NCBI GenBank assembly: GCA_034520945.1 | Contig: JAXHNB010000006.1 | Location: 768,001 to 832,000 of the forward strand | From: Trueperaceae bacterium | GTDB taxonomy: Bacteria > Deinococcota > Deinococci > Deinococcales > Trueperaceae | Reading direction: 5' to 3' | DNA: 64,000 nucleotides | In this document: positions 1 through 64,000 of the stretch, piece by piece | How the letters are laid out: the number at the start of each line of letters is the position of its first letter | How positions within the stretch are numbered: position 1 is the first letter of the stretch | Position numbers and translations under genes: made by a program | The notes under the pieces: generated by a model | The model's database searches: none | Told to the model about the DNA's origin: nothing | The model's input: the letters and a program-made list of their open reading frames with translations, nothing else

Positions 1-1293
1 GCCGAGACGCGGCCCGTGCCGGCCCCCAGCGCGGCGGTGTCCGCGCCGTCGACCGTTGGGCTGGAGGCGCCCGAGGCCAGCACGGCACGACCGCAGGTGC
101 GGGAGGTGGAGGTGCCCAGCCCCAACGCTGCCGCGGTCTCGGGCCGAACCGTGCAGGTGCCGGCCGTGCGGCGCGAGTCGGGGCCCGTGCGCGATCTGGG
201 GGCCGCCCCCACCGCGGGGGTGCGCGCGCTTCGCGCGCTGCCCGAACCGGCCGTACAGGCCGCGGTGCGCGACGCGCCGGAAGACGGCGCGCCCGGCGCG
301 GCGGCGGACCGCCCCATGCCCGACGCGCCGGCCGGTGGCGATGCCGCCCGTGCCGGCCAACCCGGCAGTGATCCCCAGGCGGCGGCCGACGCGCGTGGGC
401 TGGCGGGATCGCCGGACGGCGAGGCCGGCGCCGGCGGCACGCCGGCCGTCCCGCCGCCGCCGCTGCGAGAGACCCGCCCCAGACCGTTGGCGGTGATGAT
501 CGACAACGCGGCCGGCTACCCGCAGGCGGGCCTTCCGGCTGCCAGTTGGATCGCCGAGATGCCCGTGGAGGGCGGCACGACGCGTTTGATGGCGATGTTC
601 GACGCCGGCGAGCCGGAACGGGTCGGGCCGGTCCGTAGCGCCCGCGACTACTTCGTGGAGGTGGCCGGGCGAAGCGATGCGGTGCTGGTGCACGACGGCG
701 GGTCGCCGGGCGCGCTGGTCGCCCTGAACGAGGGCGTCGCCCCTTCCATCAACTCCTACGAACGGGGCCGGTTGTTCGAGCGCGCCGCCAACGCCTCGGC
801 GCCGTACAACCTCTACTCCTCGGGGGCTGCGCTGCGGGAGGCGGTCGTCGATCTGAACATCGACGCGCAACGGTTGTTGTCGGGGTTCCGCCCCGCTCCG
901 CCGGCGGAGGGCACGCCGTCCGCAACGCGGGTCGACATCGACTGGGGCGGCGCCTACGACAGCGGTTTCAGGTACGTGCCGGCGCAGGACCGCTACCGAT
1001 GGATCCGCAACGGCGAGGACGCCGTCGGCGCGTCCGGCCGGGCGATCCAGGTGGACGCCGTCCTGGTGGCACGGATCGAAACCCGCGTGGTGGATGCCGT
1101 CGGGCGCTTGTACATTCCGGTCAACGGCGGTCCGGCCCAGCTGTACTGGCGCGGCATGGTGCAGGAGGGCAGATGGAGCGTGGACGGGGGCCTGCACTTC
1201 ACCGACCCGAACGGCAACCGGGTCTCGCTGGAGGCGCTGCGCACTTGGGCGTCGTTCGTTCCCCAGGGGCAGTCGGTGACCGTCACGCAGTGA
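1..1293 (+). CDS. DUF3048 (YerB-like) family protein, probably 5'-truncated by the window edge
   Basis: Motifs PLAVMIDN, EMPVEGGTTRLMAMF, GPVRSARDYF and APYNLY are typical of DUF3048. A Pro/Ala-rich linker precedes them and the frame is open to base 1. Confidence 0.8.
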   Translation, partial: AETRPVPAPSAAVSAPSTVGLEAPEASTARPQVREVEVPSPNAAAVSGRTVQVPAVRRESGPVRDLGAAPTAGVRALRALPEPAVQAAVRDAPEDGAPGAAADRPMPDAPAGGDAARAGQPGSDPQAAADARGLAGSPDGEAGAGGTPAVPPPPLRETRPRPLAVMIDNAAGYPQAGLPAASWIAEMPVEGGTTRLMAMFDAGEPERVGPVRSARDYFVEVAGRSDAVLVHDGGSPGALVALNEGVAPSINSYERGRLFERAANASAPYNLYSSGAALREAVVDLNIDAQRLLSGFRPAPPAEGTPSATRVDIDWGGAYDSGFRYVPAQDRYRWIRNGEDAVGASGRAIQVDAVLVARIETRVVDAVGRLYIPVNGGPAQLYWRGMVQEGRWSVDGGLHFTDPNGNRVSLEALRTWASFVPQGQSVTVTQ

Positions 1294-1311
1294 GCGGCGC
1301 GGCGCGCCGCC

Positions 1312-2088
1312 TCAGCGCGCGAGGACCTCGTCGAACACCAAGCCGCGCAATCGGACGCGATACGCGTCCTCGTCGATGCGGACGTCCAGCCAGGCGTACT
1401 CGTCGCCGTACCCGTTGGCGTCCAGCAACAGCGCCTTGCCCTGCGACGCGACGTTGAGCCCGCCTCGTACCGGCGTGTGGCCGTACACGCCCAGCCGATG
1501 CGGCGTCTCGGCCAGGTAATCGTGATCCTCGTAGATCCAACGACGCCGGTTCAGCCGGTAGAAGTCGTTGTCGAACACGTTGTGCTCTTCGCGTGGGCCG
1601 ACGTGGGCGAGGTGAATGCCCTCCACCTCCAGCGACCGGGGCCAACGCCGGATCCAGGCGGCGAGCGCCTCGGGAAGGTGTGAGCCGTAGCCCGGTTTCC
1701 ACTCCAGGTGGCTGATGTCGTCGCTGCGAAGCGGGCCCTGGTGGGGCTCGACGGCGTTGTGGTCGTGGTTGCCCAGCAGCACGTGCGCGATCCCGTCCGG
1801 GACGGGATCCAGGAAGGCGTGAACGCGGTGCAGGAACGCCTCCTGCGCCCGTTCGACCCGCCGCACGTGGCCCGGGTCGTACTCGTCGTAGGTCGTGACA
1901 CCGGCCAACTGAGCGTAGATGGCGCGGCTCTTGGCGTGGACCAAGTCGCCGAGGAGGACCAGGCGAGTCGTTCCGTCGAGAAGCTCCGGCGTGGGGGCGC
2001 CACCTTCATCGCGGAGGCCCGACTCGTCCAGCATGCGCCAGAGCTTGTCCTCTTGGGCGTGAATGTCGCCGATGACGACCAGTCGCAC
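1312..2088 (-). CDS. Metallophosphoesterase (calcineurin-like)
   Basis: GDIHA, LGDLVH, GNHD and GHTP motifs. Start moved to GTG 2088 (VRLVVIGDIH), just after the stop of the upstream LysM gene. Confidence 0.85.
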   Translation of the reverse strand: MRLVVIGDIHAQEDKLWRMLDESGLRDEGGAPTPELLDGTTRLVLLGDLVHAKSRAIYAQLAGVTTYDEYDPGHVRRVERAQEAFLHRVHAFLDPVPDGIAHVLLGNHDHNAVEPHQGPLRSDDISHLEWKPGYGSHLPEALAAWIRRWPRSLEVEGIHLAHVGPREEHNVFDNDFYRLNRRRWIYEDHDYLAETPHRLGVYGHTPVRGGLNVASQGKALLLDANGYGDEYAWLDVRIDEDAYRVRLRGLVFDEVLAR

Positions 2089-2099
2089 GGTGGGCGGTG

Positions 2100-3296
2100 T
2101 CAGCGCGCGGCGGCCTGCGTGGAGGGGAGACGGCCCACTTCGAGCAGCGGGAGTGGATCGATCGGCGACCCATCCACGCGCACCTCGAAGTGGAGGTGCG
2201 ATCCCGTGACGCGCCCCGTGGTGCCGACCCGAGCGATCAGGTCCCCGCCGGCGACCCGTTGACCCTCGTTCACCAGCCGTTGAGAGCTGTGGGCGTAGTA
2301 GTACTCCACCCCTCCCTGCTCGATGATGACCAACTGGCCGAAGCCGCCCATCCACCCCGAGAAGGTGACGACGCCCGGCGTCGCGGAGACGATCGGGTCG
2401 CCCGTGTCACCGTCGATGTCGATGCCGTAATGACTGTGCGTGCCGCCGACGCTCAATTGACGCCAACCGAAGCGCGAGGTGAGGGGTCCCTGAAGCGGCC
2501 ACAGCATCGCCGTCGCCTCAGCGTCACCCGGGGCGGCTGACGCATCAGCCGGATCGGCCGCCGTCTCGGGCGAGCCGGTGGCGCGCTCGTTGACGATGCG
2601 CAGCGACTGGCCGGGTCGCAGCGTGGAGCCCGACAAATCGTTCGCCGCCATCAAGGCGGCGACGGTCGTGTCGTAGCGGCGGGCGATCTCCCACAAGCTA
2701 TCACCGGCGTCGACCGTGATCACCGGCGCGGCGTACCCGCCTTGGTCACCGGTGTCGTCCGCCTGGGCCAAGGCCTGCGTGCCCGGCACCTCCAGCACCT
2801 GTCCAGGTTGGAGGGTCGCGGACGGGGCCAAATCGTTGGCGGTGGCCAGGTCGTCGACCGTGACCTCGTGCGCCTGCGCGATCTCCCACAGGGTGTCGCC
2901 CGGCCCGATCTCCACCGTCGCGACCTGGGGCGCTGCCGCGCCGGGGTGGAGGACCAGCTCCTGCCCCGGACGAATGGTGACGTCCCCCAGGTCGTTCCAG
3001 GCGATCAAATCGTCGACCGACGTTCCCGTCGCCTGCGCGATGTCGTAGAGGGTATCGCCGGCCTGCACGGTCCACCGGCTGGGCGGGCCCGATACGGTCC
3101 CAGGGAGGACGAGCGTGTCGCCGGGCGACAACTGCGTAGAGGCGAGGTCGTTGGCGGCCATGAGCTCGTCGACGGTGGTGCCGTGGCGCGAGGCGATCGC
3201 CCAGAGGCTGTCGCCCGCCTGGACGGTGACCGCATCTGCCATGACCCACGAGGCCGCGCCGAACATGATGAAGAAGAAAAAGCCACGCACGCGCAT
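2100..3296 (-). CDS. LysM-repeat (4x) M23 peptidase, secreted
   Basis: Signal peptide, four GD(S/T)L(W/Y)xIA LysM repeats, and M23 motifs HYGIDI and HLHFEV. ATG 3296 follows a TACACT -10 box. Confidence 0.92.
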   Translation of the reverse strand: MRVRGFFFFIMFGAASWVMADAVTVQAGDSLWAIASRHGTTVDELMAANDLASTQLSPGDTLVLPGTVSGPPSRWTVQAGDTLYDIAQATGTSVDDLIAWNDLGDVTIRPGQELVLHPGAAAPQVATVEIGPGDTLWEIAQAHEVTVDDLATANDLAPSATLQPGQVLEVPGTQALAQADDTGDQGGYAAPVITVDAGDSLWEIARRYDTTVAALMAANDLSGSTLRPGQSLRIVNERATGSPETAADPADASAAPGDAEATAMLWPLQGPLTSRFGWRQLSVGGTHSHYGIDIDGDTGDPIVSATPGVVTFSGWMGGFGQLVIIEQGGVEYYYAHSSQRLVNEGQRVAGGDLIARVGTTGRVTGSHLHFEVRVDGSPIDPLPLLEVGRLPSTQAAAR

Positions 3297-3401
3297 CGCT
3301 CGGTAGTGTAGCAAACGTCACGAGCGGGGGGTGCGAACGATTGCGCGCTGGGCGCGAACCATGCCGCTCAGCCCGCGGGGCGCCCGGTGCGAGGAGCCCA
3401 A

Positions 3402-4184
3402 TCAGCGCAGAAAGCGGGTCCCCTGTCGCCCCGAGAGTGCGTCCCTCAGCCGATCGGGCGCCCGTCCGTCGGCGATGAGCGCCTCGGGCGCGCCCCAGGC
3501 CAATGCGTTCAGTGCGGACTCGACCTTGGGGATCATGCCGCCGGCGATCCGTCCGTCGGCGATGCGCGCGCGGACGTCGTCCTCGCGGAGCTCGCGAACC
3601 AGCGTGGTGGGATCGCTCGGGTCGTCCAGCACGCCGGGCACGTTGGTCAGAAACGCGACCGGCGCCGCCAAGGCCCCCGCGACCGCCCCGGCCACGTCGT
3701 CGGCGTTCACGTTCAGCGGGGCGCCCGCCTCGTCCACCGCCAGGCAGGCCAGCACGGGCACCATGCCGAGCGCCGCCAGGCCCACCAGAAGCTCGGTCCG
3801 CACCGCGGTGATGCGCCCCACCCGTCCCAAGGCCGGATCGGCCACCTCGGCTTCCAAGACCCGGGCGTCGCGCCCCGTCAGCGCGACGGCGTCGCCGATC
3901 TCGCCCGCCAGGTGCTTGCCGAGCACGCTGAGCACGTTCTCGACGATGCCGATCGCATCGTCACCGGTCACGCGCCGGCCGCCTTCGAAGCTCGATTCGA
4001 TCCGTGCCTCGTCCAAGCCCGCCTGGATGTAGGGGCCGCCCCCGTGCACCACCACGCCCGGCCCCTGCTGGGCGGCGAGGGCCGCCAGCGCGGCGGCGAA
4101 CGCCCGGCGCGTGGCCGGGTCGCCCATGGCGTTCCCGCCGTACTTGACGACCCAGGGGACGCGGGCGTTCCCATCGAGGGGCAC
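3402..4184 (-). CDS. argB: Acetylglutamate kinase
   Basis: VVKYGGNAM, VVVHGGGP, NVNADDVA and GGMIPKV motifs. Start placed at GTG 4184, after the upstream gene's stop. Confidence 0.93.
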   Translation of the reverse strand: MPLDGNARVPWVVKYGGNAMGDPATRRAFAAALAALAAQQGPGVVVHGGGPYIQAGLDEARIESSFEGGRRVTGDDAIGIVENVLSVLGKHLAGEIGDAVALTGRDARVLEAEVADPALGRVGRITAVRTELLVGLAALGMVPVLACLAVDEAGAPLNVNADDVAGAVAGALAAPVAFLTNVPGVLDDPSDPTTLVRELREDDVRARIADGRIAGGMIPKVESALNALAWGAPEALIADGRAPDRLRDALSGRQGTRFLR

Positions 4185-4197
4185 GGCCGGTGCGCGC

Positions 4198-5214
4198 CTA
4201 GTCCTGGTCCCGCTCGGCGTCGGGATCCGCGGCGTCGTCGCTGGAGGCGTCCGCGTCGGCGTCGGCTTCGTCCTCGGCCCCGTTTCCGTCGCCGTTCTCG
4301 CCGCCGTCGACGTCGTCGCCATTGGCGTCCGCTTCGGGTTCGGGCGTCATGCCTTCGTCCGCGTCGGCGTCGGCATCCTCCTGACCCGCGCCGGCGTCGG
4401 CATCAGCGTTTTCCTGACCCGCGTCGCCGTTGGCGTCAGCGTTTTCCTGACCCGCGTCGGCGTCCGCGTCGGCGTCAGCGTCCTCCTGGCCCTCGTCGGC
4501 GTCCGCGTCGTCGACGTCGTTGCGCTCGCCAGGCATCTCACCGGCCGGTTCGCCGTCTTCGTCGTCCCCGTCCCCTTGGGGTGCGCCGGCGTCACCGGCA
4601 CCGTCTTCGCCGTCCGCCCCGGCGTCATCGGCGTCATCGGCGTCATCGGGCATGCCCGGCGCCCCGGGGGTCTCGCCCGCGTCGTCCGCGTCGGCCGCGT
4701 CGGCTTCGCCCTCGCCGTCCGGATCGGCCATGTCGGAGGCAGCGCTTTCCTCGTCCTCGTCCAGGCGCTCCAGGATCTCGTCGCGGCGGGCCTCGAGGGT
4801 GGTCAGATCGCGGCTGGCACGGGCGATCTGTTGTTCGAGCAGCGACAGCTGCGTGGCCAGGTCGCCCTCACGCCCCTCGCGCAACGAGGCGACGACCGAC
4901 TCGAGCGAAGCGATCTCGTCCCGAAGCGAGGCGTTCTCGTCCCGGAGCGTCTCGATGGTGGCGCTGCGCTCTTCGGCCGTGGCTTCGAGCTCCTCGAGTT
5001 CGGCCTGAACGCCCTCGAGTTGCTCCTCGGTGGCGGCGCGGGCCTCTTGGGCCTCGTCGCGTTCCGATTCGAGCGTGTCGACGCGCGCTTGCAGTTCGTC
5101 GCGCTGCGACTCCAACGCGTCGACCCGGCCCGGATCGACGCACGCGCTCAACAGGAGCAGGAGGGCGAGAACGGTCGAAACGAATGCGGTCGTGGTGCGA
5201 ACGGTCATGGTCAC
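4198..5214 (-). CDS. Putative lipoprotein with a coiled coil and an acidic low-complexity tail
   Basis: Lipobox LLLSAC, a heptad-rich region, then an Asp/Ala/Gly-rich tail with GQE(D/N)ADA repeats. Confidence 0.75.
   Translation of the reverse strand: MTMTVRTTTAFVSTVLALLLLLSACVDPGRVDALESQRDELQARVDTLESERDEAQEARAATEEQLEGVQAELEELEATAEERSATIETLRDENASLRDEIASLESVVASLREGREGDLATQLSLLEQQIARASRDLTTLEARRDEILERLDEDEESAASDMADPDGEGEADAADADDAGETPGAPGMPDDADDADDAGADGEDGAGDAGAPQGDGDDEDGEPAGEMPGERNDVDDADADEGQEDADADADADAGQENADANGDAGQENADADAGAGQEDADADADEGMTPEPEADANGDDVDGGENGDGNGAEDEADADADASSDDAADPDAERDQD
4330..4510 (-). repeat. Imperfect in-frame tandem repeats encoding GQE(D/N)ADA(D/N)xDA
   Basis: Recurrent cctgacccgcg and gtcggcgtc units at ~4380, ~4413 and ~4446. 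Confidence 0.7.
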
Positions 5215-5320
5215 CTCTTTCGGGCGGAATCGGCGAGCGTCGGGCGTGCTTGCAGGGAGGGGGTGTACGGGTCGCGACCGGCGGCGGTGCCGGTACGAAC
5301 CGCGGGGCGCCGCCCGGCGT

Positions 5321-6391
5321 TCAGGCGCCTTGGGCGACGTCCAAAGCCCGCCATCCCTTCGGGCTTCGGGACAGTACTTCGTGGCCGTCGTCCGTCACGA
5401 CGACGAGATCTTCGACGCGGACGCCCGCGTCGCCGGGGCGGTAGGCGCCAGGTTCGACGGTGATCACCATACCCGGCGCCAGGACGTCCTCGCCGTTGGG
5501 TCCCAGCGAGGGCCCCTCGTGGACGTCGAGGCCGACGCCGTGCCCCAGGCCGTGCACGAACGCGTCGCCCAAGCCGTGCCGGCGTAGCACCTCCCGGGCG
5601 ATCCCGTCGAGTTCCTGGCCGCTGACGCCGGGCCGGACGGCGTCCAGCGCGAGGGCCTGAGCTTCGAGCACGTGGTCGAACAGGGCCTGGTGGGCATCCG
5701 ACACCTCACCCACCCCGAAGGTCCGCGTCATGTCGGCGCAGTAGCCGTCCAGGCGCGCGCCCATGTCGATGGTGATCAGCTCGCCCGCCCGGATGTCCTT
5801 GTGCGATGCCAGGCCGTGCGGCATCGCGCTGCGTGCGCCGCTGGCCACGATCACGTCGAACGCCATGCCGTCGCCGCCTTCGGAGCGGACGAAGCGTTCG
5901 ATCTCCAGGGCGACGTCGACTTCGCGCAGGCCGGGGCGGACCACGGTGAGCACGTGCTGATACGCGCGGTCGGTCAGCGCCGCGGCACGCCGGATGGCGT
6001 CGACCTCCGCGTCGTCCTTGACGAGGCGGAGCTCCGTCACCAGCCCTTCGGTCCGCACCGGTTCTTCGCCGACGCGGCCAGCCAGGCGGGCGGCGGCGGC
6101 CAGCGTCAGATGTTCGGCCTCCACCCCGAGGGGGCCGCTCCGGACCCGCTCGGCCACCACGCCCATCCAGTCACGCTCGATGATCGCGGGCAGGCGGGAT
6201 TCCTGCTCGGCTTGCGCCACGTAGCGTCCGTCGGTGAGCAGCCACACGTCGGTTCGGGTGATCAGTACGCGCGCGTCGGCGGGCGACGTGAAGCCGGAGA
6301 GCCAGCGCACGTTGGCCGGGCCGGTCACCAGCATCGCAGCCAGGGAGCGTTCCTCCATGGCGGCCCGCACGCGCGAGAGTCGATCGGTCAC
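5321..6391 (-). CDS. Xaa-Pro aminopeptidase/dipeptidase (M24)
   Basis: Creatinase-like N-domain; DMGA, DMTRT, HGLGHGVGLDVHE, TVEPG and RVED metal-binding motifs. Confidence 0.93.
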   Translation of the reverse strand: MTDRLSRVRAAMEERSLAAMLVTGPANVRWLSGFTSPADARVLITRTDVWLLTDGRYVAQAEQESRLPAIIERDWMGVVAERVRSGPLGVEAEHLTLAAAARLAGRVGEEPVRTEGLVTELRLVKDDAEVDAIRRAAALTDRAYQHVLTVVRPGLREVDVALEIERFVRSEGGDGMAFDVIVASGARSAMPHGLASHKDIRAGELITIDMGARLDGYCADMTRTFGVGEVSDAHQALFDHVLEAQALALDAVRPGVSGQELDGIAREVLRRHGLGDAFVHGLGHGVGLDVHEGPSLGPNGEDVLAPGMVITVEPGAYRPGDAGVRVEDLVVVTDDGHEVLSRSPKGWRALDVAQGA

Positions 6392-7146
6392 CGTGCGGCC
6401 TCCGCGATCGCGTGCAGGTCGTCGACCTTCAGGCTGGCGCTGCCGATCAAGCCGCCGTCCACGTCCGGTTGACGCAACAGCTCAGCGGCGTTGGACGGCT
6501 TCATGCTTCCGCCGTACAGGATGCGGATGCCGTCCTCGAACCCCGGCAGAAGCCTGCCCAACTCGGCGCGGATGGCGGCCGACATCGATTGCGCGTCCTC
6601 TGCCGTGGCGGTGCGACCGGTGCCGATCGCCCAGACGGGCTCGTACGCGACGACCAGTTCGGTCGCGCCGGTGAGCGTCACGCCGTCCAACGCCGTGCGC
6701 AGCTGGTCCAGGACCACCGTTTCGGCTCGGCCCGCGTCCCGTTCGGCTTCGGCTTCGCCGACGCAGAGGATGGGGATGAGGTCGTGGCGGCGTGCGGCCG
6801 CGAGCTTGTCCCGCACGACCTCGTCGGTCTCACCGTGGTAGGCGCGTCGTTCGGAGTGGCCCACGATCACGAAGTTGGCGCCGGCGTCGCGCAGCATCGC
6901 CCCCGACAGGTCACCCGTGTACGCCCCTTCGTCGAAGGGCGAGAGGTCCTGTCCGCCGATCGCGACGGGGCCGCCCTTCGCGCGGGCGGCCAGGCTGGCG
7001 ATGTGCGTGGCGGGCACGCACAGCAGGAGGTCGGTGCGGTCCGTGACGTCCGGCTCCAGGTGCGACAGGAAGGTGCCGAGCCAGTCGAGCGCCTCGCCCG
7101 GCGTCTTGTACATCTTCCAGTTTCCGGCGATCAAGGGGATGCGCAT
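6388..7146 (-). CDS. tpiA: Triosephosphate isomerase
   Basis: IAGNWKM, GHSERR, AYEPVWAIGTG and YGGS motifs. Confidence 0.98.
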   Translation of the reverse strand: MRIPLIAGNWKMYKTPGEALDWLGTFLSHLEPDVTDRTDLLLCVPATHIASLAARAKGGPVAIGGQDLSPFDEGAYTGDLSGAMLRDAGANFVIVGHSERRAYHGETDEVVRDKLAAARRHDLIPILCVGEAEAERDAGRAETVVLDQLRTALDGVTLTGATELVVAYEPVWAIGTGRTATAEDAQSMSAAIRAELGRLLPGFEDGIRILYGGSMKPSNAAELLRQPDVDGGLIGSASLKVDDLHAIAEAAR

Positions 7147-7219
7147 GAGCAAAGGATACCGCAGGGCCGGGAGGCCGCCGGTCCGCGCAGGCGCGGACTG
7201 GCGGCGAAAGGCGCGGTGC

Positions 7220-9682
<2,463 letters not shown>

Positions 9683-9778
9683 GGTCGGCTCCTTTTCTTG
9701 TTCTTGGCGATTCGGGGCGGGTCGGTGCCCATGCAGGATCCCGAGGACGCGCGTAGTTGAGTCGGGGGGTGCGGTAAA

Positions 9779-9799
9779 TCTGAGTCAGCACGTGTCAAG
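9779..9799. promoter_or_regulatory. HAIR-like (HspR) operator overlapping the probable lon -35 element
   Basis: TCTGAGT-N7-TGTCAAG resembles CTTGAGT-N7-ACTCAAG. It reads TTGACA on the lon strand, and a second TTGAGT half-site lies at 9757-9762. Confidence 0.6.
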
Positions 9800-9964
9800 T
9801 GTACCTGGGCGAGGGGGTGCCATGCAGTGTCCAGAACACGTGCCGCCGTCCCAACGCGGGACGGCCGGCGCCACGGCGGCTGCCGTGCGTACGGCCTTTC
9901 ATGATAGCGCGCTGAGCGGTTCCACTGGGCGACGGCCGCGACGCCCGTGCTACCCTTCCGAGCG

Positions 9965-11803
9965 ATGAACGACGTCCGCGACGCCCTCCACCACGCCTTC
10001 CGCCGGGCCCTCGACCGGATCGGGGCCGAAGCGCCCGAGATCCCGATCCAAGAGGTTCCAGCCGACAAGCCCGGCGACTACGGCACGCCCGTCGCCTTCA
10101 CGCTGGCGCGCAGCCTGCGGCGCAATCCCGCGCAGATTGCCGCCGACCTCGTCGCGGCGTTCGACCCGCCGGCCGGCGTGCTGCGCGCCGAGGCGGTCGG
10201 CCCCTACATCAACGTGTTCCTCGATCCGGCGGTGTTCGTGCGCGACGTGGCGGCGGGCCCGCCGGCGCCGCCTGAGCGCGGGCTCAAGGTGGTGGTCGAG
10301 CACACCAGCGTCAACCCCAACAAGGAGGCGCACGTCGGCCACCTCCGCAACATCGTGCTGGGCGACGCGGTGGCCCGCATCCTGCGCGCCGACGGCTACG
10401 AGGTGGAGGTGCAGAACTACGTCGACGACACCGGCCGTCAGGCGGCGGAGAGCATGTTCGCCGCCGAATGGTTCGACGAGCCGTGGGACGGCCAGGAGAA
10501 GTTGGACCACTGGTACGGACGCCTGTACGTGCGTCTCGGCGAAGCGCGCGAGGCGCATGCCGACGAGATCGAGCCCGGCGTGAGCGAGATGATGGCCCGC
10601 CTCGAGGCCGGCGAGATGCGCGAGCGCGTCGCCGAGGTGGTCCGGGCCCAACTGGAGACGTTCTGGGCGCTGGGGGCTTCGTACGACCTGCTGGTGTGGG
10701 AGTCGGACGTCGTCGCCGCCGGCTTCCTGGCGCGAGGCCTGGAGGTGCTCGAAGCCAGCCCCTACGTGTCGCGGCCGAGGGAGGGCAAGTACGCCGGCGC
10801 GCTCGTGATGGACGTCTCCGAGTTCATTCCCGGGCTGGAGGAGCCCCAGGTGGTGCTGGTCCGTAGCGACGGCAGCGCCATGTACGTCGCGAAGGACATC
10901 GGGTACCAGTTCTGGAAGGCGGGCCTCTTCGAGGGGCTGGACTACGCCCCGTTCGCCGAGCAACCGATCGGCGCGACCCTGTGGACCAGCGCCCCCCAGG
11001 GCGACCCCGCCCCCGGCGGGCGCCGCTTCGCCCATGCCCAGGAGATCGTGAACGTCATCGACGTGCGGCAGAGCCACCCCCAGACGCTGGTCCGTACCGC
11101 CCTGGCGTTGTCGGGAACCGAGGAGGGGCGCGAGGCGTACCGGAACAGCAAGCACCTCGCCTACGAGGTGGTCACCCTCGAGGGCCGCGCCATGAGCGGG
11201 CGCAAGGGGATCACCCTGGCGATCGACGAGGTGATGGTCGAGGCCGCACGGCGCGCGCGTGTCGTCGTGATGGAGAAGAACCCCGAGCTGCCGAACGTGG
11301 ACGAGGTCGCCCGGCAGGTCGGTTTGGGCGCCCTTCGCTTTGCGATGTCGAAGAGCGAGGCACGCCGGGTGATCGACTTTCGCTGGGAGCAGGCCCTGAG
11401 CCTGCAGGGCGACAGCGCCCCCTACGTCCAGTACGCGCACGCGCGCGCCGCCAGCATCCTTCGCACCGCCCGGGCGCAGGGCGTCGCGGACGAAGCGGCC
11501 GATTTCGCGGCCATGGGACCCCTCGAGGTCCGCCTGGCACGCGAGTTGGCGCGCCTGCCCCACGTGCGGGCGCAGGCCGCCCGCGAGCTGGCCCCCCACC
11601 TGGTGGCGCAGTACGCGTTGGACCTGGCCACCGCCTGGAATGGCTACTACAATCACCGCGGTCCTGACGGGCGTCCCGACACCTCCGTCGTGCGGGCCGC
11701 GCCCGGCCTGCGCGGGGCGCGGCTGGCGCTGGTGAGCGCGGTCGCGGCCGGTCTGCGCGAGGTGCTGGACCTCCTCGGCATCGAGGCGCCCGACGCGATG
11801 TGA
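9965..11803 (+). CDS. argS: Arginine--tRNA ligase
   Basis: EHTSVNPNKEAHVGHLRN (HIGH-like), MSGRKG, and a YVQYAHAR anticodon-binding domain. Confidence 0.97.
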   Translation: MNDVRDALHHAFRRALDRIGAEAPEIPIQEVPADKPGDYGTPVAFTLARSLRRNPAQIAADLVAAFDPPAGVLRAEAVGPYINVFLDPAVFVRDVAAGPPAPPERGLKVVVEHTSVNPNKEAHVGHLRNIVLGDAVARILRADGYEVEVQNYVDDTGRQAAESMFAAEWFDEPWDGQEKLDHWYGRLYVRLGEAREAHADEIEPGVSEMMARLEAGEMRERVAEVVRAQLETFWALGASYDLLVWESDVVAAGFLARGLEVLEASPYVSRPREGKYAGALVMDVSEFIPGLEEPQVVLVRSDGSAMYVAKDIGYQFWKAGLFEGLDYAPFAEQPIGATLWTSAPQGDPAPGGRRFAHAQEIVNVIDVRQSHPQTLVRTALALSGTEEGREAYRNSKHLAYEVVTLEGRAMSGRKGITLAIDEVMVEAARRARVVVMEKNPELPNVDEVARQVGLGALRFAMSKSEARRVIDFRWEQALSLQGDSAPYVQYAHARAASILRTARAQGVADEAADFAAMGPLEVRLARELARLPHVRAQAARELAPHLVAQYALDLATAWNGYYNHRGPDGRPDTSVVRAAPGLRGARLALVSAVAAGLREVLDLLGIEAPDAM

Positions 11804-11892
11804 GGCCCCGCTGGAGAACCCCGGCCCAGGCTGCGGATTGCGGCGCTGTGCGGGGGTTCTCCGGCACGCGCGGCGGTGCTAGCCTACGCCGC

Positions 11893-13077
11893 ATGACGCG
11901 AGTCGGCGAAGATTCCTCCACGGTTCGGCACTCGTCGCGGATCACCCTCAGCCAGTCGGCCCTGACCAAGAATCTTCGCTTCGTGCGCCGCAAGGTGGGG
12001 CCGGAGCCGATCATCAGCTCGGTGGTCAAGGCGAACGCGTTCGGCCACGGGATCGCGCCGTTCGTGCGCATGGCGGAACGCTCGGGCATCCGACACTTCT
12101 CGGTCGCGTCCAGCTCGGAGGCGAAGGAGGTGCTGCGCGTGCGCCGCACCGACGCGAGGGTCATGATCATGGGCATCTTGTATCCCGAGGATCTGTTCTG
12201 GGCCATCGCCAACGACATCGAGTTCTTCGTGTTCGACTTCGTGCGCCTGCAGACGGCGCTGCGGGTCGCGCAGGAGGTGGGACGGCCCGCCCGGGTGCAC
12301 CTGGAGGTCGAGACGGGCGGCAACCGGACCGGCCTGCCCGAAGAGGCGTTCGGCGCGGCGCTCGACCTGCTGGCGACCCACCCTGGCGCGTTGAGATTCG
12401 AAGGTCTGTGCACGCACTTCGCGGGGATCGAGAGCCTGGCGAATCAGTTTCGCGTCCAGAAGCAATTGGCACGCTTCGACGAGGCGTGCCGTACCAGTGA
12501 GCGTCGCGGCATCGTGCCGCGCTTGCGGCACACGGCCTGTTCCGGGGCGGCCTTGGCCTTTCCCGAGACGGTGATGGACCTGGTGCGCATCGGCACGGCG
12601 CAGTACGGCTTCTGGCCGGGCCCCGACGTCTACCACCTGCACCTGCAACAGGTGGGCAAGAAGCGGGACAACCCCCTCAAACGCGTCCTGACCTGGAAGA
12701 CCGACGTGATGCACCTGAAGCCCGTCGCCCGGGACGACTTCGTCGGGTACGGCACCAGCTACCAGGCGCCACGCGACATGCTCGTCGCGGTGCTGCCCGT
12801 CGGCTACGCCGACGGGTATCCCCGCAGCCTGTCCAACTTCGGCGAGGTGCTGATCCGCGGCAAGCGGGCGCCGGTGGTGGGCATGGTCAACATGAACGTG
12901 ATGATGGTCGACGTCTCCCATGTCCCCGACGTGCGCGTAGGCGACGAGGTGGTGCTGGTCGGCCGGCAGGGTCGGCAAGCGGTCTCGGTCCGGTCGTTCG
13001 CCGAGTTCACGAACGCTCTGAACAACGAATTCGTCAGCCGGCTTCCCGCCGTGATTCCGCGCGTCCCGGTGAGCTGA
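11893..13077 (+). CDS. alr: Alanine racemase
   Basis: VVKANAFGHG PLP lysine motif, ETGGNRTG, VGYG and GYADGYPR. Confidence 0.92.
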   Translation: MTRVGEDSSTVRHSSRITLSQSALTKNLRFVRRKVGPEPIISSVVKANAFGHGIAPFVRMAERSGIRHFSVASSSEAKEVLRVRRTDARVMIMGILYPEDLFWAIANDIEFFVFDFVRLQTALRVAQEVGRPARVHLEVETGGNRTGLPEEAFGAALDLLATHPGALRFEGLCTHFAGIESLANQFRVQKQLARFDEACRTSERRGIVPRLRHTACSGAALAFPETVMDLVRIGTAQYGFWPGPDVYHLHLQQVGKKRDNPLKRVLTWKTDVMHLKPVARDDFVGYGTSYQAPRDMLVAVLPVGYADGYPRSLSNFGEVLIRGKRAPVVGMVNMNVMMVDVSHVPDVRVGDEVVLVGRQGRQAVSVRSFAEFTNALNNEFVSRLPAVIPRVPVS

Positions 13078-16019
13078 CCGCCGGATCCGTCGCGCGCTCG
13101 GCAAGGGCGTCGGCCAGCACCTCGATCAGGTGTCGGGGCGTCTCCCCGACGCCGTCCGCGATCTGGTGACGGCAACTGAACCCGCTGGCGACGGTCGTGC
13201 CCGGGTGCGCACGGACGGCGGGGAACAGCCGCCGCTCGCCGATCTGCATGGACAGGTCGTGGTGGCCGTACCCGAAGCTTCCGGCCATGCCGCAGCACCC
13301 GGCGTCGAGCTCACGCACGTCGCTGGAGACCCATTCCAGCACCGCCCGGCTGGCGGCGGTGCCGATCACCGCCTTCTGCTGGCAGTGCCCGTGCACCATC
13401 ACCGGCTCGTCCCGCCGTTCGAACACCTCTTCGGGCCTGAACCCGCCCTGCGTCCACGCCTTGGCGAGGAACTCCTCGATCATCTGCACGTGATGCGCCG
13501 CCGCCTCCGCCTCCTCGCCCGGCACCAGGTCGCGGTAGTCGTCGCGGAACACCGTGACGCAGGACGGCTCGAGCCCTACCACCGGGACGCCGTGGCGGAC
13601 GTACGGCATGATCCGGGCGAGGTTGTGGGCCGCGGCGGTCCGGGCGTCCCGCAGCAGACCCTTGCTGATCAGCGGCCGGCCGCAGCACCCGCTGGGCACG
13701 CGCTCGACCCGGTACCCCAGCGCCTCGAGCACCCGGACGGCGGCGCGGCCCGGTCCCGGCGCGTGGTACGCCGTCCAGGTGTCGGCGAACAGCGCCACGC
13801 GAGGCCGTGCCTCCCCCGGGTCGGCCCCGCCCCCGGACGCCGGGCGGCGGTCGAACCAACGGGCGAAGCTCTCCCCGGCGTACGCCGGCAGCGTCCGACG
13901 CCGGTCCACGCCGGCGACCTTCTCCAGCAACCACCGCACGCTGGGACGCGGCAGCAGGGCGTTGGCCAGCGGGGCCAGCGCCCGCCCGATGGGCGCGACG
14001 CGGGCCACGTTCCCGATCAGGCGCGTGGCCAGCGGGACGCCGTGCGTGTCGTGGTACTGCTGCAAGAACTCGTACTTCAGCTTGGCCATGTCCACGTTGC
14101 TGGGGCACTCCGCCTTGCAGGCCTTGCACTCCAGGCACAAATCCAGCGTGTCGTACACGTCTTGCGAGGCCAACCCCCCCGGCATGCGGCCGTTCAGCGC
14201 GTCGCGCAGCACGTTGGCGCGTCCGCGGGTCGAGTGGTCCTCGTCCCGTGTCGCCATGTAGCTGGGGCACATGGTGCCGACGTCCATCTTGCGGCAGGTG
14301 CCTACCCCCGTGCAGGCCTCGGCCGCGCCCAGGAAGCCGTCCTGATGCGAGAAGTCGAACACCGTGTCCAGCGCGACCTCGGGGTAATCGGGCCCGTAGC
14401 GGAGATCCTGCGTCATCGGCGGTGCGTCGACGACCTTGCCGGGGTTCAGGATGCCGTCGGGATCGAAGGCGGCCTTCACCTCGCGAAAGGCCTGGTAGAT
14501 GCGTTCGCCGAACATCTCGCGGTTCTTCTGGCTGCGGATCAGGCCGTCCCCGTGCTCGCCGGACCAGGAGCCGCCGTAGGAACGCACCAGTTCGAACACC
14601 TCGTCGGAGATCCGTTGGTACAGCGCCACCCCCTCCGCCGTCTTGAGGTCCAGCAGAGGCCGGGTGTGGATCACGCCCACCGAGGCGTGCCCGTAGAACA
14701 CCGTGCGGACCCCCAGGGCGCGGCAGGTCTCCTGGACGGCCGGGATGTACTCGGCGAGGTGCTCGGCCGGGATGGCGGCGTCCTCGATGAACGGCGTCGG
14801 CTTGTCGGGCCCCGGCACGGTGGCGTAGATCCCCAGCCCGTCCTTTCGGAACTGCAGGATCTGGTTCTTGTCGCGTTCGCCCCAGGCTTCGTGGAGGTGG
14901 TAGCAGCGCGCGTCGAACCCGGCGTCCGCCCGCATGGCCGCCAACGCGCGCTGGAGATCCGCGTCGCTTTGGCCGTCGAACTCCACCATCAAGACCGCCT
15001 CGGGCATGCCGTCGAGCCACCCCAGAAGCGGCGCCAAGCGCGGGTTCTCGAGGCCGATCTCGAACAGGCCACGGTCCAGCAACTCGACGGCCGACGGCCC
15101 GTGCCGGTTGATGATCGGGGACCGCCTCCAGCGCCTCCCGAAGGGTCGCGAAGTGCGCCATCGCCAGCACGTTGGTGGCGGGGAGCGGATCCAGCTTCAC
15201 CGTGACGTCGAGGATGACGGCGAGGGTGCCTTCGGACCCCGTCACCAGTTGCGCCAGATCGAACGGCCGTCCGTCCACGAGCCGGTCCAAGGCGTAGCCA
15301 CCGACCCGCCGCATCACCTTGGGGTAGCGGTCGCGGATCTCGTCAGCCAGCTCGTCGGTGATCCGCAACACCGTTTGGGTGGCGCGCCCCAGCAGGTCGT
15401 CACGCCCCGCCTGCGCCCGGACGGTCTCGTCGTCCCAAGCCTCCAGCCGCGCCACCGTCCCGTTCGCCAGGGCGACGGTCATGGCGACCACCTGGTCCGA
15501 GGTCTTGCCGTACTTGATCGAATGCGTGCCGGCCGAATCGTTGGCGACCATGCCGCCGACGTTGGCCCGGTTGGTGGTGCTGACGTCCGGTGTGAACTGC
15601 AGGCCGTGCGGTGCGAGGTGACGATTCAGCGCGTCCCGGATCACGCCCGGCTCCACGCGAGCGGTCCGCCCTTCCGGGTCCACCGCGAGAATGCCGGTGA
15701 GATGCTTGCTGACGTCCACCACGACGGCGCGGGCGACGGCCTGGCCCGCCAGGCTGGTGCCGCCGCCTCGCATCAGCAGGGGCACACGGTGTTCGGCGCA
15801 GATCCGGACCGTGGCGACGAGGTCGTCGCGGTCCAGCGGGAGCACCGCGCCGAACGGCATGATCTCGTACGGGCTTGCGTCCGTCGCGTACAGCGTGCGG
15901 GCGCGCGCGTCGAAGCGAACCTCGCCCCGAACCTGTTGGCGCAAGGCGCGTTCCACGTCCCGGAGTGCGTCCTGGCTAGGTGGCGGCGCGTCGGTGGCGG
16001 AATCGGCGGACGCGTGCAT
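13034..16019 (-). pseudogene. FAD-binding/4Fe-4S oxidoreductase (YdiJ/GlcD-GlcF-like), split by a 1-nt frameshift near 15117-15120
   Basis: N-half (RGGGTSLAGQ, GSEGTL) is in one frame. C-half (SGEHGDG, CxxCxxCxxxCP, CCG motifs) is in another. Removing one G from GGGG at 15117-15120 restores ...EAVPIINRHGPSAVELLDR... Confidence 0.85.
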
Positions 16020-16047
16020 GCCGCGAGTATCGCACGCCGCCGGCGGC

Positions 16048-18288
16048 TCAGCCGGCCTCCGCCCCGTACAGCGTGCGCGTGGTCTCGGCGAAGCCTGCCT
16101 CGTCCAGGTGCCGGTAGGCGTTCAGGAAGGTCTCGAGCCGGTAGCGCTGCATCAGGCCCTCGACCAGGGTCTCGGACGCGTACGGTTGGCGCCGCTCGGC
16201 CCGGCGCACCCGGTCCCGCGCGTCGAGGAGCCCGAGCTCGCGCAGGACGCGTCGCGCCAGCACGGCCGCGTCCGGCGGCAGCGGGGGCGCCTTGCCGCCG
16301 CGGAGGGCGACGAAGGCGCGGCGGACCTGGCTCACGTTGGGGTACCCGCGGGCGGCACGCCCGATCCTGGCCTGCGCGTCGACGTTCAGGTCGAACCACA
16401 ACGGCGTGCCCTCCGTGAGGAGGTGGGCCATCGCTTCGTGCGCACGAAGCGGATCGTCGCCCAACGGCAGCTCCTCCAGCAGCCGGCCCGCGTCCGGCCG
16501 CGGCGGGCGGCCGCGCCGTACCGGCGGCGAGCCGGCGCCAGCTTCGCTCGCGCCCTCGCGTGCCCGCACGCGCAGCGCCCGCCCCGGCCGGATCGCCTCG
16601 GCCATGAACTCCAGGGTGCGGCGTTCCTGCCACACGTTCTCACGGAGGGTGACCACCGCCTGGACCGCGCCGCCGCGCGGAAGGCGTCCGGCCCACCCGC
16701 CGAGGTTCCACGCCACGCCCTTCACGTCGCCGACACGGAGTTGAAGGTGACGCGCGTCGCGTCCCACCGCTCGTGCCGCGGAGAGGTCGTCGCACAGGGC
16801 GAACGTCGGGGCGGGGTGTCCCTCGCCGTACGGTTCGAGCAGGGCCAGGGCCCGCCACAGGTCCTCTTCGACCTGTTCGGGGGCCAACAGCGCGTCGGCC
16901 GTGACCTCGCGTTCCGGCGGTGGAAACGACGCGACGTGCGCCAGGATGCGCTGCCGGAACGCCTCCCGTCGAGCGGGATCGAGGGTGAAGCCGGCCGCGG
17001 CGGGGTGCCCCCCGTAGCGTCGCAGTTCGCTGGCGGCGGCCCGCAACGCCCCGACTGCCGAAATCCCGGGCGTGCTGCGCACGCTGCCCTGCTCCCCAGC
17101 CATGATGAACACGGGCCGATGGAAGCGCTCCAACAGTTTGCTGGCAACGACGCCCATGATGCCCGGATGCCAATCGTCGTCGGCCACCACCACGGCCGGG
17201 GCCTCGGGGTCGACCCGGGCAGCAGCCTGATCGAACATGTCGTCCTGAATGCGCTTGCGTTCGTCGTTGCGGGCGTCGAGGTAGATCGCCAAGCGTTCGG
17301 CGCGATGCGGCGCGTCGGTGAGAAGCAGATCCAAGCCGTTCTCGGGCTCGCCCAGCCGGCCGGCGGCGTTCAGGCGCGGCGCCAACACGAAGGCGATGTC
17401 CCTGGCGGTGACCTCACCGTGGAGGCGCGCCGTGGCGAGCATGGCGCGCACGCCCGGCCAGGCGGAGGACGGGAGGCGCGCAAGGCCCTCGCGCACCAAG
17501 GCGCGATTGGGGCCCAGCAACGGCGCGACGTCGGCGACGGTGCCGATCGCCGCGATGTCGGCGAACTGCAGCGGCGGGGCCTCGCCCAAGCGACGGTGGA
17601 GCGCCCACAGGAGGTGGTACGCCACGCCGGCCCCGGTCGGTTCGGGCCGTCCGGGCGTGGCGTCCGGCGCCAGCGAAGGGTGCACCACGAGCGCGTCCGG
17701 CAGCGCGTCGCCGGGCGTATGGTGATCGGTCACGATCACGTCGACCCCCCGAGCCCGGAGCGCAGCGACCTCGTCCAGATTGGTGACGCCGCAGTCGACG
17801 GTGACGAACAGGTCGCAGCGGGCGGCGTGCTGCTCGACCAGTCCAGCATCGATCCCGTACCCGTGGGTGAGCCGGTTGGGAACGAACGGCGTCACCTGCC
17901 CCCCGAGCGCCTGCAGGCCACGCGTCAGGATCGCCGTACCGGTGATGCCGTCGGCGTCGTAATCTCCGTGCACCAGGATCCGCTCGCCGTCTTCCAGTGC
18001 GGCTTGCAGGCGTGCGGCGGCGTCCGTCCCCGACGCCAACGTGAACGGTTCCAGTCGTGGGGCCAGGGAGGCGTCGGCGTCCTCGGGCGTCACCCCGCGG
18101 GCGTGCAGCACGGACGCCAACAGCGGAGGAATTCCCAAGCGCGCGACCAAGTCCCGCACGGCGAGCGGGGGGGCGGGCGGTCGGGTGGACCACCGAACGG
18201 CCTCGCCGTCCAGCGGGTCAGTGCCGGAAGGGTCCGTCGCGGACACGGCGTCGTGTCGTGCCCGGGGCGGCACGGTTCGCTCGCTCAC
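16048..18288 (-). CDS. recJ: Single-stranded-DNA exonuclease RecJ
   Basis: HGDYDADG, TVDCG, TDHH, APRLNAAGR and GGHPAAAG motifs, plus a C-terminal extension. Confidence 0.96.
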   Translation of the reverse strand: MSERTVPPRARHDAVSATDPSGTDPLDGEAVRWSTRPPAPPLAVRDLVARLGIPPLLASVLHARGVTPEDADASLAPRLEPFTLASGTDAAARLQAALEDGERILVHGDYDADGITGTAILTRGLQALGGQVTPFVPNRLTHGYGIDAGLVEQHAARCDLFVTVDCGVTNLDEVAALRARGVDVIVTDHHTPGDALPDALVVHPSLAPDATPGRPEPTGAGVAYHLLWALHRRLGEAPPLQFADIAAIGTVADVAPLLGPNRALVREGLARLPSSAWPGVRAMLATARLHGEVTARDIAFVLAPRLNAAGRLGEPENGLDLLLTDAPHRAERLAIYLDARNDERKRIQDDMFDQAAARVDPEAPAVVVADDDWHPGIMGVVASKLLERFHRPVFIMAGEQGSVRSTPGISAVGALRAAASELRRYGGHPAAAGFTLDPARREAFRQRILAHVASFPPPEREVTADALLAPEQVEEDLWRALALLEPYGEGHPAPTFALCDDLSAARAVGRDARHLQLRVGDVKGVAWNLGGWAGRLPRGGAVQAVVTLRENVWQERRTLEFMAEAIRPGRALRVRAREGASEAGAGSPPVRRGRPPRPDAGRLLEELPLGDDPLRAHEAMAHLLTEGTPLWFDLNVDAQARIGRAARGYPNVSQVRRAFVALRGGKAPPLPPDAAVLARRVLRELGLLDARDRVRRAERRQPYASETLVEGLMQRYRLETFLNAYRHLDEAGFAETTRTLYGAEAG

Positions 18289-18635
18289 CGGCGAGATCGT
18301 TCGGTGTCGCGCGGCTCTTCGGGTTCGGGGGCGGCCGCCCGGTCGGGAATGACGGGGGCCGAGACGTCACGGTCGTAGCTCGGGACGTGCTGTTCGAGGT
18401 CGGTGATGCGGCGCTTCAGGCGGGCCAGCTCGCGGCGCTGCCGCCAGCCGCGAATCGAAGGGGGCACCCGGCCCGACAGGAAAGCGATCAGCACGGCCAA
18501 TAGGATCACCAGAGACGCCGGCAGCGGAAGCAGTCCCGGCAGGGCCAGCGGCTGCGGGTTGGCGTTGTGAAACACCACGCCATAGCCGATCAGCAGGGCC
18601 AGCAACACGACCTGGGCGATCCGTAGGACCCTCAA
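18285..18635 (-). CDS. Small two-TM membrane protein, LapA (DUF1049)-like
   Basis: GGAGG RBS before TTG 18635; two hydrophobic helices followed by a basic coiled-coil tail. Confidence 0.65.
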   Translation of the reverse strand: MRVLRIAQVVLLALLIGYGVVFHNANPQPLALPGLLPLPASLVILLAVLIAFLSGRVPPSIRGWRQRRELARLKRRITDLEQHVPSYDRDVSAPVIPDRAAAPEPEEPRDTERSRR

Positions 18636-18745
18636 CGCACGACCTCCCGAGGCGAAGCATACCGTAGGGCACCCGGCCGGAATCGCGCGCGCCCGCGTTC
18701 TGGGCGACTGACGTGCGGCTACGGGACCGGGTAGCATGCGCGGTC

Positions 18746-19888
18746 GTGGAACCGACGGTCCCCGTGCACGATCCGAGCCGGTCCGCCCGCCCCGACGCGG
18801 GCGGGGGAGAGACGTCCGCGCCCAAGGTCCTGGCGGCCATGTCGGGCGGCGTCGACTCGTCGGTCGCGACGCTGCTGCTCCATCAGCGCGGGTTCGAGGT
18901 GGTGGGGTCGATGATGCGCTTCTGGCCGGACGACCGCGAGGCCGGCGCCTTCGATGCGTGCTGCAGCCCGCAGGCCGCCTACGACGCGCGCCGGGTGGCG
19001 GACGCGCTGGACGTGCCGTTCTACCTGCTGGACGAGCGGGAGCGCTTCGACGAGATCGTGGTGGATCCCTTCGTGCCGAGCTACGTTCGGGGAGAGACGC
19101 CGAATCCGTGCGTGTGGTGCAATCGCGAGATCAAGTTCGGCGATTTCGTGCGGCGCGCACGCGCGTTGGGCGCCTCGTTCATGGCGACGGGTCATTTCGT
19201 GCGGCGCGTGGACGGGCCCAGCGGCGTCGAGCTGCACCGTGGCCGGGACGACGACAAGGACCAGACCTACTTCCTGTGGGCCCTCCCACGGGAGGTACTG
19301 CCGATGTTGTTGTTTCCGCTCGGCGACCTGACCAAGGCGGAGGTGCGTCGCATCGCGTCTGAGCATGGCTTCGCGACGGCGTACAAGAAGAGCTCGTCGG
19401 GGTTGTGCTTCGTGGCCGATACGGTTAGGGACCATCTGGCTCGGCATACCGACGCGCGACCGGGGGCCGTCGTGGACGCCTCCCGCGGGCGCGAAGTGGT
19501 GGGAGAGCACCAGGGGGTCCAGTTCTACACCGTCGGACAGAAGCGTGGGCTGGGCCTGTTCAAGTCGCACGAGCCCCGCTTCGTCGTGGACCTGGAGGTC
19601 GACACGAACACGGTCGTGGTCGGGCCGCGTGAGATGTGCGAGTGGTCGTCCCTCACCGCCGACCGGGTGAATTTCCTGTGCCACGAGGACGAGCTCCCGG
19701 CGCGCGTGCAGGCGCAGGTGCGCTACCGGCAGACGCCGGCGCCCGCCCGGCTGGAACGCACCGGGGACGGCGTGCGTGTTCATTTCGATGCGCCCCGCTT
19801 CGCGGTGACGGTGGGCCAGTCGGTGGTGCTGTACGACGGCGAACGGTTGCTGGGCGGGGGCGTGATTCGCGCTCGCGGGCCCGAGTGA
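18746..19888 (+). CDS. mnmA: tRNA 2-thiouridine(34) synthase
   Basis: AMSGGVDSS, TPNPCVWCN, ATGH, KDQTYFL and GQKRGLG motifs. Start approximate (GTG after TAGCAT). Confidence 0.96.
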   Translation: MEPTVPVHDPSRSARPDAGGGETSAPKVLAAMSGGVDSSVATLLLHQRGFEVVGSMMRFWPDDREAGAFDACCSPQAAYDARRVADALDVPFYLLDERERFDEIVVDPFVPSYVRGETPNPCVWCNREIKFGDFVRRARALGASFMATGHFVRRVDGPSGVELHRGRDDDKDQTYFLWALPREVLPMLLFPLGDLTKAEVRRIASEHGFATAYKKSSSGLCFVADTVRDHLARHTDARPGAVVDASRGREVVGEHQGVQFYTVGQKRGLGLFKSHEPRFVVDLEVDTNTVVVGPREMCEWSSLTADRVNFLCHEDELPARVQAQVRYRQTPAPARLERTGDGVRVHFDAPRFAVTVGQSVVLYDGERLLGGGVIRARGPE

Positions 19889-19935
19889 GCGTGGCGTGCG
19901 TGTTGCTGTTCTAAACTGACCGCCAGGAGGTACGG

Positions 19936-20487
19936 ATGGGATTCATCGTCACGCTCGTGGTCCTGGTGCTACTGGTCGGCTCGGTCATCTGGATCTACAA
20001 CCGCATCATCACGCTCGAGAATCGGTACGAGAACGCGTGGAGCCAGATCGACGTGCAACTCAAGCGCCGCAACGACCTGGTGCCGAACCTGGTCGAGACG
20101 GTGAAGGGGTACGCCACGCACGAGCAGTCGGTGTTCGAGGAGGTCGCCCACTCTCGGCAGGCGATGATGAACGCGCGGAACCCCGACGAGGGCGCCGGCG
20201 CGGCGAACATGATGAGCCAGGCGCTCGGGAAGCTCTTCGCCGTCAGCGAGGACTACCCCGACCTGAAGGCCGACGAGAACTTCCGCGTGTTGCAGGAGGA
20301 GTTGTCCTCCATCGAGAACAAGATTGCGTACGCCCGGCAGTTCTTCAACGACGCCGTGCTGCAGTACAACAACGCGATCGAGACCGTGCCGGGCGTGTTC
20401 TTGGCGGGTCCGATGGGCAAGAAGGAGCACGTGTTCCTCGAGATCCCCGACACGGAACGCGAGGCGCCTAGCGTGTCGTTCTCCTGA
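19936..20487 (+). CDS. lemA: LemA family protein
   Basis: N-terminal TM, WSQIDVQLKRRNDLVPNLV and YPDLKA; AGGAGG RBS. Confidence 0.95.
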   Translation: MGFIVTLVVLVLLVGSVIWIYNRIITLENRYENAWSQIDVQLKRRNDLVPNLVETVKGYATHEQSVFEEVAHSRQAMMNARNPDEGAGAANMMSQALGKLFAVSEDYPDLKADENFRVLQEELSSIENKIAYARQFFNDAVLQYNNAIETVPGVFLAGPMGKKEHVFLEIPDTEREAPSVSFS

Positions 20488-20495
20488 GCGCCGCC

Positions 20496-21446
20496 GTGGC
20501 GTCGCCTGGTACGCCTCGCGTCCCGGACGTCATCACCGACCGCACGACCGGTCGGCGCATCAGTCTGCTGGACACGAAGGCCGCCAACGCCCGCGCGTCG
20601 TGGCTGTTGTTCCTCGCAATGATCGTGCTTCTGGGCGGGGTCGGCTACCTGCTGGCCCTCGCGTTCGACGCGTCGGGGGCGATCTGGTTCGTGGGCATCG
20701 CCGTCGCCGTGGCGGTGATCCAGAGCTTCGTGGCGTGGCGTTACGGCGACCGGATGGTGCTGGCGTCGACGGGGGCTCGTCGGGCGACGCGCGAGGAGCA
20801 CCGCTACCTGGTGAACGTGAGCGAAGCCGTGTCGATCGGTGCGGGCGTCCCCATGCCTAGGACGTTCGTGATCGACGATCCCGCGCCGAACGCGTTCGCA
20901 ACCGGACGCGATCCGGAACACGCGTCGATCGCGGTGACGACGGGGTTGCTGGACCTGCTTGGGCGGGAGGAGTTGGAGGGCGTGATCGCCCACGAGATGG
21001 CGCACGTCCGCAACTACGACATTCGGTTCATGTCGTTGCTGGCGGCCACGGTCGGGGCGCTGATGATCCTGCGTGACCTGGTGTGGCGCTGGATGTTCTT
21101 CGGGCGTCGCCGCTCCGGGGGCGGCGGGAAGGGCCAGGCACTGGTAGGCGTCGCGTTGCTGGTGGTGTTGATCGTGGCCCCCATCCTGGCTACGCTTCTA
21201 CGCTTTGCCGTGAGCCGCCGCCGCGAGTACCTGGCCGACGCCACCGGTGCGTACATCACCCGCAACCCCGAGGGACTGGCGCGGGCGTTGGAGAAGCTCC
21301 GCGACTACAGCGGCACGCCGTTGAAGGTCAGTAACGGGGTGCGGCACCTGTTCATCGCCAACCCTGCCGCGCGCGCCAGCGCCGTGGGCCTCCTGTCGAC
21401 CCACCCGCCCATCAGTGAACGGATCGACCGCCTACGGCGCATGTGA
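20496..21446 (+). CDS. htpX: M48 zinc metalloprotease HtpX
   Basis: PNAFATG, HEMAH, REYLADA and STHPP motifs; paired with lemA. Confidence 0.92.
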   Translation: MASPGTPRVPDVITDRTTGRRISLLDTKAANARASWLLFLAMIVLLGGVGYLLALAFDASGAIWFVGIAVAVAVIQSFVAWRYGDRMVLASTGARRATREEHRYLVNVSEAVSIGAGVPMPRTFVIDDPAPNAFATGRDPEHASIAVTTGLLDLLGREELEGVIAHEMAHVRNYDIRFMSLLAATVGALMILRDLVWRWMFFGRRRSGGGGKGQALVGVALLVVLIVAPILATLLRFAVSRRREYLADATGAYITRNPEGLARALEKLRDYSGTPLKVSNGVRHLFIANPAARASAVGLLSTHPPISERIDRLRRM

Positions 21447-21472
21447 GCGCATCCAGCCAGGGCGGCACGAAG

Positions 21473-21498
21473 AGGCCCCCGCCATACGGCGGGGGCCT
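21473..21498. terminator. Hairpin terminator between convergent htpX and rpsA
   Basis: AGGCCCCCGCC-ATAC-GGCGGGGGCCT, a perfect 11-bp stem. Confidence 0.8.
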
Positions 21499-21551
21499 TC
21501 GCGTGCAGGGTCAGGGTCGGCGCGAGCCGGTACGAACCGGGTCGGCCGGGC

Positions 21552-23819
<2,268 letters not shown>

Positions 23820-24151
23820 GAAACGGGGTTCCTCCTAGCGTGGGATGCTTGCGCAAGTGTCCATTAAAGCATACCCGCACCCCTTCCCGCAACTTGGCGG
23901 TGGGGGGCGGAGCCCGTCATGGCACGATCGTGCCTGCCACCAAAGCCTGTCGCACGCGGGTAAACTTCCTCCACCCCGCGCGCCCGAACGACCCGCTCAC
24001 CGCACCCATTCCAAGGGCCCGGGCTGCCGGGCTGCTGGAACACGGCGCCCCCTCGACCTGCGCCCTCGTGCTGCGCCGCGCCGCCACCTCGCAGCTGCCC
24101 GAGCCGCCTTGGCCGTCTCGTAGAACGCGGCCCTCGACCCTGCGCGCGCCT

Positions 24152-24251
24152 CAAGAAAAGGTTCGAGCCCCGCGTGGGAGGCGCGGGACTCGACATTCGG
24201 AAGAGAATGGGAGCGAGGCGATTTACAAGGGGAGGTTCACCTCGAATCCAC
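24152..24251 (-). ncRNA. Predicted ~100-nt sRNA with three C-rich anti-SD motifs
   Basis: Lies between a TAAACT -10 box and an intrinsic terminator. 5' hairpin CGAGGUGA/UCGCCUCG has CCUCCCC in its loop, the linker has CUCCCA, and the terminator loop is CCUCCCA. Both stems contain G-U pairs that only work on the minus strand. Confidence 0.65.
24153..24194 (-). terminator. Intrinsic terminator of the predicted sRNA (and possibly of the TPR gene)
   Basis: Minus strand TCGAGTCCCGCG-CCTCCCA-CGCGGGGCTCGA followed by ACCTTTTCTT. Confidence 0.8.
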
Positions 24252-24257
24252 GACTCT

Positions 24258-24290
24258 AGTTTAGGGGGGCGTTCTTACACAATTCTTACA
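24258..24290 (-). promoter_or_regulatory. Activator-dependent promoter: TGTAAG-N5-TGTAAG-N10-TAAACT
   Basis: Exact 8-mer direct repeat TGTAAGAA with 11-bp period (24290-24283, 24279-24272) occupies the -35 position upstream of a -10 box. Confidence 0.65.
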
Positions 24291-24320
24291 GGGGGCTGCA
24301 GGTCTCTCGGCATCAAAGAA

Positions 24321-25532
24321 CTATTGAAGGAAGTCCGCTGGTATTGCGTCCGCGACGTTCATTTCCTTGTCGAGGAATCGAGCGTTCTGCAGAGTCTTGG
24401 CAAGTGCGCGGAGCGTGTCCATGTCAGCTTCGTACGAAGGGTCTTCTAACTGCTTCTTTAGGTCACATACATGCAAGAGGACTTGACCGTATTCTTGCAG
24501 GAGCCCCATATCGCTGAATGCCGTGGCCGTTTGCTCCAGCTCCCGAATTGCATGCACATTCGTGTACAGCCCGCGTTTACGGAACACGAGGATCTCCCTA
24601 AAGCGATAGGCAAGGCGATCCGACATATCACCAATTAAAGACTGCCCTCGGTTTAGGCAGTGCAATGCTTCGTCGTTGTCAGAAGTCGAAAGTAGGGTCG
24701 CTAGCGCAAGCTGCGACAAGAACTCTTCGTAGACGACTTGTGTCTTTTGCGCCATATCGATGGCCAAGCGGTAGTGACGGACCGCACGTTGGCTGTGCCC
24801 TTGAATCCATGCGATTTCTCCCTGTAGCCACTTACCTTCGACGCGCATCGCTTGAGGGACAGAATCCGAATCAAGCTCGGTCAGCGCCTCCGAGGCTTCT
24901 CGGAGCCGCCCTTGTGCGACAAGTACGGTCGCCCAACGCATACGAGACTTAAGGTGTTGGAGCCCGGTTGTCAATTGCATCCCTCGTTCGAGGAACCAGA
25001 GTGCCCGCTGGGTACGGCCGACCCGACCGTGAAGAATCCCCAACTGCGCCAAGATGGAGGGGGCCAGAAGTTCGAACTCCGGTAGGCCTTGCAGGCGTCG
25101 CCACGCTTCTTCCGCGAACCGCAATGCCTCACGAATGTCTCCATTAGTCTCTTCGTGGATACTCTTAACCCGCATGAAAAATACCTGGTCGTAGCTCGTT
25201 AGACGAGCGAAGTCAACCTGCTGCAGTTCGTCTGAAGCACGTTCCGCATTGTTCGTCATACGAAGTAGGTGAGCCAGATTGACGCGTGCAGCTTGTTGCC
25301 CCTTCGCAATGGCTCGCTCAAAGGCCTCCTGCGCCTCATCATCTTGAACGAGCTGGAAGTGGCACACCCCTAACCATCGATCGTCGTCGGCCGTGGGGTT
25401 GGAGATGTCATGGTAGGCGTTGATCCCTTTGGTGAAATCCTCTAAATAGACCCAGGCTTGCACAACGCTCTCCAAGGACGCTTCGGGAAAGCTCAAAGCA
25501 ACTTGATCAAGGGCATCCTTAAGGTCTGTCAC
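24321..25532 (-). CDS. Tetratricopeptide-repeat protein without an evident DNA-binding domain
   Basis: 403-aa ORF in lower-GC DNA with TPR-like helices (WLGVCHFQL..DEAQEAFERAI; LAQLGILHGRVGRTQRALWFLERG; LQGEIAWIQGHSQRAVRHYRLAI). GTG start follows a TAGGGT -10-like box. Confidence 0.8.
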   Translation of the reverse strand: MTDLKDALDQVALSFPEASLESVVQAWVYLEDFTKGINAYHDISNPTADDDRWLGVCHFQLVQDDEAQEAFERAIAKGQQAARVNLAHLLRMTNNAERASDELQQVDFARLTSYDQVFFMRVKSIHEETNGDIREALRFAEEAWRRLQGLPEFELLAPSILAQLGILHGRVGRTQRALWFLERGMQLTTGLQHLKSRMRWATVLVAQGRLREASEALTELDSDSVPQAMRVEGKWLQGEIAWIQGHSQRAVRHYRLAIDMAQKTQVVYEEFLSQLALATLLSTSDNDEALHCLNRGQSLIGDMSDRLAYRFREILVFRKRGLYTNVHAIRELEQTATAFSDMGLLQEYGQVLLHVCDLKKQLEDPSYEADMDTLRALAKTLQNARFLDKEMNVADAIPADFLQ

Positions 25533-25672
25533 CGGTGCATACCCTACTGCACAATGGACGCCTACCCCTGCTTTGAGTCTCGTTTAGACCGTGAAGCAGA
25601 TCTTCGGCTCGGAACTCGGCGACTGTGTTTTGTGCGCACTCCTTGCTTGCAACAGGTCGTGAAAAACCCCGC

Positions 25673-25701
25673 TTGACCCCTTGCACGCCGCATGCTAACT
25701 T
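25673..25701 (+). promoter_or_regulatory. Sigma70-type promoter
   Basis: TTGACC-17 nt-TAACTT with an extended -10 TG; divergent from the TPR gene. Confidence 0.7.
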
Positions 25702-25707
25702 GTATCC

Positions 25708-25926
25708 AATCGCTGGTGGCTGGTTGGGAGGCCAGGCTAGCGAGGGTTTTCCCGGCAGCTTGTTGTTGTCGGCGTTCGGAAGAGATCGGGAGCTTGGAGG
25801 AGGCTTGAACCACACCCCAAGCAAGGCCTGATCAGAGTGAGTGCGTTTGCGCTCGAGTAGTTGGAGCTGGGAGGCTCCAACAGCGCTGTCCAATTGAGGT
25901 TGGGAGGCCTCGGATAGCGTGTTTTT
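25708..25926 (+). ncRNA. Structured leader or sRNA with repeated UGGGAG-looped hairpins
   Basis: TGGGAGG at 25725, 25868 and 25901, each at a hairpin apex (e.g. GTTGGAGC-TGGGAG-GCTCCAAC). A GGAGG loop lies at 25796. The last hairpin is followed by GTTTTT. Confidence 0.6.
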
Positions 25927-25960
25927 GGCACCCAGTTGGGTGCGGGAAGAGGATGGGAAA

Positions 25961-26062
25961 ATGAAGAACACTGGAAAGCGGATTTTCACCGTCGCGGCTC
26001 TGTTTGCACTCGTCAACCTTCCGTTGTTGGTGCTCGCAGGGGTGCACGTCTCGCAACGCTAA
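25961..26062 (+). CDS. 33-aa small protein: signal-peptide-like N-region plus short tail GVHVSQR (candidate signalling-peptide precursor)
   Basis: MKNTGKRIFTVAALFALVNLPLLVLAGVHVSQR*; AGAGGA RBS 7 nt upstream; its own terminator 20 nt downstream. Too short to appear in the ORF track. Confidence 0.72.
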   Translation: MKNTGKRIFTVAALFALVNLPLLVLAGVHVSQR

Positions 26063-26081
26063 GCCATACACTTCTGTGTCT

Positions 26082-26119
26082 GCCCGCGGTCAGCGCATGC
26101 TTGACCGCGGGCGTTTTTT
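26082..26119 (+). terminator. Intrinsic terminator after the small ORF
   Basis: GCCCGCGGTCA...TGACCGCGGGC 11-bp stem followed by GTTTTTT. Confidence 0.9.
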
Positions 26120-26334
26120 GGTAATGACGCCAAGAGTTGCGTCAGGGCTCACAGTTGCAGCGTAGTATGGACGTGCTATACACTCTCTGGCTGCACTCGG
26201 ACGGTTCCATGTAGGTAGGGCCAAGAAATCGAGGAAGCGATGTTCCGGGGAAGCAACTTGCGCCACAGGTTTTACTGCAAGTCAACTATAGCGATCTGGG
26301 AGTGAACTGTGCGAGGTATTGAGGTCCCAGAGAA

Positions 26335-28848
26335 ATGAAGGCGGAAGGTGCGTTCGGGTCCTCGTGGTTTGCACGACAGATGACGCAGCTTCGCGTTGGG
26401 GTGAGCCCATATTTAGTTCAGAGCCGGCCAAGATTCGGTACCAACTACCTGTTCCATGCCATGGCCTTGTCGCCAGGCGTCCTGTGGATTGAGCTTGAGG
26501 CTAACGACGGTCCAATTGCCATTGGAAATCGACTCAGCTATGCAATGCAGCGTTCTACAGGCACGAATCTATTTGGACTTGGGATGCCGTATCATTATGC
26601 CCTCGGTTACCTGGTTGGCCTACAGGATGAATTTGGACCTATTACACTTGTGGTTAGTAACGCACAGGGCCACGCCTGGTTCATTGAGCACGTTATTCGA
26701 CTCGCACGAATGTCCGATGGCGCTTTGATGATCATTGCGAACGGGCACGAGGATGAAGGCCCCTGGTCGCAGTTGCTTCAGTCGGACGATGTCCGTGTCC
26801 TTTATGAGTCCGATCTTGCTGTGCGGCCAGATGAGGTACCTAGTCTGTTGCACGGTGTAGATGTGCCAGAGCACATTGCACGCGAATTGTCGATGAAGGG
26901 CACCGAGGAAGGGCTTGCGTATGAAGAGGTGCTTGCGACGATCAACCTTGCTACGGGGCATCGTCCGCCGCCGCGACCTTCACCACATGGTGTCGTGTCA
27001 AGTCAGCGGTCGCCCTTAACGAAGAATCAGCAGTTGGAAGTTCTTATTCAGGAAGAACGTTGGATTGATGCGTTTGAACTTGCGACGGTCCGCGATGACA
27101 AGACTGCACTGCACATCCTCACAGAGTCGGCTGATGCGTACTTTGCGAGAGGCGAACCAGGGCGCCTATTACCCCATGTGCGAAAACTCGTAAGTCAGAA
27201 CCCTGAACACGCGAACGCCATGTATTGGCTATTTCAAGCGTATGTGGCACTGGGTCGCCTGAACGAAGTAGAGCGGCGTGTTGAGAGATTCCTAAAGCGC
27301 CACCAGGCACCCACGTTGGCGGCGTCATATGCGTCAGTGGCGCGCCCTCCGAACGCTGTGACCATGGCTGTCCAGGCAGTGGACCGGCTAAGAGTACCCG
27401 AAACGCTGGCGTCGTTGGGCTTCTTGTGGGCGCACAACGGAGAGGCTGCCCGTGGCATAAGTCTCCTTAGGGAAGCTTTCGAGGGCTACCGTCAATCCCA
27501 TCGGTACCACAGGGCCATACAGTTAGCCAATAGCATCGGGTCGTGCTACGTGAGTCTCGGTGACCATCGGCGAGCACTGTATTGGGGAAGATGGGGGATG
27601 GCGGAACTCTACCGTCGAGGAATACGCGAGGAATTGCTGAGGCTATCGTGTACAAATCTTGTTGCTTACGCATCTCTTTTGGTAGGCGAGCTTCAAGAAG
27701 GTCAAGAACTCTTGCGCTGGGTCAAGATCACGCCGAGTGACGATTCGCTTCCACCAACGTTGGAAGGCTTAGTTACGACAATTGGTGACTACAATGTCGT
27801 AGAAGGCAACGCAGAAACGGCACTATTCTGGTATCGCCGGATTTATGCACAGTATTTTGACCGATTACCAGGATATGCGACTCAGTTGGCGGTACGTGGT
27901 CTTTTGCATGCAGGCAGGCTTGACGAAGCTAAGGTTTGCCTGAATGTAGCGTTGGAGGCGGTCGCGCCTCCTGATTCCACGCAACAGGCCAGGCTAAACG
28001 TAGTCCGAACGGTCATCGAAGCATCGTACCCAGAGGGTGCGTTTCCGGAAGAGCGCGCACTTCTGGAACATGAAAGTGTTCAAGAGGACGCTGTCCTCAG
28101 GGCTGAGTATCTAATTGCACGATCGTCGATTCAATATCGGTCCGGTAATCTGGCCGGTGCCGAAGCAACGCTTAGCGCCCACAGAGACGTATTTGGTAGC
28201 TTAGGGCGTTCAGGTTGGGTGCTTTTGGGACCGCCTGGTGCGCCTATTGACACGCTACGCTCGCTAATCGGTATTGCGCGACCAGCTGAAAGGCACCTAC
28301 TCGTACTCAATGACAGAAGCCTCCTGAAGGAGGGTCATCCCGAGCGTCTGTCGAGGCGTTATGCCGAGCTCTTGACCCTACTTTTGCTGAATCCGGAAGG
28401 GCTTACCGGAGAGGCTTTATTGCTCGAATTGTACGGTGATGCGGGAAGCCTAAGCTCTTTGAAGGCCATAGTCTCGCGTTGCCGAAAGGTCGTTGGAATT
28501 GACTCGGCACCGTACCGTCTAGCTGAGCAACTCACTTCCGACCTAACCGACATCGAGGCGCACCTCCGCGCGGGGCGATTGCGTGAAGCGCTCGAGTTGT
28601 ACAAGGGGCCCTTGCTGCCGGAATCCGAGGCGCCGGGCATTCAGCGGGCGCGGGAGCGGATCGACGAGGCATTGCGGCAGGCCGCTCTGCACGCCAACGA
28701 GGGCGAACTCGTATTGCGTCTCGCGCGGAAGTGGCCGGACGACCTGGAACTGTGGGAGCGTGCGGCGGAGCTGTTCCCCAAGAGCGATCCGACGTACCCG
28801 TTGGTGCGTGCACGGGTACGCCGGATTCGTGGGGAGTGGGGGTTGTAG
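26335..28848 (+). CDS. Large transcriptional regulator: degenerate MalT/STAND-like N-region, TPR sensor region, C-terminal winged-HTH/BTAD-like domain
   Basis: 837-aa ORF. SRPRFGTN sits where a Walker A would be expected, TPR-like helices occupy the centre, and the C-terminus reads RLSRRYAELLTLLLLNPEGLTGEALLLELYG...SLKAIVSRCRK...ALELYKGPLLPESEAP. Confidence 0.72.
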   Translation: MKAEGAFGSSWFARQMTQLRVGVSPYLVQSRPRFGTNYLFHAMALSPGVLWIELEANDGPIAIGNRLSYAMQRSTGTNLFGLGMPYHYALGYLVGLQDEFGPITLVVSNAQGHAWFIEHVIRLARMSDGALMIIANGHEDEGPWSQLLQSDDVRVLYESDLAVRPDEVPSLLHGVDVPEHIARELSMKGTEEGLAYEEVLATINLATGHRPPPRPSPHGVVSSQRSPLTKNQQLEVLIQEERWIDAFELATVRDDKTALHILTESADAYFARGEPGRLLPHVRKLVSQNPEHANAMYWLFQAYVALGRLNEVERRVERFLKRHQAPTLAASYASVARPPNAVTMAVQAVDRLRVPETLASLGFLWAHNGEAARGISLLREAFEGYRQSHRYHRAIQLANSIGSCYVSLGDHRRALYWGRWGMAELYRRGIREELLRLSCTNLVAYASLLVGELQEGQELLRWVKITPSDDSLPPTLEGLVTTIGDYNVVEGNAETALFWYRRIYAQYFDRLPGYATQLAVRGLLHAGRLDEAKVCLNVALEAVAPPDSTQQARLNVVRTVIEASYPEGAFPEERALLEHESVQEDAVLRAEYLIARSSIQYRSGNLAGAEATLSAHRDVFGSLGRSGWVLLGPPGAPIDTLRSLIGIARPAERHLLVLNDRSLLKEGHPERLSRRYAELLTLLLLNPEGLTGEALLLELYGDAGSLSSLKAIVSRCRKVVGIDSAPYRLAEQLTSDLTDIEAHLRAGRLREALELYKGPLLPESEAPGIQRARERIDEALRQAALHANEGELVLRLARKWPDDLELWERAAELFPKSDPTYPLVRARVRRIRGEWGL

Positions 28849-28892
28849 CGAGCGAAGCGTCGGGGGGGGCGTAGGTGACCGCGGTGCGAGCG

Positions 28893-29447
28893 TCAGGCCG
28901 CTTCGGACGGGAACGGCTCGGCGCCCATCATGTGGACGACCAGTTGGGCGCGATTGTCGTGCCCGAGTTTGCACAGCGCATTCGAGACGTGGGCGTTGAC
29001 GGTCTTGAACGAGACGCCGAGGTCGCGTGCGGCGCGCTTGGTGTCGAAGCCCATCAGGAGCAGGCGGACGACGCGGAGTTCCATGAAGGTCAGGGGAGAC
29101 TTGTAGTGGTAGCTGCGTTGCGCGGCCGCGGCGGCGTAGAGGGCGGCGACGAGGCCGCGCCCATCGGTGGACGTCACCACGCCGCTCACGTGATAGCTCG
29201 CGAGGCAGTCGAGGTACGCGGGGTGGATGGCCTGAGTGACGATGAGGGTGCGGGCGCGATCGATGCTGTCGAGACGTTCGAGCTGGTACATGGACCACGT
29301 GAGAGGGAAGTCCAGCAACACGTGTGCGACGTTGGGGTCGCTCGCCATGGAGGGCTCCACGTCGGGGCGGTCCATCACCTCCTGGATCAGGCTGATGAAC
29401 GTGGGGTGGGACGAGTGGACGTGAACCGGGAGGGACTGTTCCGACAT
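28893..29447 (-). CDS. LuxR/NarL-type HTH regulator with an atypical receiver-like N-domain
   Basis: C-terminal PLTFMELRVVRLLLMGFDTKRAARDLGVSFKTVNAHVSNALCKLG; GAGGA RBS before ATG 29447. Confidence 0.85.
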   Translation of the reverse strand: MSEQSLPVHVHSSHPTFISLIQEVMDRPDVEPSMASDPNVAHVLLDFPLTWSMYQLERLDSIDRARTLIVTQAIHPAYLDCLASYHVSGVVTSTDGRGLVAALYAAAAAQRSYHYKSPLTFMELRVVRLLLMGFDTKRAARDLGVSFKTVNAHVSNALCKLGHDNRAQLVVHMMGAEPFPSEAA

Positions 29448-29568
29448 GGCCGATTTCCTCCATACATTGGATTTCCCCGCATGTCGCGAGTGTGAGCCAG
29501 CGACGGTTGCATGGAGGTTGCGGCGGGTCGGGGTCGATGCGATCGGTGAGCGGCTCGCGCCGAGGATC

Positions 29569-30408
29569 TCAGCGTATCCGTGGGTCCAGAAGGTCACGCA
29601 GGCCGTCGCCCAGAAGGCTCCACCCCAGCACTGTGAATACGATCGCCAAGCCTGGGACGAGCGCGGGGTACGGGTTGAGCGACATGAAGCTCTGCGCTTC
29701 GCGCAGCATGTTGCCCCAGCTCGGGACGTCGGGCGGCGTGCCGAGCCCGAGGAAACTGAGCGCCGCTTCGGCCAGCACGGCGACGGCCAGGCTGAGGCTG
29801 GCCTGGACCACGAGCGGGGATAGCGCCCCCGGGACCACGTGACGAAGCAGCAGGCGGCGGTTGCCGGCGCCGAGCGCCCGGCCTGCCTCGACGAAGTCGG
29901 CGTGCTTGAGGGTCAGGACCGAGGCGCGCGCGATCCGAGCGAAGATCGGCACGGTCGCCAATCCGATGGCGGTCATGGCGGTGAGCGTGCCGGGTTCGTA
30001 CACGGCGGCGAGAAGCAACGCCATGAGGATGGCTGGGAACGCGTACAGAACGTCGACGAGGCGCATCGTGACTTCGTCGATCCACCCGCCCAACCACCCG
30101 GCCAGCGTGCCGGCCAGTCCCCCGAGGGCCAGTCCGATGCCGACGGCAAGGAATCCGACGTACAGCGTCCCTCGCGCACCGACGAGGACGCGACTCAACA
30201 GGTCGCGGCCGAACTCGTCCGTGCCGAGGGGATGCGCCAGAGAGGGCCCCTCGAGTTGGGCCGCGAAGTCCAGTGCGTTCGGCGGGTAGGGGGTCCACAC
30301 GAAGCTCAGAAGTGCGCCAGCCACGACGGTTCCGATCAGAAGCACGCCGAGCTTCAAGCTGGTGCCGCCCGGGAGGGCGCGCCCTCGGGTGGGGGCCGCG
30401 GACATCAT
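29569..30408 (-). CDS. Peptide/nickel ABC transporter permease (DppC/OppC-like)
   Basis: HPLGTDEFGRDLLSR, EAA-type loop, and EAALSFLGLG. Confidence 0.93.
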   Translation of the reverse strand: MMSAAPTRGRALPGGTSLKLGVLLIGTVVAGALLSFVWTPYPPNALDFAAQLEGPSLAHPLGTDEFGRDLLSRVLVGARGTLYVGFLAVGIGLALGGLAGTLAGWLGGWIDEVTMRLVDVLYAFPAILMALLLAAVYEPGTLTAMTAIGLATVPIFARIARASVLTLKHADFVEAGRALGAGNRRLLLRHVVPGALSPLVVQASLSLAVAVLAEAALSFLGLGTPPDVPSWGNMLREAQSFMSLNPYPALVPGLAIVFTVLGWSLLGDGLRDLLDPRIR

Positions 30409-31352
30409 CAGTCGTACCGGATCCGTGGGTCGAGGAAGCCGTAAGACACGTCGACGAGAAACCCGAGCATCACGATCGTCGTGGCGTACACCAGGATCTC
30501 GCCTTGCAGCAAGGGGAAGTCGCGGGTGCCGATCGCCGTGAGGGCCAGACGGCCCAGGCCGGGCAGGGCGAACACCTGTTCGATGATGATGGAGCCGATG
30601 AAGACGTTGGTGAGGCTCAGGCCCAGGATCGTCACCAGCGTCACGAGGGCATTGCGTAGCGCGTGCCCGCCGATCACACGGCGGGGCCGGAGGCCCTTGG
30701 CGCGGGCGGTACGGACGTAGTCTTGGCCCAACGCTTCGAGCATGGCGGCGCGCGTCATGCGGGTCATCACCGCCGCCTGTCCCAGGCCGAGGGCGAAGAT
30801 CGGGAGGAGCAGGCTACGGATGCTGGCCAGGGGGTCGTCCGACCAGGGCGTGAAGCCCCCGGCTGGCACCCAACCCCATTGCACCGCGAACAACAGGATG
30901 AACATCAGGCCGAGCCAGAACGACGGCACAGCGGCCCCCACCTGGGCCAACGAGACGACCAGCGGGTCCAGCCACGTGCCGCGACGCAGGGCCGCCAGGA
31001 TGCCGAGGGGCAGCGAGATCGCGCAGGCGACGAACGCAGCACCCAGCGCCAGCGGGACGGACACGCCCAATCGGTCGGCGATCAAGGTGGAGACCGGACG
31101 ATCGAAGTTGATCGACCGTCCGAAGTCGCCCTGCAGGATGCCGCCGAGCCACGAGAGGTAGCGCTGCGGGGCGGGCACGTCCAGGCCCAGCTGTGAGCGA
31201 AGCGCAGCCAGCGCTTCGGGACTGGTGTTGATGCCGAGAATGATTTCGGCAGGGTCGCCGGGCACGGCCAACAGGGCCGAGAACACCAACAGCGACGCCA
31301 GCAGAATGGTGACGAGGGCTGTCGCGAAGCGGCGCAGGACGTACGGTCCCAT
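30408..31352 (-). CDS. Peptide/nickel ABC transporter permease (DppB/OppB-like)
   Basis: PGDPA, GDFGRS, DYVRTARAKGL and LDPRI motifs. Confidence 0.93.
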   Translation of the reverse strand: MGPYVLRRFATALVTILLASLLVFSALLAVPGDPAEIILGINTSPEALAALRSQLGLDVPAPQRYLSWLGGILQGDFGRSINFDRPVSTLIADRLGVSVPLALGAAFVACAISLPLGILAALRRGTWLDPLVVSLAQVGAAVPSFWLGLMFILLFAVQWGWVPAGGFTPWSDDPLASIRSLLLPIFALGLGQAAVMTRMTRAAMLEALGQDYVRTARAKGLRPRRVIGGHALRNALVTLVTILGLSLTNVFIGSIIIEQVFALPGLGRLALTAIGTRDFPLLQGEILVYATTIVMLGFLVDVSYGFLDPRIRYD

Positions 31353-31360
31353 ACATGCAG

Positions 31361-31392
31361 CGGGGACGGCACCGGGTGCGATGCCGTCCCCG
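31361..31392. terminator. Intercistronic hairpin after the substrate-binding-protein gene
   Basis: CGGGGACGGCA...TGCCGTCCCCG 11-bp stem with no U-tract; probably stabilises or attenuates the mRNA. Confidence 0.6.
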
Positions 31393-31406
31393 TACCGGTG
31401 TCCGCC

Positions 31407-32921
31407 TCAGCGGGCCCGGTAGACCTCCGTCATGTCGACGGCGGGCGTGGGTTGGTCGGTCCAGAATCCGTACACGTCTTCCTGGGCCGCGACGAGGTAG
31501 GGCGGGCTGAAGATCCACACGTTCACGGCGTCCTCCGCGATGATGCGGGCGATCTCCTGGTAGGCGGCGATCTCGTCCTCCTGCGTGGGGGTTGTCTCGG
31601 CGCGCTCAAGGAGCTCCCCGACTTCGGGATTGTCGTACTGGTAGTAGTAGTCGGGGTCGGCGTACACATTGATGTCACGGGGTTCCGAGTGCCCGATGAT
31701 CGTCATGTCGTAGTCGGCACCGAGGAAGATGCGCTGGATCCACGTTCCCCACTCGACGACACTGAGGTCCACGTCGATGCCGACCTCCGCCAGCTGCTGC
31801 GCGATCACCTGACCGCTGCGACGCTCGATGTTGTACGGCTCGGGAAGCTCGAACGACACGGTGAAGCCGTCGGGGTATCCGGCTTCGGCCAGCAGTTCGC
31901 GGGCCCGTTCGGGGTCGTAGGGGTAGGTGTCGCTCAGGTCGATGTAGTACGGCTCGGCGGGGCTCATGTGCGTGCCGATGACCGTGCCGAGGCCGAACAT
32001 GGCGCCCTCGACGATCGCGTCCTTGTCGATCGCGTGCGTGATGGCCTGCCGCACGCGCAGATCCGAGAGGGGTTCGCGCGCGTTGTTGAGCGCCATGGTG
32101 ATCTCGGTCGTGCCCGTCCCTTCCGTGCCTTTCAGGTCGGGATGGGCGTCGAGTTGCGTGTACTGCTCGGGATTCAGGGCCGTGCCGATCATGTCCACGT
32201 CGCCCGCCTGCAGGGCCGCGAAGCGCGTGTTGGGGTCCCCGATGATGCGGAAGGTGACCGCGTCGAGGTACGGCACGCCGTCCAGGTAGTAGTCATCGAA
32301 CGCCTCGAGGCGAACGGCCGATCCTTCGCGATACGACACGAACTCGAACGGGCCGGTGCCGACCGGCTGGCTCCGCTGCGTGTCGCTGCTGCCCGCAGGG
32401 TAGATGATCGAGTCCGGCCGGGCGAGGTCGTACAGGAAGCTGTTGCTGGGCTGTTCGAGGTGGAAGGTGACCGTGTTCGCGCCTTCGTCGGTGGTGATGT
32501 TCTGGATCGTCTGGTAGTACTCGGGATGCGTGTGGCCCGAGTCCGGATCCCACGCCCGCTCGAACTTGGCGACCACGTCGTCCAGCGTGAGCGGCGTCCC
32601 GTCGTGGAACTGAACGCCTTCGCGCACCACGAACGTCACTTTGGTGCCGTCCTCGCTGGTGCTCCAGTCTTCCGCCAGCGCCGGCACGATGTCGCCGTTC
32701 CGGTCGAAGCGGACGAGACCCTCGAACACGTTGTGGTACACGACGCGGGGAATCTCCTGCGACGTGGACGCGGTCGGGTCCCAGCCGGGCGGGTCGGCGG
32801 TGAGGGCGACGACCACTTCGCCACCGTAGGTTGGTTCGGGCGCATCCTGGGCGGTGGCTGCGGTCGCGAGCGCCAGGGCCAGGGCGAACAGCAGGACGAA
32901 GAGACGGGACTGTCGGATCAT
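31407..32921 (-). CDS. ABC transporter substrate-binding protein, family 5 (DppA/OppA-like)
   Basis: Signal peptide; PALAEDW, FHDGTPLT, PVGTGPF and VRQAITHAID motifs. Confidence 0.93.
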   Translation of the reverse strand: MIRQSRLFVLLFALALALATAATAQDAPEPTYGGEVVVALTADPPGWDPTASTSQEIPRVVYHNVFEGLVRFDRNGDIVPALAEDWSTSEDGTKVTFVVREGVQFHDGTPLTLDDVVAKFERAWDPDSGHTHPEYYQTIQNITTDEGANTVTFHLEQPSNSFLYDLARPDSIIYPAGSSDTQRSQPVGTGPFEFVSYREGSAVRLEAFDDYYLDGVPYLDAVTFRIIGDPNTRFAALQAGDVDMIGTALNPEQYTQLDAHPDLKGTEGTGTTEITMALNNAREPLSDLRVRQAITHAIDKDAIVEGAMFGLGTVIGTHMSPAEPYYIDLSDTYPYDPERARELLAEAGYPDGFTVSFELPEPYNIERRSGQVIAQQLAEVGIDVDLSVVEWGTWIQRIFLGADYDMTIIGHSEPRDINVYADPDYYYQYDNPEVGELLERAETTPTQEDEIAAYQEIARIIAEDAVNVWIFSPPYLVAAQEDVYGFWTDQPTPAVDMTEVYRAR

Positions 32922-34216
32922 GAGGACCTCCCAAGGTCGTGTTCGGACGCGGCCGACGGCCGCTTAGGCGAAGCGTCGGTAGCGCCAAGGTACAAGACGG
33001 CGGCTGCGGCGTAAAGGCGGGCGGCCGTCACCAGTTCGTCCGTGCGGACGAACTCGTCGCGCTGGTGGGGGATGGTGCGGTCGCCGGGGCCCACGGTGAC
33101 GATCGGGACGTCGGCGGTGGCGCGCAAAAAGGTGCCGTCGGTCGCGCCGGGCACCCCGCCGTAGCGAGCGTCGCCCCCGACGGTCCAGGGGTAGGCGCGC
33201 GCCATGGCATGAACGAGGGGATCGTCGCTGGGCGTTTCGGTCCAGGGGCGTGACTCGAAGCGTTCGACCTCGATGGACAGGCGGTCGTCCCGCGCCGCTT
33301 CGGCTGCGGCGCACGTCTCGATGAGGTGCAGCAGCACATCGTGATCCTGGCCCGGCACGGTGCGAACATCGACGGCCAGGTAGGCCTCGCCCGGCATCAC
33401 GTTCAACTGCGCTTCGCCGTCGGCGGGGGCGCGCGTCACGGTCGGCGTGATCCATGGGAGGCCGAGGTGCGGGTGTTCGCCCAGGCGCGCCTGCTCTTCC
33501 GCCTCCAGCGCCTCGAGGGCGAGCACCAGCCTGGACAGGGCGCGCACGGGGTTCGCGCCGGCGTACGGCATCGCGCCGTGCGACATGACGCCGTGCACCC
33601 GTACATGCAGGCGCATGGCGCCCTTCTGGAACAGGCACAGCTCGTTCTCTTCGGGTTCGCACACGATGGCGCCGTCGACGTCGTCGGCCCAGCCGCCCGC
33701 GATGAACGACTTGATGCCGATCATCATCCCCTCCTCGTCGACGACGAAGCCCAGGCGTACCCGGCCCGCGAGATCCGGCGCGGTGCGCCTCACGGCGTCC
33801 AGTGCGGCGATGGCGCACGCCACACCGGCCTTCATGTCGGCACTGCCACGGCCGTGAAGGGCGCCGCCTTGCACCAGGCCCTCGAACGGTGGGATCGCCC
33901 ACCGTGTGGGATCGCCTTCCGTCACCACGTCGGTGTGGCCCTCGAACATCAGCGTGCGGTCCCGTTCGGGGTCGAACGACGATCCACGCCAGTCGCAGAT
34001 CACGTTCGGCCGGCCGGGCGCGACCTCCTCGATCACGGGGTCCAGCCCCATGTCGCGGAGCTCGTCGATCAGAAACGCGGCGGCCTCGGCCTCGGTGGTG
34101 CCAGTTGAGGGGTCGACGACGCTGCGGATGCGGACCAGGCGTCGCGCCAGCTCCACGGCACGCTCGGCGTCGACGGCCTGGGCGGCACGACGGGCTGCGG
34201 TGTCCAGGTCGTTCAC
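32918..34216 (-). CDS. M20 metallopeptidase (ArgE/DapE family)
   Basis: GHTDVV, GRGSADMKAG, DEE, EP and PH motifs; start at GTG 34216 after GAGGA. Confidence 0.88.
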   Translation of the reverse strand: MNDLDTAARRAAQAVDAERAVELARRLVRIRSVVDPSTGTTEAEAAAFLIDELRDMGLDPVIEEVAPGRPNVICDWRGSSFDPERDRTLMFEGHTDVVTEGDPTRWAIPPFEGLVQGGALHGRGSADMKAGVACAIAALDAVRRTAPDLAGRVRLGFVVDEEGMMIGIKSFIAGGWADDVDGAIVCEPEENELCLFQKGAMRLHVRVHGVMSHGAMPYAGANPVRALSRLVLALEALEAEEQARLGEHPHLGLPWITPTVTRAPADGEAQLNVMPGEAYLAVDVRTVPGQDHDVLLHLIETCAAAEAARDDRLSIEVERFESRPWTETPSDDPLVHAMARAYPWTVGGDARYGGVPGATDGTFLRATADVPIVTVGPGDRTIPHQRDEFVRTDELVTAARLYAAAAVLYLGATDASPKRPSAASEHDLGRSS

Positions 34217-34283
34217 GAGGTCCTCGTTGCTGGACGGCGTCGCGTGGTGCCGTGGGTGGCGAGGGTGTAAGCGGGCGTCGACG

Positions 34284-35120
34284 TCACGGCAGCGGGGGCG
34301 TGAAGCGACCGTCCACGGCGAGCCAGCCACCGTCGACGACGAGCAGCGAACCGGTGACGAAGGTCGATGCGTCGCTGCACAGGTAGACGACGGCGCCGAC
34401 CAGTTCGCGGGGCTGCGACCAGCGTTGCAGCGCGCTCTTCTCTGCGTAGGCGCGGTACCAGTCCGGCTGCTCCTTGATGGGGGCGGTGAGGGGTGTCTCG
34501 ACCACGCCCGGCGCGATGGCGTTGACGCGGATGTTGTTGGGGCCCAACTCCGCCGCCAGTGCGCGGGCCATCTGCAGCGTCCCGGCCTTGGTGGCGGCGT
34601 ACACGCCCTGTCCGGGCTCCACCACCTGGCTGCGGATGCTGCTGAACGTCACGATGCTGCCGCTGCCGCGCGCGTTCATGCGGCGGGCCACGGCGGTCAT
34701 GATGGTGAAGTTGCCCTTCAGGTTCAGCGAGACGACCTTGTCGAACTCCTCGGGCGTGAGGTCCAGGAGGGGCTTTCGTACGTTCACGGCCGGCGTGGTC
34801 ACCAGGGCGTCGATGACCTCCAGGCGGTCCAGGACGCGTTCGACGCTGCTCGCGTCGGTGAGGTCGATGCCGTAGGCATCGGCCGTACCGCCGGTCTCCC
34901 GAATCCGTGCGGCGGTGGCTTCGGCCGCGTCCACGTTCAGGTCGGCGCACGCCACCTTGGCACCGAACGCGGCCACGCCCTCGGCCGAGGCCTCGCCGAT
35001 GCCGCTGCCGGCGCCGACGACCAGGACCGTTCGTCCGTGCAGGTCGAACATCGTGCCGTAGTCCGCGGGACCGACGCGCCCCGGGCCCGCCCCATGGTTG
35101 GTTGCATCGTCAGGTTGCAT
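34284..35120 (-). CDS. Short-chain dehydrogenase/reductase
   Basis: GAGSGIG, YAATK and NAIAPG motifs. Confidence 0.92.
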   Translation of the reverse strand: MQPDDATNHGAGPGRVGPADYGTMFDLHGRTVLVVGAGSGIGEASAEGVAAFGAKVACADLNVDAAEATAARIRETGGTADAYGIDLTDASSVERVLDRLEVIDALVTTPAVNVRKPLLDLTPEEFDKVVSLNLKGNFTIMTAVARRMNARGSGSIVTFSSIRSQVVEPGQGVYAATKAGTLQMARALAAELGPNNIRVNAIAPGVVETPLTAPIKEQPDWYRAYAEKSALQRWSQPRELVGAVVYLCSDASTFVTGSLLVVDGGWLAVDGRFTPPLP

Positions 35121-35188
35121 GCCGGCAAGGATACCCCCTGCGCGCGCAGGCGACGCTGCGGTGCGCGGAACGGCGCCGACGGGGCGGG

Positions 35189-35620
35189 TCACTCATCGGG
35201 GCCCGGGCGGATCAACAGGCCGCTGGTGGACACTCGGACGTGGACGATGGCAGGGGCGTCGGCGGCGACGTAGCTGGCCGAGCCGTAGCTGGCGTCCACC
35301 AGCGGCGAAAGCCATGGACGATCACGGATCCACGCGAACAGATCGCGGGACGGGCCGATCGGGTCTCAAGGCGGCCACCGTGCGCGGGGCGGTCCGTTCG
35401 TCGTCCAACGTGCGGTAGCGGCCGCCGATCCGCTCCAGGCGGTAGGCGGTGTGCAGCCCCACCAGGTTGGCGGCGGGGTGCCACCTTACGATCTGCGCGT
35501 CCAACCAGACCTGGTCGCCCGCCAACGCGAAGGTGCGGGCGGCGCGGCCGACACGGCGGCGGCCACCAACGCCACGCTGAGCGCGGCCAGCAGCACCGGC
35601 AGCAGCCACGCCGGCACCAC
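35189..35620 (-). pseudogene. Frameshifted hypothetical membrane-anchored protein
   Basis: Coding-like segments in different frames: a hydrophobic N-terminus, then FALAGDQVWLDAQIVRW...YRLERIGGRY, then DLFAWIRDRPWLSPLVDASYGSASYV...SGLLIRPGPDE*. Confidence 0.55.
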
Positions 35621-35621
35621 G

Positions 35622-36566
35622 TCAGAAGCTCGGCTCGCCCTGCGGGGGCCAACTGCCGCCCAGTGCCAGCCAGGCGGCCACCATTTCGGGCGGGACGGGC
35701 GCTTCGAAGCTGATGGCCCGATCGTCACGCGGGTGCGGCAGCGTGAGGCGGAAGGCGTGCAGCGCCTGCCTGCCGATGTGGGCGCTGGGACGGCCGTACA
35801 GGACGTCGCCGAGGATCGGCACGCCCAGGTGCTTCATGTGGACGCGGATCTGGTGCGTGCGGCCCGAACGCGGCGTGGCCTTCACCAGGACGTGCCCCGG
35901 GGCGCGCGCCAGCACCCGGAACGACGTCTTGGCGGCCTTCTCGGCGCTGCCGCCGACGCTCATGCGTTGGCGTTGGACGGGATGCCGGCCGATGGGCGCG
36001 TCCAACTCGACCTGGTCGTCCAGGGAGCCGACCCCGATGGCGACGTACTCCTTGACGGTGAGGCGCTTCTTGAACGCGGCGGCCAGCTTGCGGTGCGCCT
36101 CGTCGTGCTTGGCCACCACCATCACGCCGGAGGTGTCCTTGTCCAGACGGTGCACGATGCCCGGGCGGTAATCATCGCGGTGGGGGTCGTAGATCGTCTC
36201 CTTCGACAACGCCATGCGGCCCAGGAGGGCGTTCACGACCGTGCCGGTCCGAACGGTCGCGGTGGGGTGCGCGACCAGATCCGGCGGTTTGTCGATGGCG
36301 GCCAGATCCTCGTCCTCGAAGATGATCGCGACGGGAAGGTCCTCGGCCTCGACCAGCATCGGCCGGGGCGGGGGGAGGATCAACGAGACGATCTCGCCGC
36401 CCCGCAGTTTGGTGGCCGGCTTGCCGATGGGTCGCCCGTCCAGCGTGACCATGCCGTCGTCCACCAGGTCCTTCGCCACGGTTCGCGACAGGGTCAGGGC
36501 CTGGGAGATGGCGACGTCGAGGCGCTCGCCGGCCGGGGCTTCGAAGCTGCGCACGTCCACGCGCAC
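35622..36566 (-). CDS. rluD: RluA-family 23S rRNA pseudouridine synthase (RluD-like)
   Basis: S4 domain, GIVHRLDKDTSG, GRTHQIRVH and LHA motifs. Confidence 0.9.
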   Translation of the reverse strand: MRVDVRSFEAPAGERLDVAISQALTLSRTVAKDLVDDGMVTLDGRPIGKPATKLRGGEIVSLILPPPRPMLVEAEDLPVAIIFEDEDLAAIDKPPDLVAHPTATVRTGTVVNALLGRMALSKETIYDPHRDDYRPGIVHRLDKDTSGVMVVAKHDEAHRKLAAAFKKRLTVKEYVAIGVGSLDDQVELDAPIGRHPVQRQRMSVGGSAEKAAKTSFRVLARAPGHVLVKATPRSGRTHQIRVHMKHLGVPILGDVLYGRPSAHIGRQALHAFRLTLPHPRDDRAISFEAPVPPEMVAAWLALGGSWPPQGEPSF

Positions 36567-36616
36567 GAGTCTACTGGACCGAGCGGACGCGCGACGTGCC
36601 GATATACTCGGCGACC

Positions 36617-37624
36617 ATGGACTTGCCCGTCGCTCTGGACGCCATGGGTGGAGATCGCGCCCCCGACGCGATGGTGGAGGGGGCGGTCCGGGCCTACCGG
36701 GCCGGCGTCCCCGTCATGCTCGTCGGCGACGAGGAACGGCTGCACATGGCCCTGCGGACGTACGAGGTCGAGCTTCCCGTCGTCCACGCGCCGGACGTGA
36801 TCGGCATGGACGAGCGCGCGGTCGAGGTGCGCCGACGCAAGCGTGCCAGCATCGCCGTCGCGGCCGACGAGGTCGCCTCGGGACGCGCCTCCGCCCTGGT
36901 CTCGATGGGTCATTCGGGTGCGACCATGGCGGCGGCGCTGTTCCGGCTCGGCCGCCTGAAGGGCGTCGAGCGCCCGGCCATCGTGGCGCACGTGCCGGCC
37001 CGCACGGGGTTCGTCACGCTGCTGGACGTGGGCGCCAACGCCGATTGCCGGCCCGCCATGCTGCAGCAGTTCGCGGTGATGGGCAGCGTGTACGCGCGGG
37101 TCGTGTTCGGACACGCCGACCCCGCGGTCGGCCTGATGTCGATCGGGGAGGAAGCCAGCAAGGGCAATGAACTGGTGCGCGCCACCCACCCGTTGCTGGC
37201 GTCGACACCCGGCATCCGGTTTCACGGCAACGTCGAGGGGAACGACCTGTTCAGCGGCGCGGTACCGGTGATCGTCACCGACGGGTTCACCGGCAACGTG
37301 ATGCTGAAGCTCGCCGAGGGAGAGGCGAAAATGCTGTTCGCCTCCATGCGTGACGAGTTGCGGGCTTCGCTCCGGGGTCGCCTGGGCGGTTGGCTGGCGC
37401 GGCCCGCGCTTCGCGCGGTCGCCGACAAGGTCGATCCGGCCAGCTACGGGGCGCAGCCGCTGTTGGGCGTCGGGGCGCCGGCGTTCATCGGCCACGGCAG
37501 CAGCGGGGCGCGGGCCGTGCACAGCGCGTTGCGGTTCGCGCACGACACCGCGACACGCTCGCTGGTGCGGCGCATGGCCGCCGAACTCGAAGGCCAACGG
37601 AGCGACGACGACGGCGACGATTGA
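36617..37624 (+). CDS. plsX: Phosphate acyltransferase PlsX
   Basis: ALDAMGGD, LDVGAN and TDGFTGN motifs. Confidence 0.95.
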   Translation: MDLPVALDAMGGDRAPDAMVEGAVRAYRAGVPVMLVGDEERLHMALRTYEVELPVVHAPDVIGMDERAVEVRRRKRASIAVAADEVASGRASALVSMGHSGATMAAALFRLGRLKGVERPAIVAHVPARTGFVTLLDVGANADCRPAMLQQFAVMGSVYARVVFGHADPAVGLMSIGEEASKGNELVRATHPLLASTPGIRFHGNVEGNDLFSGAVPVIVTDGFTGNVMLKLAEGEAKMLFASMRDELRASLRGRLGGWLARPALRAVADKVDPASYGAQPLLGVGAPAFIGHGSSGARAVHSALRFAHDTATRSLVRRMAAELEGQRSDDDGDD

Positions 37625-37666
37625 CGGTCGTTCAGCGCCCGGCCTCCGGGCAGCGCGGGCCCGCCT

Positions 37667-38863
37667 TCAAGGCGTGGCGCGCCGGCCGAAGATCCACGTC
37701 ACCGCCTGCGGCGCGTCCAATTCCGGCACCGAGAAGCGCCGTTCGTTCAGGCCGTCGTCCTCCGGCGTGACGCCGAGAAGATCCAGCACCGAGATCGCGC
37801 CGGGCGCGACCAGGAAGGCGAACACGTTGGGGTCGAGGGTGGCTGCCGCCGGGGCGCTCACCGCCAGCGACTCGCGGACGAAGGCGTCCGCGTCGGCCGC
37901 TACGTTGGGGTGCAGCACCGCCTCGGCGTCGCTGATGGCGAGGATCGCGGCCGTGGGGACGGGGCGCGTGTCGATCACGTCGGTGAGGTCGTCCGCCGAG
38001 TCGGCCACCGTCGGGTCGTCTTCGCTGCCGGGATCGAAGCTGGCCACGGTCGTGGCCGAGGCGACGACCAGGCCCAGGCCGCCCCGGGCCATGCCGACAG
38101 GGTCCGTCACGTTCGGCAGGGAGAGCTCCCGTGCGTCCCCCCCGTTCTCGGGGAGCGGCTCGAAGCGGGCGCGCGCGTTGGTGTCGCCGGGATCGAGGTA
38201 CCAGATCCCCGCGTCGTCCGCTGCGAACACCGGCGCCACCGGGGCGACGGGGGCGGAGGCGGACGTGGCGAAGGCCACCTCCTGGGCGGGCACGTCGATC
38301 AGCACGATGCGGGGAAATCCATCCAGGTCGCAGGCGGAGGGGTCGTGCAGCAAGGCGAGCCACGATCCGTCCGCGCTGACGTCCAGCGCGCGGCTGCACA
38401 GCGGCTCCCCGAACGACCCGTCGGCCTGCACCACGCCGGACAGGTCGGTGGCGCCGCCGAGAGGCGACAGGGTGCTGGGATCGTCCGGATCGACGTCGGA
38501 CGCGTCGAACGTTCGCACCACGTCGTCGCCATCGGTCGTCCGCACCAGCGCGAACAGGCGAACCGCCGAGGCGGCGGGCCCGGTCGTGCGGGCGGCCGCC
38601 AGGTCGCGCACGCCCTCAGGACCGGCCGACGCGAAGGTATGGGCGTTGCCGAGCCACTGAAGGGTACGGTCGCTGCCACGCTCGCCCAGGCCGAACGAGT
38701 CCTGCACCAACGCCAGCGAGGCGCCATCCGCCACGACCAGCAGCACGGGATCGCCCTCCTCCGAGGTGCCGGTGCAGGCCGAGGCCAGCGCCGCCAGGGC
38801 GAGGACGGCCCACGCCGCCCTCGACGCGGACGTCCAGCGGCGCGGGAGCGCGAAGCCGTTCAT
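37667..38863 (-). CDS. Hypothetical acidic lipoprotein (possible beta-propeller)
   Basis: Lipobox LASAC; overlaps the stop of the upstream LptD-like gene by 4 nt. Confidence 0.7.
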   Translation of the reverse strand: MNGFALPRRWTSASRAAWAVLALAALASACTGTSEEGDPVLLVVADGASLALVQDSFGLGERGSDRTLQWLGNAHTFASAGPEGVRDLAAARTTGPAASAVRLFALVRTTDGDDVVRTFDASDVDPDDPSTLSPLGGATDLSGVVQADGSFGEPLCSRALDVSADGSWLALLHDPSACDLDGFPRIVLIDVPAQEVAFATSASAPVAPVAPVFAADDAGIWYLDPGDTNARARFEPLPENGGDARELSLPNVTDPVGMARGGLGLVVASATTVASFDPGSEDDPTVADSADDLTDVIDTRPVPTAAILAISDAEAVLHPNVAADADAFVRESLAVSAPAAATLDPNVFAFLVAPGAISVLDLLGVTPEDDGLNERRFSVPELDAPQAVTWIFGRRATP

Positions 38864-41787
38864 GGCCCCTCACCGAACGGGGCGGGCACGACCGGACCGT
38901 CCTCCCAGGCGAGTTGTGGCCCCTCCGCTTGGCCGGGTGCGCCCAGCGTCAGGATCACCTCGCCGCTTCGGGTGTTCCAGCTGCCGTACAGTGCCCAACA
39001 ACAGCGGTCCCACGTCGCGAACAGGGTCGGGCGGGGATCGATGGCGTCGTTTCCGGGCGCATCGGCCACCAGTTCCCAGGTGTCGTCCAGGGTGGCACCC
39101 ACGACCAACTCGTTCGTCGCTCGTACCACCAGCGAGGCCTCCTCGAACGAGAGGCGGCCGCTGACCAGCTCGGCATCGGTTCCGGACACGCGGCCACGAT
39201 ACCCGAAGGTGCCCTGCAGCCCGACCCTCCGACCCAGATCCAGGCCCAGCTCGAGGTTGGCCCGCCGCAGGTAGCTGACGTCCAGTGCGGCGTCCGCGAC
39301 GGCGACGTCGACGAAGCCGTCCAGCGCCAGGCGCACGGCGCCGTCCGCCAGCCGCCTCTCGGCCAACCGTGCGCGCGCCTCGAAGGTGGTGTCGCGCGAG
39401 ACGAGGCCGCCGTCCTCGCCCGGGCTGCGGCGCAGCCGCAGTTCGGCGCGGAAGCCGAGATCCTCCGACTCGGTGGCGTCGACCACCCGGAACGCCACGT
39501 CGCGGGCCGCGCCTGGGTCCGCGGCCAGCCCCAGCGTCGCGCCGGGCAGAAGTTCGACCCCTTCCACCTCGAGCGCCGCCACGCCGGGCCAGGCCAGCCG
39601 TGCGAGGTGATCGCCCGGGGGCCCTCCCGCGCGGCCGAACTGCTGGTCGAGCTCTGCGCGGAGCGGCCCCAGGTCGGTGGTGAACCGGTACCCCGCCGAG
39701 CGGGTCTCGCCGCTGTCGAGGTCCAGCGACCAGGTGGCCTCCAGTCCCGGCAGGCCGTCCCCCTCCTGAAGCGTTCCTGCGGTGAGGGACAGGTCCAGCG
39801 GCTCGAACGGTCCCGCGTCGTCCTCGTCCGGGTTCCAGACGTAGCCGGACGACGCCTGCAACACCAGCCGGTCCCGCAGCCCCATGGCCAGCGAGCCGTC
39901 CACACGGCTCTGGTCCCCGCCCGCGTCCTCCGGCACGTCGGCGTCCAGGTCGGCCAGGCCGGAAACATTGGCGCTGAGCTGCCAGCGGTCGCTGGGAAGG
40001 CGTGCGCCGAGCTCGGCCTCGAGGGTGCCGGCGTCGGGCACGCGCGGATCGCCCTCATAGGCCAGGCGTGCGTCGAGCGGTCGGAGGTTCGTGAACGCGG
40101 TGAGCGTCGCCTCGACCGGCCCGAAGCCGAGCGCGTCGGGCCGGCGGTCGTCCTCCACGACGTACCCGCCGCGCGCGTCCAGGCGAAGCCCGTCGAAGGG
40201 CGTCAGGTCCAAGCGCGCCTCGAGCTCCGTCCTCGTCCGCAACGAGATCCGGTCGAACGAGAACGGCGTTTCGCCCTCGTTGGCGTCGCGACGCGCGGTG
40301 AACGTGACACGGCCGGCGTCCCCGAAGCGCCGCACCGCCTCTAGGCGCGTGTCCCAGTCGATCAGCCGCTCCCCCGTATCGTAGTAGTGGCCGACGAAGT
40401 TCGACCGTCCCGACACCTCGACACCGGCCACGGAGGTGGCGGTCAGTTCCACGTCGTGCGCCTCGCGTACGCGGCCGGCGGTCACCAACGCCGCGGAGGC
40501 GGCGCTCCGGTTGGTGGGGTCGGGTTGGTCCTCGAACACCCCGACGTCGAGCTCCAGCCCGCGGACGCGCAGCGATCCCGCCCGCAGCCATTCGAGGTCG
40601 AGCGGCCGGAAGCGCGCCCGCAGGAAGGTACTTCGCGGTGTGCTCCGACCGTCCCAACTGGGCCGCGTGGCGGCGTCTTCGCGCAGCGGGAACGACACGC
40701 GGCTCTCCAGCTCCGTGCGGACGCCTGCCCCTTCCGCGCCGAGCTCGAGTTCACCTTCCACCAGGCGGTCGCGGGCGGCGTCGTCGCGGGCCAGGCGCAG
40801 GTCGATCTCGGGCGTGCCGGCTTGCGGGTCCGTCTGGTAGCGCGCTTCGAACCGAATGCGTTCCTCCTGTGCCTCTCGGTTCTCCCGTTCCACCAGCGGT
40901 GGGTCGAACGAGGCCTGCAGCCGGCCCGCCCCCCGTTCGTCGTAGAAGCGGTGGTCGATGCTGGCCGCGAGGTACGCCCTTTGCACCGCGCCCCCCAGCA
41001 GCCCGCCGTCCAGGGCGCCGCCCGCGCTGGGGTCGACGTCCGCCAGCACGCGGTAGGTGACGGTGCCGAACGCGTTGGGGCCCGCGACGTAGGGCCAGTC
41101 CACCCGAAGTTCGGCCTGCGAGCTCGCGTCGCCGGACTTCAGGGACACGCGGGGTGTCCGTGCCGGTTCGGCCAGGGGCAGCACCAGCAGCGGCAGGTCG
41201 AACACCGGCGAAGCGCGGATCAGGAAGGTGGCGTTCCAGGCGATGAGGCGATCCCCGGGGAGGATCTCGATGCGCTCGGCCCGAAAACCGTAGTCCTCGA
41301 CCTCTTGGTCGCAGCGCGCGCACGGGCTGAACGCGCCGGCCAGGACCTGGATGCGTCCCTCGGCCCTGCTGGCGCGCTCCCCGCGGACCTCGATCGCGTC
41401 GGTGATGACGACCATGTCGTCCCCGTCCAAGCGGCCGGTGTCGAGTTCGACCACCAGGTCGCGGCCGCGCAACGTTTCGCCCTCCCGCACCACCTGCCCT
41501 TCCCCGACGATGCGCACCACGCCGGCGTCGGGATCGAACTCGATGCGAGAGGCGGTCACCACCTGGTCCTCGGTCTCGATCTCCACCCGTTCGGCGGTGA
41601 CCACGTACAACTCCTGTTCGGTGCCGCCCGGGAGGACCACGGTGCGGATCTCGAGGCGGGCGTCGGGATCATTGCCGGTTCGGATGGTCACCGTCTCGGC
41701 CCACGCCGCCGCGACGACGGTCAGGAGCAGCGCCAGCAGAAGGCGCGCCACCGCATCCCCGCGGGCGTTCCGGCTCACCTGCGCCAT
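38860..41787 (-). CDS. LptD-like outer-membrane protein
   Basis: Signal peptide, OstA-like N-domain (FSPCARC, ERIEILPGDRL), beta-strand-rich body and DRCCW near the C-terminus; adjacent to two LptF/G genes. Confidence 0.7.
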   Translation of the reverse strand: MAQVSRNARGDAVARLLLALLLTVVAAAWAETVTIRTGNDPDARLEIRTVVLPGGTEQELYVVTAERVEIETEDQVVTASRIEFDPDAGVVRIVGEGQVVREGETLRGRDLVVELDTGRLDGDDMVVITDAIEVRGERASRAEGRIQVLAGAFSPCARCDQEVEDYGFRAERIEILPGDRLIAWNATFLIRASPVFDLPLLVLPLAEPARTPRVSLKSGDASSQAELRVDWPYVAGPNAFGTVTYRVLADVDPSAGGALDGGLLGGAVQRAYLAASIDHRFYDERGAGRLQASFDPPLVERENREAQEERIRFEARYQTDPQAGTPEIDLRLARDDAARDRLVEGELELGAEGAGVRTELESRVSFPLREDAATRPSWDGRSTPRSTFLRARFRPLDLEWLRAGSLRVRGLELDVGVFEDQPDPTNRSAASAALVTAGRVREAHDVELTATSVAGVEVSGRSNFVGHYYDTGERLIDWDTRLEAVRRFGDAGRVTFTARRDANEGETPFSFDRISLRTRTELEARLDLTPFDGLRLDARGGYVVEDDRRPDALGFGPVEATLTAFTNLRPLDARLAYEGDPRVPDAGTLEAELGARLPSDRWQLSANVSGLADLDADVPEDAGGDQSRVDGSLAMGLRDRLVLQASSGYVWNPDEDDAGPFEPLDLSLTAGTLQEGDGLPGLEATWSLDLDSGETRSAGYRFTTDLGPLRAELDQQFGRAGGPPGDHLARLAWPGVAALEVEGVELLPGATLGLAADPGAARDVAFRVVDATESEDLGFRAELRLRRSPGEDGGLVSRDTTFEARARLAERRLADGAVRLALDGFVDVAVADAALDVSYLRRANLELGLDLGRRVGLQGTFGYRGRVSGTDAELVSGRLSFEEASLVVRATNELVVGATLDDTWELVADAPGNDAIDPRPTLFATWDRCCWALYGSWNTRSGEVILTLGAPGQAEGPQLAWEDGPVVPAPFGEGP

Positions 41788-42839
41788 GCCGCCCCCAACA
41801 GGACCGCGCCGGCCAGGAAGTACAGCGAGACCGGCGCCCAGCCGGCGATCCAGGCCGGCACGGTGCCTTGGGCGCCCAACAGCTTGGCTACGCTCCAGGT
41901 GGCGTAGTACGCGAAGGTGAGGAGCAGCACCGACACCATCCCCAGCGAAGCGTTGCGGCGCAGGCCCGCCATGGCGACGGCCAGCGCGAACACGGCGAAC
42001 GCCACGGCGGCGAGGGGTTCGGCCGCCTTGCGGTGCAGCGCGGTCCACGCGGCCGGGCTGGTGCGCTCGGCCCCGATCCGCTGCAGGAGGTTCGGGAGCG
42101 GCAGCGTGACCAGGTCGGGCCGCGAGGTGGTGGCGGCCGTCAGGTCCCGTACCGGCACCGTGCCCGACGCTGCTCGCATGTCCAGCGATGGCCTGCCCGC
42201 GTCGAAGACGCGGATCCGGAGGTCCTCCAACCGCCAGGCGCCGGCCTCCTCGTCCAGGCGCCCACGCTGGGCCTCGATCACCTCACGGGGCCCGCCCAGG
42301 CCATCGGGCGCGATGATCACGATCCCCTCGGCCGCGCCCCCGGCACGGAGGCGCGACAGGAATAGGCTGCGCCCCCGCGCGTCCGTGAAGAACGCGCCCT
42401 CCTGGAGGAACGCTTCGGGCGCCTGGAGCAGGATCTCCTTCTGCGTCTCGAGGGCGCGCGTTTCGGCCCAGGGGACGACCAGCTCGTTGTTGGCGGCCGC
42501 GATCAGCGTCACCGACGCCCCCGCCACCAGCAACGGCCGCAGGAAGGCGCCGGGCGTGATGCCGAGCGCCATCGCAGCGCGCAGTTCGCGGTCGGCGGAC
42601 ATGCGGGCCAGCGCCAACAACGAGGCGAACAACAGCGCCAACGTCAGACCGGCCGAGGCGGCCCCGGGCAGCTTGAACAGCAAGAAGCGGGCTACCAGGC
42701 CGACCGGGGCCCCGCGCGCCAACGCGTCGGCCAGGACGCCCAGCAGGAAGTTGACCAACAACAAGAGCAGCAGCACGGACAGCCCCGCGGCGTACAGCGG
42801 GGCGATCTCGCGCAGCAGGCTTCGTCCCAGGCGCGTCAC
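41775..42839 (-). CDS. LptF/LptG family permease
   Basis: 3 TM + periplasmic domain + 3 TM; RMSADRELRAAMALG and WIAGWAP. Confidence 0.88.
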   Translation of the reverse strand: MTRLGRSLLREIAPLYAAGLSVLLLLLLVNFLLGVLADALARGAPVGLVARFLLFKLPGAASAGLTLALLFASLLALARMSADRELRAAMALGITPGAFLRPLLVAGASVTLIAAANNELVVPWAETRALETQKEILLQAPEAFLQEGAFFTDARGRSLFLSRLRAGGAAEGIVIIAPDGLGGPREVIEAQRGRLDEEAGAWRLEDLRIRVFDAGRPSLDMRAASGTVPVRDLTAATTSRPDLVTLPLPNLLQRIGAERTSPAAWTALHRKAAEPLAAVAFAVFALAVAMAGLRRNASLGMVSVLLLTFAYYATWSVAKLLGAQGTVPAWIAGWAPVSLYFLAGAVLLGAAWRR

Positions 42840-43897
42840 GTCAGGTCGCTCCGCAGCGCCAGGACGGCGCCGATGGTCGTGACGGCCGCCGGCGTGGACC
42901 AGGCGGCCACGACCGGGCCGATCACCCCCTGGTCGAACAACGCCGCCGCGAACGTCCATGCGGCCCAGAACCCGGCGACCAGCACGATCGTCCACGCCAC
43001 GCCCGCGGCACGGCCCCGCACGCGCAACGCCAGCGCCCCCGCGATGAGCGTGAACACCGCGGCGCTGGCGGCGTCCGCCAGACGCCGGTGGAAGTCGAAG
43101 CGTAGCGCCAAGGCTTCGGCGCCTGCCGCGAGGCGATCACTGATGCGCCTTCGCAGTTCGCCCAGCGGCAACGTGTCGGCGCGAACCAGCGTGTCGGAGG
43201 GGGCGGCCCGCAGGGCGAACGCCAACTCGGTCCGGTCACGGCGCTCGGGATCGCCCTCCGGCGGCATGCGCCAGCCCGGGCCCAGCGTCCACGCCGAGGC
43301 GCCGGCGTCCCAGGTGCCGTTGTGCGCCGTGAGCACCGTCCCGTCCTCCAGGCGGACGAGAACACCGGACAGCGCGGCGAGTTCGGGATCGTCGCGGTCC
43401 GCCCGCACGCGCGCGGCGTGAAAGATGGTGTCGTCGATGAGGTACGACACGTCCCGTTCCGAGGCGACCGGTGGGCGTCCGTACAGGAAGTCGTCGATGA
43501 TCGCCTGATAGGCGCGCTCGGCGCGGGGTTCCACCATGCCGTTGTTCACCACCGCCACGGCGCTGACCGCCAAGCCCCACGCCAGCGCCGGCACCAACAA
43601 CGCACGCGGGGGAATCCCCCCGGCCTGCGCGGCCTTGAGTTCGGAGTCGCGCGCCATCCGCCCGCCGCTGACCAGCACCGCGAACACGGCGGCCACCGGC
43701 ATCGCCAGGTGCAAGAACCAGGGAACCTTGGACGCGAGCAAGCGCAGCACCGCCGACACGCCCGCCTGTTGTTCGACGAGGAAGCGGGCCAGCACGCTGA
43801 GAAGGTCGATGGAAAGCAACAGGCATACGGCCGCGACACCGAGCACGAACAGCCCGCTCATCTCTCGGATCAGGCTTCGCGCGAGGCGGACCGGCAC
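42836..43897 (-). CDS. LptF/LptG family permease
   Basis: RMARDSELKAAQAGG; same topology as its neighbour. Confidence 0.88.
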   Translation of the reverse strand: MPVRLARSLIREMSGLFVLGVAAVCLLLSIDLLSVLARFLVEQQAGVSAVLRLLASKVPWFLHLAMPVAAVFAVLVSGGRMARDSELKAAQAGGIPPRALLVPALAWGLAVSAVAVVNNGMVEPRAERAYQAIIDDFLYGRPPVASERDVSYLIDDTIFHAARVRADRDDPELAALSGVLVRLEDGTVLTAHNGTWDAGASAWTLGPGWRMPPEGDPERRDRTELAFALRAAPSDTLVRADTLPLGELRRRISDRLAAGAEALALRFDFHRRLADAASAAVFTLIAGALALRVRGRAAGVAWTIVLVAGFWAAWTFAAALFDQGVIGPVVAAWSTPAAVTTIGAVLALRSDLT

Positions 43898-43998
43898 CCG
43901 CGAAGCATAGCAGAGGGACGTGCGAATCGGCGGTGCGGCCTACGCGCGCGCCCCTCCACGGGCGGTTCGCCCCGCGCCTGGTATGCTCGCTGCTCGAC

Positions 43999-44820
43999 AT
44001 GACGGGAACCCTGGGCCTGTTCTCCCTCGCGGATCTGTTCCAACTCCTCTCAGGGGCAGGCCGGAGCGGTCGGTTGTCGGTCGACCATCCGCTGGGTCAC
44101 GCCCGGGTCTACTTCGAACGGGGCGAGGTGCGGCACGCAGAGTTCGGCCAGCTCGAAGGGGACGAGGCGGTGTACGCGCTGTTCCAGGACGAGCGGGGCG
44201 CGTTCGAGTTCCGCTCGGGCCTGCCCGCGCCGCGCGTGAGCGTCCGCAAGGGCACCCAGAATCTGGTGCTCGAGGCGGTGCGTCGCCTGGACGAGGCGCG
44301 GCGCGACACGGGCGAAGAGGCGACCGAGATCGAGACCGATCTCGTGCCCGAGCACGCCGATCGCGGCGAGGCGCCCCACGCGTTGACGCTGGGCGCCCCG
44401 GAGCAGGCGGTGATGGAGGCCGTGGATGGGCGCCGCAGCCTGGCCCGGATCGCCGATCGCGCGGGCCAGACGCAGGACGAGACGGCCCGGATCGTGGCCC
44501 GCTTGGTCGCGGCCGGCGTGCTGCTGGCCCGCAAGCGGCGGCCTCGCACGGCGCGCCTGGTGGTGCGGCCCACGCCGGAAGCGCTCCTTCACGACACCGC
44601 CGTGGCCGACGTCGGGATCGTGGAGGCGTGGCGGCGTGCCATGGGCCGGATGCCGCAGCACCTCCTCGCCAAGCGCGAGTCCGGCGTGGTGGACCGGTTC
44701 CGCCTCCAGGCGCGCGAGGACGTCGGCCCCTACCTGCTGCTGGCGCACGCGGTGCTGCTCCGCACCGGCCTGAAGGTCGATCAGCCTTTGTTGGTACGGC
44801 CCCTCGAGGAGGAGGCATGA
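43999..44820 (+). CDS. DUF4388 domain protein
   Basis: MTGTLGLFSLADLFQLL...RSGRL...VYFERGEVRHAE...EAVRRLDE. Confidence 0.85.
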   Translation: MTGTLGLFSLADLFQLLSGAGRSGRLSVDHPLGHARVYFERGEVRHAEFGQLEGDEAVYALFQDERGAFEFRSGLPAPRVSVRKGTQNLVLEAVRRLDEARRDTGEEATEIETDLVPEHADRGEAPHALTLGAPEQAVMEAVDGRRSLARIADRAGQTQDETARIVARLVAAGVLLARKRRPRTARLVVRPTPEALLHDTAVADVGIVEAWRRAMGRMPQHLLAKRESGVVDRFRLQAREDVGPYLLLAHAVLLRTGLKVDQPLLVRPLEEEA

Positions 44821-45857
44821 CGCGGCCTACCCGGGCGGACGCGTCGTCGGTACCGGACGAGCTGCGCCCCACGGTCGATGCGGACGCGGGCCTGCGCACG
44901 TTCGTGCCCTGGAAGCGCGCGCCGTTCCCGGCCCCCTGGACGTCCTGGTTCGGCCGGCATGCCCCCCTGCACCTCGAGATCGGATTCGGCGACGGCCGCT
45001 ACACGGTGCGCCGTGCCCTGGCGCGACCCGAAGAGGACTTCGTGGGCTTGGAAGTGTCGGGCGTCAGCGTACGCCGGGCCCTCCGCAAGGTCGCACGGGC
45101 CCGCGCCGGCAACGTGCGACTGCTCAAGGCCAAGGCGCAGGTCGCCGTACGGCAGTTGTTCGCGCCCGCCGCGCTGGAAACGATCACCGTCAACTTCCCC
45201 GATCCCTGGCCCAAGTCGCGGCACGCCGACAAGCGCCTGCTGCGGGGGCCGTTCCTGGACGTCGCCGCCGAGCGCTTGGTGGCCGGCGGCGAGATCCGGC
45301 TCGCCACCGACCATGCCGACTACCTGGCCTTCTCGCGCAGCGAGGCCGAGCGGAGCGGATGGTTCGACCCCTTCGAGGCCGACCCGCCGCCCGACGTGTT
45401 CGAGACCAAGTACGCCCTCAAGTGGCGCGACCACGGCAAGCCGCTGTACTACCTGGTGCTTCGCCGCAACGACGCGCCGCCCCCCAGCACCCCGCCGATC
45501 GAAAGGCCGTCCATCATGCCGCACGCGTTTCTGACCGGAAGCCCCCGCGAGGATCTCGCCTTCGAGAAGCAGGTCGTCCCGTATGCGGGGGGGCACGTCG
45601 TCCTCCACGAGTTGACGCGCAGCCTGGGCGGGGACGGCGGAGACGCCCGATGGCTGGTGCGCGTGACGGTCACCGAGGAGATGCTGGACCAACAACTGCT
45701 GGTGGTGGTGCAGCGCCGCGCCGACCGGCGCCACATCGTACGTCTGGGCTCGTTCGGAGACCCGATCGTCACGCCCGTCGTGCGCGGAGCGATCCACGCC
45801 GTGACCGAATGGTTCTGCGCCCACGCCGGCGTCGAGGCCGGCGCGCGCAACTACTGA
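44817..45857 (+). CDS. trmB: tRNA (guanine-N7)-methyltransferase
   Basis: LEIGFGDG, NFPDPWPK, LATD and TKY motifs; GGAGG RBS. Confidence 0.93.
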   Translation: MTRPTRADASSVPDELRPTVDADAGLRTFVPWKRAPFPAPWTSWFGRHAPLHLEIGFGDGRYTVRRALARPEEDFVGLEVSGVSVRRALRKVARARAGNVRLLKAKAQVAVRQLFAPAALETITVNFPDPWPKSRHADKRLLRGPFLDVAAERLVAGGEIRLATDHADYLAFSRSEAERSGWFDPFEADPPPDVFETKYALKWRDHGKPLYYLVLRRNDAPPPSTPPIERPSIMPHAFLTGSPREDLAFEKQVVPYAGGHVVLHELTRSLGGDGGDARWLVRVTVTEEMLDQQLLVVVQRRADRRHIVRLGSFGDPIVTPVVRGAIHAVTEWFCAHAGVEAGARNY

Positions 45858-45858
45858 C

Positions 45859-46623
45859 GTGGCGCCGCCTGCGCACCCCGGCCTGCTGCGGGTCCCCGAC
45901 TTCGGCGCGGTGCACGCGTTCACCACCCGGAGCGGCGGCGTGAGCGGCGGTCCGTACCGCACGCTGAACCTGGGCCTGTCCACGGGCGACGCACCGGAGG
46001 CGGTGCACGAGAACCGTCGGCGTGTGCGGGAGGCGCTCGGGCTCGATCCGGCGCGCGTGGCGCAGGTGCATCAGGTGCACGGCGCCACGGTCGTGAGCGC
46101 CCGTGACGCCACGCCCGAGGTCGAGGCCGACGCGATCGTCACCGACGACCCGGCCTGGACGCTGAGCGTGTCGTACGCCGACTGCGTCCCCGTACTCCTG
46201 TACGACCCCGTCGCGCCGGCGGTAGGCGCGGTCCACGCCGGGTGGCGCGGGGCGGTGCACGGGGTGGTGGGGGCGACCGTGCGGTCGATGACGCGTCGCT
46301 TCGGGACCGATCCCGCCCTCCTCTGGGCCGCGATCGGACCGGCCGTGTCGGGTGCGCGCTACCAGGTGGGCCCCGAGGTGGTCGACGCCTTCGCGGCGGC
46401 CGGCTTCGACGCGGCCCACGCTCGCCCCGACCCGGAGGTGACGGGCCGGTACCGCTACGACATGCCGGGCGCCGTGGCCGAAGCGCTCGCCGCGTCGGGG
46501 ATTCCCACGGCCCGCCTCCGGAACGGGGGGTGGTGCACCGTGTCGGACGCGTCGCGGTTCTACTCCCATCGCCGCGACGGGCGCAGGACGGGACGGCACT
46601 GGGCACTGGTACGGCTCCCGTGA
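45859..46623 (+). CDS. pgeF: PgeF/YfiH (polyphenol oxidase-like) protein
   Basis: FTTRSGGVS, QVHG, ADCVP, HAGWRG and FYSHRR motifs. Confidence 0.93.
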   Translation: MAPPAHPGLLRVPDFGAVHAFTTRSGGVSGGPYRTLNLGLSTGDAPEAVHENRRRVREALGLDPARVAQVHQVHGATVVSARDATPEVEADAIVTDDPAWTLSVSYADCVPVLLYDPVAPAVGAVHAGWRGAVHGVVGATVRSMTRRFGTDPALLWAAIGPAVSGARYQVGPEVVDAFAAAGFDAAHARPDPEVTGRYRYDMPGAVAEALAASGIPTARLRNGGWCTVSDASRFYSHRRDGRRTGRHWALVRLP

Positions 46624-46675
46624 GGACCCTGGGCGGGGAACGCGCCGGTTCGCCGCGGCCTGCTAGCATCACAGG

Positions 46676-47284
46676 ATGGATCGACTGCTGGACACGCTCC
46701 GCGCCTTGCGGGCGCCGGATGGGTGCCCGTGGGACCGGGAACAGACGCACCAGACGCTTCGCCCCCACCTTTTGGAGGAGGCGGCGGAAGCGGTCGACGC
46801 CCTCGCCGGTGGGCGCGACGCCGAGGTGGTGGACGAGCTCGGCGACGTGCTCCTCCACGTGGCGTTCCATGCCGTCATCGCCGAAGAGGCGGGACGCTGG
46901 GACTACGCCGCGGTCGAGCAGGCCATCACGGAAAAGCTGATTCGGCGCCACCCGCACGTCTTTTCGGACGCGGTGGCGGAGGACGCGGCCGCCGTGGAGG
47001 CCACCTGGGCGGCCGTGAAGGCCGCCGAGCGGGGCGACGCGGCGGACGACGACCCCGCCGCGCGGGTGCCCCGCTCGCTGCCCGCCCTGTCGCGGGCGGG
47101 CCGGCTGGCCACCGCGCTCGGGTGGCGCGACGAGCCCGCGGCGGCCGTGGGCGGCCCCCTGGACGCCGAGGGGTACGCGGAGGCGCTGTTGGCCTTGGCG
47201 GCGGCGGCCGCGCGGGACGGACACGATCCCGAGCTGTTGCTTCGCGACGCCGTCGAAGCGCGCGTGCGGGACGCCGGCACGTGA
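46676..47284 (+). CDS. mazG: MazG-family nucleotide pyrophosphohydrolase
   Basis: LRAPDGCPWDREQT, DELGDVL and KLIRRHPHVF motifs. Confidence 0.9.
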   Translation: MDRLLDTLRALRAPDGCPWDREQTHQTLRPHLLEEAAEAVDALAGGRDAEVVDELGDVLLHVAFHAVIAEEAGRWDYAAVEQAITEKLIRRHPHVFSDAVAEDAAAVEATWAAVKAAERGDAADDDPAARVPRSLPALSRAGRLATALGWRDEPAAAVGGPLDAEGYAEALLALAAAAARDGHDPELLLRDAVEARVRDAGT

Positions 47285-47868
47285 GCCAAGAAGCTATGGA
47301 CCGCATGCGCCGCGTCCTGGGGTCGGAGCCGGCCACCTCCCCGGCGCTTCCGGGCGGCTTCCGCCGAGCGGGGGTGCTGGTCCCGATCCTGTGGGGGGCG
47401 GACGGCCCGCGCCTGCTATTCACGGTCCGAAGCCGGACGTTGTCGCATCACGCCGGGCAGATCGCCTTCCCGGGCGGCGCGGTGGAAGCGGGCGAGACGC
47501 CCGAAGAGGCCGCCCGGCGGGAGGCGTGGGAGGAGGTGGGGCTCGACGTTTCGCCCTCGGCGCTGTTGGGATGCCTGCGTGTGCTCCCCTCGCCCGCTGG
47601 GTACCTCGCCACCCCCGTGGTGGCGGTGCTTCCCGTTCCGAGTCGGCTCCGCCTGCAGCCCAGCGAGGTCGAGGAGGCGTTCACGGCGCCGCTGGACGAG
47701 TTGATCGCGATCCGCCCCACCACCCTGCGCCGCACCTTGCGGGGCCAGGTGCAGACGTTGCACCGCTACCGCTGGGAGGAGCGCGACATCTGGGGGTTCA
47801 CGGGAAACGTGCTCCACGACCTGATCACCCGGCTGGGCTCCGAGGTCGTGGCGGGGGGCCGGCCATGA
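47281..47868 (+). CDS. Nudix CoA pyrophosphatase
   Basis: HAGQIAFPGG...AARREAWEEVG and IWGFTG motifs. Confidence 0.9.
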   Translation: MSQEAMDRMRRVLGSEPATSPALPGGFRRAGVLVPILWGADGPRLLFTVRSRTLSHHAGQIAFPGGAVEAGETPEEAARREAWEEVGLDVSPSALLGCLRVLPSPAGYLATPVVAVLPVPSRLRLQPSEVEEAFTAPLDELIAIRPTTLRRTLRGQVQTLHRYRWEERDIWGFTGNVLHDLITRLGSEVVAGGRP

Positions 47869-49334
47869 CGATGGGCGAGCTGCGAGTACGGGTCGGCCGG
47901 CGCAAGATCCCGTTCTCGCCGGGTCAGATCGTGGAGGGGCTGCAGGCCGCGGGCGTGCTCACCGACGACGCCCTCCAAATCGCGGAGGAGGTGGAGACGG
48001 AGCTGCGCGCCAGCGGCCGGCGGACGGTGCGGTTGGACGAGGTGCGCGACCAGGTGGCGGAGCGCGTCCGCGCGCGCGTGGGCGAGGAGGCCGCCAAACA
48101 CTGGCGCGCCCAGACGCCCCCGTTCGTGCCGATCATCCTGGAACGCCGGACCGGCGAGCCGACCGAGTTCACGCGGGGTGCGCTGATCGACTCGCTCGAG
48201 AAGATCGGTCTGGGGTTCAAGGGGGCCTGGGCGTTGGCGCAGCAGGTCGAACAGGGGATTCGTGCCGAGGGGATCGAGCGGATCCGCGAAGGCGAACTGC
48301 CGCAACGGATCGCCCTGGCGCTGGAGGCGCGCTACGGACGCGAGACCCGCTTGCGGTACGAGGCGACGTTGGACCGGCCGTCGGACCTGATGGTGCTGGA
48401 GGAGGACGGCCCCTCCCTGCCGTTCTCGCGTGGCGTTCTGGCCCGCTCGCTCACCGCGATCGGACTCGGGCCCGAAATGTCGCACCATCTCGCCAAGCGG
48501 GTCGAGGAAGGGTTGTGGCGCGAGGGCGGCCCCACCGTCCGCCGGGACGACGTGCGGCGCTGGGTGCATCGTCTGTTGGTGGAGGAGGCGGGGGAGGAGT
48601 TCGCGCGTCGCTACGACTTGATGCGGACGGTTCGGCGGCCCGAGAAACCGATCGTGGTGCAGATCGGCGGCACGGCCGGCGTCGGCAAGTCGGAGCTGGC
48701 CGCCGAGTTGGCGTACCGCTTGGGGATCGCACGGGTGGTGTCCAGCGATTCGATCCGTCAGGCGCTTCGGTCGCTGGTCAGCGCGGATTTGTCGCCGGTC
48801 CTGCACGCCTCGAGCTACACGGCATGGCTGGCCGAGCTCCTTCCCGGCGAGCGGGACCACGCCCAACCGAAGCAACGCCGGGTGGTGCGCGGGTTCCAGG
48901 CGCAGGTCCTGCAGTTGGGGACGGCGCTCGAAGCCGTGGCCGCCCGAAACGTGGACGAGGCCACTTCGACCGTCCTCGAGGGGATTCACATCGTGCCGGG
49001 GATCAGTCCCCGTCCCGTCGAGGGGGCGATCACCGTGGAGTTGATGCTCCGCATCGAGGACGAGGAGGTGCACCGGTCCCGCTTCGATCGTCGCGAGGGA
49101 AAGACCGGCAAGCGACGGCCCAAGGAGCCCTACCTGCAGCACTTTACCGAGATTCGTATGCTGCAGGACTATCTGGTCGAACGCGCCGAGGACGCGGGCG
49201 TGGCGGTGCTGGACGTCACCGACCTGGACCGCGCCGTGGAGCGGTCGGTGGAGCGGGTGTTGGACGTGGTGCTGGCCGCCAGCGAGCGGGGCGCCGCCTC
49301 GGTCGTGGAGGCCGCGTCGGCGTCCGAGGGATGA
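47865..49334 (+). CDS. ATP-cone-domain / 2-phosphoglycerate kinase-like protein
   Basis: Three ATP-cone-like repeats (PFSPG, EFTRG, PFSRG); P-loop GGTAGVGKS; SSDSIRQ and EGIH. Confidence 0.85.
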   Translation: MTMGELRVRVGRRKIPFSPGQIVEGLQAAGVLTDDALQIAEEVETELRASGRRTVRLDEVRDQVAERVRARVGEEAAKHWRAQTPPFVPIILERRTGEPTEFTRGALIDSLEKIGLGFKGAWALAQQVEQGIRAEGIERIREGELPQRIALALEARYGRETRLRYEATLDRPSDLMVLEEDGPSLPFSRGVLARSLTAIGLGPEMSHHLAKRVEEGLWREGGPTVRRDDVRRWVHRLLVEEAGEEFARRYDLMRTVRRPEKPIVVQIGGTAGVGKSELAAELAYRLGIARVVSSDSIRQALRSLVSADLSPVLHASSYTAWLAELLPGERDHAQPKQRRVVRGFQAQVLQLGTALEAVAARNVDEATSTVLEGIHIVPGISPRPVEGAITVELMLRIEDEEVHRSRFDRREGKTGKRRPKEPYLQHFTEIRMLQDYLVERAEDAGVAVLDVTDLDRAVERSVERVLDVVLAASERGAASVVEAASASEG

Positions 49335-49424
49335 GGCACGCCGTCGCCGTGGCGGGGGCGGCTGCATGAACTTTCCCATGACCGAGGGGCATTCACGTGC
49401 GTACACTGCGCGGGGAGGTCGAAC

Positions 49425-50420
49425 ATGAGCCAGCACGCCGCCGAGACCGCTCCGGCACCCTCGATCGAGACCGAGGCGTTGTCCAAGCGGTATGGCCGCA
49501 GGCCGATCATTCGCGACCTCACCTTTCGCGTATCGCCCGGCGAGGTGTATGCCTTGGTCGGCCCGAACGGCGCCGGCAAGACCACCGTGATCCGTCTGGT
49601 GTCCGGGTTGGCGTTTCCGAGTTCCGGGCGCGTGTCGATGTTGGGCAAAAACCCGCACCAGCACCCCGAAGTGCGCAGGCGGTTGGGGGCCGTGGTCGAG
49701 GCCCCCGCCGCGTTCTACCCCTACCTGACGGGACGGGCCAATCTGCGTCTCCACGCCCGCCTGGCAGGCGGCGTCGCCGACGCGCGTATCGAGGAGCTAC
49801 TCGAACTGATGGAGTTGGGGCACGCCGCCGAGCGCAAGGTCGGGGTGTACAGCCTCGGCATGCGGCAGCGCTTGGGCGTCGCGGGCGCGTTGCTCACCCG
49901 TCCGGACGTGCTGATCCTGGACGAGCCCGCCAGCGGGATGGATCCGCTGTCGCTGCACCTGGTGCACCGTGTCCTGCGCAACGCCGCGGGGCGTGGCTCG
50001 GCCGTGTTGCTGTCGACGCACCACCTGGACGAGGTGGCGGCGTACTGCAATCGCGTGGGGATCATGGAGGAGGGCGCTCTCATCGACGAGGTCGACCTCG
50101 ACCAGCGTCGCGACCGCTACCGAGCCCGCGTGCCCGATCCGCAGGCGGCGCGTACCGCCTTGGCCACGCAACCGTGGGTGGAGGAGACGTTCCTACGGGC
50201 CGGCCAGGTGGTGTTCCAACTGGATCACGCCGACTCGCTTCCGAAGGTCGCGCCGCTGCTGGTAGAGCACGGCGGAGGATTGACCGCGTTGAACGAGGAC
50301 GTGTTCGACCTGCGGGCGTACTACCGGGAGCGCGTGAACGCCGAGCGCGCCCGCAGGAGCGGAGAGAGGTCCGCGCCGCAGGAGGCGGTAGAGCCGGCCG
50401 CGCCGGGGGGGCCCGCGTGA
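49425..50420 (+). CDS. ABC transporter ATP-binding protein
   Basis: GPNGAGKTT, YSLGMRQRL and LDEP motifs. Confidence 0.93.
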   Translation: MSQHAAETAPAPSIETEALSKRYGRRPIIRDLTFRVSPGEVYALVGPNGAGKTTVIRLVSGLAFPSSGRVSMLGKNPHQHPEVRRRLGAVVEAPAAFYPYLTGRANLRLHARLAGGVADARIEELLELMELGHAAERKVGVYSLGMRQRLGVAGALLTRPDVLILDEPASGMDPLSLHLVHRVLRNAAGRGSAVLLSTHHLDEVAAYCNRVGIMEEGALIDEVDLDQRRDRYRARVPDPQAARTALATQPWVEETFLRAGQVVFQLDHADSLPKVAPLLVEHGGGLTALNEDVFDLRAYYRERVNAERARRSGERSAPQEAVEPAAPGGPA

Positions 50421-51190
50421 GCGCACTGCTTCGCATGGAGGCCTCCAAGCTGTTCCGCTTGACGAGCGTGCGTGCCAGCCTGGTCCTGCTGGTGGTGTTC
50501 CCGCTGCTGTGGTCGTACGCGCCCGGCATCTACGAGGTGTACGGCTTCTACCTCGTGTCCGGCTTTCAGGTGCCCGCGCTGAGCCTGCTGTCCTCGATGG
50601 AGTTTCTGATGCCGCTGTTGATCGCGATCACGGCGGCCGAGTTGGTGGGGATGGAGAAGATGCACGGCACGCTGCCCACGGTGCTCCTGCGGCCGGTCAC
50701 GCGGTCGCAGTGGTTGCTCGCGAAGCTGCTGGTGTTGAGCGTGTACCCGTTCCTGGCGATGGCGTTCTTTTTGTTGGCGTCGTTGGTGGCGGGCACACCG
50801 TATGGGTTCGGGTCGTTCGTGGGTGGAACGGGCCTCGGCGAGGGGGGACTGGCCGGTGCGGGCGCCATGAGCGTGCAGGCGGCGGTGGGCGAGATCCTGG
50901 CGGCGTATGCGTTGGCGGCGGTGAGCCTGGTGCCGATCGCCTTGCTGGCGGTGTTGGCGACGGTGGTGACCATGAGCGCGGCCAGCGGCGCGCTCGCCAC
51001 GCTGTCGGTCCTGATCGTGATGCAGTTGTTGGTGGTGTTTCCGGGCCTGGAGCCGTACCTGTTGTCGCGCCAGTTGTCGGCCTATACCGACCCGGCGGCC
51101 GGCGTGGGCTGGGTGGTGGCGCTGATCGCGCTGTACGCGGCTGCGTTCGCCGCGGTGGCGGTCGTGCTGTTCGAACGCAAGGACTTCTGA
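50417..51190 (+). CDS. ABC-2 type transporter permease
   Basis: Multi-TM; EKMHGTLPTVLLRPVTRSQWLLAK; ends FERKDF. Confidence 0.88.
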   Translation: MSALLRMEASKLFRLTSVRASLVLLVVFPLLWSYAPGIYEVYGFYLVSGFQVPALSLLSSMEFLMPLLIAITAAELVGMEKMHGTLPTVLLRPVTRSQWLLAKLLVLSVYPFLAMAFFLLASLVAGTPYGFGSFVGGTGLGEGGLAGAGAMSVQAAVGEILAAYALAAVSLVPIALLAVLATVVTMSAASGALATLSVLIVMQLLVVFPGLEPYLLSRQLSAYTDPAAGVGWVVALIALYAAAFAAVAVVLFERKDF

Positions 51191-52332
51191 TGCGGGAACG
51201 ACCGGGCGTCCGCGGCCTGGTCGCGTGCCTCGCGTGCTTGGCGGCGGCGTGGGGCGGTGCGTCGGTCGCGCAAGGCACCATCGCGTACACCGTGCAGGTC
51301 GCGGCGCTGAGCGGCGCCGAGGCCGCCATCGAGCAGTCCGGCGCCCTGTTGCGGGAGGGGTTCCCCGCGTACGTGGTACGCGCCGAAGGCGCCGCGGGGA
51401 CGGTGTTCCGGATTCGCGTGGGCGCGTTCGGGGACCGGCGCAGCGCCGACCGGTACGCCCAGGCGATGGGGGATCGCGCCGGCGGCACGCCTAGGCCGGC
51501 GCTGGCCGAGGCCATTCCTGCGGGGATCCTTCCCTTGGCGCCGACGGCGGTGATGCGGCTCACGAACGATGCGCGTGCGGTTTTGCTGTCGTGGGCCGAG
51601 GATGGGCTGGCGGTGCGGGTCGGTCCGCGCGAGGGGGAGGCTCGCTATCACCTGCTGGGTACCCGCGCGTCCTTTTTGGCGTGGTGGGCGGAGCCCACCG
51701 AGGACGGGCGTCTGGAGGTGGCGCGCGTGCCGTTGGACGGCGAGGCCGACGTCGACGATCCGGACGAGGTCCGCGACGCCCTGTTCCGGCAGCGCCTGCG
51801 GCTGATCGCCGAGCGCGCCGACATGGCGTTCGACGCGTTGCGCGAAGCGGTGCGCGGTGCGTCTGGCGAGCGGCACCTGATCGCGTATCGCGCCGTCGGC
51901 GGCGAGACGGTGGAACGCGGCGTGCTGGCGCCCGACGCGTCCGCGTCCAGCCGCGACGCGGCGGCGTGGATCGGTGAGGCGCCGCCGGCGCCGCCGGCGC
52001 CCCTGGAGGTGCTGGTGGAACGAGCGGCGACGCAGCCCGCGTCCGAAGATGAGGTGGCCGAGGAGCCATCGGCCGACCCGCACCCGGCCGACGACGCTCC
52101 TGCCGACGACGTCCCTGACGGCCCGCCCACGCCCGACGGGCCGGGCGGCCCAGGCGCCGACGGCGTCACCGGGGACGGTTGGTACGCCGAAGCGGACGGG
52201 CCGTGGACGATGATCGAAACGCGCGGCACCTCGTGGCGAGCCTTGGTGGGCACGCCGAAGGCCGGCCTGCGCGACCTGTTGATTCTCGAGGTGGCGGGGG
52301 GGACCGAGTTGGTCCGTTTGGTTCTGCGCTGA
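51190..52332 (+). CDS. Secreted SPOR-domain protein
   Basis: Signal peptide; YTVQVAAL...FRIRVGAF SPOR motif. Confidence 0.78.
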   Translation: MRERPGVRGLVACLACLAAAWGGASVAQGTIAYTVQVAALSGAEAAIEQSGALLREGFPAYVVRAEGAAGTVFRIRVGAFGDRRSADRYAQAMGDRAGGTPRPALAEAIPAGILPLAPTAVMRLTNDARAVLLSWAEDGLAVRVGPREGEARYHLLGTRASFLAWWAEPTEDGRLEVARVPLDGEADVDDPDEVRDALFRQRLRLIAERADMAFDALREAVRGASGERHLIAYRAVGGETVERGVLAPDASASSRDAAAWIGEAPPAPPAPLEVLVERAATQPASEDEVAEEPSADPHPADDAPADDVPDGPPTPDGPGGPGADGVTGDGWYAEADGPWTMIETRGTSWRALVGTPKAGLRDLLILEVAGGTELVRLVLR

Positions 52333-52365
52333 GGCGGGCGTTGCCGTGCGGGGCGTTCGCGCCCC

Positions 52366-53328
52366 TCAGTCCGCCGCGACGGCCCCGATCGGCTCCCGCT
52401 GCGCCAGCCACCGCTCGGCGGCCATCGCGGCCCGCGTACCGGCGCCGACGGAGGTCCCGAGCTGCCGGTAGATCTCGTCCGCGATGTCTCCTGCGGCGAA
52501 GATGCCGGGCACCGAGGTGTAGATCTCGTCGATGACGTCCACGTATCCGCTGTCCCGCAAGCGGACCACGCCCTCGAGGAAGCCGGTGTTCGGTTCGTGC
52601 CCGATGTACACGAACACCCCGTCGGCGGGGATCGTCCCGGTCTCGCCGCTGAGGACGTCGCGGGTTCGGACGCCGGTCACGATGCCGTCATCGCCGAGGA
52701 TTTCCTCCACGACCGTGTTCCATACCCATTCCATCTTGGGGTTCGCGAAGGCGCGTTCCTGGAGGCCCTTGTTGGCGCGGAGCTGGTCGCGACGGTGGAC
52801 CACCGTCACGGCGTCGGCGAACTTGGTGAGGAAGGCACCCTCCTCCACTGCGGCGTCCCCGCCGCCCACGACGACGACCTTCTTGCCGCGGTAGAAGAAG
52901 CCGTCGCACGTGGCGCAGGTCGATACGCCGCGCCCGTAGAAGGTGTCCTCGCCCGGCACGCCCAGGCGCCGCGGGTTGGCCCCGGTCGCCAGGATCACGG
53001 CGCGGGCGCGATAGTCGGCTTCGTAGCCGCGCACCAAGAAGCCGTCGTCGGCGTTGCCCGAGAGCGCTTCGACCTCTTCCATGACCAGGCGCGCCCCGAA
53101 TTTCTCCGCTTGACGCGTCATGCGTTGTGACAACTCCGGACCGGTCACCGACTCGTCGAAGCCGGGGTAGTTCTCGACCTCGTCGGTTTGTGCGATCTGC
53201 CCGCCGGGGAGCCCCTTCTCGAGGATGACCGTGTCCAGCTGACCCCGTCCCGCGTAGATGCCGGCGGTCAGTCCGGCGGGGCCGCCTCCGATGATGGTTA
53301 CGTCCGTGTCGATCGTTTTTCGTGCCAT
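52366..53328 (-). CDS. trxB: Thioredoxin-disulfide reductase
   Basis: GGGPAG, CATCDG and GGGDAAVEE motifs; AAGGAGG RBS. Confidence 0.97.
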
Positions 53329-53391
53329 GTGGCCTCCTTCTCGACTGCGCGCATGCTAGCACCCGCGCATTCCCGACCTCTGTCGGCGATC

Positions 53392-53408
53392 ATACCCAGT
53401 GGGGGTAT
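53392..53408. promoter_or_regulatory. CsoR/RcnR-family-like operator
   Basis: Palindrome ATACCC-AGTGG-GGGTAT with a G-tract, in the divergent trxB/aminotransferase intergenic region. Confidence 0.6.
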
Positions 53409-53451
53409 AGGCGCGGTGTCACCGGTCCCACCGCGCGGTACAGTCGAGGCC

Positions 53452-54330
53452 ATGAGCACCGAGCCACGAACGTTCGGCGTCGACCTCCGACCGGTACCCG
53501 CCGACCAAGCGACCCTTCCCGTCACCGACCTCACGTTGCGTCGCGGCTACGGCGCGTTCGACTTCCTACGCGTGGAGGACGGCGTACCCCTGTTCGTCGA
53601 CGATCATCTGGCCCGCTTCGATGCCAGCGCCGAACTGATGGGGCTGGCCCCCCGCCCGACGCCGGCCGAGCTGCGCGCGCACCTTCGCGAGCTGATCCAG
53701 GCCAACGGTGCCGGCCGCTACGCGTTTCAGCTGTTCCTGACCGGCGGCGACCCGGTGGGCGGGTTCGAGCCCGGGACCCCCCGCACGCTGGTGCTGGCCG
53801 TGGATCCGCCTTCCTACCCCGCCTCCGCCTACGAGGACGGGGTGGCGCTGCTTCCCCACCGCTTCGAGCGCGACCTGCCGGCGGCGAAGACCACCAACTA
53901 CTTCACGGCCGTGCGGTTGCGGGACGCGATGCGGGAGGCCGGCGCGATGGACGTGCTGTACCACGACGGGACCCGGGCCCTCGAGGCGACGCGAAGCAAC
54001 CTGTTCGTGGCGTGCGGGGACGGCCGCTTCGCCACGCCGGGGCGCGGCGTGCTGCGCGGCATCACGCGCTTGCACGTGATGCGGGCCCTGCAGGACCAGG
54101 CGCGCGTGGACGAACGCGACGTGTCGCTGGAGGAGCTGTACGCGGCGCCCGAGGCGTTCATGACCAGCACCACCAAAGGGATCATGCCCGTCGTCCGCGT
54201 CGGCGATCGCACCATCGGCGATGGCCGCCCGGGACCGGGTACCCGGGAGGTGGAGACCCGGTTTCGCGCCTACCGCGACGCCTGGCTCGCCGAGGCCGCA
54301 CCGGCATGGCAGGTCGGCACGGCCGCGTAA
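53452..54330 (+). CDS. Class IV aminotransferase (D-amino-acid/branched-chain/PabC-like)
   Basis: GYGAFD, HLARF, AKTTNY, EATRSN, LRGITR and EAFMTST motifs. Confidence 0.9.
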   Translation: MSTEPRTFGVDLRPVPADQATLPVTDLTLRRGYGAFDFLRVEDGVPLFVDDHLARFDASAELMGLAPRPTPAELRAHLRELIQANGAGRYAFQLFLTGGDPVGGFEPGTPRTLVLAVDPPSYPASAYEDGVALLPHRFERDLPAAKTTNYFTAVRLRDAMREAGAMDVLYHDGTRALEATRSNLFVACGDGRFATPGRGVLRGITRLHVMRALQDQARVDERDVSLEELYAAPEAFMTSTTKGIMPVVRVGDRTIGDGRPGPGTREVETRFRAYRDAWLAEAAPAWQVGTAA

Positions 54331-54548
54331 GAATTTCGTGACGAGCGCTGCGCCACGATGAAGGACCGCCGCGGGGCTCCCTCCGCGGACGTTCACGGTG
54401 GCTTCGAAGGGAATTCGTCACGTTTCGGCCGCGCCTCTGCACGTATCCTCGTATGCGGAAGGGGATCGGGAGCACGCGTGTGGACCGGGGCGCCATCATC
54501 GGTTGGGAGGCCGGGCGCCAGGTTCCACCGGCCCGACACGTGAGATTC

Positions 54549-56684
54549 ATGGAGCACGGCACGCCGCAGAAGCGGGGGCAGGAGCAATCGGACGAGCTGT
54601 TGGCGCTCGTGCGTCAGCTGTTCGGGGACGACTGCTACACGGTGTCGGACCTTCGTCAGGTCGGGCAGAGCATCGTGTACGCCAGCGAGGCGTTCGCGCA
54701 GTTCAGCGGCTACGAGATCGACGAGGTGCTCGGACGCGATCTGGCGTTCCTGCAGCGGGACGACACCGACCAGGAGGGCCTGCGTCAACTGCGGGCCGCC
54801 CTCGCCGAGGGGCGGCCCTGCACCGTGGTGGTTCGCAACTACCGCCGCGACGGCAGTTTGTTCTGGAACGAGCAGCACCACTATCCCCTGCGCGACGAGC
54901 GGGGCAACGTCACCCACCTGGTCAGCGTGCAACGCGACGTGAGCGACCGCATGCACGCCCTCGGCGTCGTCGATGCCGGGGAGCGCATGGGCCGCCACGG
55001 TCAGGGCGGGTTTTTCGGCTACAGCGTCCTGTTGCGGCCCGACGCCCAGCCGCAATTGCTGTGGGTCGGCGAAGCCTGCCTTCATATTACCGGCGTGCCC
55101 GCCTCGGAGCTGATGGATGCGCCGCTGGGAAGCTGGGTGCACGACGAGGACCGCGCGGCGTTCCGCGAGGCGCAGGTGTTGCGGCGCGCCGAACGAAGCC
55201 ACCGCCTGCGCTACCGAATCGTCACCCGCGACGGCCGGGTGCGGTGGGTCGAGGACCACGGTCAACGCAGCTGGAGCAACCCCGAAGCGCACGCTGTGGC
55301 CGTGCATGCGCTGGTGCGCGACGTGACGGCCGAGCGACGCTCGCGCGGCGAACTGTGGCACATCGACAACATCGACGCGCTGACCGGGCTGCCCAACGAG
55401 CGACGCTTCCGGGACCGCGCCGAGCAGGCGCTGGCCGCCACGCGGAGCGGCGGGCACGGGGCCGCGCTGGCGGTGATCGACATGGACGCCTTCTCGTTCG
55501 TGAACGACACCTTGGGGCGTGCGCACGGCGACCGGTTGTTGCAGGAGGTGGCCAACCGCCTCCGGCGCGTCACAGGCCCGGCCGACACCTTGGCCCGGTT
55601 GCAGGGCGACCGCTTCGGGCTGCTGTGGACCAACGTCGATGACCCCGAGCACGTCGTGCCGCGCCTGCTCCGGGTCCGGGACGCCGTGTCGGCCGAGGTG
55701 CCCTGGCGGGGGGGCGTGATGCGTCCGTCCGCCACCGTCGGCGTTCGCCGCATCGGGGGGGATGCCGACCCGCTGCCGCGGAGCCGAGAGTTCGATCCCG
55801 GCGCCGCCTACGAGCAGCTGCAGCAGGAGGCCGAGGTCGCCCTCGAACGCGCCAAGCGTGACGAGCCCGGCGGGTGGGCGTGCGCCGGCGCGAGCGATCA
55901 CGCCCGCATGCGGGACCGGGAGCGCAGCGAACGCGACCTTCGCACCGCCATCCGCGACGATCAGCTGGTGCTCCATTACCAGCAGCGCGTCGATCTGCGC
56001 CACGGCACCGTGTCCGGGGTGGAGGCGCTGGTGCGGTGGCTGCATCCCGCCGATGGCCTGCTCAAGCCACGCGCCTTCCTCGGTTCGTTGCAGGTGGCGG
56101 GCCTCGACCCGGCGTTGTTCCGGTGGGTGCTGCCGCGGGCGTTGGGGCAGGCGGCCGCCTGGCGGGCCGCGGGGCGTCCGTACCGCGTGGCGGTCAACGT
56201 GGGGCGTCAGACGCTGGAGCACCCCGATTTCGAGGCATGGGTCCACCAAGAGTTGGAGCGGCACGACCTGAATCCCGCCCTGCTGGAGCTCGAATTGACC
56301 GAGGGGACCCCCATGGACGTGTTCGAACGAAACGTCGGCGTGCTGGCGGCGTTGCGCGAGCGAGGGGTGCGGATCAGCTTGGACGATTTCGGCGTAGCCA
56401 CGGCGTCGCTGGCGCAACTCCAACGGCTGCCGTTGGACGGCCTCAAGATCGACAAGCGCTTCGTGGATCGGCTGGTGGCCGGATCGCGTGGCGACCGGGA
56501 GATGGTGCGCGCCATCGTGTCGATCGGCAGGAGCCTCGGCCTCACCGTGGTGGCCGAAGGGGTCGAGACCGACGCGCAGCGCAGCGCGCTCCGCGAGCTC
56601 GAGTGCGACGAAGTGCAGGGGTACCTGTATGGTCAGGCCGTGCCGGCCGACTACGTGGTCGCGCCCGTCCCCTCCGGGGATTGA
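54549..56684 (+). CDS. PAS(LOV-like)-PAS-GGDEF(degenerate)-EAL protein
   Basis: LOV-like PAS (GRDLAFLQ, NYRRDGSLFWN), second PAS/PAC, DALTGLPN, QGDRF, and VEAL...DDFG...KID...EGVE...QGY. Confidence 0.9.
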   Translation: MEHGTPQKRGQEQSDELLALVRQLFGDDCYTVSDLRQVGQSIVYASEAFAQFSGYEIDEVLGRDLAFLQRDDTDQEGLRQLRAALAEGRPCTVVVRNYRRDGSLFWNEQHHYPLRDERGNVTHLVSVQRDVSDRMHALGVVDAGERMGRHGQGGFFGYSVLLRPDAQPQLLWVGEACLHITGVPASELMDAPLGSWVHDEDRAAFREAQVLRRAERSHRLRYRIVTRDGRVRWVEDHGQRSWSNPEAHAVAVHALVRDVTAERRSRGELWHIDNIDALTGLPNERRFRDRAEQALAATRSGGHGAALAVIDMDAFSFVNDTLGRAHGDRLLQEVANRLRRVTGPADTLARLQGDRFGLLWTNVDDPEHVVPRLLRVRDAVSAEVPWRGGVMRPSATVGVRRIGGDADPLPRSREFDPGAAYEQLQQEAEVALERAKRDEPGGWACAGASDHARMRDRERSERDLRTAIRDDQLVLHYQQRVDLRHGTVSGVEALVRWLHPADGLLKPRAFLGSLQVAGLDPALFRWVLPRALGQAAAWRAAGRPYRVAVNVGRQTLEHPDFEAWVHQELERHDLNPALLELELTEGTPMDVFERNVGVLAALRERGVRISLDDFGVATASLAQLQRLPLDGLKIDKRFVDRLVAGSRGDREMVRAIVSIGRSLGLTVVAEGVETDAQRSALRELECDEVQGYLYGQAVPADYVVAPVPSGD

Positions 56685-56730
56685 CCGCCGGCACGTCGCC
56701 GTACCGGGGGGCACGGGTAGCATGGGCGTC

Positions 56731-58800
56731 ATGTCGAGCCAGTCGAGTGCTGCAGACCCCCAACGCAACCCCATCCTGCGGGCGACCTTCCCCATTCCGT
56801 TCGCCGAAGTCGGCGCCGAGCACGTGGCGCCGGCGTTGCGGTACGCCCTGGCCGAGGCCGAACGGGCCTACGAGGCGGTCGCGGCGGCACGACCCCCCTA
56901 CCGGTACGACGATCTGCTGGGCCGATTGGATCGTACCGGCGCGTGGTTGGACCGGGTGGTGTCGACCGTGTCGCACCTGAACGCCGTCCGGCAGGACGCG
57001 GCCATGCGGGAGGCCTGGAGCGAGGCGCTGCCCGAGCTGACCGCGTTCGGGGCCCGCGTGGCCAGCGACCCTAGGGTGTACCGCGTCCTGCACGCCTATT
57101 CCGAGACGGAGGAGGCGGCGGCGCTGCCGCCCGAGAAGGCGCGGCACCTGCGCCTCACGCTGGACGAGATGCGGCGGGCGGGGGCGGGCCTGGACGAGGC
57201 GGGACGGGCCCGGGTCGAGGCGATCAAGAGCGAGCTGGCGACGTGGAGCAACACCTTCCAGAACAACGTGTTGGACGGGGTGTCGGCCTACGCCTTGGAC
57301 GTCCGCGACGAAGGACGCCTGCGCGGTATCCCGCCCTCCGCGCGGGAGCGGGCACGGCAGGCGGCCGAGGAGGCAGGCGAGGAGGGCTGGCGCTTCACGC
57401 TGCACCAGCCGTCCTACCTGGCCGTGCTGGATCACGCCGACGACCGGGCGTTGCGCCAGGAGATGTACCAGGCCGCCCAGCAGCGCGGTACGGGCGAAGG
57501 ACGCGACAACCGCGCCGTGGTTCCGCGCATCCTTGCGCTGCGGCGGTCGCTGGCCGAGCTCCTCGGCTATCAGCACTGGGCGGACCTCGTCACCGAGGAT
57601 CGTATGGCGGGTGATGGCGCCACCGCGGTCCGCTTCGAACGCGATACCTTCGCCCGGGTGGAGCCGCACTTGCGGGACGAAGTCCGGGACCTGGAGGCGT
57701 TCGCCCGTGAGCGGCTGGGGATCGAACGTCTGCAACCGTGGGATGTCCGCTACGCCTTCGAGAGGCTCCGCAGCGAGCGGTTCGACGTCGAGCAGGAGGC
57801 GCTGCGCCCCTGGTTCCCGCTGGACCGCGTCCAGTCGGCGGCGTTCGAGCTGGCGTACGAGCTGTACGGGCTTCGCATCGAGCAGGCCTGGACCGACACG
57901 GCGTGGCACGAGGACGTGGACTACTTCGAGGTGTACCGGGAGGACGGAACCTGGGTCGGGGCCTTCTATACCGACTGGGCGCCCCGCCCCGGCAAGCGGG
58001 ACGGGGCGTGGCTGATCGGCCTGCAGACGGGCGGGCCGGACGGCGACGGCTTCGAGCCCCACCTCGCCGCGATGTGCGGCAACCTCACCCCCGCTGACGG
58101 CGACCGGCCGGCGTTGCTCACCCACGGCGAAGCGCGCACCGTGTTCCACGAGTTCGGCCACCTGCTGCACCACCTGTCGTCCACCGTCGAGGTGCGCGAG
58201 CGGGCCGGCACCAACGTCCCATGGGACTTCGTCGAGGTGCCCAGCCACCTGATGGAGAACTGGCTGTACGAAGCGCCGTCCCTGCATCGCATCGCCCGGC
58301 ACGTCGACGACGGCAGGCCGCTGGACGAGGAGGTGATCCAGCGCCTGCGGCAGGCGCGCGCCTGCGGTGCGGCGTACCACATGGCCAGGCAGCTGAGCTT
58401 CGGCACGGTGGACCTGGCGCTGCACATCGACTTCGATCCGGCGGGCGACGAGGATCCCGTCGCCTTCGGCACGCGCGTCATGGCGCCGTTCCAGATCCGT
58501 CCGGACGCCGTGCCCGAAGGGTTCCTCCCGTCGTTCGCGCACATCTTCGCGGGGGGCTACGCGGCCGGCTACTACGGCTACATGTGGAGCGAGATGCTGG
58601 AGGCCGACGCGTTCGACCGCTTCCGCGAGGCCGGCCTGTACGATCCTGAGGTGGGCGCCGCCTTCCGCGACCAGGTCCTCTCCCGGGGCAACGGCGCCCC
58701 GCCCGACGCCCTGATGCGCGGCTTCCTGGGACGCGATCCGAACCCGGACGCGATGCTGGCGCGCAACCTCGGCGCGGCCCGGCAGGCGCGTCGGGATTGA
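56731..58800 (+). CDS. prlC: Oligopeptidase A (M3 family)
   Basis: FHEFGHLLH, DFVEVPS and HIFAGGYAAGYYGY motifs. Confidence 0.92.
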   Translation: MSSQSSAADPQRNPILRATFPIPFAEVGAEHVAPALRYALAEAERAYEAVAAARPPYRYDDLLGRLDRTGAWLDRVVSTVSHLNAVRQDAAMREAWSEALPELTAFGARVASDPRVYRVLHAYSETEEAAALPPEKARHLRLTLDEMRRAGAGLDEAGRARVEAIKSELATWSNTFQNNVLDGVSAYALDVRDEGRLRGIPPSARERARQAAEEAGEEGWRFTLHQPSYLAVLDHADDRALRQEMYQAAQQRGTGEGRDNRAVVPRILALRRSLAELLGYQHWADLVTEDRMAGDGATAVRFERDTFARVEPHLRDEVRDLEAFARERLGIERLQPWDVRYAFERLRSERFDVEQEALRPWFPLDRVQSAAFELAYELYGLRIEQAWTDTAWHEDVDYFEVYREDGTWVGAFYTDWAPRPGKRDGAWLIGLQTGGPDGDGFEPHLAAMCGNLTPADGDRPALLTHGEARTVFHEFGHLLHHLSSTVEVRERAGTNVPWDFVEVPSHLMENWLYEAPSLHRIARHVDDGRPLDEEVIQRLRQARACGAAYHMARQLSFGTVDLALHIDFDPAGDEDPVAFGTRVMAPFQIRPDAVPEGFLPSFAHIFAGGYAAGYYGYMWSEMLEADAFDRFREAGLYDPEVGAAFRDQVLSRGNGAPPDALMRGFLGRDPNPDAMLARNLGAARQARRD

Positions 58801-58834
58801 CCCGAGCGGGCGCTGCCCGAGGCCCTGCCTTCGT

Positions 58835-59821
58835 TCACCACGCGCCTGCGCGGGAGGCGCGTGCCAGCATACGGACGCCGTCTGCGTACCCCTCGATGCC
58901 CCGTGGCTGGCCTCGCAGGCGCAGCCAGCGGTCGTACGCCCACCACAGGGCGCGCGCCATTCCGTCGCGTCGCGCTGCGGCCGCGTGCTCGCGCTGGGCG
59001 TTCAGGTCCTGCATCGCCCGCGCCGGCCCGGGGTGGGGCGCCCGAACCGCCGCGGGCAGCGATGCCCAGGCGCGCAACGCCGCCGCGTAGCGGGCGTGGG
59101 GATGGGCCGCGCGCAGCCCGGCCAACAAGCCGGCGAACTCGGTCAGCGCCTCGTTGTCGTGCCCGGCCAGGTGCGCCAGCTCGTGCGCGTGGACCGACTG
59201 GTACGACCAGGGGGGAAGCGTCGGTTCGACGTGCACCTCCAGCGTCCAGGGCGAAATCACGCCGGCCGTCCCCAGCGCGGCCAGCATGCCGCGCGGAGGG
59301 TGCTTGACCCGCGCGGGCAGGCGTACGCCGGGGGCCAGCGCGGCCAACTCCGCCCGTACGGCGTCGGCGGCGCCTGCGACGTCGAACGCGCCGCTGGGGG
59401 CCGTGGCGGTTAGGACCTCGCGCAGGCGTTCCTCGAGCTGCACCAGGTCGGCGGACTCCTGGTAAGGCGGCGCCCCGTCCAGCAGACGCGTGGCGGGTCC
59501 ACTCGCCGCGCCGTGAAGGCCCCACGAGGCCTGGAACGACGCCGCCACCAGCAGCGCCAGCCCCGCCAGGCGCGTGACGCTGTGGATCCAGCCTCCGGCC
59601 CCCCGCACGCTCGCCCACGCCATCCCCAGGAGCACCAGCGCCAGCAGCGGCGTCCAGGGGACGGCGCCGCGTTCGCTCAGCGGGACCAGCAGCTGCGTCC
59701 ACCCGGGGTACACGCGCACGGCCCACGCCTCCGCCGCGCCGTCGCGCCAGGCGACGGCCGCCGCGCCGGCCCAGGCGGCGATCCCGACGAGCGCCAGCCT
59801 GGACGGCCGGTCCCCCCTCAA
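58835..59821 (-). CDS. DUF3810-family membrane protein with an HExxH motif
   Basis: N-terminal TMs; GVISPWTLE...HELAHLAG...E. TTG start overlaps the ABC-F stop. Confidence 0.75.
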   Translation of the reverse strand: MRGDRPSRLALVGIAAWAGAAAVAWRDGAAEAWAVRVYPGWTQLLVPLSERGAVPWTPLLALVLLGMAWASVRGAGGWIHSVTRLAGLALLVAASFQASWGLHGAASGPATRLLDGAPPYQESADLVQLEERLREVLTATAPSGAFDVAGAADAVRAELAALAPGVRLPARVKHPPRGMLAALGTAGVISPWTLEVHVEPTLPPWSYQSVHAHELAHLAGHDNEALTEFAGLLAGLRAAHPHARYAAALRAWASLPAAVRAPHPGPARAMQDLNAQREHAAAARRDGMARALWWAYDRWLRLRGQPRGIEGYADGVRMLARASRAGAW

Positions 59822-61965
59822 CGCGCCCTCGTCAGGCCGTATCGCGCCTCCCAGTCGGCGCGGTGCACCACCCACCACCCGCCGGTTAGGGCGTCGAACG
59901 GCGCCGGTGCCTCCGGCCCGCGGGCCGGCGTCTGCACGGCCTCGGGCGCCAACGCTTCGAACACCACGCGCAGCGCGGCGCGAAGCGCCCGGACCCGCGC
60001 CCACGGCGCCCAGCAGCCGTTCGGCGGGTCCGGGAGCGTGAGGTGCGCCACGCCGCCCGTCACGCGCACGCGCGGCAGGGTCGGCCAGTCGGCCGTGAAC
60101 GTCAGCCCGCCCTGGTCGTTGCGATCCGCCTCCAGGCACAGGGGCGGCTCCAGCGCACGATGCCGTGGCGCGGGGGCTGGAAGTCGCGCGTCGTACGCCC
60201 GCATGCGGGCTTCCATCAGGGCGTGTCGCCGCGCCTCCAGCCGCGTACGCTCCCGGTCGCTGAGGCGTGTCGGGTCCTCCAGCAGCGCGCTCAGCGCGGC
60301 GTCCTCGTCCTCGAGGGCGTGCAGCGACGCCTCCGGGTCGGGGGGACCGGGATCGTGGGCGGCCGTGGCGATCTCGGTCGGCCCTTCCTGCCGCTTGCGC
60401 CCGACACCCCAGCCGTGCACCCCGCCGCGCCACGCGATGAGCGCGCCCTCTTCGAGGCTCCACGCATCGGGACAGACCGCCTCGGCCAGCCGTACGTCGT
60501 GGGTGGCCAGCAGCACCGTCACGCGCGCGTCGCTGAGTGCCTGCTCCAACAGGTCCAGAGCGGGAAGGTCGAGGTCCGCCTCCGGTTCGTCCAGCAGCAC
60601 CACGTCGGGTTCGCGCGCCACCAGCAGCGCCACCGCGGCCCGCGCGCGCTCCCCGCCCGAGAGCGTCGCCGGTTCGCTGCGCGCCTGCGCCGGCGTCAGC
60701 CCCACCAGCGCCAGCAGTTGCGGGATGCGGGGGCGTGGCACCCACCTGTCCAGCTGCGTCTCCAAGGGCGCATCGTCCAGCCCGCGCCCCGCGGCGTCCC
60801 ACAGGTGCATCGTCACCCCGGCCCGCGTGGCGGCTTCGGCGTCGGGCCGTGCCGAGGGACGAACCCCGGCCAGCATCTGAAGCAGCGACGACTTCCCGCT
60901 CCCGTTGGCGCCGATCAGCGCCACCTTGTCGCCCGCTTCGAGCGTCACGGACAGGTCCTCGAACGCGCCCGGCGCGGACAGGTGCCGCGCCCACGCCACG
61001 GGGCCGCGGCGCGCCTCGCTGTCCGACAACCTCCACGCGTGGACCGTGGACGGTTCCGGGTCCGGTGCCGCCCACGCGACCTCGGCGGCGCGCCGCGCCA
61101 GCGTCCGCGCCGAGCCTCGTTGGGCGGGGGAGCCCCACCGCCGCGCGCGTTCCGCGGACGCCCCCAGGCGGGCCGCCTCGCGGGCGGCCTGATGGGCGCG
61201 GCGTTCCGCCCGGCGTCGCTGCACCCCGCGACGGTCGCGGTCGCGGTCGAACGGGAGCGCGACCGGCTCGAGCCGACCGTCCTGCAGGCGAGCGCTGTGC
61301 GTGGATGCCGCACCTAGGAGCGCGCGATCGTGCCCCGCAATGATCATGGCCGTCCGGCTGCGACCGAGTCGGTCCGTCAACCAGCGCCGGGCCGGGAGAT
61401 CCAGCGCGTTGGTCGGCTCGTCCAACAGCAGCAGGTCGGCGCGCTGCGCCAGCGCCGACGCCAGGGCCAGACGCCTGCGTTCGCCCGTGGAGAGCCGTTC
61501 CACCGGCAGGTGGAGACGGGGGTGCGGAAGGAGAATCGCCAGCTCGCGCCGCAGCCTCGGCTCCGCCTCCCAACCGCCCTCCTGCTCGAAGCGTTCCTGC
61601 AACGCCGCATACGCCTCGAGGTCGCCGCGGCCCTGCGCCAGCCTGCGCTCCTCGGCCCGGACCTGCGCCTCTGCCGCCCGAAGGGGGCGCAGGCCGGCAC
61701 ACGCCGCCTCCCACACCGTCTGCCCTGGCGCGAAGCTCGGCACCTGCGGGACGGTGACGATCCGCAGCCCCGGCGCCCTGCGGACGGTGCCGTCCGCCGG
61801 GGCGATCCGGCCCTCCAGCAGCGCCAGCAGCGTCGACTTGCCGGCGCCGTTCGGGCCCCACAGAGCCCAGCGCTCGCCTGCGGCGAGGGTCCAGGTGACG
61901 CCCGCCGCGACCTCGTGAGGGCCGCGGACCAGTCGAACGTCGCGCAGGCGGACGCATTCGTCCAT
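59818..61965 (-). CDS. ABC-F family ATPase with a C-terminal extension
   Basis: Two ABC domains (GPNGAGKS/LSTGE/DEPTN and GANGSGKS/LSGGE/DEPE) and no TM segments. Confidence 0.88.
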   Translation of the reverse strand: MDECVRLRDVRLVRGPHEVAAGVTWTLAAGERWALWGPNGAGKSTLLALLEGRIAPADGTVRRAPGLRIVTVPQVPSFAPGQTVWEAACAGLRPLRAAEAQVRAEERRLAQGRGDLEAYAALQERFEQEGGWEAEPRLRRELAILLPHPRLHLPVERLSTGERRRLALASALAQRADLLLLDEPTNALDLPARRWLTDRLGRSRTAMIIAGHDRALLGAASTHSARLQDGRLEPVALPFDRDRDRRGVQRRRAERRAHQAAREAARLGASAERARRWGSPAQRGSARTLARRAAEVAWAAPDPEPSTVHAWRLSDSEARRGPVAWARHLSAPGAFEDLSVTLEAGDKVALIGANGSGKSSLLQMLAGVRPSARPDAEAATRAGVTMHLWDAAGRGLDDAPLETQLDRWVPRPRIPQLLALVGLTPAQARSEPATLSGGERARAAVALLVAREPDVVLLDEPEADLDLPALDLLEQALSDARVTVLLATHDVRLAEAVCPDAWSLEEGALIAWRGGVHGWGVGRKRQEGPTEIATAAHDPGPPDPEASLHALEDEDAALSALLEDPTRLSDRERTRLEARRHALMEARMRAYDARLPAPAPRHRALEPPLCLEADRNDQGGLTFTADWPTLPRVRVTGGVAHLTLPDPPNGCWAPWARVRALRAALRVVFEALAPEAVQTPARGPEAPAPFDALTGGWWVVHRADWEARYGLTRAR

Positions 61966-62063
61966 CGCCGCCGAGAATACGCCGGGCGCCCGCGTCCGGA
62001 CGGCCGCGCAGCGCACGCGCGGCGCGTGCGGGGCGGCCGGCGCGCGTCCCGTATGCTCGGCCC

Positions 62064-63482
62064 ATGGCCACTGTGATCATCGACCCCGAACGCGTGGCGC
62101 GATCCAACGAAGCCCCCGTTCGCAGCGACGGAGCGTACGTCCTGTATTGGGTGGAGCGCGCGCAGCGAGCGGAGGACAACCCGGCGTTGGAACACGCGAT
62201 CCGGACCGCCAACGCCCTGGGCCTGCCGGTCCTCGTGACCGTGGCGCTGAGCCACGCGGAACCGGACCTGAACCCACGCCACGCGGCGTACATGGTGGCG
62301 GGCCTGGCCGACGTGGCCACCGGTCTCAGGAGGCGGGGCGTGGCGTTCGCGCCGCGTTTCGGCGATCCGCCCGACGTGGTCCTAAGGTTGGCGCGCGACG
62401 CCGCCATGGTGGTGTGCGATCGGGGGTACCTCCGGCACCAGCGTGCCTGGTGCCGCCGTGTGGCGGCCGCGTCGCCGGTGCGGGTGGAGCGCGTCGAAGC
62501 GGACGTCGTCGTTCCTGCCGATGCGGCCGACGACGGGCGCGCGTACGCCGCCCGTACGTTTCGCCCCAAGATTTGGCGGCAGGTGCCGCGGTTTCTGCAC
62601 GAACTGGCGCCCACCCCGGCGGCGCGGCGCGAGCCGGATCTGACGCTCGAGGATCCGCACGCCTCGTTCGATCCGCGCGACGTCGCCGGCACGCTGGCGC
62701 GGTGGGGCGTCCAAGGCCCCGTGCCCCCCGTCCGGGACGCCCAATCCGGCACCAAGGCGGCCAAGCGGGCCCTGCGTCATTTCGTCCGCGAGCGCTTGGC
62801 TCGCTACGCCGAAGACCGCAACCAGCCCTCTCGTGAGGGCCCGTCGGGGTTGTCGGCCGCGCTGCGGTACGGGCACGTGTCGCCGGTCACGGTGGCCCTG
62901 TGGGCCCGCGAGGCTGCGCCTGAGGGCGCGACGTTGGAGGCGTTCCTGGAGCAGCTGATCACCCGGCGGGAACTGGCCGTGAACTTCGTGCTCCACGCGG
63001 AGGACGACTACGACCGGTACGCGTCCCTTCCACGATGGGCACGCGCGACGTTGGACGCGCATCGGGGCGATGCGCGCCCCGCATTGCCGGACGACGTTGC
63101 CTTGGAGAATGCCGAAACGGACGACCCGTACTGGAATGCCGCCATGAGCGAGATGCGCGCCACGGGTTACATGCACGGGCATATGCGGATGTACTGGGGC
63201 AAGCGGATCCTGGCGTGGAGCCGGACGCCCGAGGAGGGCTTCGCCCGCACCCTGGCGCTGAACGACCGCTGGTTCCTCGACGGTCGTGACCCGAACGGGG
63301 TCGCCAATGTGGCGTGGTGCTACGGGCTGCACGATCGACCGTGGCCCGAGCGGCCGATCTTCGGCACGGTCCGAACCATGACGCCTGCGGGCCTGCGCCG
63401 CAAGACCGATCCCGAGGCGTACCTTCGCAAGGTCGCGCGCCTGGCCGGGGGCGACGACGCGGGGACGGGGCCCTGGACGTAG
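62064..63482 (+). CDS. phr: Class II CPD (deoxyribodipyrimidine) photolyase
   Basis: VLYW...QRAEDNPAL, RRELAVNF, GYMHGHMRMYWGK, LDGRDPNG and HDRPWPERPIFG. Confidence 0.92.
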   Translation: MATVIIDPERVARSNEAPVRSDGAYVLYWVERAQRAEDNPALEHAIRTANALGLPVLVTVALSHAEPDLNPRHAAYMVAGLADVATGLRRRGVAFAPRFGDPPDVVLRLARDAAMVVCDRGYLRHQRAWCRRVAAASPVRVERVEADVVVPADAADDGRAYAARTFRPKIWRQVPRFLHELAPTPAARREPDLTLEDPHASFDPRDVAGTLARWGVQGPVPPVRDAQSGTKAAKRALRHFVRERLARYAEDRNQPSREGPSGLSAALRYGHVSPVTVALWAREAAPEGATLEAFLEQLITRRELAVNFVLHAEDDYDRYASLPRWARATLDAHRGDARPALPDDVALENAETDDPYWNAAMSEMRATGYMHGHMRMYWGKRILAWSRTPEEGFARTLALNDRWFLDGRDPNGVANVAWCYGLHDRPWPERPIFGTVRTMTPAGLRRKTDPEAYLRKVARLAGGDDAGTGPWT

Positions 63483-63514
63483 CCGCGGGCCAGGGAAGGG
63501 TAGACTTTGCGGCC

Positions 63515-63880
63515 ATGAAGCGGTTCACCGTTCGCGGGGCCAACCAGGGGTTCACCTGCGTCGAATGCGGCGCGGGGGTGCGGCCGTTGGCCAACGGCTC
63601 GGTGCGCAACCACTGCCCGCACTGTCTCCATTCGCTGCACGTCGACGTAGGTCCCGGCGATCGCGGCAGCGACTGCGGTGGCGTGCTGGAACCGATCGGG
63701 GTCGAACCGGGTGGCAAGGGCGACTGGACCCTGGTGCATCGCTGCCGCCGGTGCGGCGCGGTCCGGCGCAACCGTGCCGCTCTGGACGACCCACAGCAAC
63801 CGGACGACTACGAACGGATCGTGCAGCTGACCACCCAGGTGGCGACGCCGGGCCGCACGGTCGGACGCAGATCGCAGTGA
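63515..63880 (+). CDS. RNHCP domain protein
   Basis: CxxC...RNHCPHCLHSLHVD...PGDR...HRCRRC. Confidence 0.92.
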   Translation: MKRFTVRGANQGFTCVECGAGVRPLANGSVRNHCPHCLHSLHVDVGPGDRGSDCGGVLEPIGVEPGGKGDWTLVHRCRRCGAVRRNRAALDDPQQPDDYERIVQLTTQVATPGRTVGRRSQ

Positions 63881-64000
63881 GTCCCACCGCCCCCAGGCCG
63901 GCCAGCGAGGTGGATCCGAGCTTCGATCCCCTGCGCGACCGCGTGTTCGTGAACGGGCACGTGGTCACCCTGGACGAGGAACGCCCGACGGCCTCGGCGC
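63877..64000 (+). CDS. Probable amidohydrolase (YtcJ-like), 3'-truncated by the window edge
   Basis: GTG overlaps the upstream stop; DRVFVNGHVVTLDEERPTASA resembles amidohydrolase N-termini. Confidence 0.55.
   Translation, partial: MSPTAPRPASEVDPSFDPLRDRVFVNGHVVTLDEERPTASA

Follow-up and report, generated by a model that had tools for sequence, protein, structure and literature searches.

A candidate RRNPP-type peptide-signalling locus with a small RNA arm in Trueperaceae (Deinococcota)

Genes and RNA elements of the locus

The stretch of DNA analysed here (the window, 64,000 nt) belongs to a genome of 3.47 Mb and 97% completeness, which is by its source names that of a Trueperaceae bacterium (Deinococcota), a salt-pan relative of Deinococcus. 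A preliminary description had judged the host to be Deinococcota-like, in agreement with this assignment, and had pointed to a compact locus of lower GC content. Indeed the GC content is 52-56% over positions 24000-28500 versus 65-74% in the flanking regions. GC3 amounts to 0.61 for the TPR gene, 0.57 for the gene of the 837-aa regulator and 0.86 for the LuxR-type gene, and lies between 0.79 and 0.95 for the remaining neighbours having a family match. All elements listed in that description are present, with minor corrections, and all are kept in other genomes, so none of them is a chance feature. The features of the window are as follows.

24156-24253, minus strand: C-rich sRNA gene (fold, covariance model R1, terminator covariation)
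24258-24290, minus strand: sRNA promoter, TGTAAGA-N4-TGTAAGA (TGTAAGAATTGTGTAAGA, 24273-24290), 9-nt gap, -10 hexamer TAAACT (24258-24263)
24321-25532, minus strand: 403-aa cytoplasmic TPR protein, candidate peptide receptor (Pfam)
25673-25701, plus strand: promoter of the peptide mRNA, TTGACC, 17 nt, TGC-TAACTT (extended -10)
25708-25960 (approximately), plus strand: structured G-rich leader (fold, compensatory changes, UUGGGAGG hairpin loops)
25722-25733 and 25898-25909, plus strand: leader loop hairpins GGTTGGGAGGCC
25775-25793, plus strand: leader motif A, TTCGGAAGAGATCGGGAGC
near 25868, plus strand: leader loop hairpin CTGGGAGG
25945-25958, plus strand: ribosome-binding site GGAAGAGGATGGGA, with a hairpin just 5' of it
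25961-26062, plus strand: 33-aa pre-peptide, signal peptide MKNTGKRIFTVAALFALVNLPLLVLA followed by the heptapeptide tail GVHVSQR (HMM)
26081-26120, plus strand: intrinsic terminator of the peptide gene, 13-pair stem (9 G-C pairs), then TTTTTT; hairpin and T-run at 26081-26113
26335-28848, plus strand: 837-aa regulator (Pfam TPR and BTAD; winged helix at 653-735 in the model)
28893-29447, minus strand: 184-aa LuxR/GerE-type HTH regulator (Pfam GerE, 1.8e-11), convergent with the 837-aa gene
29569-34330, minus strand: M20 peptidase, family-5 solute-binding protein and two Dpp/Opp-type permeases (Pfam)
54455-54548, plus strand: second G-rich leader-like element, with GCGGAAGGGGATCGGGAGC at 54455-54473 and a GGTTGGGAGGCC hairpin at 54501-54512
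54549-56684, plus strand: PAS-GGDEF-EAL gene downstream of the second leader-like element

The 837-aa protein was described as a TPR/wHTH-BTAD protein, and its Pfam matches and structure model (pLDDT 89.4) agree with this. An alpha/beta domain at its N-terminus is followed by a TPR sensor and, at the C-terminus, by a winged helix with BTAD helices. Foldseek ranks a STAND-TPR protein first for the model, with NprR and MalT domain III next, and hhalign against the family of the candidate receptor gave 95.6% (E 1.3e-8); the 837-aa regulator is a distant paralogue of that family. No Walker A motif was found in the N-terminal domain of any of the 21 members of the 837-aa family. The Pfam match of the convergent gene confirms a LuxR-HTH regulator, whose length of 184 aa assumes the ATG at 29447 as start; solved structures match its HTH only, with none for the N-terminal domain. 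Comparisons were made with 35 related loci fetched via the TPR protein, and a LuxR-type homologue adjoins in 17 of them. Strong permease matches adjoin in only four of the 35, so that the Opp/Dpp-like transporter is no conserved component; it is still a possible peptide importer.

The C-rich sRNA and the G-rich leader

The sRNA consists of a hairpin with a C-rich loop, the single-stranded CUCCCAUUCUCUUCCGAA, a terminator hairpin (loop CCUCCCA) and a U-run. Its fold has a z of -5.7, and 11 conserved copies come from nine loci. Model R1, which gives 89.8 bits on the copy of the window, matches 92 of the 128 Trueperaceae genomes and 28 of the 36 genera. Compensatory changes are found at eight of ten pairs of the terminator helix; 96.2% of the cells of the alignment are paired, versus 25.9-59.9% with the partners slid by one to three columns, and none of 500 shuffles reached the observed pairing. 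Rfam contained no match. By comparison of sequences the putative sRNA is a new conserved family. The preliminary description had proposed co-occurrence with the TPR gene as a check for the RNAs and the small ORF alike. The sRNA is usually situated directly 3' of the TPR gene; by coordinates, at least 24 genomes have it there in the same orientation as that gene. It is carried also where no strong TPR match exists, for example by five of five genomes of one genus (g14). In another genus (g6) an additional copy is transcribed away from a gene for a ~640-aa member of the regulator superfamily to which the TPR protein belongs, which makes two independent linkages to that superfamily.

Where the sRNA occurs in other genera, the box is again separated by 9 nt from a TAnnnT hexamer. 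The host genome contains just 11 instances of TGTAAGA. The box is present in 94 of the 128 genomes, with up to ~20 occurrences per genome versus ~0 in the control, and precedes pilin-like, receiver-domain, lipoprotein and small-protein genes. The direct-repeat box is, as judged from its distribution, a family-wide promoter element. Hence the claim of a C-rich sRNA behind a direct-repeat box stands, both being conserved, but the box is not specific to the locus and exists also where the TPR gene is absent; the regulator of the sRNA may therefore be global.

For the peptide gene an own promoter and terminator were claimed. The terminator is present and loci with a long leader share a TTGAC-N17-TGnTAnnnT element at 250-311 nt before the ATG, although a strict sigma-70 consensus scan called no promoter anywhere in 23800-29700. 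The leader of ~250 nt, described earlier as a structured RNA with loops complementary to the sRNA, folds with a z of -5.0 and shows compensatory changes in six of 11 predicted pairs. TGGGAG is found two to five times in each of the 35 leaders.

This is the commonest leader hexamer (111 occurrences), while CTCCCA is the commonest hexamer of the sRNAs (75 occurrences, in all 35 distinct sRNAs). TGGGAG never occurs in the sRNA set and CTCCCA never in the leader set, and UGGGAG of the leader is the exact complement of CUCCCA of the sRNA. In the window 14 contiguous sRNA bases are able to pair with the ribosome-binding site (matched by 4 of 300 shuffles) and 17 with the leader (2 of 300). Extended pairing exceeds that of dinucleotide shuffles clearly only in the genus of the window (three loci) and marginally in three others; it is not above the shuffles in loci L049 and L056. 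The proposed complementarity of sRNA and leader loops is thus borne out for the dominant hexamers, but at extended length only in some genomes. The motifs of the second leader-like element are kept upstream of the PAS-GGDEF-EAL orthologues in three genomes of the same genus. Genome-wide, the combined leader motifs are found only at the peptide gene, at the GGDEF-EAL gene and at one coding site which is likely due to chance.

These RNAs could also be unconnected by feedback. The sRNA would then be a general anti-Shine-Dalgarno mimic under a global activator acting via the TGTAAGA box, the leader hairpins would be protein-binding sites or aids to ribosome loading, and synteny alone would account for the proximity of sRNA and TPR genes. 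The abundance of the box, its presence upstream of pilin-like and other genes and in TPR-less genomes, the sRNA copies without a strong TPR match, the pairing lengths that shuffles equal in several genomes and the resemblance of UGGGAG to a Shine-Dalgarno sequence all fit this explanation. We nevertheless consider it rather unlikely, as the sRNA is linked twice and independently to the regulator superfamily, the dominant hexamers are exact and mutually exclusive complements, and the combined leader motifs are so restricted in the genome, in which moreover no CsrA gene was found.

The pre-peptide and its candidate receptor

Pfam assigns the 403-aa protein to TPR families alone, in line with its description as TPR-only, and sequence searches returned generic TPR hits only. 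The top Foldseek match of its model (pLDDT 93.6) is RapJ-PhrC (4gyo, TM 0.64-0.73). The top eight entries of VIA-align are all Rap or NprR (Z 27.5-28.4), among them the Rap of phage phi3T (Z 28.4, rmsd 3.9, 330 aligned residues), RapF-PhrF (Z 28.2) and NprR (Z 27.8), although with this modelled structure MalT domain III (Z 26.2) and an APC subunit (Z 25.5) score only a little lower; AimR follows at ~20-22. The likeness to Rap-type receptors drawn before is therefore matched by the nearest solved structures.

Most relatives of the TPR protein possess an additional C-terminal winged-helix DNA-binding domain. It is present in relatives of 533-598 aa in alignment A1 and missing from the 403-aa protein, the short form, which indicates that a transcription factor with TPRs and a winged helix was truncated at the level of the genus and that the TPR-only form is derived. 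The analogy to Rap proteins acting on a LuxR-type HTH would therefore not reflect the ancestral mode.

An HMM detected a pre-peptide in 34 of the 35 loci, and in 33 of these its gene is transcribed away from that of the TPR protein. The 33-aa ORF thus stands as a signal-peptide-like gene, except that its start is 25961 and not 25962. Its invariant residues are encoded by two to five synonymous codons. The DNA pattern of its N-terminus is found exactly once per genome in 45 of the 128 Trueperaceae genomes, with no hits in the control; 42 of these sites lie within ~0.6 kb of the TPR gene start, and 44 of the genomes belong to the 62 that are TPR-positive and one to the 66 that are TPR-negative. 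Such conservation points to a real gene which is translated into a product with a signal peptide and is linked with the TPR gene. A signal-peptidase-type site has Ala at -1 and V/A/G/S at -3 in 34 of 34 cases, with Pro at -6 in 27. The tail reads G-x-x-x-S-Q-R and occurs in 26 versions in the 35 loci; its positions +2 to +4 are hypervariable, with at least six different residues each, and the C-terminal Arg is kept in all 34. In two genomes a 43-aa variant carries a duplicated hexamer, of which both copies change together (AGLEHR...AGLEHR versus SGAERR...SGAERR).

More distant TPR/winged-helix/BTAD homologues exist in three other Deinococcota families, and similar receptor/pre-peptide pairs were found in Deinococcus and two other families. 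Ten of 20 fetched distant loci contain a divergent signal-peptide ORF within 600 nt. Such ORFs are 27 times denser there (10 per 12.4 kb) than in the rest of these loci (8 per 266.6 kb). The distant pre-peptides differ in their N-termini but share the layout of signal peptide, A-x-A site and hydrophilic tail (8-42 residues); the partner peptides are longer, Gly/Pro-rich and sometimes contain Cys.

The preliminary description had proposed co-folding of peptide and TPR proteins. For the receptor with the whole 33-aa pre-peptide a score of 0.57 was obtained (runs 0.57, 0.22 and 0.63; best control 0.01), with the runs agreeing in at least 50% of contacts and a partner pLDDT of at least 37. The mark applied is passed by 116 of 157 solved complexes and two of 215 mismatched pairs, but at scores up to 0.60 by only 18 of the 157 and by both passing mismatches. 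The prediction gave no contacts and did not indicate which end of the chain touches the receptor. It lends weak support to binding of the pre-peptide.

That end matters for one alternative, in which the 33-aa product is a small single-pass membrane protein whose cytoplasmic MKNTGKRIF tethers or modulates the TPR regulator(s), the outer tail being incidental or sensing the periplasm. These nine N-terminal residues are (nearly) invariant in the protein while the codons vary, which is unusual for the n-region of a signal peptide and hints at a cytoplasmic role, and the 19 hydrophobic residues I8-A26 are enough to cross a membrane. A membrane protein is nevertheless improbable, because the -3/-1 rule holds throughout, Pro at -6 breaks the helix, the conserved G...SQR frame around a hypervariable core is unlike an incidental stub, the co-changing hexamers point to a processed short unit and the distant pairs keep site and tail with different N-termini. 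An equally small chance is left for a peptide secreted as an output (antimicrobial, envelope-associated or nutritional) beside a TPR/winged-helix protein sensing another ligand: divergent regulator-target gene pairs are common, the distant partners are less like classical pheromones and binding is a prediction of modelling, but the nearest solved structures of the receptor are peptide-bound, a heptapeptide with three hypervariable positions shows the pattern of receptor-matched pherotypes and not of an effector, and the interval between the TPR and 837-aa genes of the window shows no evident gene for modification or immunity.

Proposed circuit and related systems

On balance we hold it fairly probable that the locus is an RRNPP-type peptide-pheromone module coupled to an sRNA arm. 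Peptide binding, quorum sensing and RNA feedback are what we infer. The pre-peptide would be exported by Sec and cleaved after the invariant Ala26, releasing the heptapeptide, whose three variable residues may set the specificity. It would build up outside the cell and be re-imported, with the neighbouring Dpp/Opp-type system as one candidate importer, and then bind to the candidate TPR receptor. The receptors of most relatives, having a winged helix of their own, presumably act directly on DNA; in the genus of the window, where this domain is lost, the receptor would have to act through a partner, most plausibly the paralogous 837-aa protein or else the LuxR-type protein. One output may be the adjacent sRNA, in whose promoter direct repeats spaced by 11 bp would replace the -35 element. 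By pairing with the peptide mRNA at its UGGGAG loops and ribosome-binding site, the sRNA could feed back on peptide synthesis, and it could also pair with the similar leader of the PAS-GGDEF-EAL gene, giving a c-di-GMP output. The earlier interpretation survives in the ORF tied to the TPR gene, the Rap/NprR-like fold and the two conserved RNAs with complementary hexamers, and is amended for the TPR-only form, which is derived, for the box, which is family-wide, and for the extended pairing, which beats shuffles in some genomes only.

A literature search found no such system described in Deinococcota, as the preliminary description had supposed. Peptide-based signalling between cells, which this gene set resembles, has to date been described in Gram-positive bacteria alone. 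As in RRNPP systems (Rap-Phr, NprR-NprX, PlcR-PapR), an all-helical cytoplasmic TPR receptor lies beside a small signal-peptide gene, and the signal would be, like their C-terminal 5-8 residues, a heptapeptide with a variable specificity core. The structural matches of the receptor point to the same group. Duplicated units are likewise known from pro-peptides of Bacillota treated in PMC11343458. The peptide systems which the RRNPP_Detector survey presents are placed in Bacillota (PMC10075063), whereas the present host belongs to Deinococcota and has an outer membrane. The TPR protein of the window differs further in having no family match at sequence level. Where a DNA-binding domain is present, it is a C-terminal OmpR/SARP-type winged helix and not an N-terminal HTH, and the pre-peptide gene is divergent instead of downstream.

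Rgg-SHP of streptococci shares the divergent orientation of peptide and receptor genes, and an oligopeptide permease imports the peptide in its cycle. However, SHP peptides have no Sec-type signal peptide and depend on a dedicated exporter and a membrane protease, in contrast to the classical A-x-A site found here. The arbitrium system of Bacillus phages (AimR-AimP-AimX) also combines a peptide receptor, to which the TPR model is similar, with an adjacent small-RNA output, as we suppose for this locus. We know of no pairing of AimX with the aimP mRNA, whereas the sRNA described here has its complement in the leader of the peptide mRNA, within a system that resides on the chromosome and extends across the family.

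The 837-aa protein recalls SARP/AfsR and MalT-type STAND regulators in its winged helix, BTAD and TPR sensor and in its Foldseek matches, but it is set apart by the missing Walker A motif and by the reversed domain order with a C-terminal DNA-binding domain. The sRNA promoter, with direct repeats of 11-bp period immediately before the -10, is laid out like the promoters on which SARP/PhoB-type regulators act. RsaE/RoxS of Bacillota are C-rich regulatory sRNAs which target G-rich ribosome-binding sites. The present sRNA is similar to them in exposing several accessible C-rich motifs, in loops and single strands, complementary to a Shine-Dalgarno-like G-rich sequence. It differs in taxon and in lacking an Rfam assignment. 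In addition, its target leader presents the G-rich motif on several hairpin loops, a hint of contacts between loops or of titration.

The small gene beside the TPR protein

The window corresponds to G000:C6:768001-832000, and the proteins and contigs closest to it are named by their sources as Trueperaceae, phylum Deinococcota. All elements of the locus that were named in the preliminary description are present in the window and are arranged as follows.

21552–23819, minus strand: 755-aa protein with five S1 RNA-binding domains, on the other side of the module
24156–24253, minus strand: C-rich sRNA
24321–25532, minus strand: 403-aa protein with TPR matches only (Pfam), the candidate receptor
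25961–26062, plus strand: 33-aa ORF, the putative pre-peptide
26081–26113, plus strand: strong terminator of the peptide gene
26335–28848, plus strand: 837-aa protein with TPR and BTAD matches (Pfam)
28893–29447, minus strand: 184-aa GerE/LuxR-HTH protein, convergent with the 837-aa gene (Pfam)
beyond the LuxR-type gene, minus strand: two Dpp/Opp-type permeases, a family-5 solute-binding protein and an M20 peptidase (Pfam)

The lower GC content reported for the locus is evident as well, with 52–56% over 24000–28500 versus 65–74% outside. The TPR gene has a GC3 of 0.61 and the 837-aa gene one of 0.57, compared with 0.86 in the LuxR-type gene and 0.79–0.95 in the remaining neighbours that have a family match. 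Within 24321–28848 the low GC3 (0.57–0.61) is confined to the TPR, peptide and 837-aa genes, for which recent transfer or fast evolution could be the reason. The S1-domain protein has kept its place beside the module in many loci. The family-5 binding protein and the two Dpp/Opp-type permeases adjoin the module in the window, and such an adjacency is seen in only 4 of 35 related loci. In two genera (loci L018 and L021 of genomes G019 and G020) about 1.4–2.5 kb of extra DNA separate the peptide ORF from the 837-aa gene. A locus of the same genus as the window (L019, G001:C4:45539-59746) has kept the 837-aa and LuxR-type genes beside the S1 gene. Since no TPR gene, no peptide ORF and no sRNA match could be found in L019, it can be regarded as a natural deletion variant of the module.

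Related loci were gathered in two ways, via the 837-aa protein and via an alignment of the TPR protein (A1), and were searched with an HMM of the peptide ORF built from five copies. The preliminary description had made its reading depend on the co-occurrence of the small ORF with homologues of both large proteins. For the TPR gene this holds, as 34 of the 35 TPR-anchored loci contain an HMM match (L055 is the sole locus in which no peptide ORF was found by HMM); in 33 of them the ORF is divergent from the TPR gene, and L035 is rearranged. Among 20 loci anchored on the 837-aa family the ORF occurs in all five which also hold a TPR gene and in none of the 15 others. A DNA pattern of the peptide N-terminus has exactly one match per genome in 45 of the 128 Trueperaceae genomes, with 0 control matches, and by coordinates 42 of these 45 matches are located within about 0.6 kb of the start of a TPR gene. 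Forty-four of the pattern-bearing genomes are among the 62 TPR-positive and one is among the 66 TPR-negative genomes, counts which are not independent because the genomes are kin.

Where the pattern failed, variant pre-peptides could be identified upstream of the TPR gene in G013, G058, G024 and G069/G071, the last three with other tails; in G016, G085, G114 and G054:C115 the filter detected none there. The variants of G013 and G058 (L163, G013:C1:2266318-2267718; L164, G058:C2:2817295-2818695) have 43 aa and contain the putative mature hexamer twice, and the two copies vary in concert between both genomes (AGLEHR twice vs SGAERR twice).

The 34 distinct 33-codon sequences use several synonymous codons for invariant residues (four for Gly5, four for Ala26, five for Arg33), and therefore the constraint acts on the protein. 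Judged from these comparisons the small ORF is a genuine gene that is linked to the TPR gene. The N-terminal part consists of MKNTGKR and a hydrophobic core, followed by Pro at −6 (27/34), V, A, G or S at −3 (34/34) and Ala at −1 (34/34). This is the layout of a textbook Sec signal peptide and secretion is predicted; by way of its invariant N-terminus the 33-aa product could alternatively act as a membrane-anchored small protein. The tail, GVHVSQR in the window, comprises Gly (33/34), three hypervariable residues, Ser (28/34), Gln (27/34) and Arg (34/34), and 26 different tails are found across the 35 loci.

The candidate receptor and the 837-aa regulator

The TPR-protein family includes 194 clusters at E up to 0.001 among 8000 candidates scored, all of them unnamed or called hypothetical or TPR proteins. 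The members listed are mostly of about 550–570 aa, and those of 533–598 aa in A1 carry a C-terminal domain with an OmpR/SARP-type winged-helix sequence pattern (long form). The protein of the window belongs to a short form of about 20 clusters of 392–430 aa without the winged helix. A search of the window with the C-terminal extension of the long form revealed no remnant downstream of the 403-aa gene, and no signal peptide is visible at the N-terminus of the TPR protein.

The AlphaFold model of the 403-aa protein has a pLDDT of 93.6 and a pTM of 0.87. Its best Foldseek match is RapJ bound to PhrC (4gyo, TM 0.64–0.73); the phage phi3T Rap with its pheromone, the pLS20 Rap and NprR are also in the list, and generic TPR proteins reach TM 0.29–0.47 among the rows compared. 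In the VIA-align comparison the best eight matches are Rap or NprR entries (Z 26.3–28.4, 325–332 aligned residues, rmsd 3.7–4.2), followed by domain III of MalT (Z 26.2) and an APC subunit (Z 25.5), with AimR at about 20–22. The identity to Rap and NprR in the structural alignments is 9–14% and Pfam gives generic TPR families only. The modelled fold is that of the RRNPP receptors, yet it is poorly separated from other sensor TPR domains.

The predicted complex of the receptor with the 33-aa chain scores 0.57 (runs 0.57, 0.22 and 0.63), with 0.01 for the best control, a weak indication of binding. In the calibration 116 of 157 solved complexes and 2 of 215 mismatches attained the mark, among them 18 of the 157 and both of those mismatches with scores of no more than 0.60. 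The runs agree in at least 50% of the contacts and the pLDDT of the partner is at least 37, in an output that comes without listed contacts. Instead of a signal, the peptide could be a secreted output.

The model of the 837-aa protein (pLDDT 89.4) consists of an N-terminal alpha/beta domain up to about residue 210, TPRs at 230–645, a winged helix at 653–735 and BTAD-like helices, where the BTAD match covers 738–785. The STAND-TPR protein 6mfv is its best Foldseek match, and NprR and MalT domain III are also in the list. However, none of 21 family members has a Walker A motif ([AG]xxxxGK[ST]) within its first 300 residues, which distinguishes the family from STAND/MalT-type ATPases. When solved structures were searched by sequence, the family matched generic TPR proteins and weakly an OmpR-type domain (5za3, E 5.6e-4) and NprR (5dbk, E 9e-4). 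Profile comparison with the receptor family (95.6%, E 1.3e-8, 369 columns) shows that the 837-aa protein is a distant paralogue of that family over the TPR and winged-helix parts.

Members of the 837-aa family occur in 108 of the 128 Trueperaceae genomes with 1–7 matches apiece. In 21 of 35 loci a copy adjoins the peptide gene. The LuxR-type gene, in whose product the HTH is the sole recognisable part, is adjacent in 17 of 35, both counts being limited by contig ends. A further paralogue in the genome of the window (G000:C2:270403-272823) has 30% identity over the full length, and no peptide or TPR gene was detected beside it in the 14 kb examined (L025).

Two RNAs with complementary motifs and the promoter box

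The stretch between the TPR stop codon and the S1 gene is conserved (11 copies in 9 loci). On the strand of the TPR gene it starts with the direct repeats TGTAAGA-N4-TGTAAGA, called the box, followed after 9 nt by a TAnnnT hexamer and then by an RNA of about 90–100 nt. This sRNA is composed of a hairpin with the loop CUCUCCCA, the single-stranded CUCCCAUyCUCUUCCGAA, and a terminator hairpin (loop CCUCCCA) with a U-run. In 35 distinct sequences 96.2% of the cells pair vs 25.9–59.9% with slid partners, and compensatory changes are seen in 8 of 10 terminator pairs with 0 of 500 shuffles as high as the observed values, in an alignment that is fitted to the covariance model R1 and favours the terminator.

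R1 matches 92 of the 128 Trueperaceae genomes and 28 of 36 genera with 1–5 copies apiece; the unpublished genome G118 enters this tally, and that of the 837-aa family, as one unit only. By coordinates, at least 24 genomes have the sRNA directly behind the TPR gene and on its strand; in G018 and G050 the distance is about 2 kb, and in G013, G058, G059, G060 and G085 the sRNA is located elsewhere. At least 9 genomes of genus g6 have a second copy, divergent from a gene of about 640 aa that belongs to the 837-aa family. At G015:C7:2908-5252 and its equivalents in eight other g6 genomes about 300 nt separate the two, and this family member is devoid of the N-terminal domain. The sRNA could be a general regulator that is tied to the module by synteny alone.

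The peptide mRNA begins with a structured leader of about 250 nt, whose fold in the window has a z of −5.0. A promoter of the form TTGAC-N17-TGnTAnnnT is conserved 250–311 nt before the peptide ATG in most loci and about 170–180 nt before it in a group with short leaders; in 8 loci the pattern has no match. A strict sigma-70 scan gave 0 promoters in 23800–29700, with 1.9 expected in shuffles. The promoters proposed here are based on conservation and not on that scan. The leader hairpins have covarying stems and loops UUGGGAG(G/A); the leader also holds the single-stranded motif UUCGGAAGAGnUnGGGAG and a covarying hairpin directly 5' of the ribosome-binding site GGRAGGAUGGGA.

Without prior choice of a hexamer, the commonest one in 35 leaders is TGGGAG (111 times, 2–5 per leader, 35/35), and in 35 distinct sRNAs it is CTCCCA (75 times, 35/35). 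The two are exact reverse complements and neither was found in the other set, in agreement with the complementarity of the two RNAs suggested earlier. In the window the sRNA can pair contiguously over 14 bases with the ribosome-binding site (4 of 300 dinucleotide shuffles as good) and over 17 with the leader (2 of 300). Across loci this test gave a mixed picture: the ribosome-binding site also beats shuffles in two other same-genus loci and the leader marginally in three other loci, and the longest pairing in L049 and L056 is no better than in dinucleotide shuffles. RNAduplex returned unrealistic full-length duplexes of sRNA and leader, to which shuffles come close (z −0.1 to −2.2), and was discarded as uninformative. 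Local DNA similarity between the sRNA gene and the peptide leader scores 30, a value reached by 0 of 300 shuffles.

Genome-wide, the combined leader motifs have one other plausible place, upstream of a PAS-GGDEF-EAL gene (54549–56684, plus strand).

54455–54548, plus strand: second G-rich leader-like element, GCGGAAGGGGATCGGGAGC and the hairpin GGTTGGGAGGCC, upstream of the PAS-GGDEF-EAL gene

Its motifs are kept in three same-genus orthologues, and a g6 orthologue of the gene is without the leader hairpin. The local DNA similarity of this leader to the sRNA gene (score 20, 31 of 300 shuffles as high) is not significant. A box-like GTAAGAATTTCGTGACGA at about 54328–54345 lies at the stop codon of the gene upstream of the second leader. 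CsrA was rejected as a protein that might bind the G-rich loops: a search for PF02599, which detected it in 3 of 14 control genomes, gave no match in the genome of the window, which is 97.4% complete.

Neither RNA has an Rfam 15 counterpart at gathering score, as the whole window gives 0 matches at these thresholds; at E up to 1 the region 20000–34000 gives one chance-level match only (E 0.98). The sRNA and the leader would constitute two new families with a pairing logic that is testable.

The box is also widespread outside this locus. When up to one mismatch is allowed, it occurs in 94 of the 128 genomes, with up to about 20 copies per genome vs about 0 for the reversed control, and it is present also in genomes without the TPR gene. 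Downstream of it a TAnnnT hexamer follows after 9–10 nt. Box-preceded genes comprise the sRNA, pilin-like, receiver-domain and lipoprotein genes and that of a small helical protein. When the distribution of the box over 128 genomes was compared with those of the TPR and 837-aa families, no clean match for a box regulator was seen; some box-rich genomes are without both families at the thresholds used. Further box-type copies in the genome of the window are at G000:C5:574863, G000:C5:451268 and G000:C6:238892, all on the plus strand. The one at C5:574863 precedes pilin-like genes; two type IV pilin-like genes (MRNKSTGGFTLIELL...) are behind one copy. Another copy precedes a gene for a 72-aa helical protein, relatives of which follow the box in other genera, too. 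These copies hint at a small regulon to which the sRNA would also belong.

Known systems, distant homologues and a possible circuit

Two features are shared with the RRNPP systems: the modelled TPR-type superhelix of a candidate cytoplasmic receptor, as in Rap, NprR, PlcR and AimR, and the adjoining small pro-peptide gene with its signal-peptide layout and a C-terminal tail as putative signal. The RRNPP receptors have either an N-terminal HTH (NprR, PlcR, Rgg, PrgX, AimR) or an N-terminal three-helix bundle as effector domain (Rap). In contrast, the DNA-binding domain of the family described here is a C-terminal winged helix (A1 members of 533–598 aa) and is missing from the protein of the window. 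The order in the 837-aa protein differs from that of SARP, in which winged helix and BTAD are N-terminal, while here they are C-terminal (653–735 and 738–785). The leader differs from GGA-loop RNAs that titrate CsrA/RsmA in that no CsrA-family gene was found in the genome of the window.

According to PMC10075063 peptide systems belong to Bacillota, and peptide quorum sensing through cytoplasmic TPR receptors counts as characteristic of that phylum and its phages. For Deinococcus, PMC3564903 describes a conserved response regulator that joins a receiver to a SARP part, which shows C-terminal domains of SARP type to be usual in the phylum. In agreement with the preliminary description, full-text searches on Deinococcus and Trueperaceae, and on RRNPP in Gram-negatives, revealed no description of such a system.

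With the receptor profile, distant full-length homologues could be identified in 46 of 125, 18 of 19 and 5 of 68 genomes of other Deinococcota families, and in 0 of 23 genomes of one further family. In ten of 20 distant loci a divergent ORF of 34–64 aa, which combines a signal peptide with an A-x-A site, lies no more than 600 nt from the gene; in the other ten the filter found no peptide ORF upstream of the homologue. The density of signal-peptide ORFs near the gene is 27 times that of the rest of the same loci.

The data show the gene pair, the fold, the two RNAs and the complementarity of their motifs. In the circuit that we propose, the pre-peptide would be exported and cleaved, and the peptide would be taken back into the cell, where it may bind the TPR receptor. 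A winged-helix partner would then control the promoter of the sRNA, which would pair with two mRNAs, those of the peptide and of the GGDEF-EAL protein. We regard it as a tentative possibility, rather than as probable, that these proteins represent a phylum-wide class of Deinococcota peptide pheromones with a Rap/NprR-like TPR part, a C-terminal SARP-type winged helix and a divergent Sec-exported pre-peptide, with many G-x-x-x-S-Q-R pherotypes in Trueperaceae, and there with a dedicated C-rich sRNA for feedback on the peptide mRNA and control of c-di-GMP turnover.

If so, RRNPP-like quorum sensing would be seen for the first time outside Bacillota, in a bacterium whose outer membrane the peptide would have to cross. 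The range of peptide signalling would be wider and include a different receptor architecture, and the likeness to Bacillota would raise the question of ancient common origin versus convergence. The natural peptide variants would be a ready set of candidate orthogonal signal/receptor pairs. The system is testable at the bench because cultured Deinococcus have homologous pairs as well, such as the one on a plasmid of Deinococcus taeanensis, where the predicted tail reads DPGTVGG.... A TPR/winged-helix/BTAD homologue of 632 aa is encoded on that plasmid, and its relatives are annotated as SARP-family activators.
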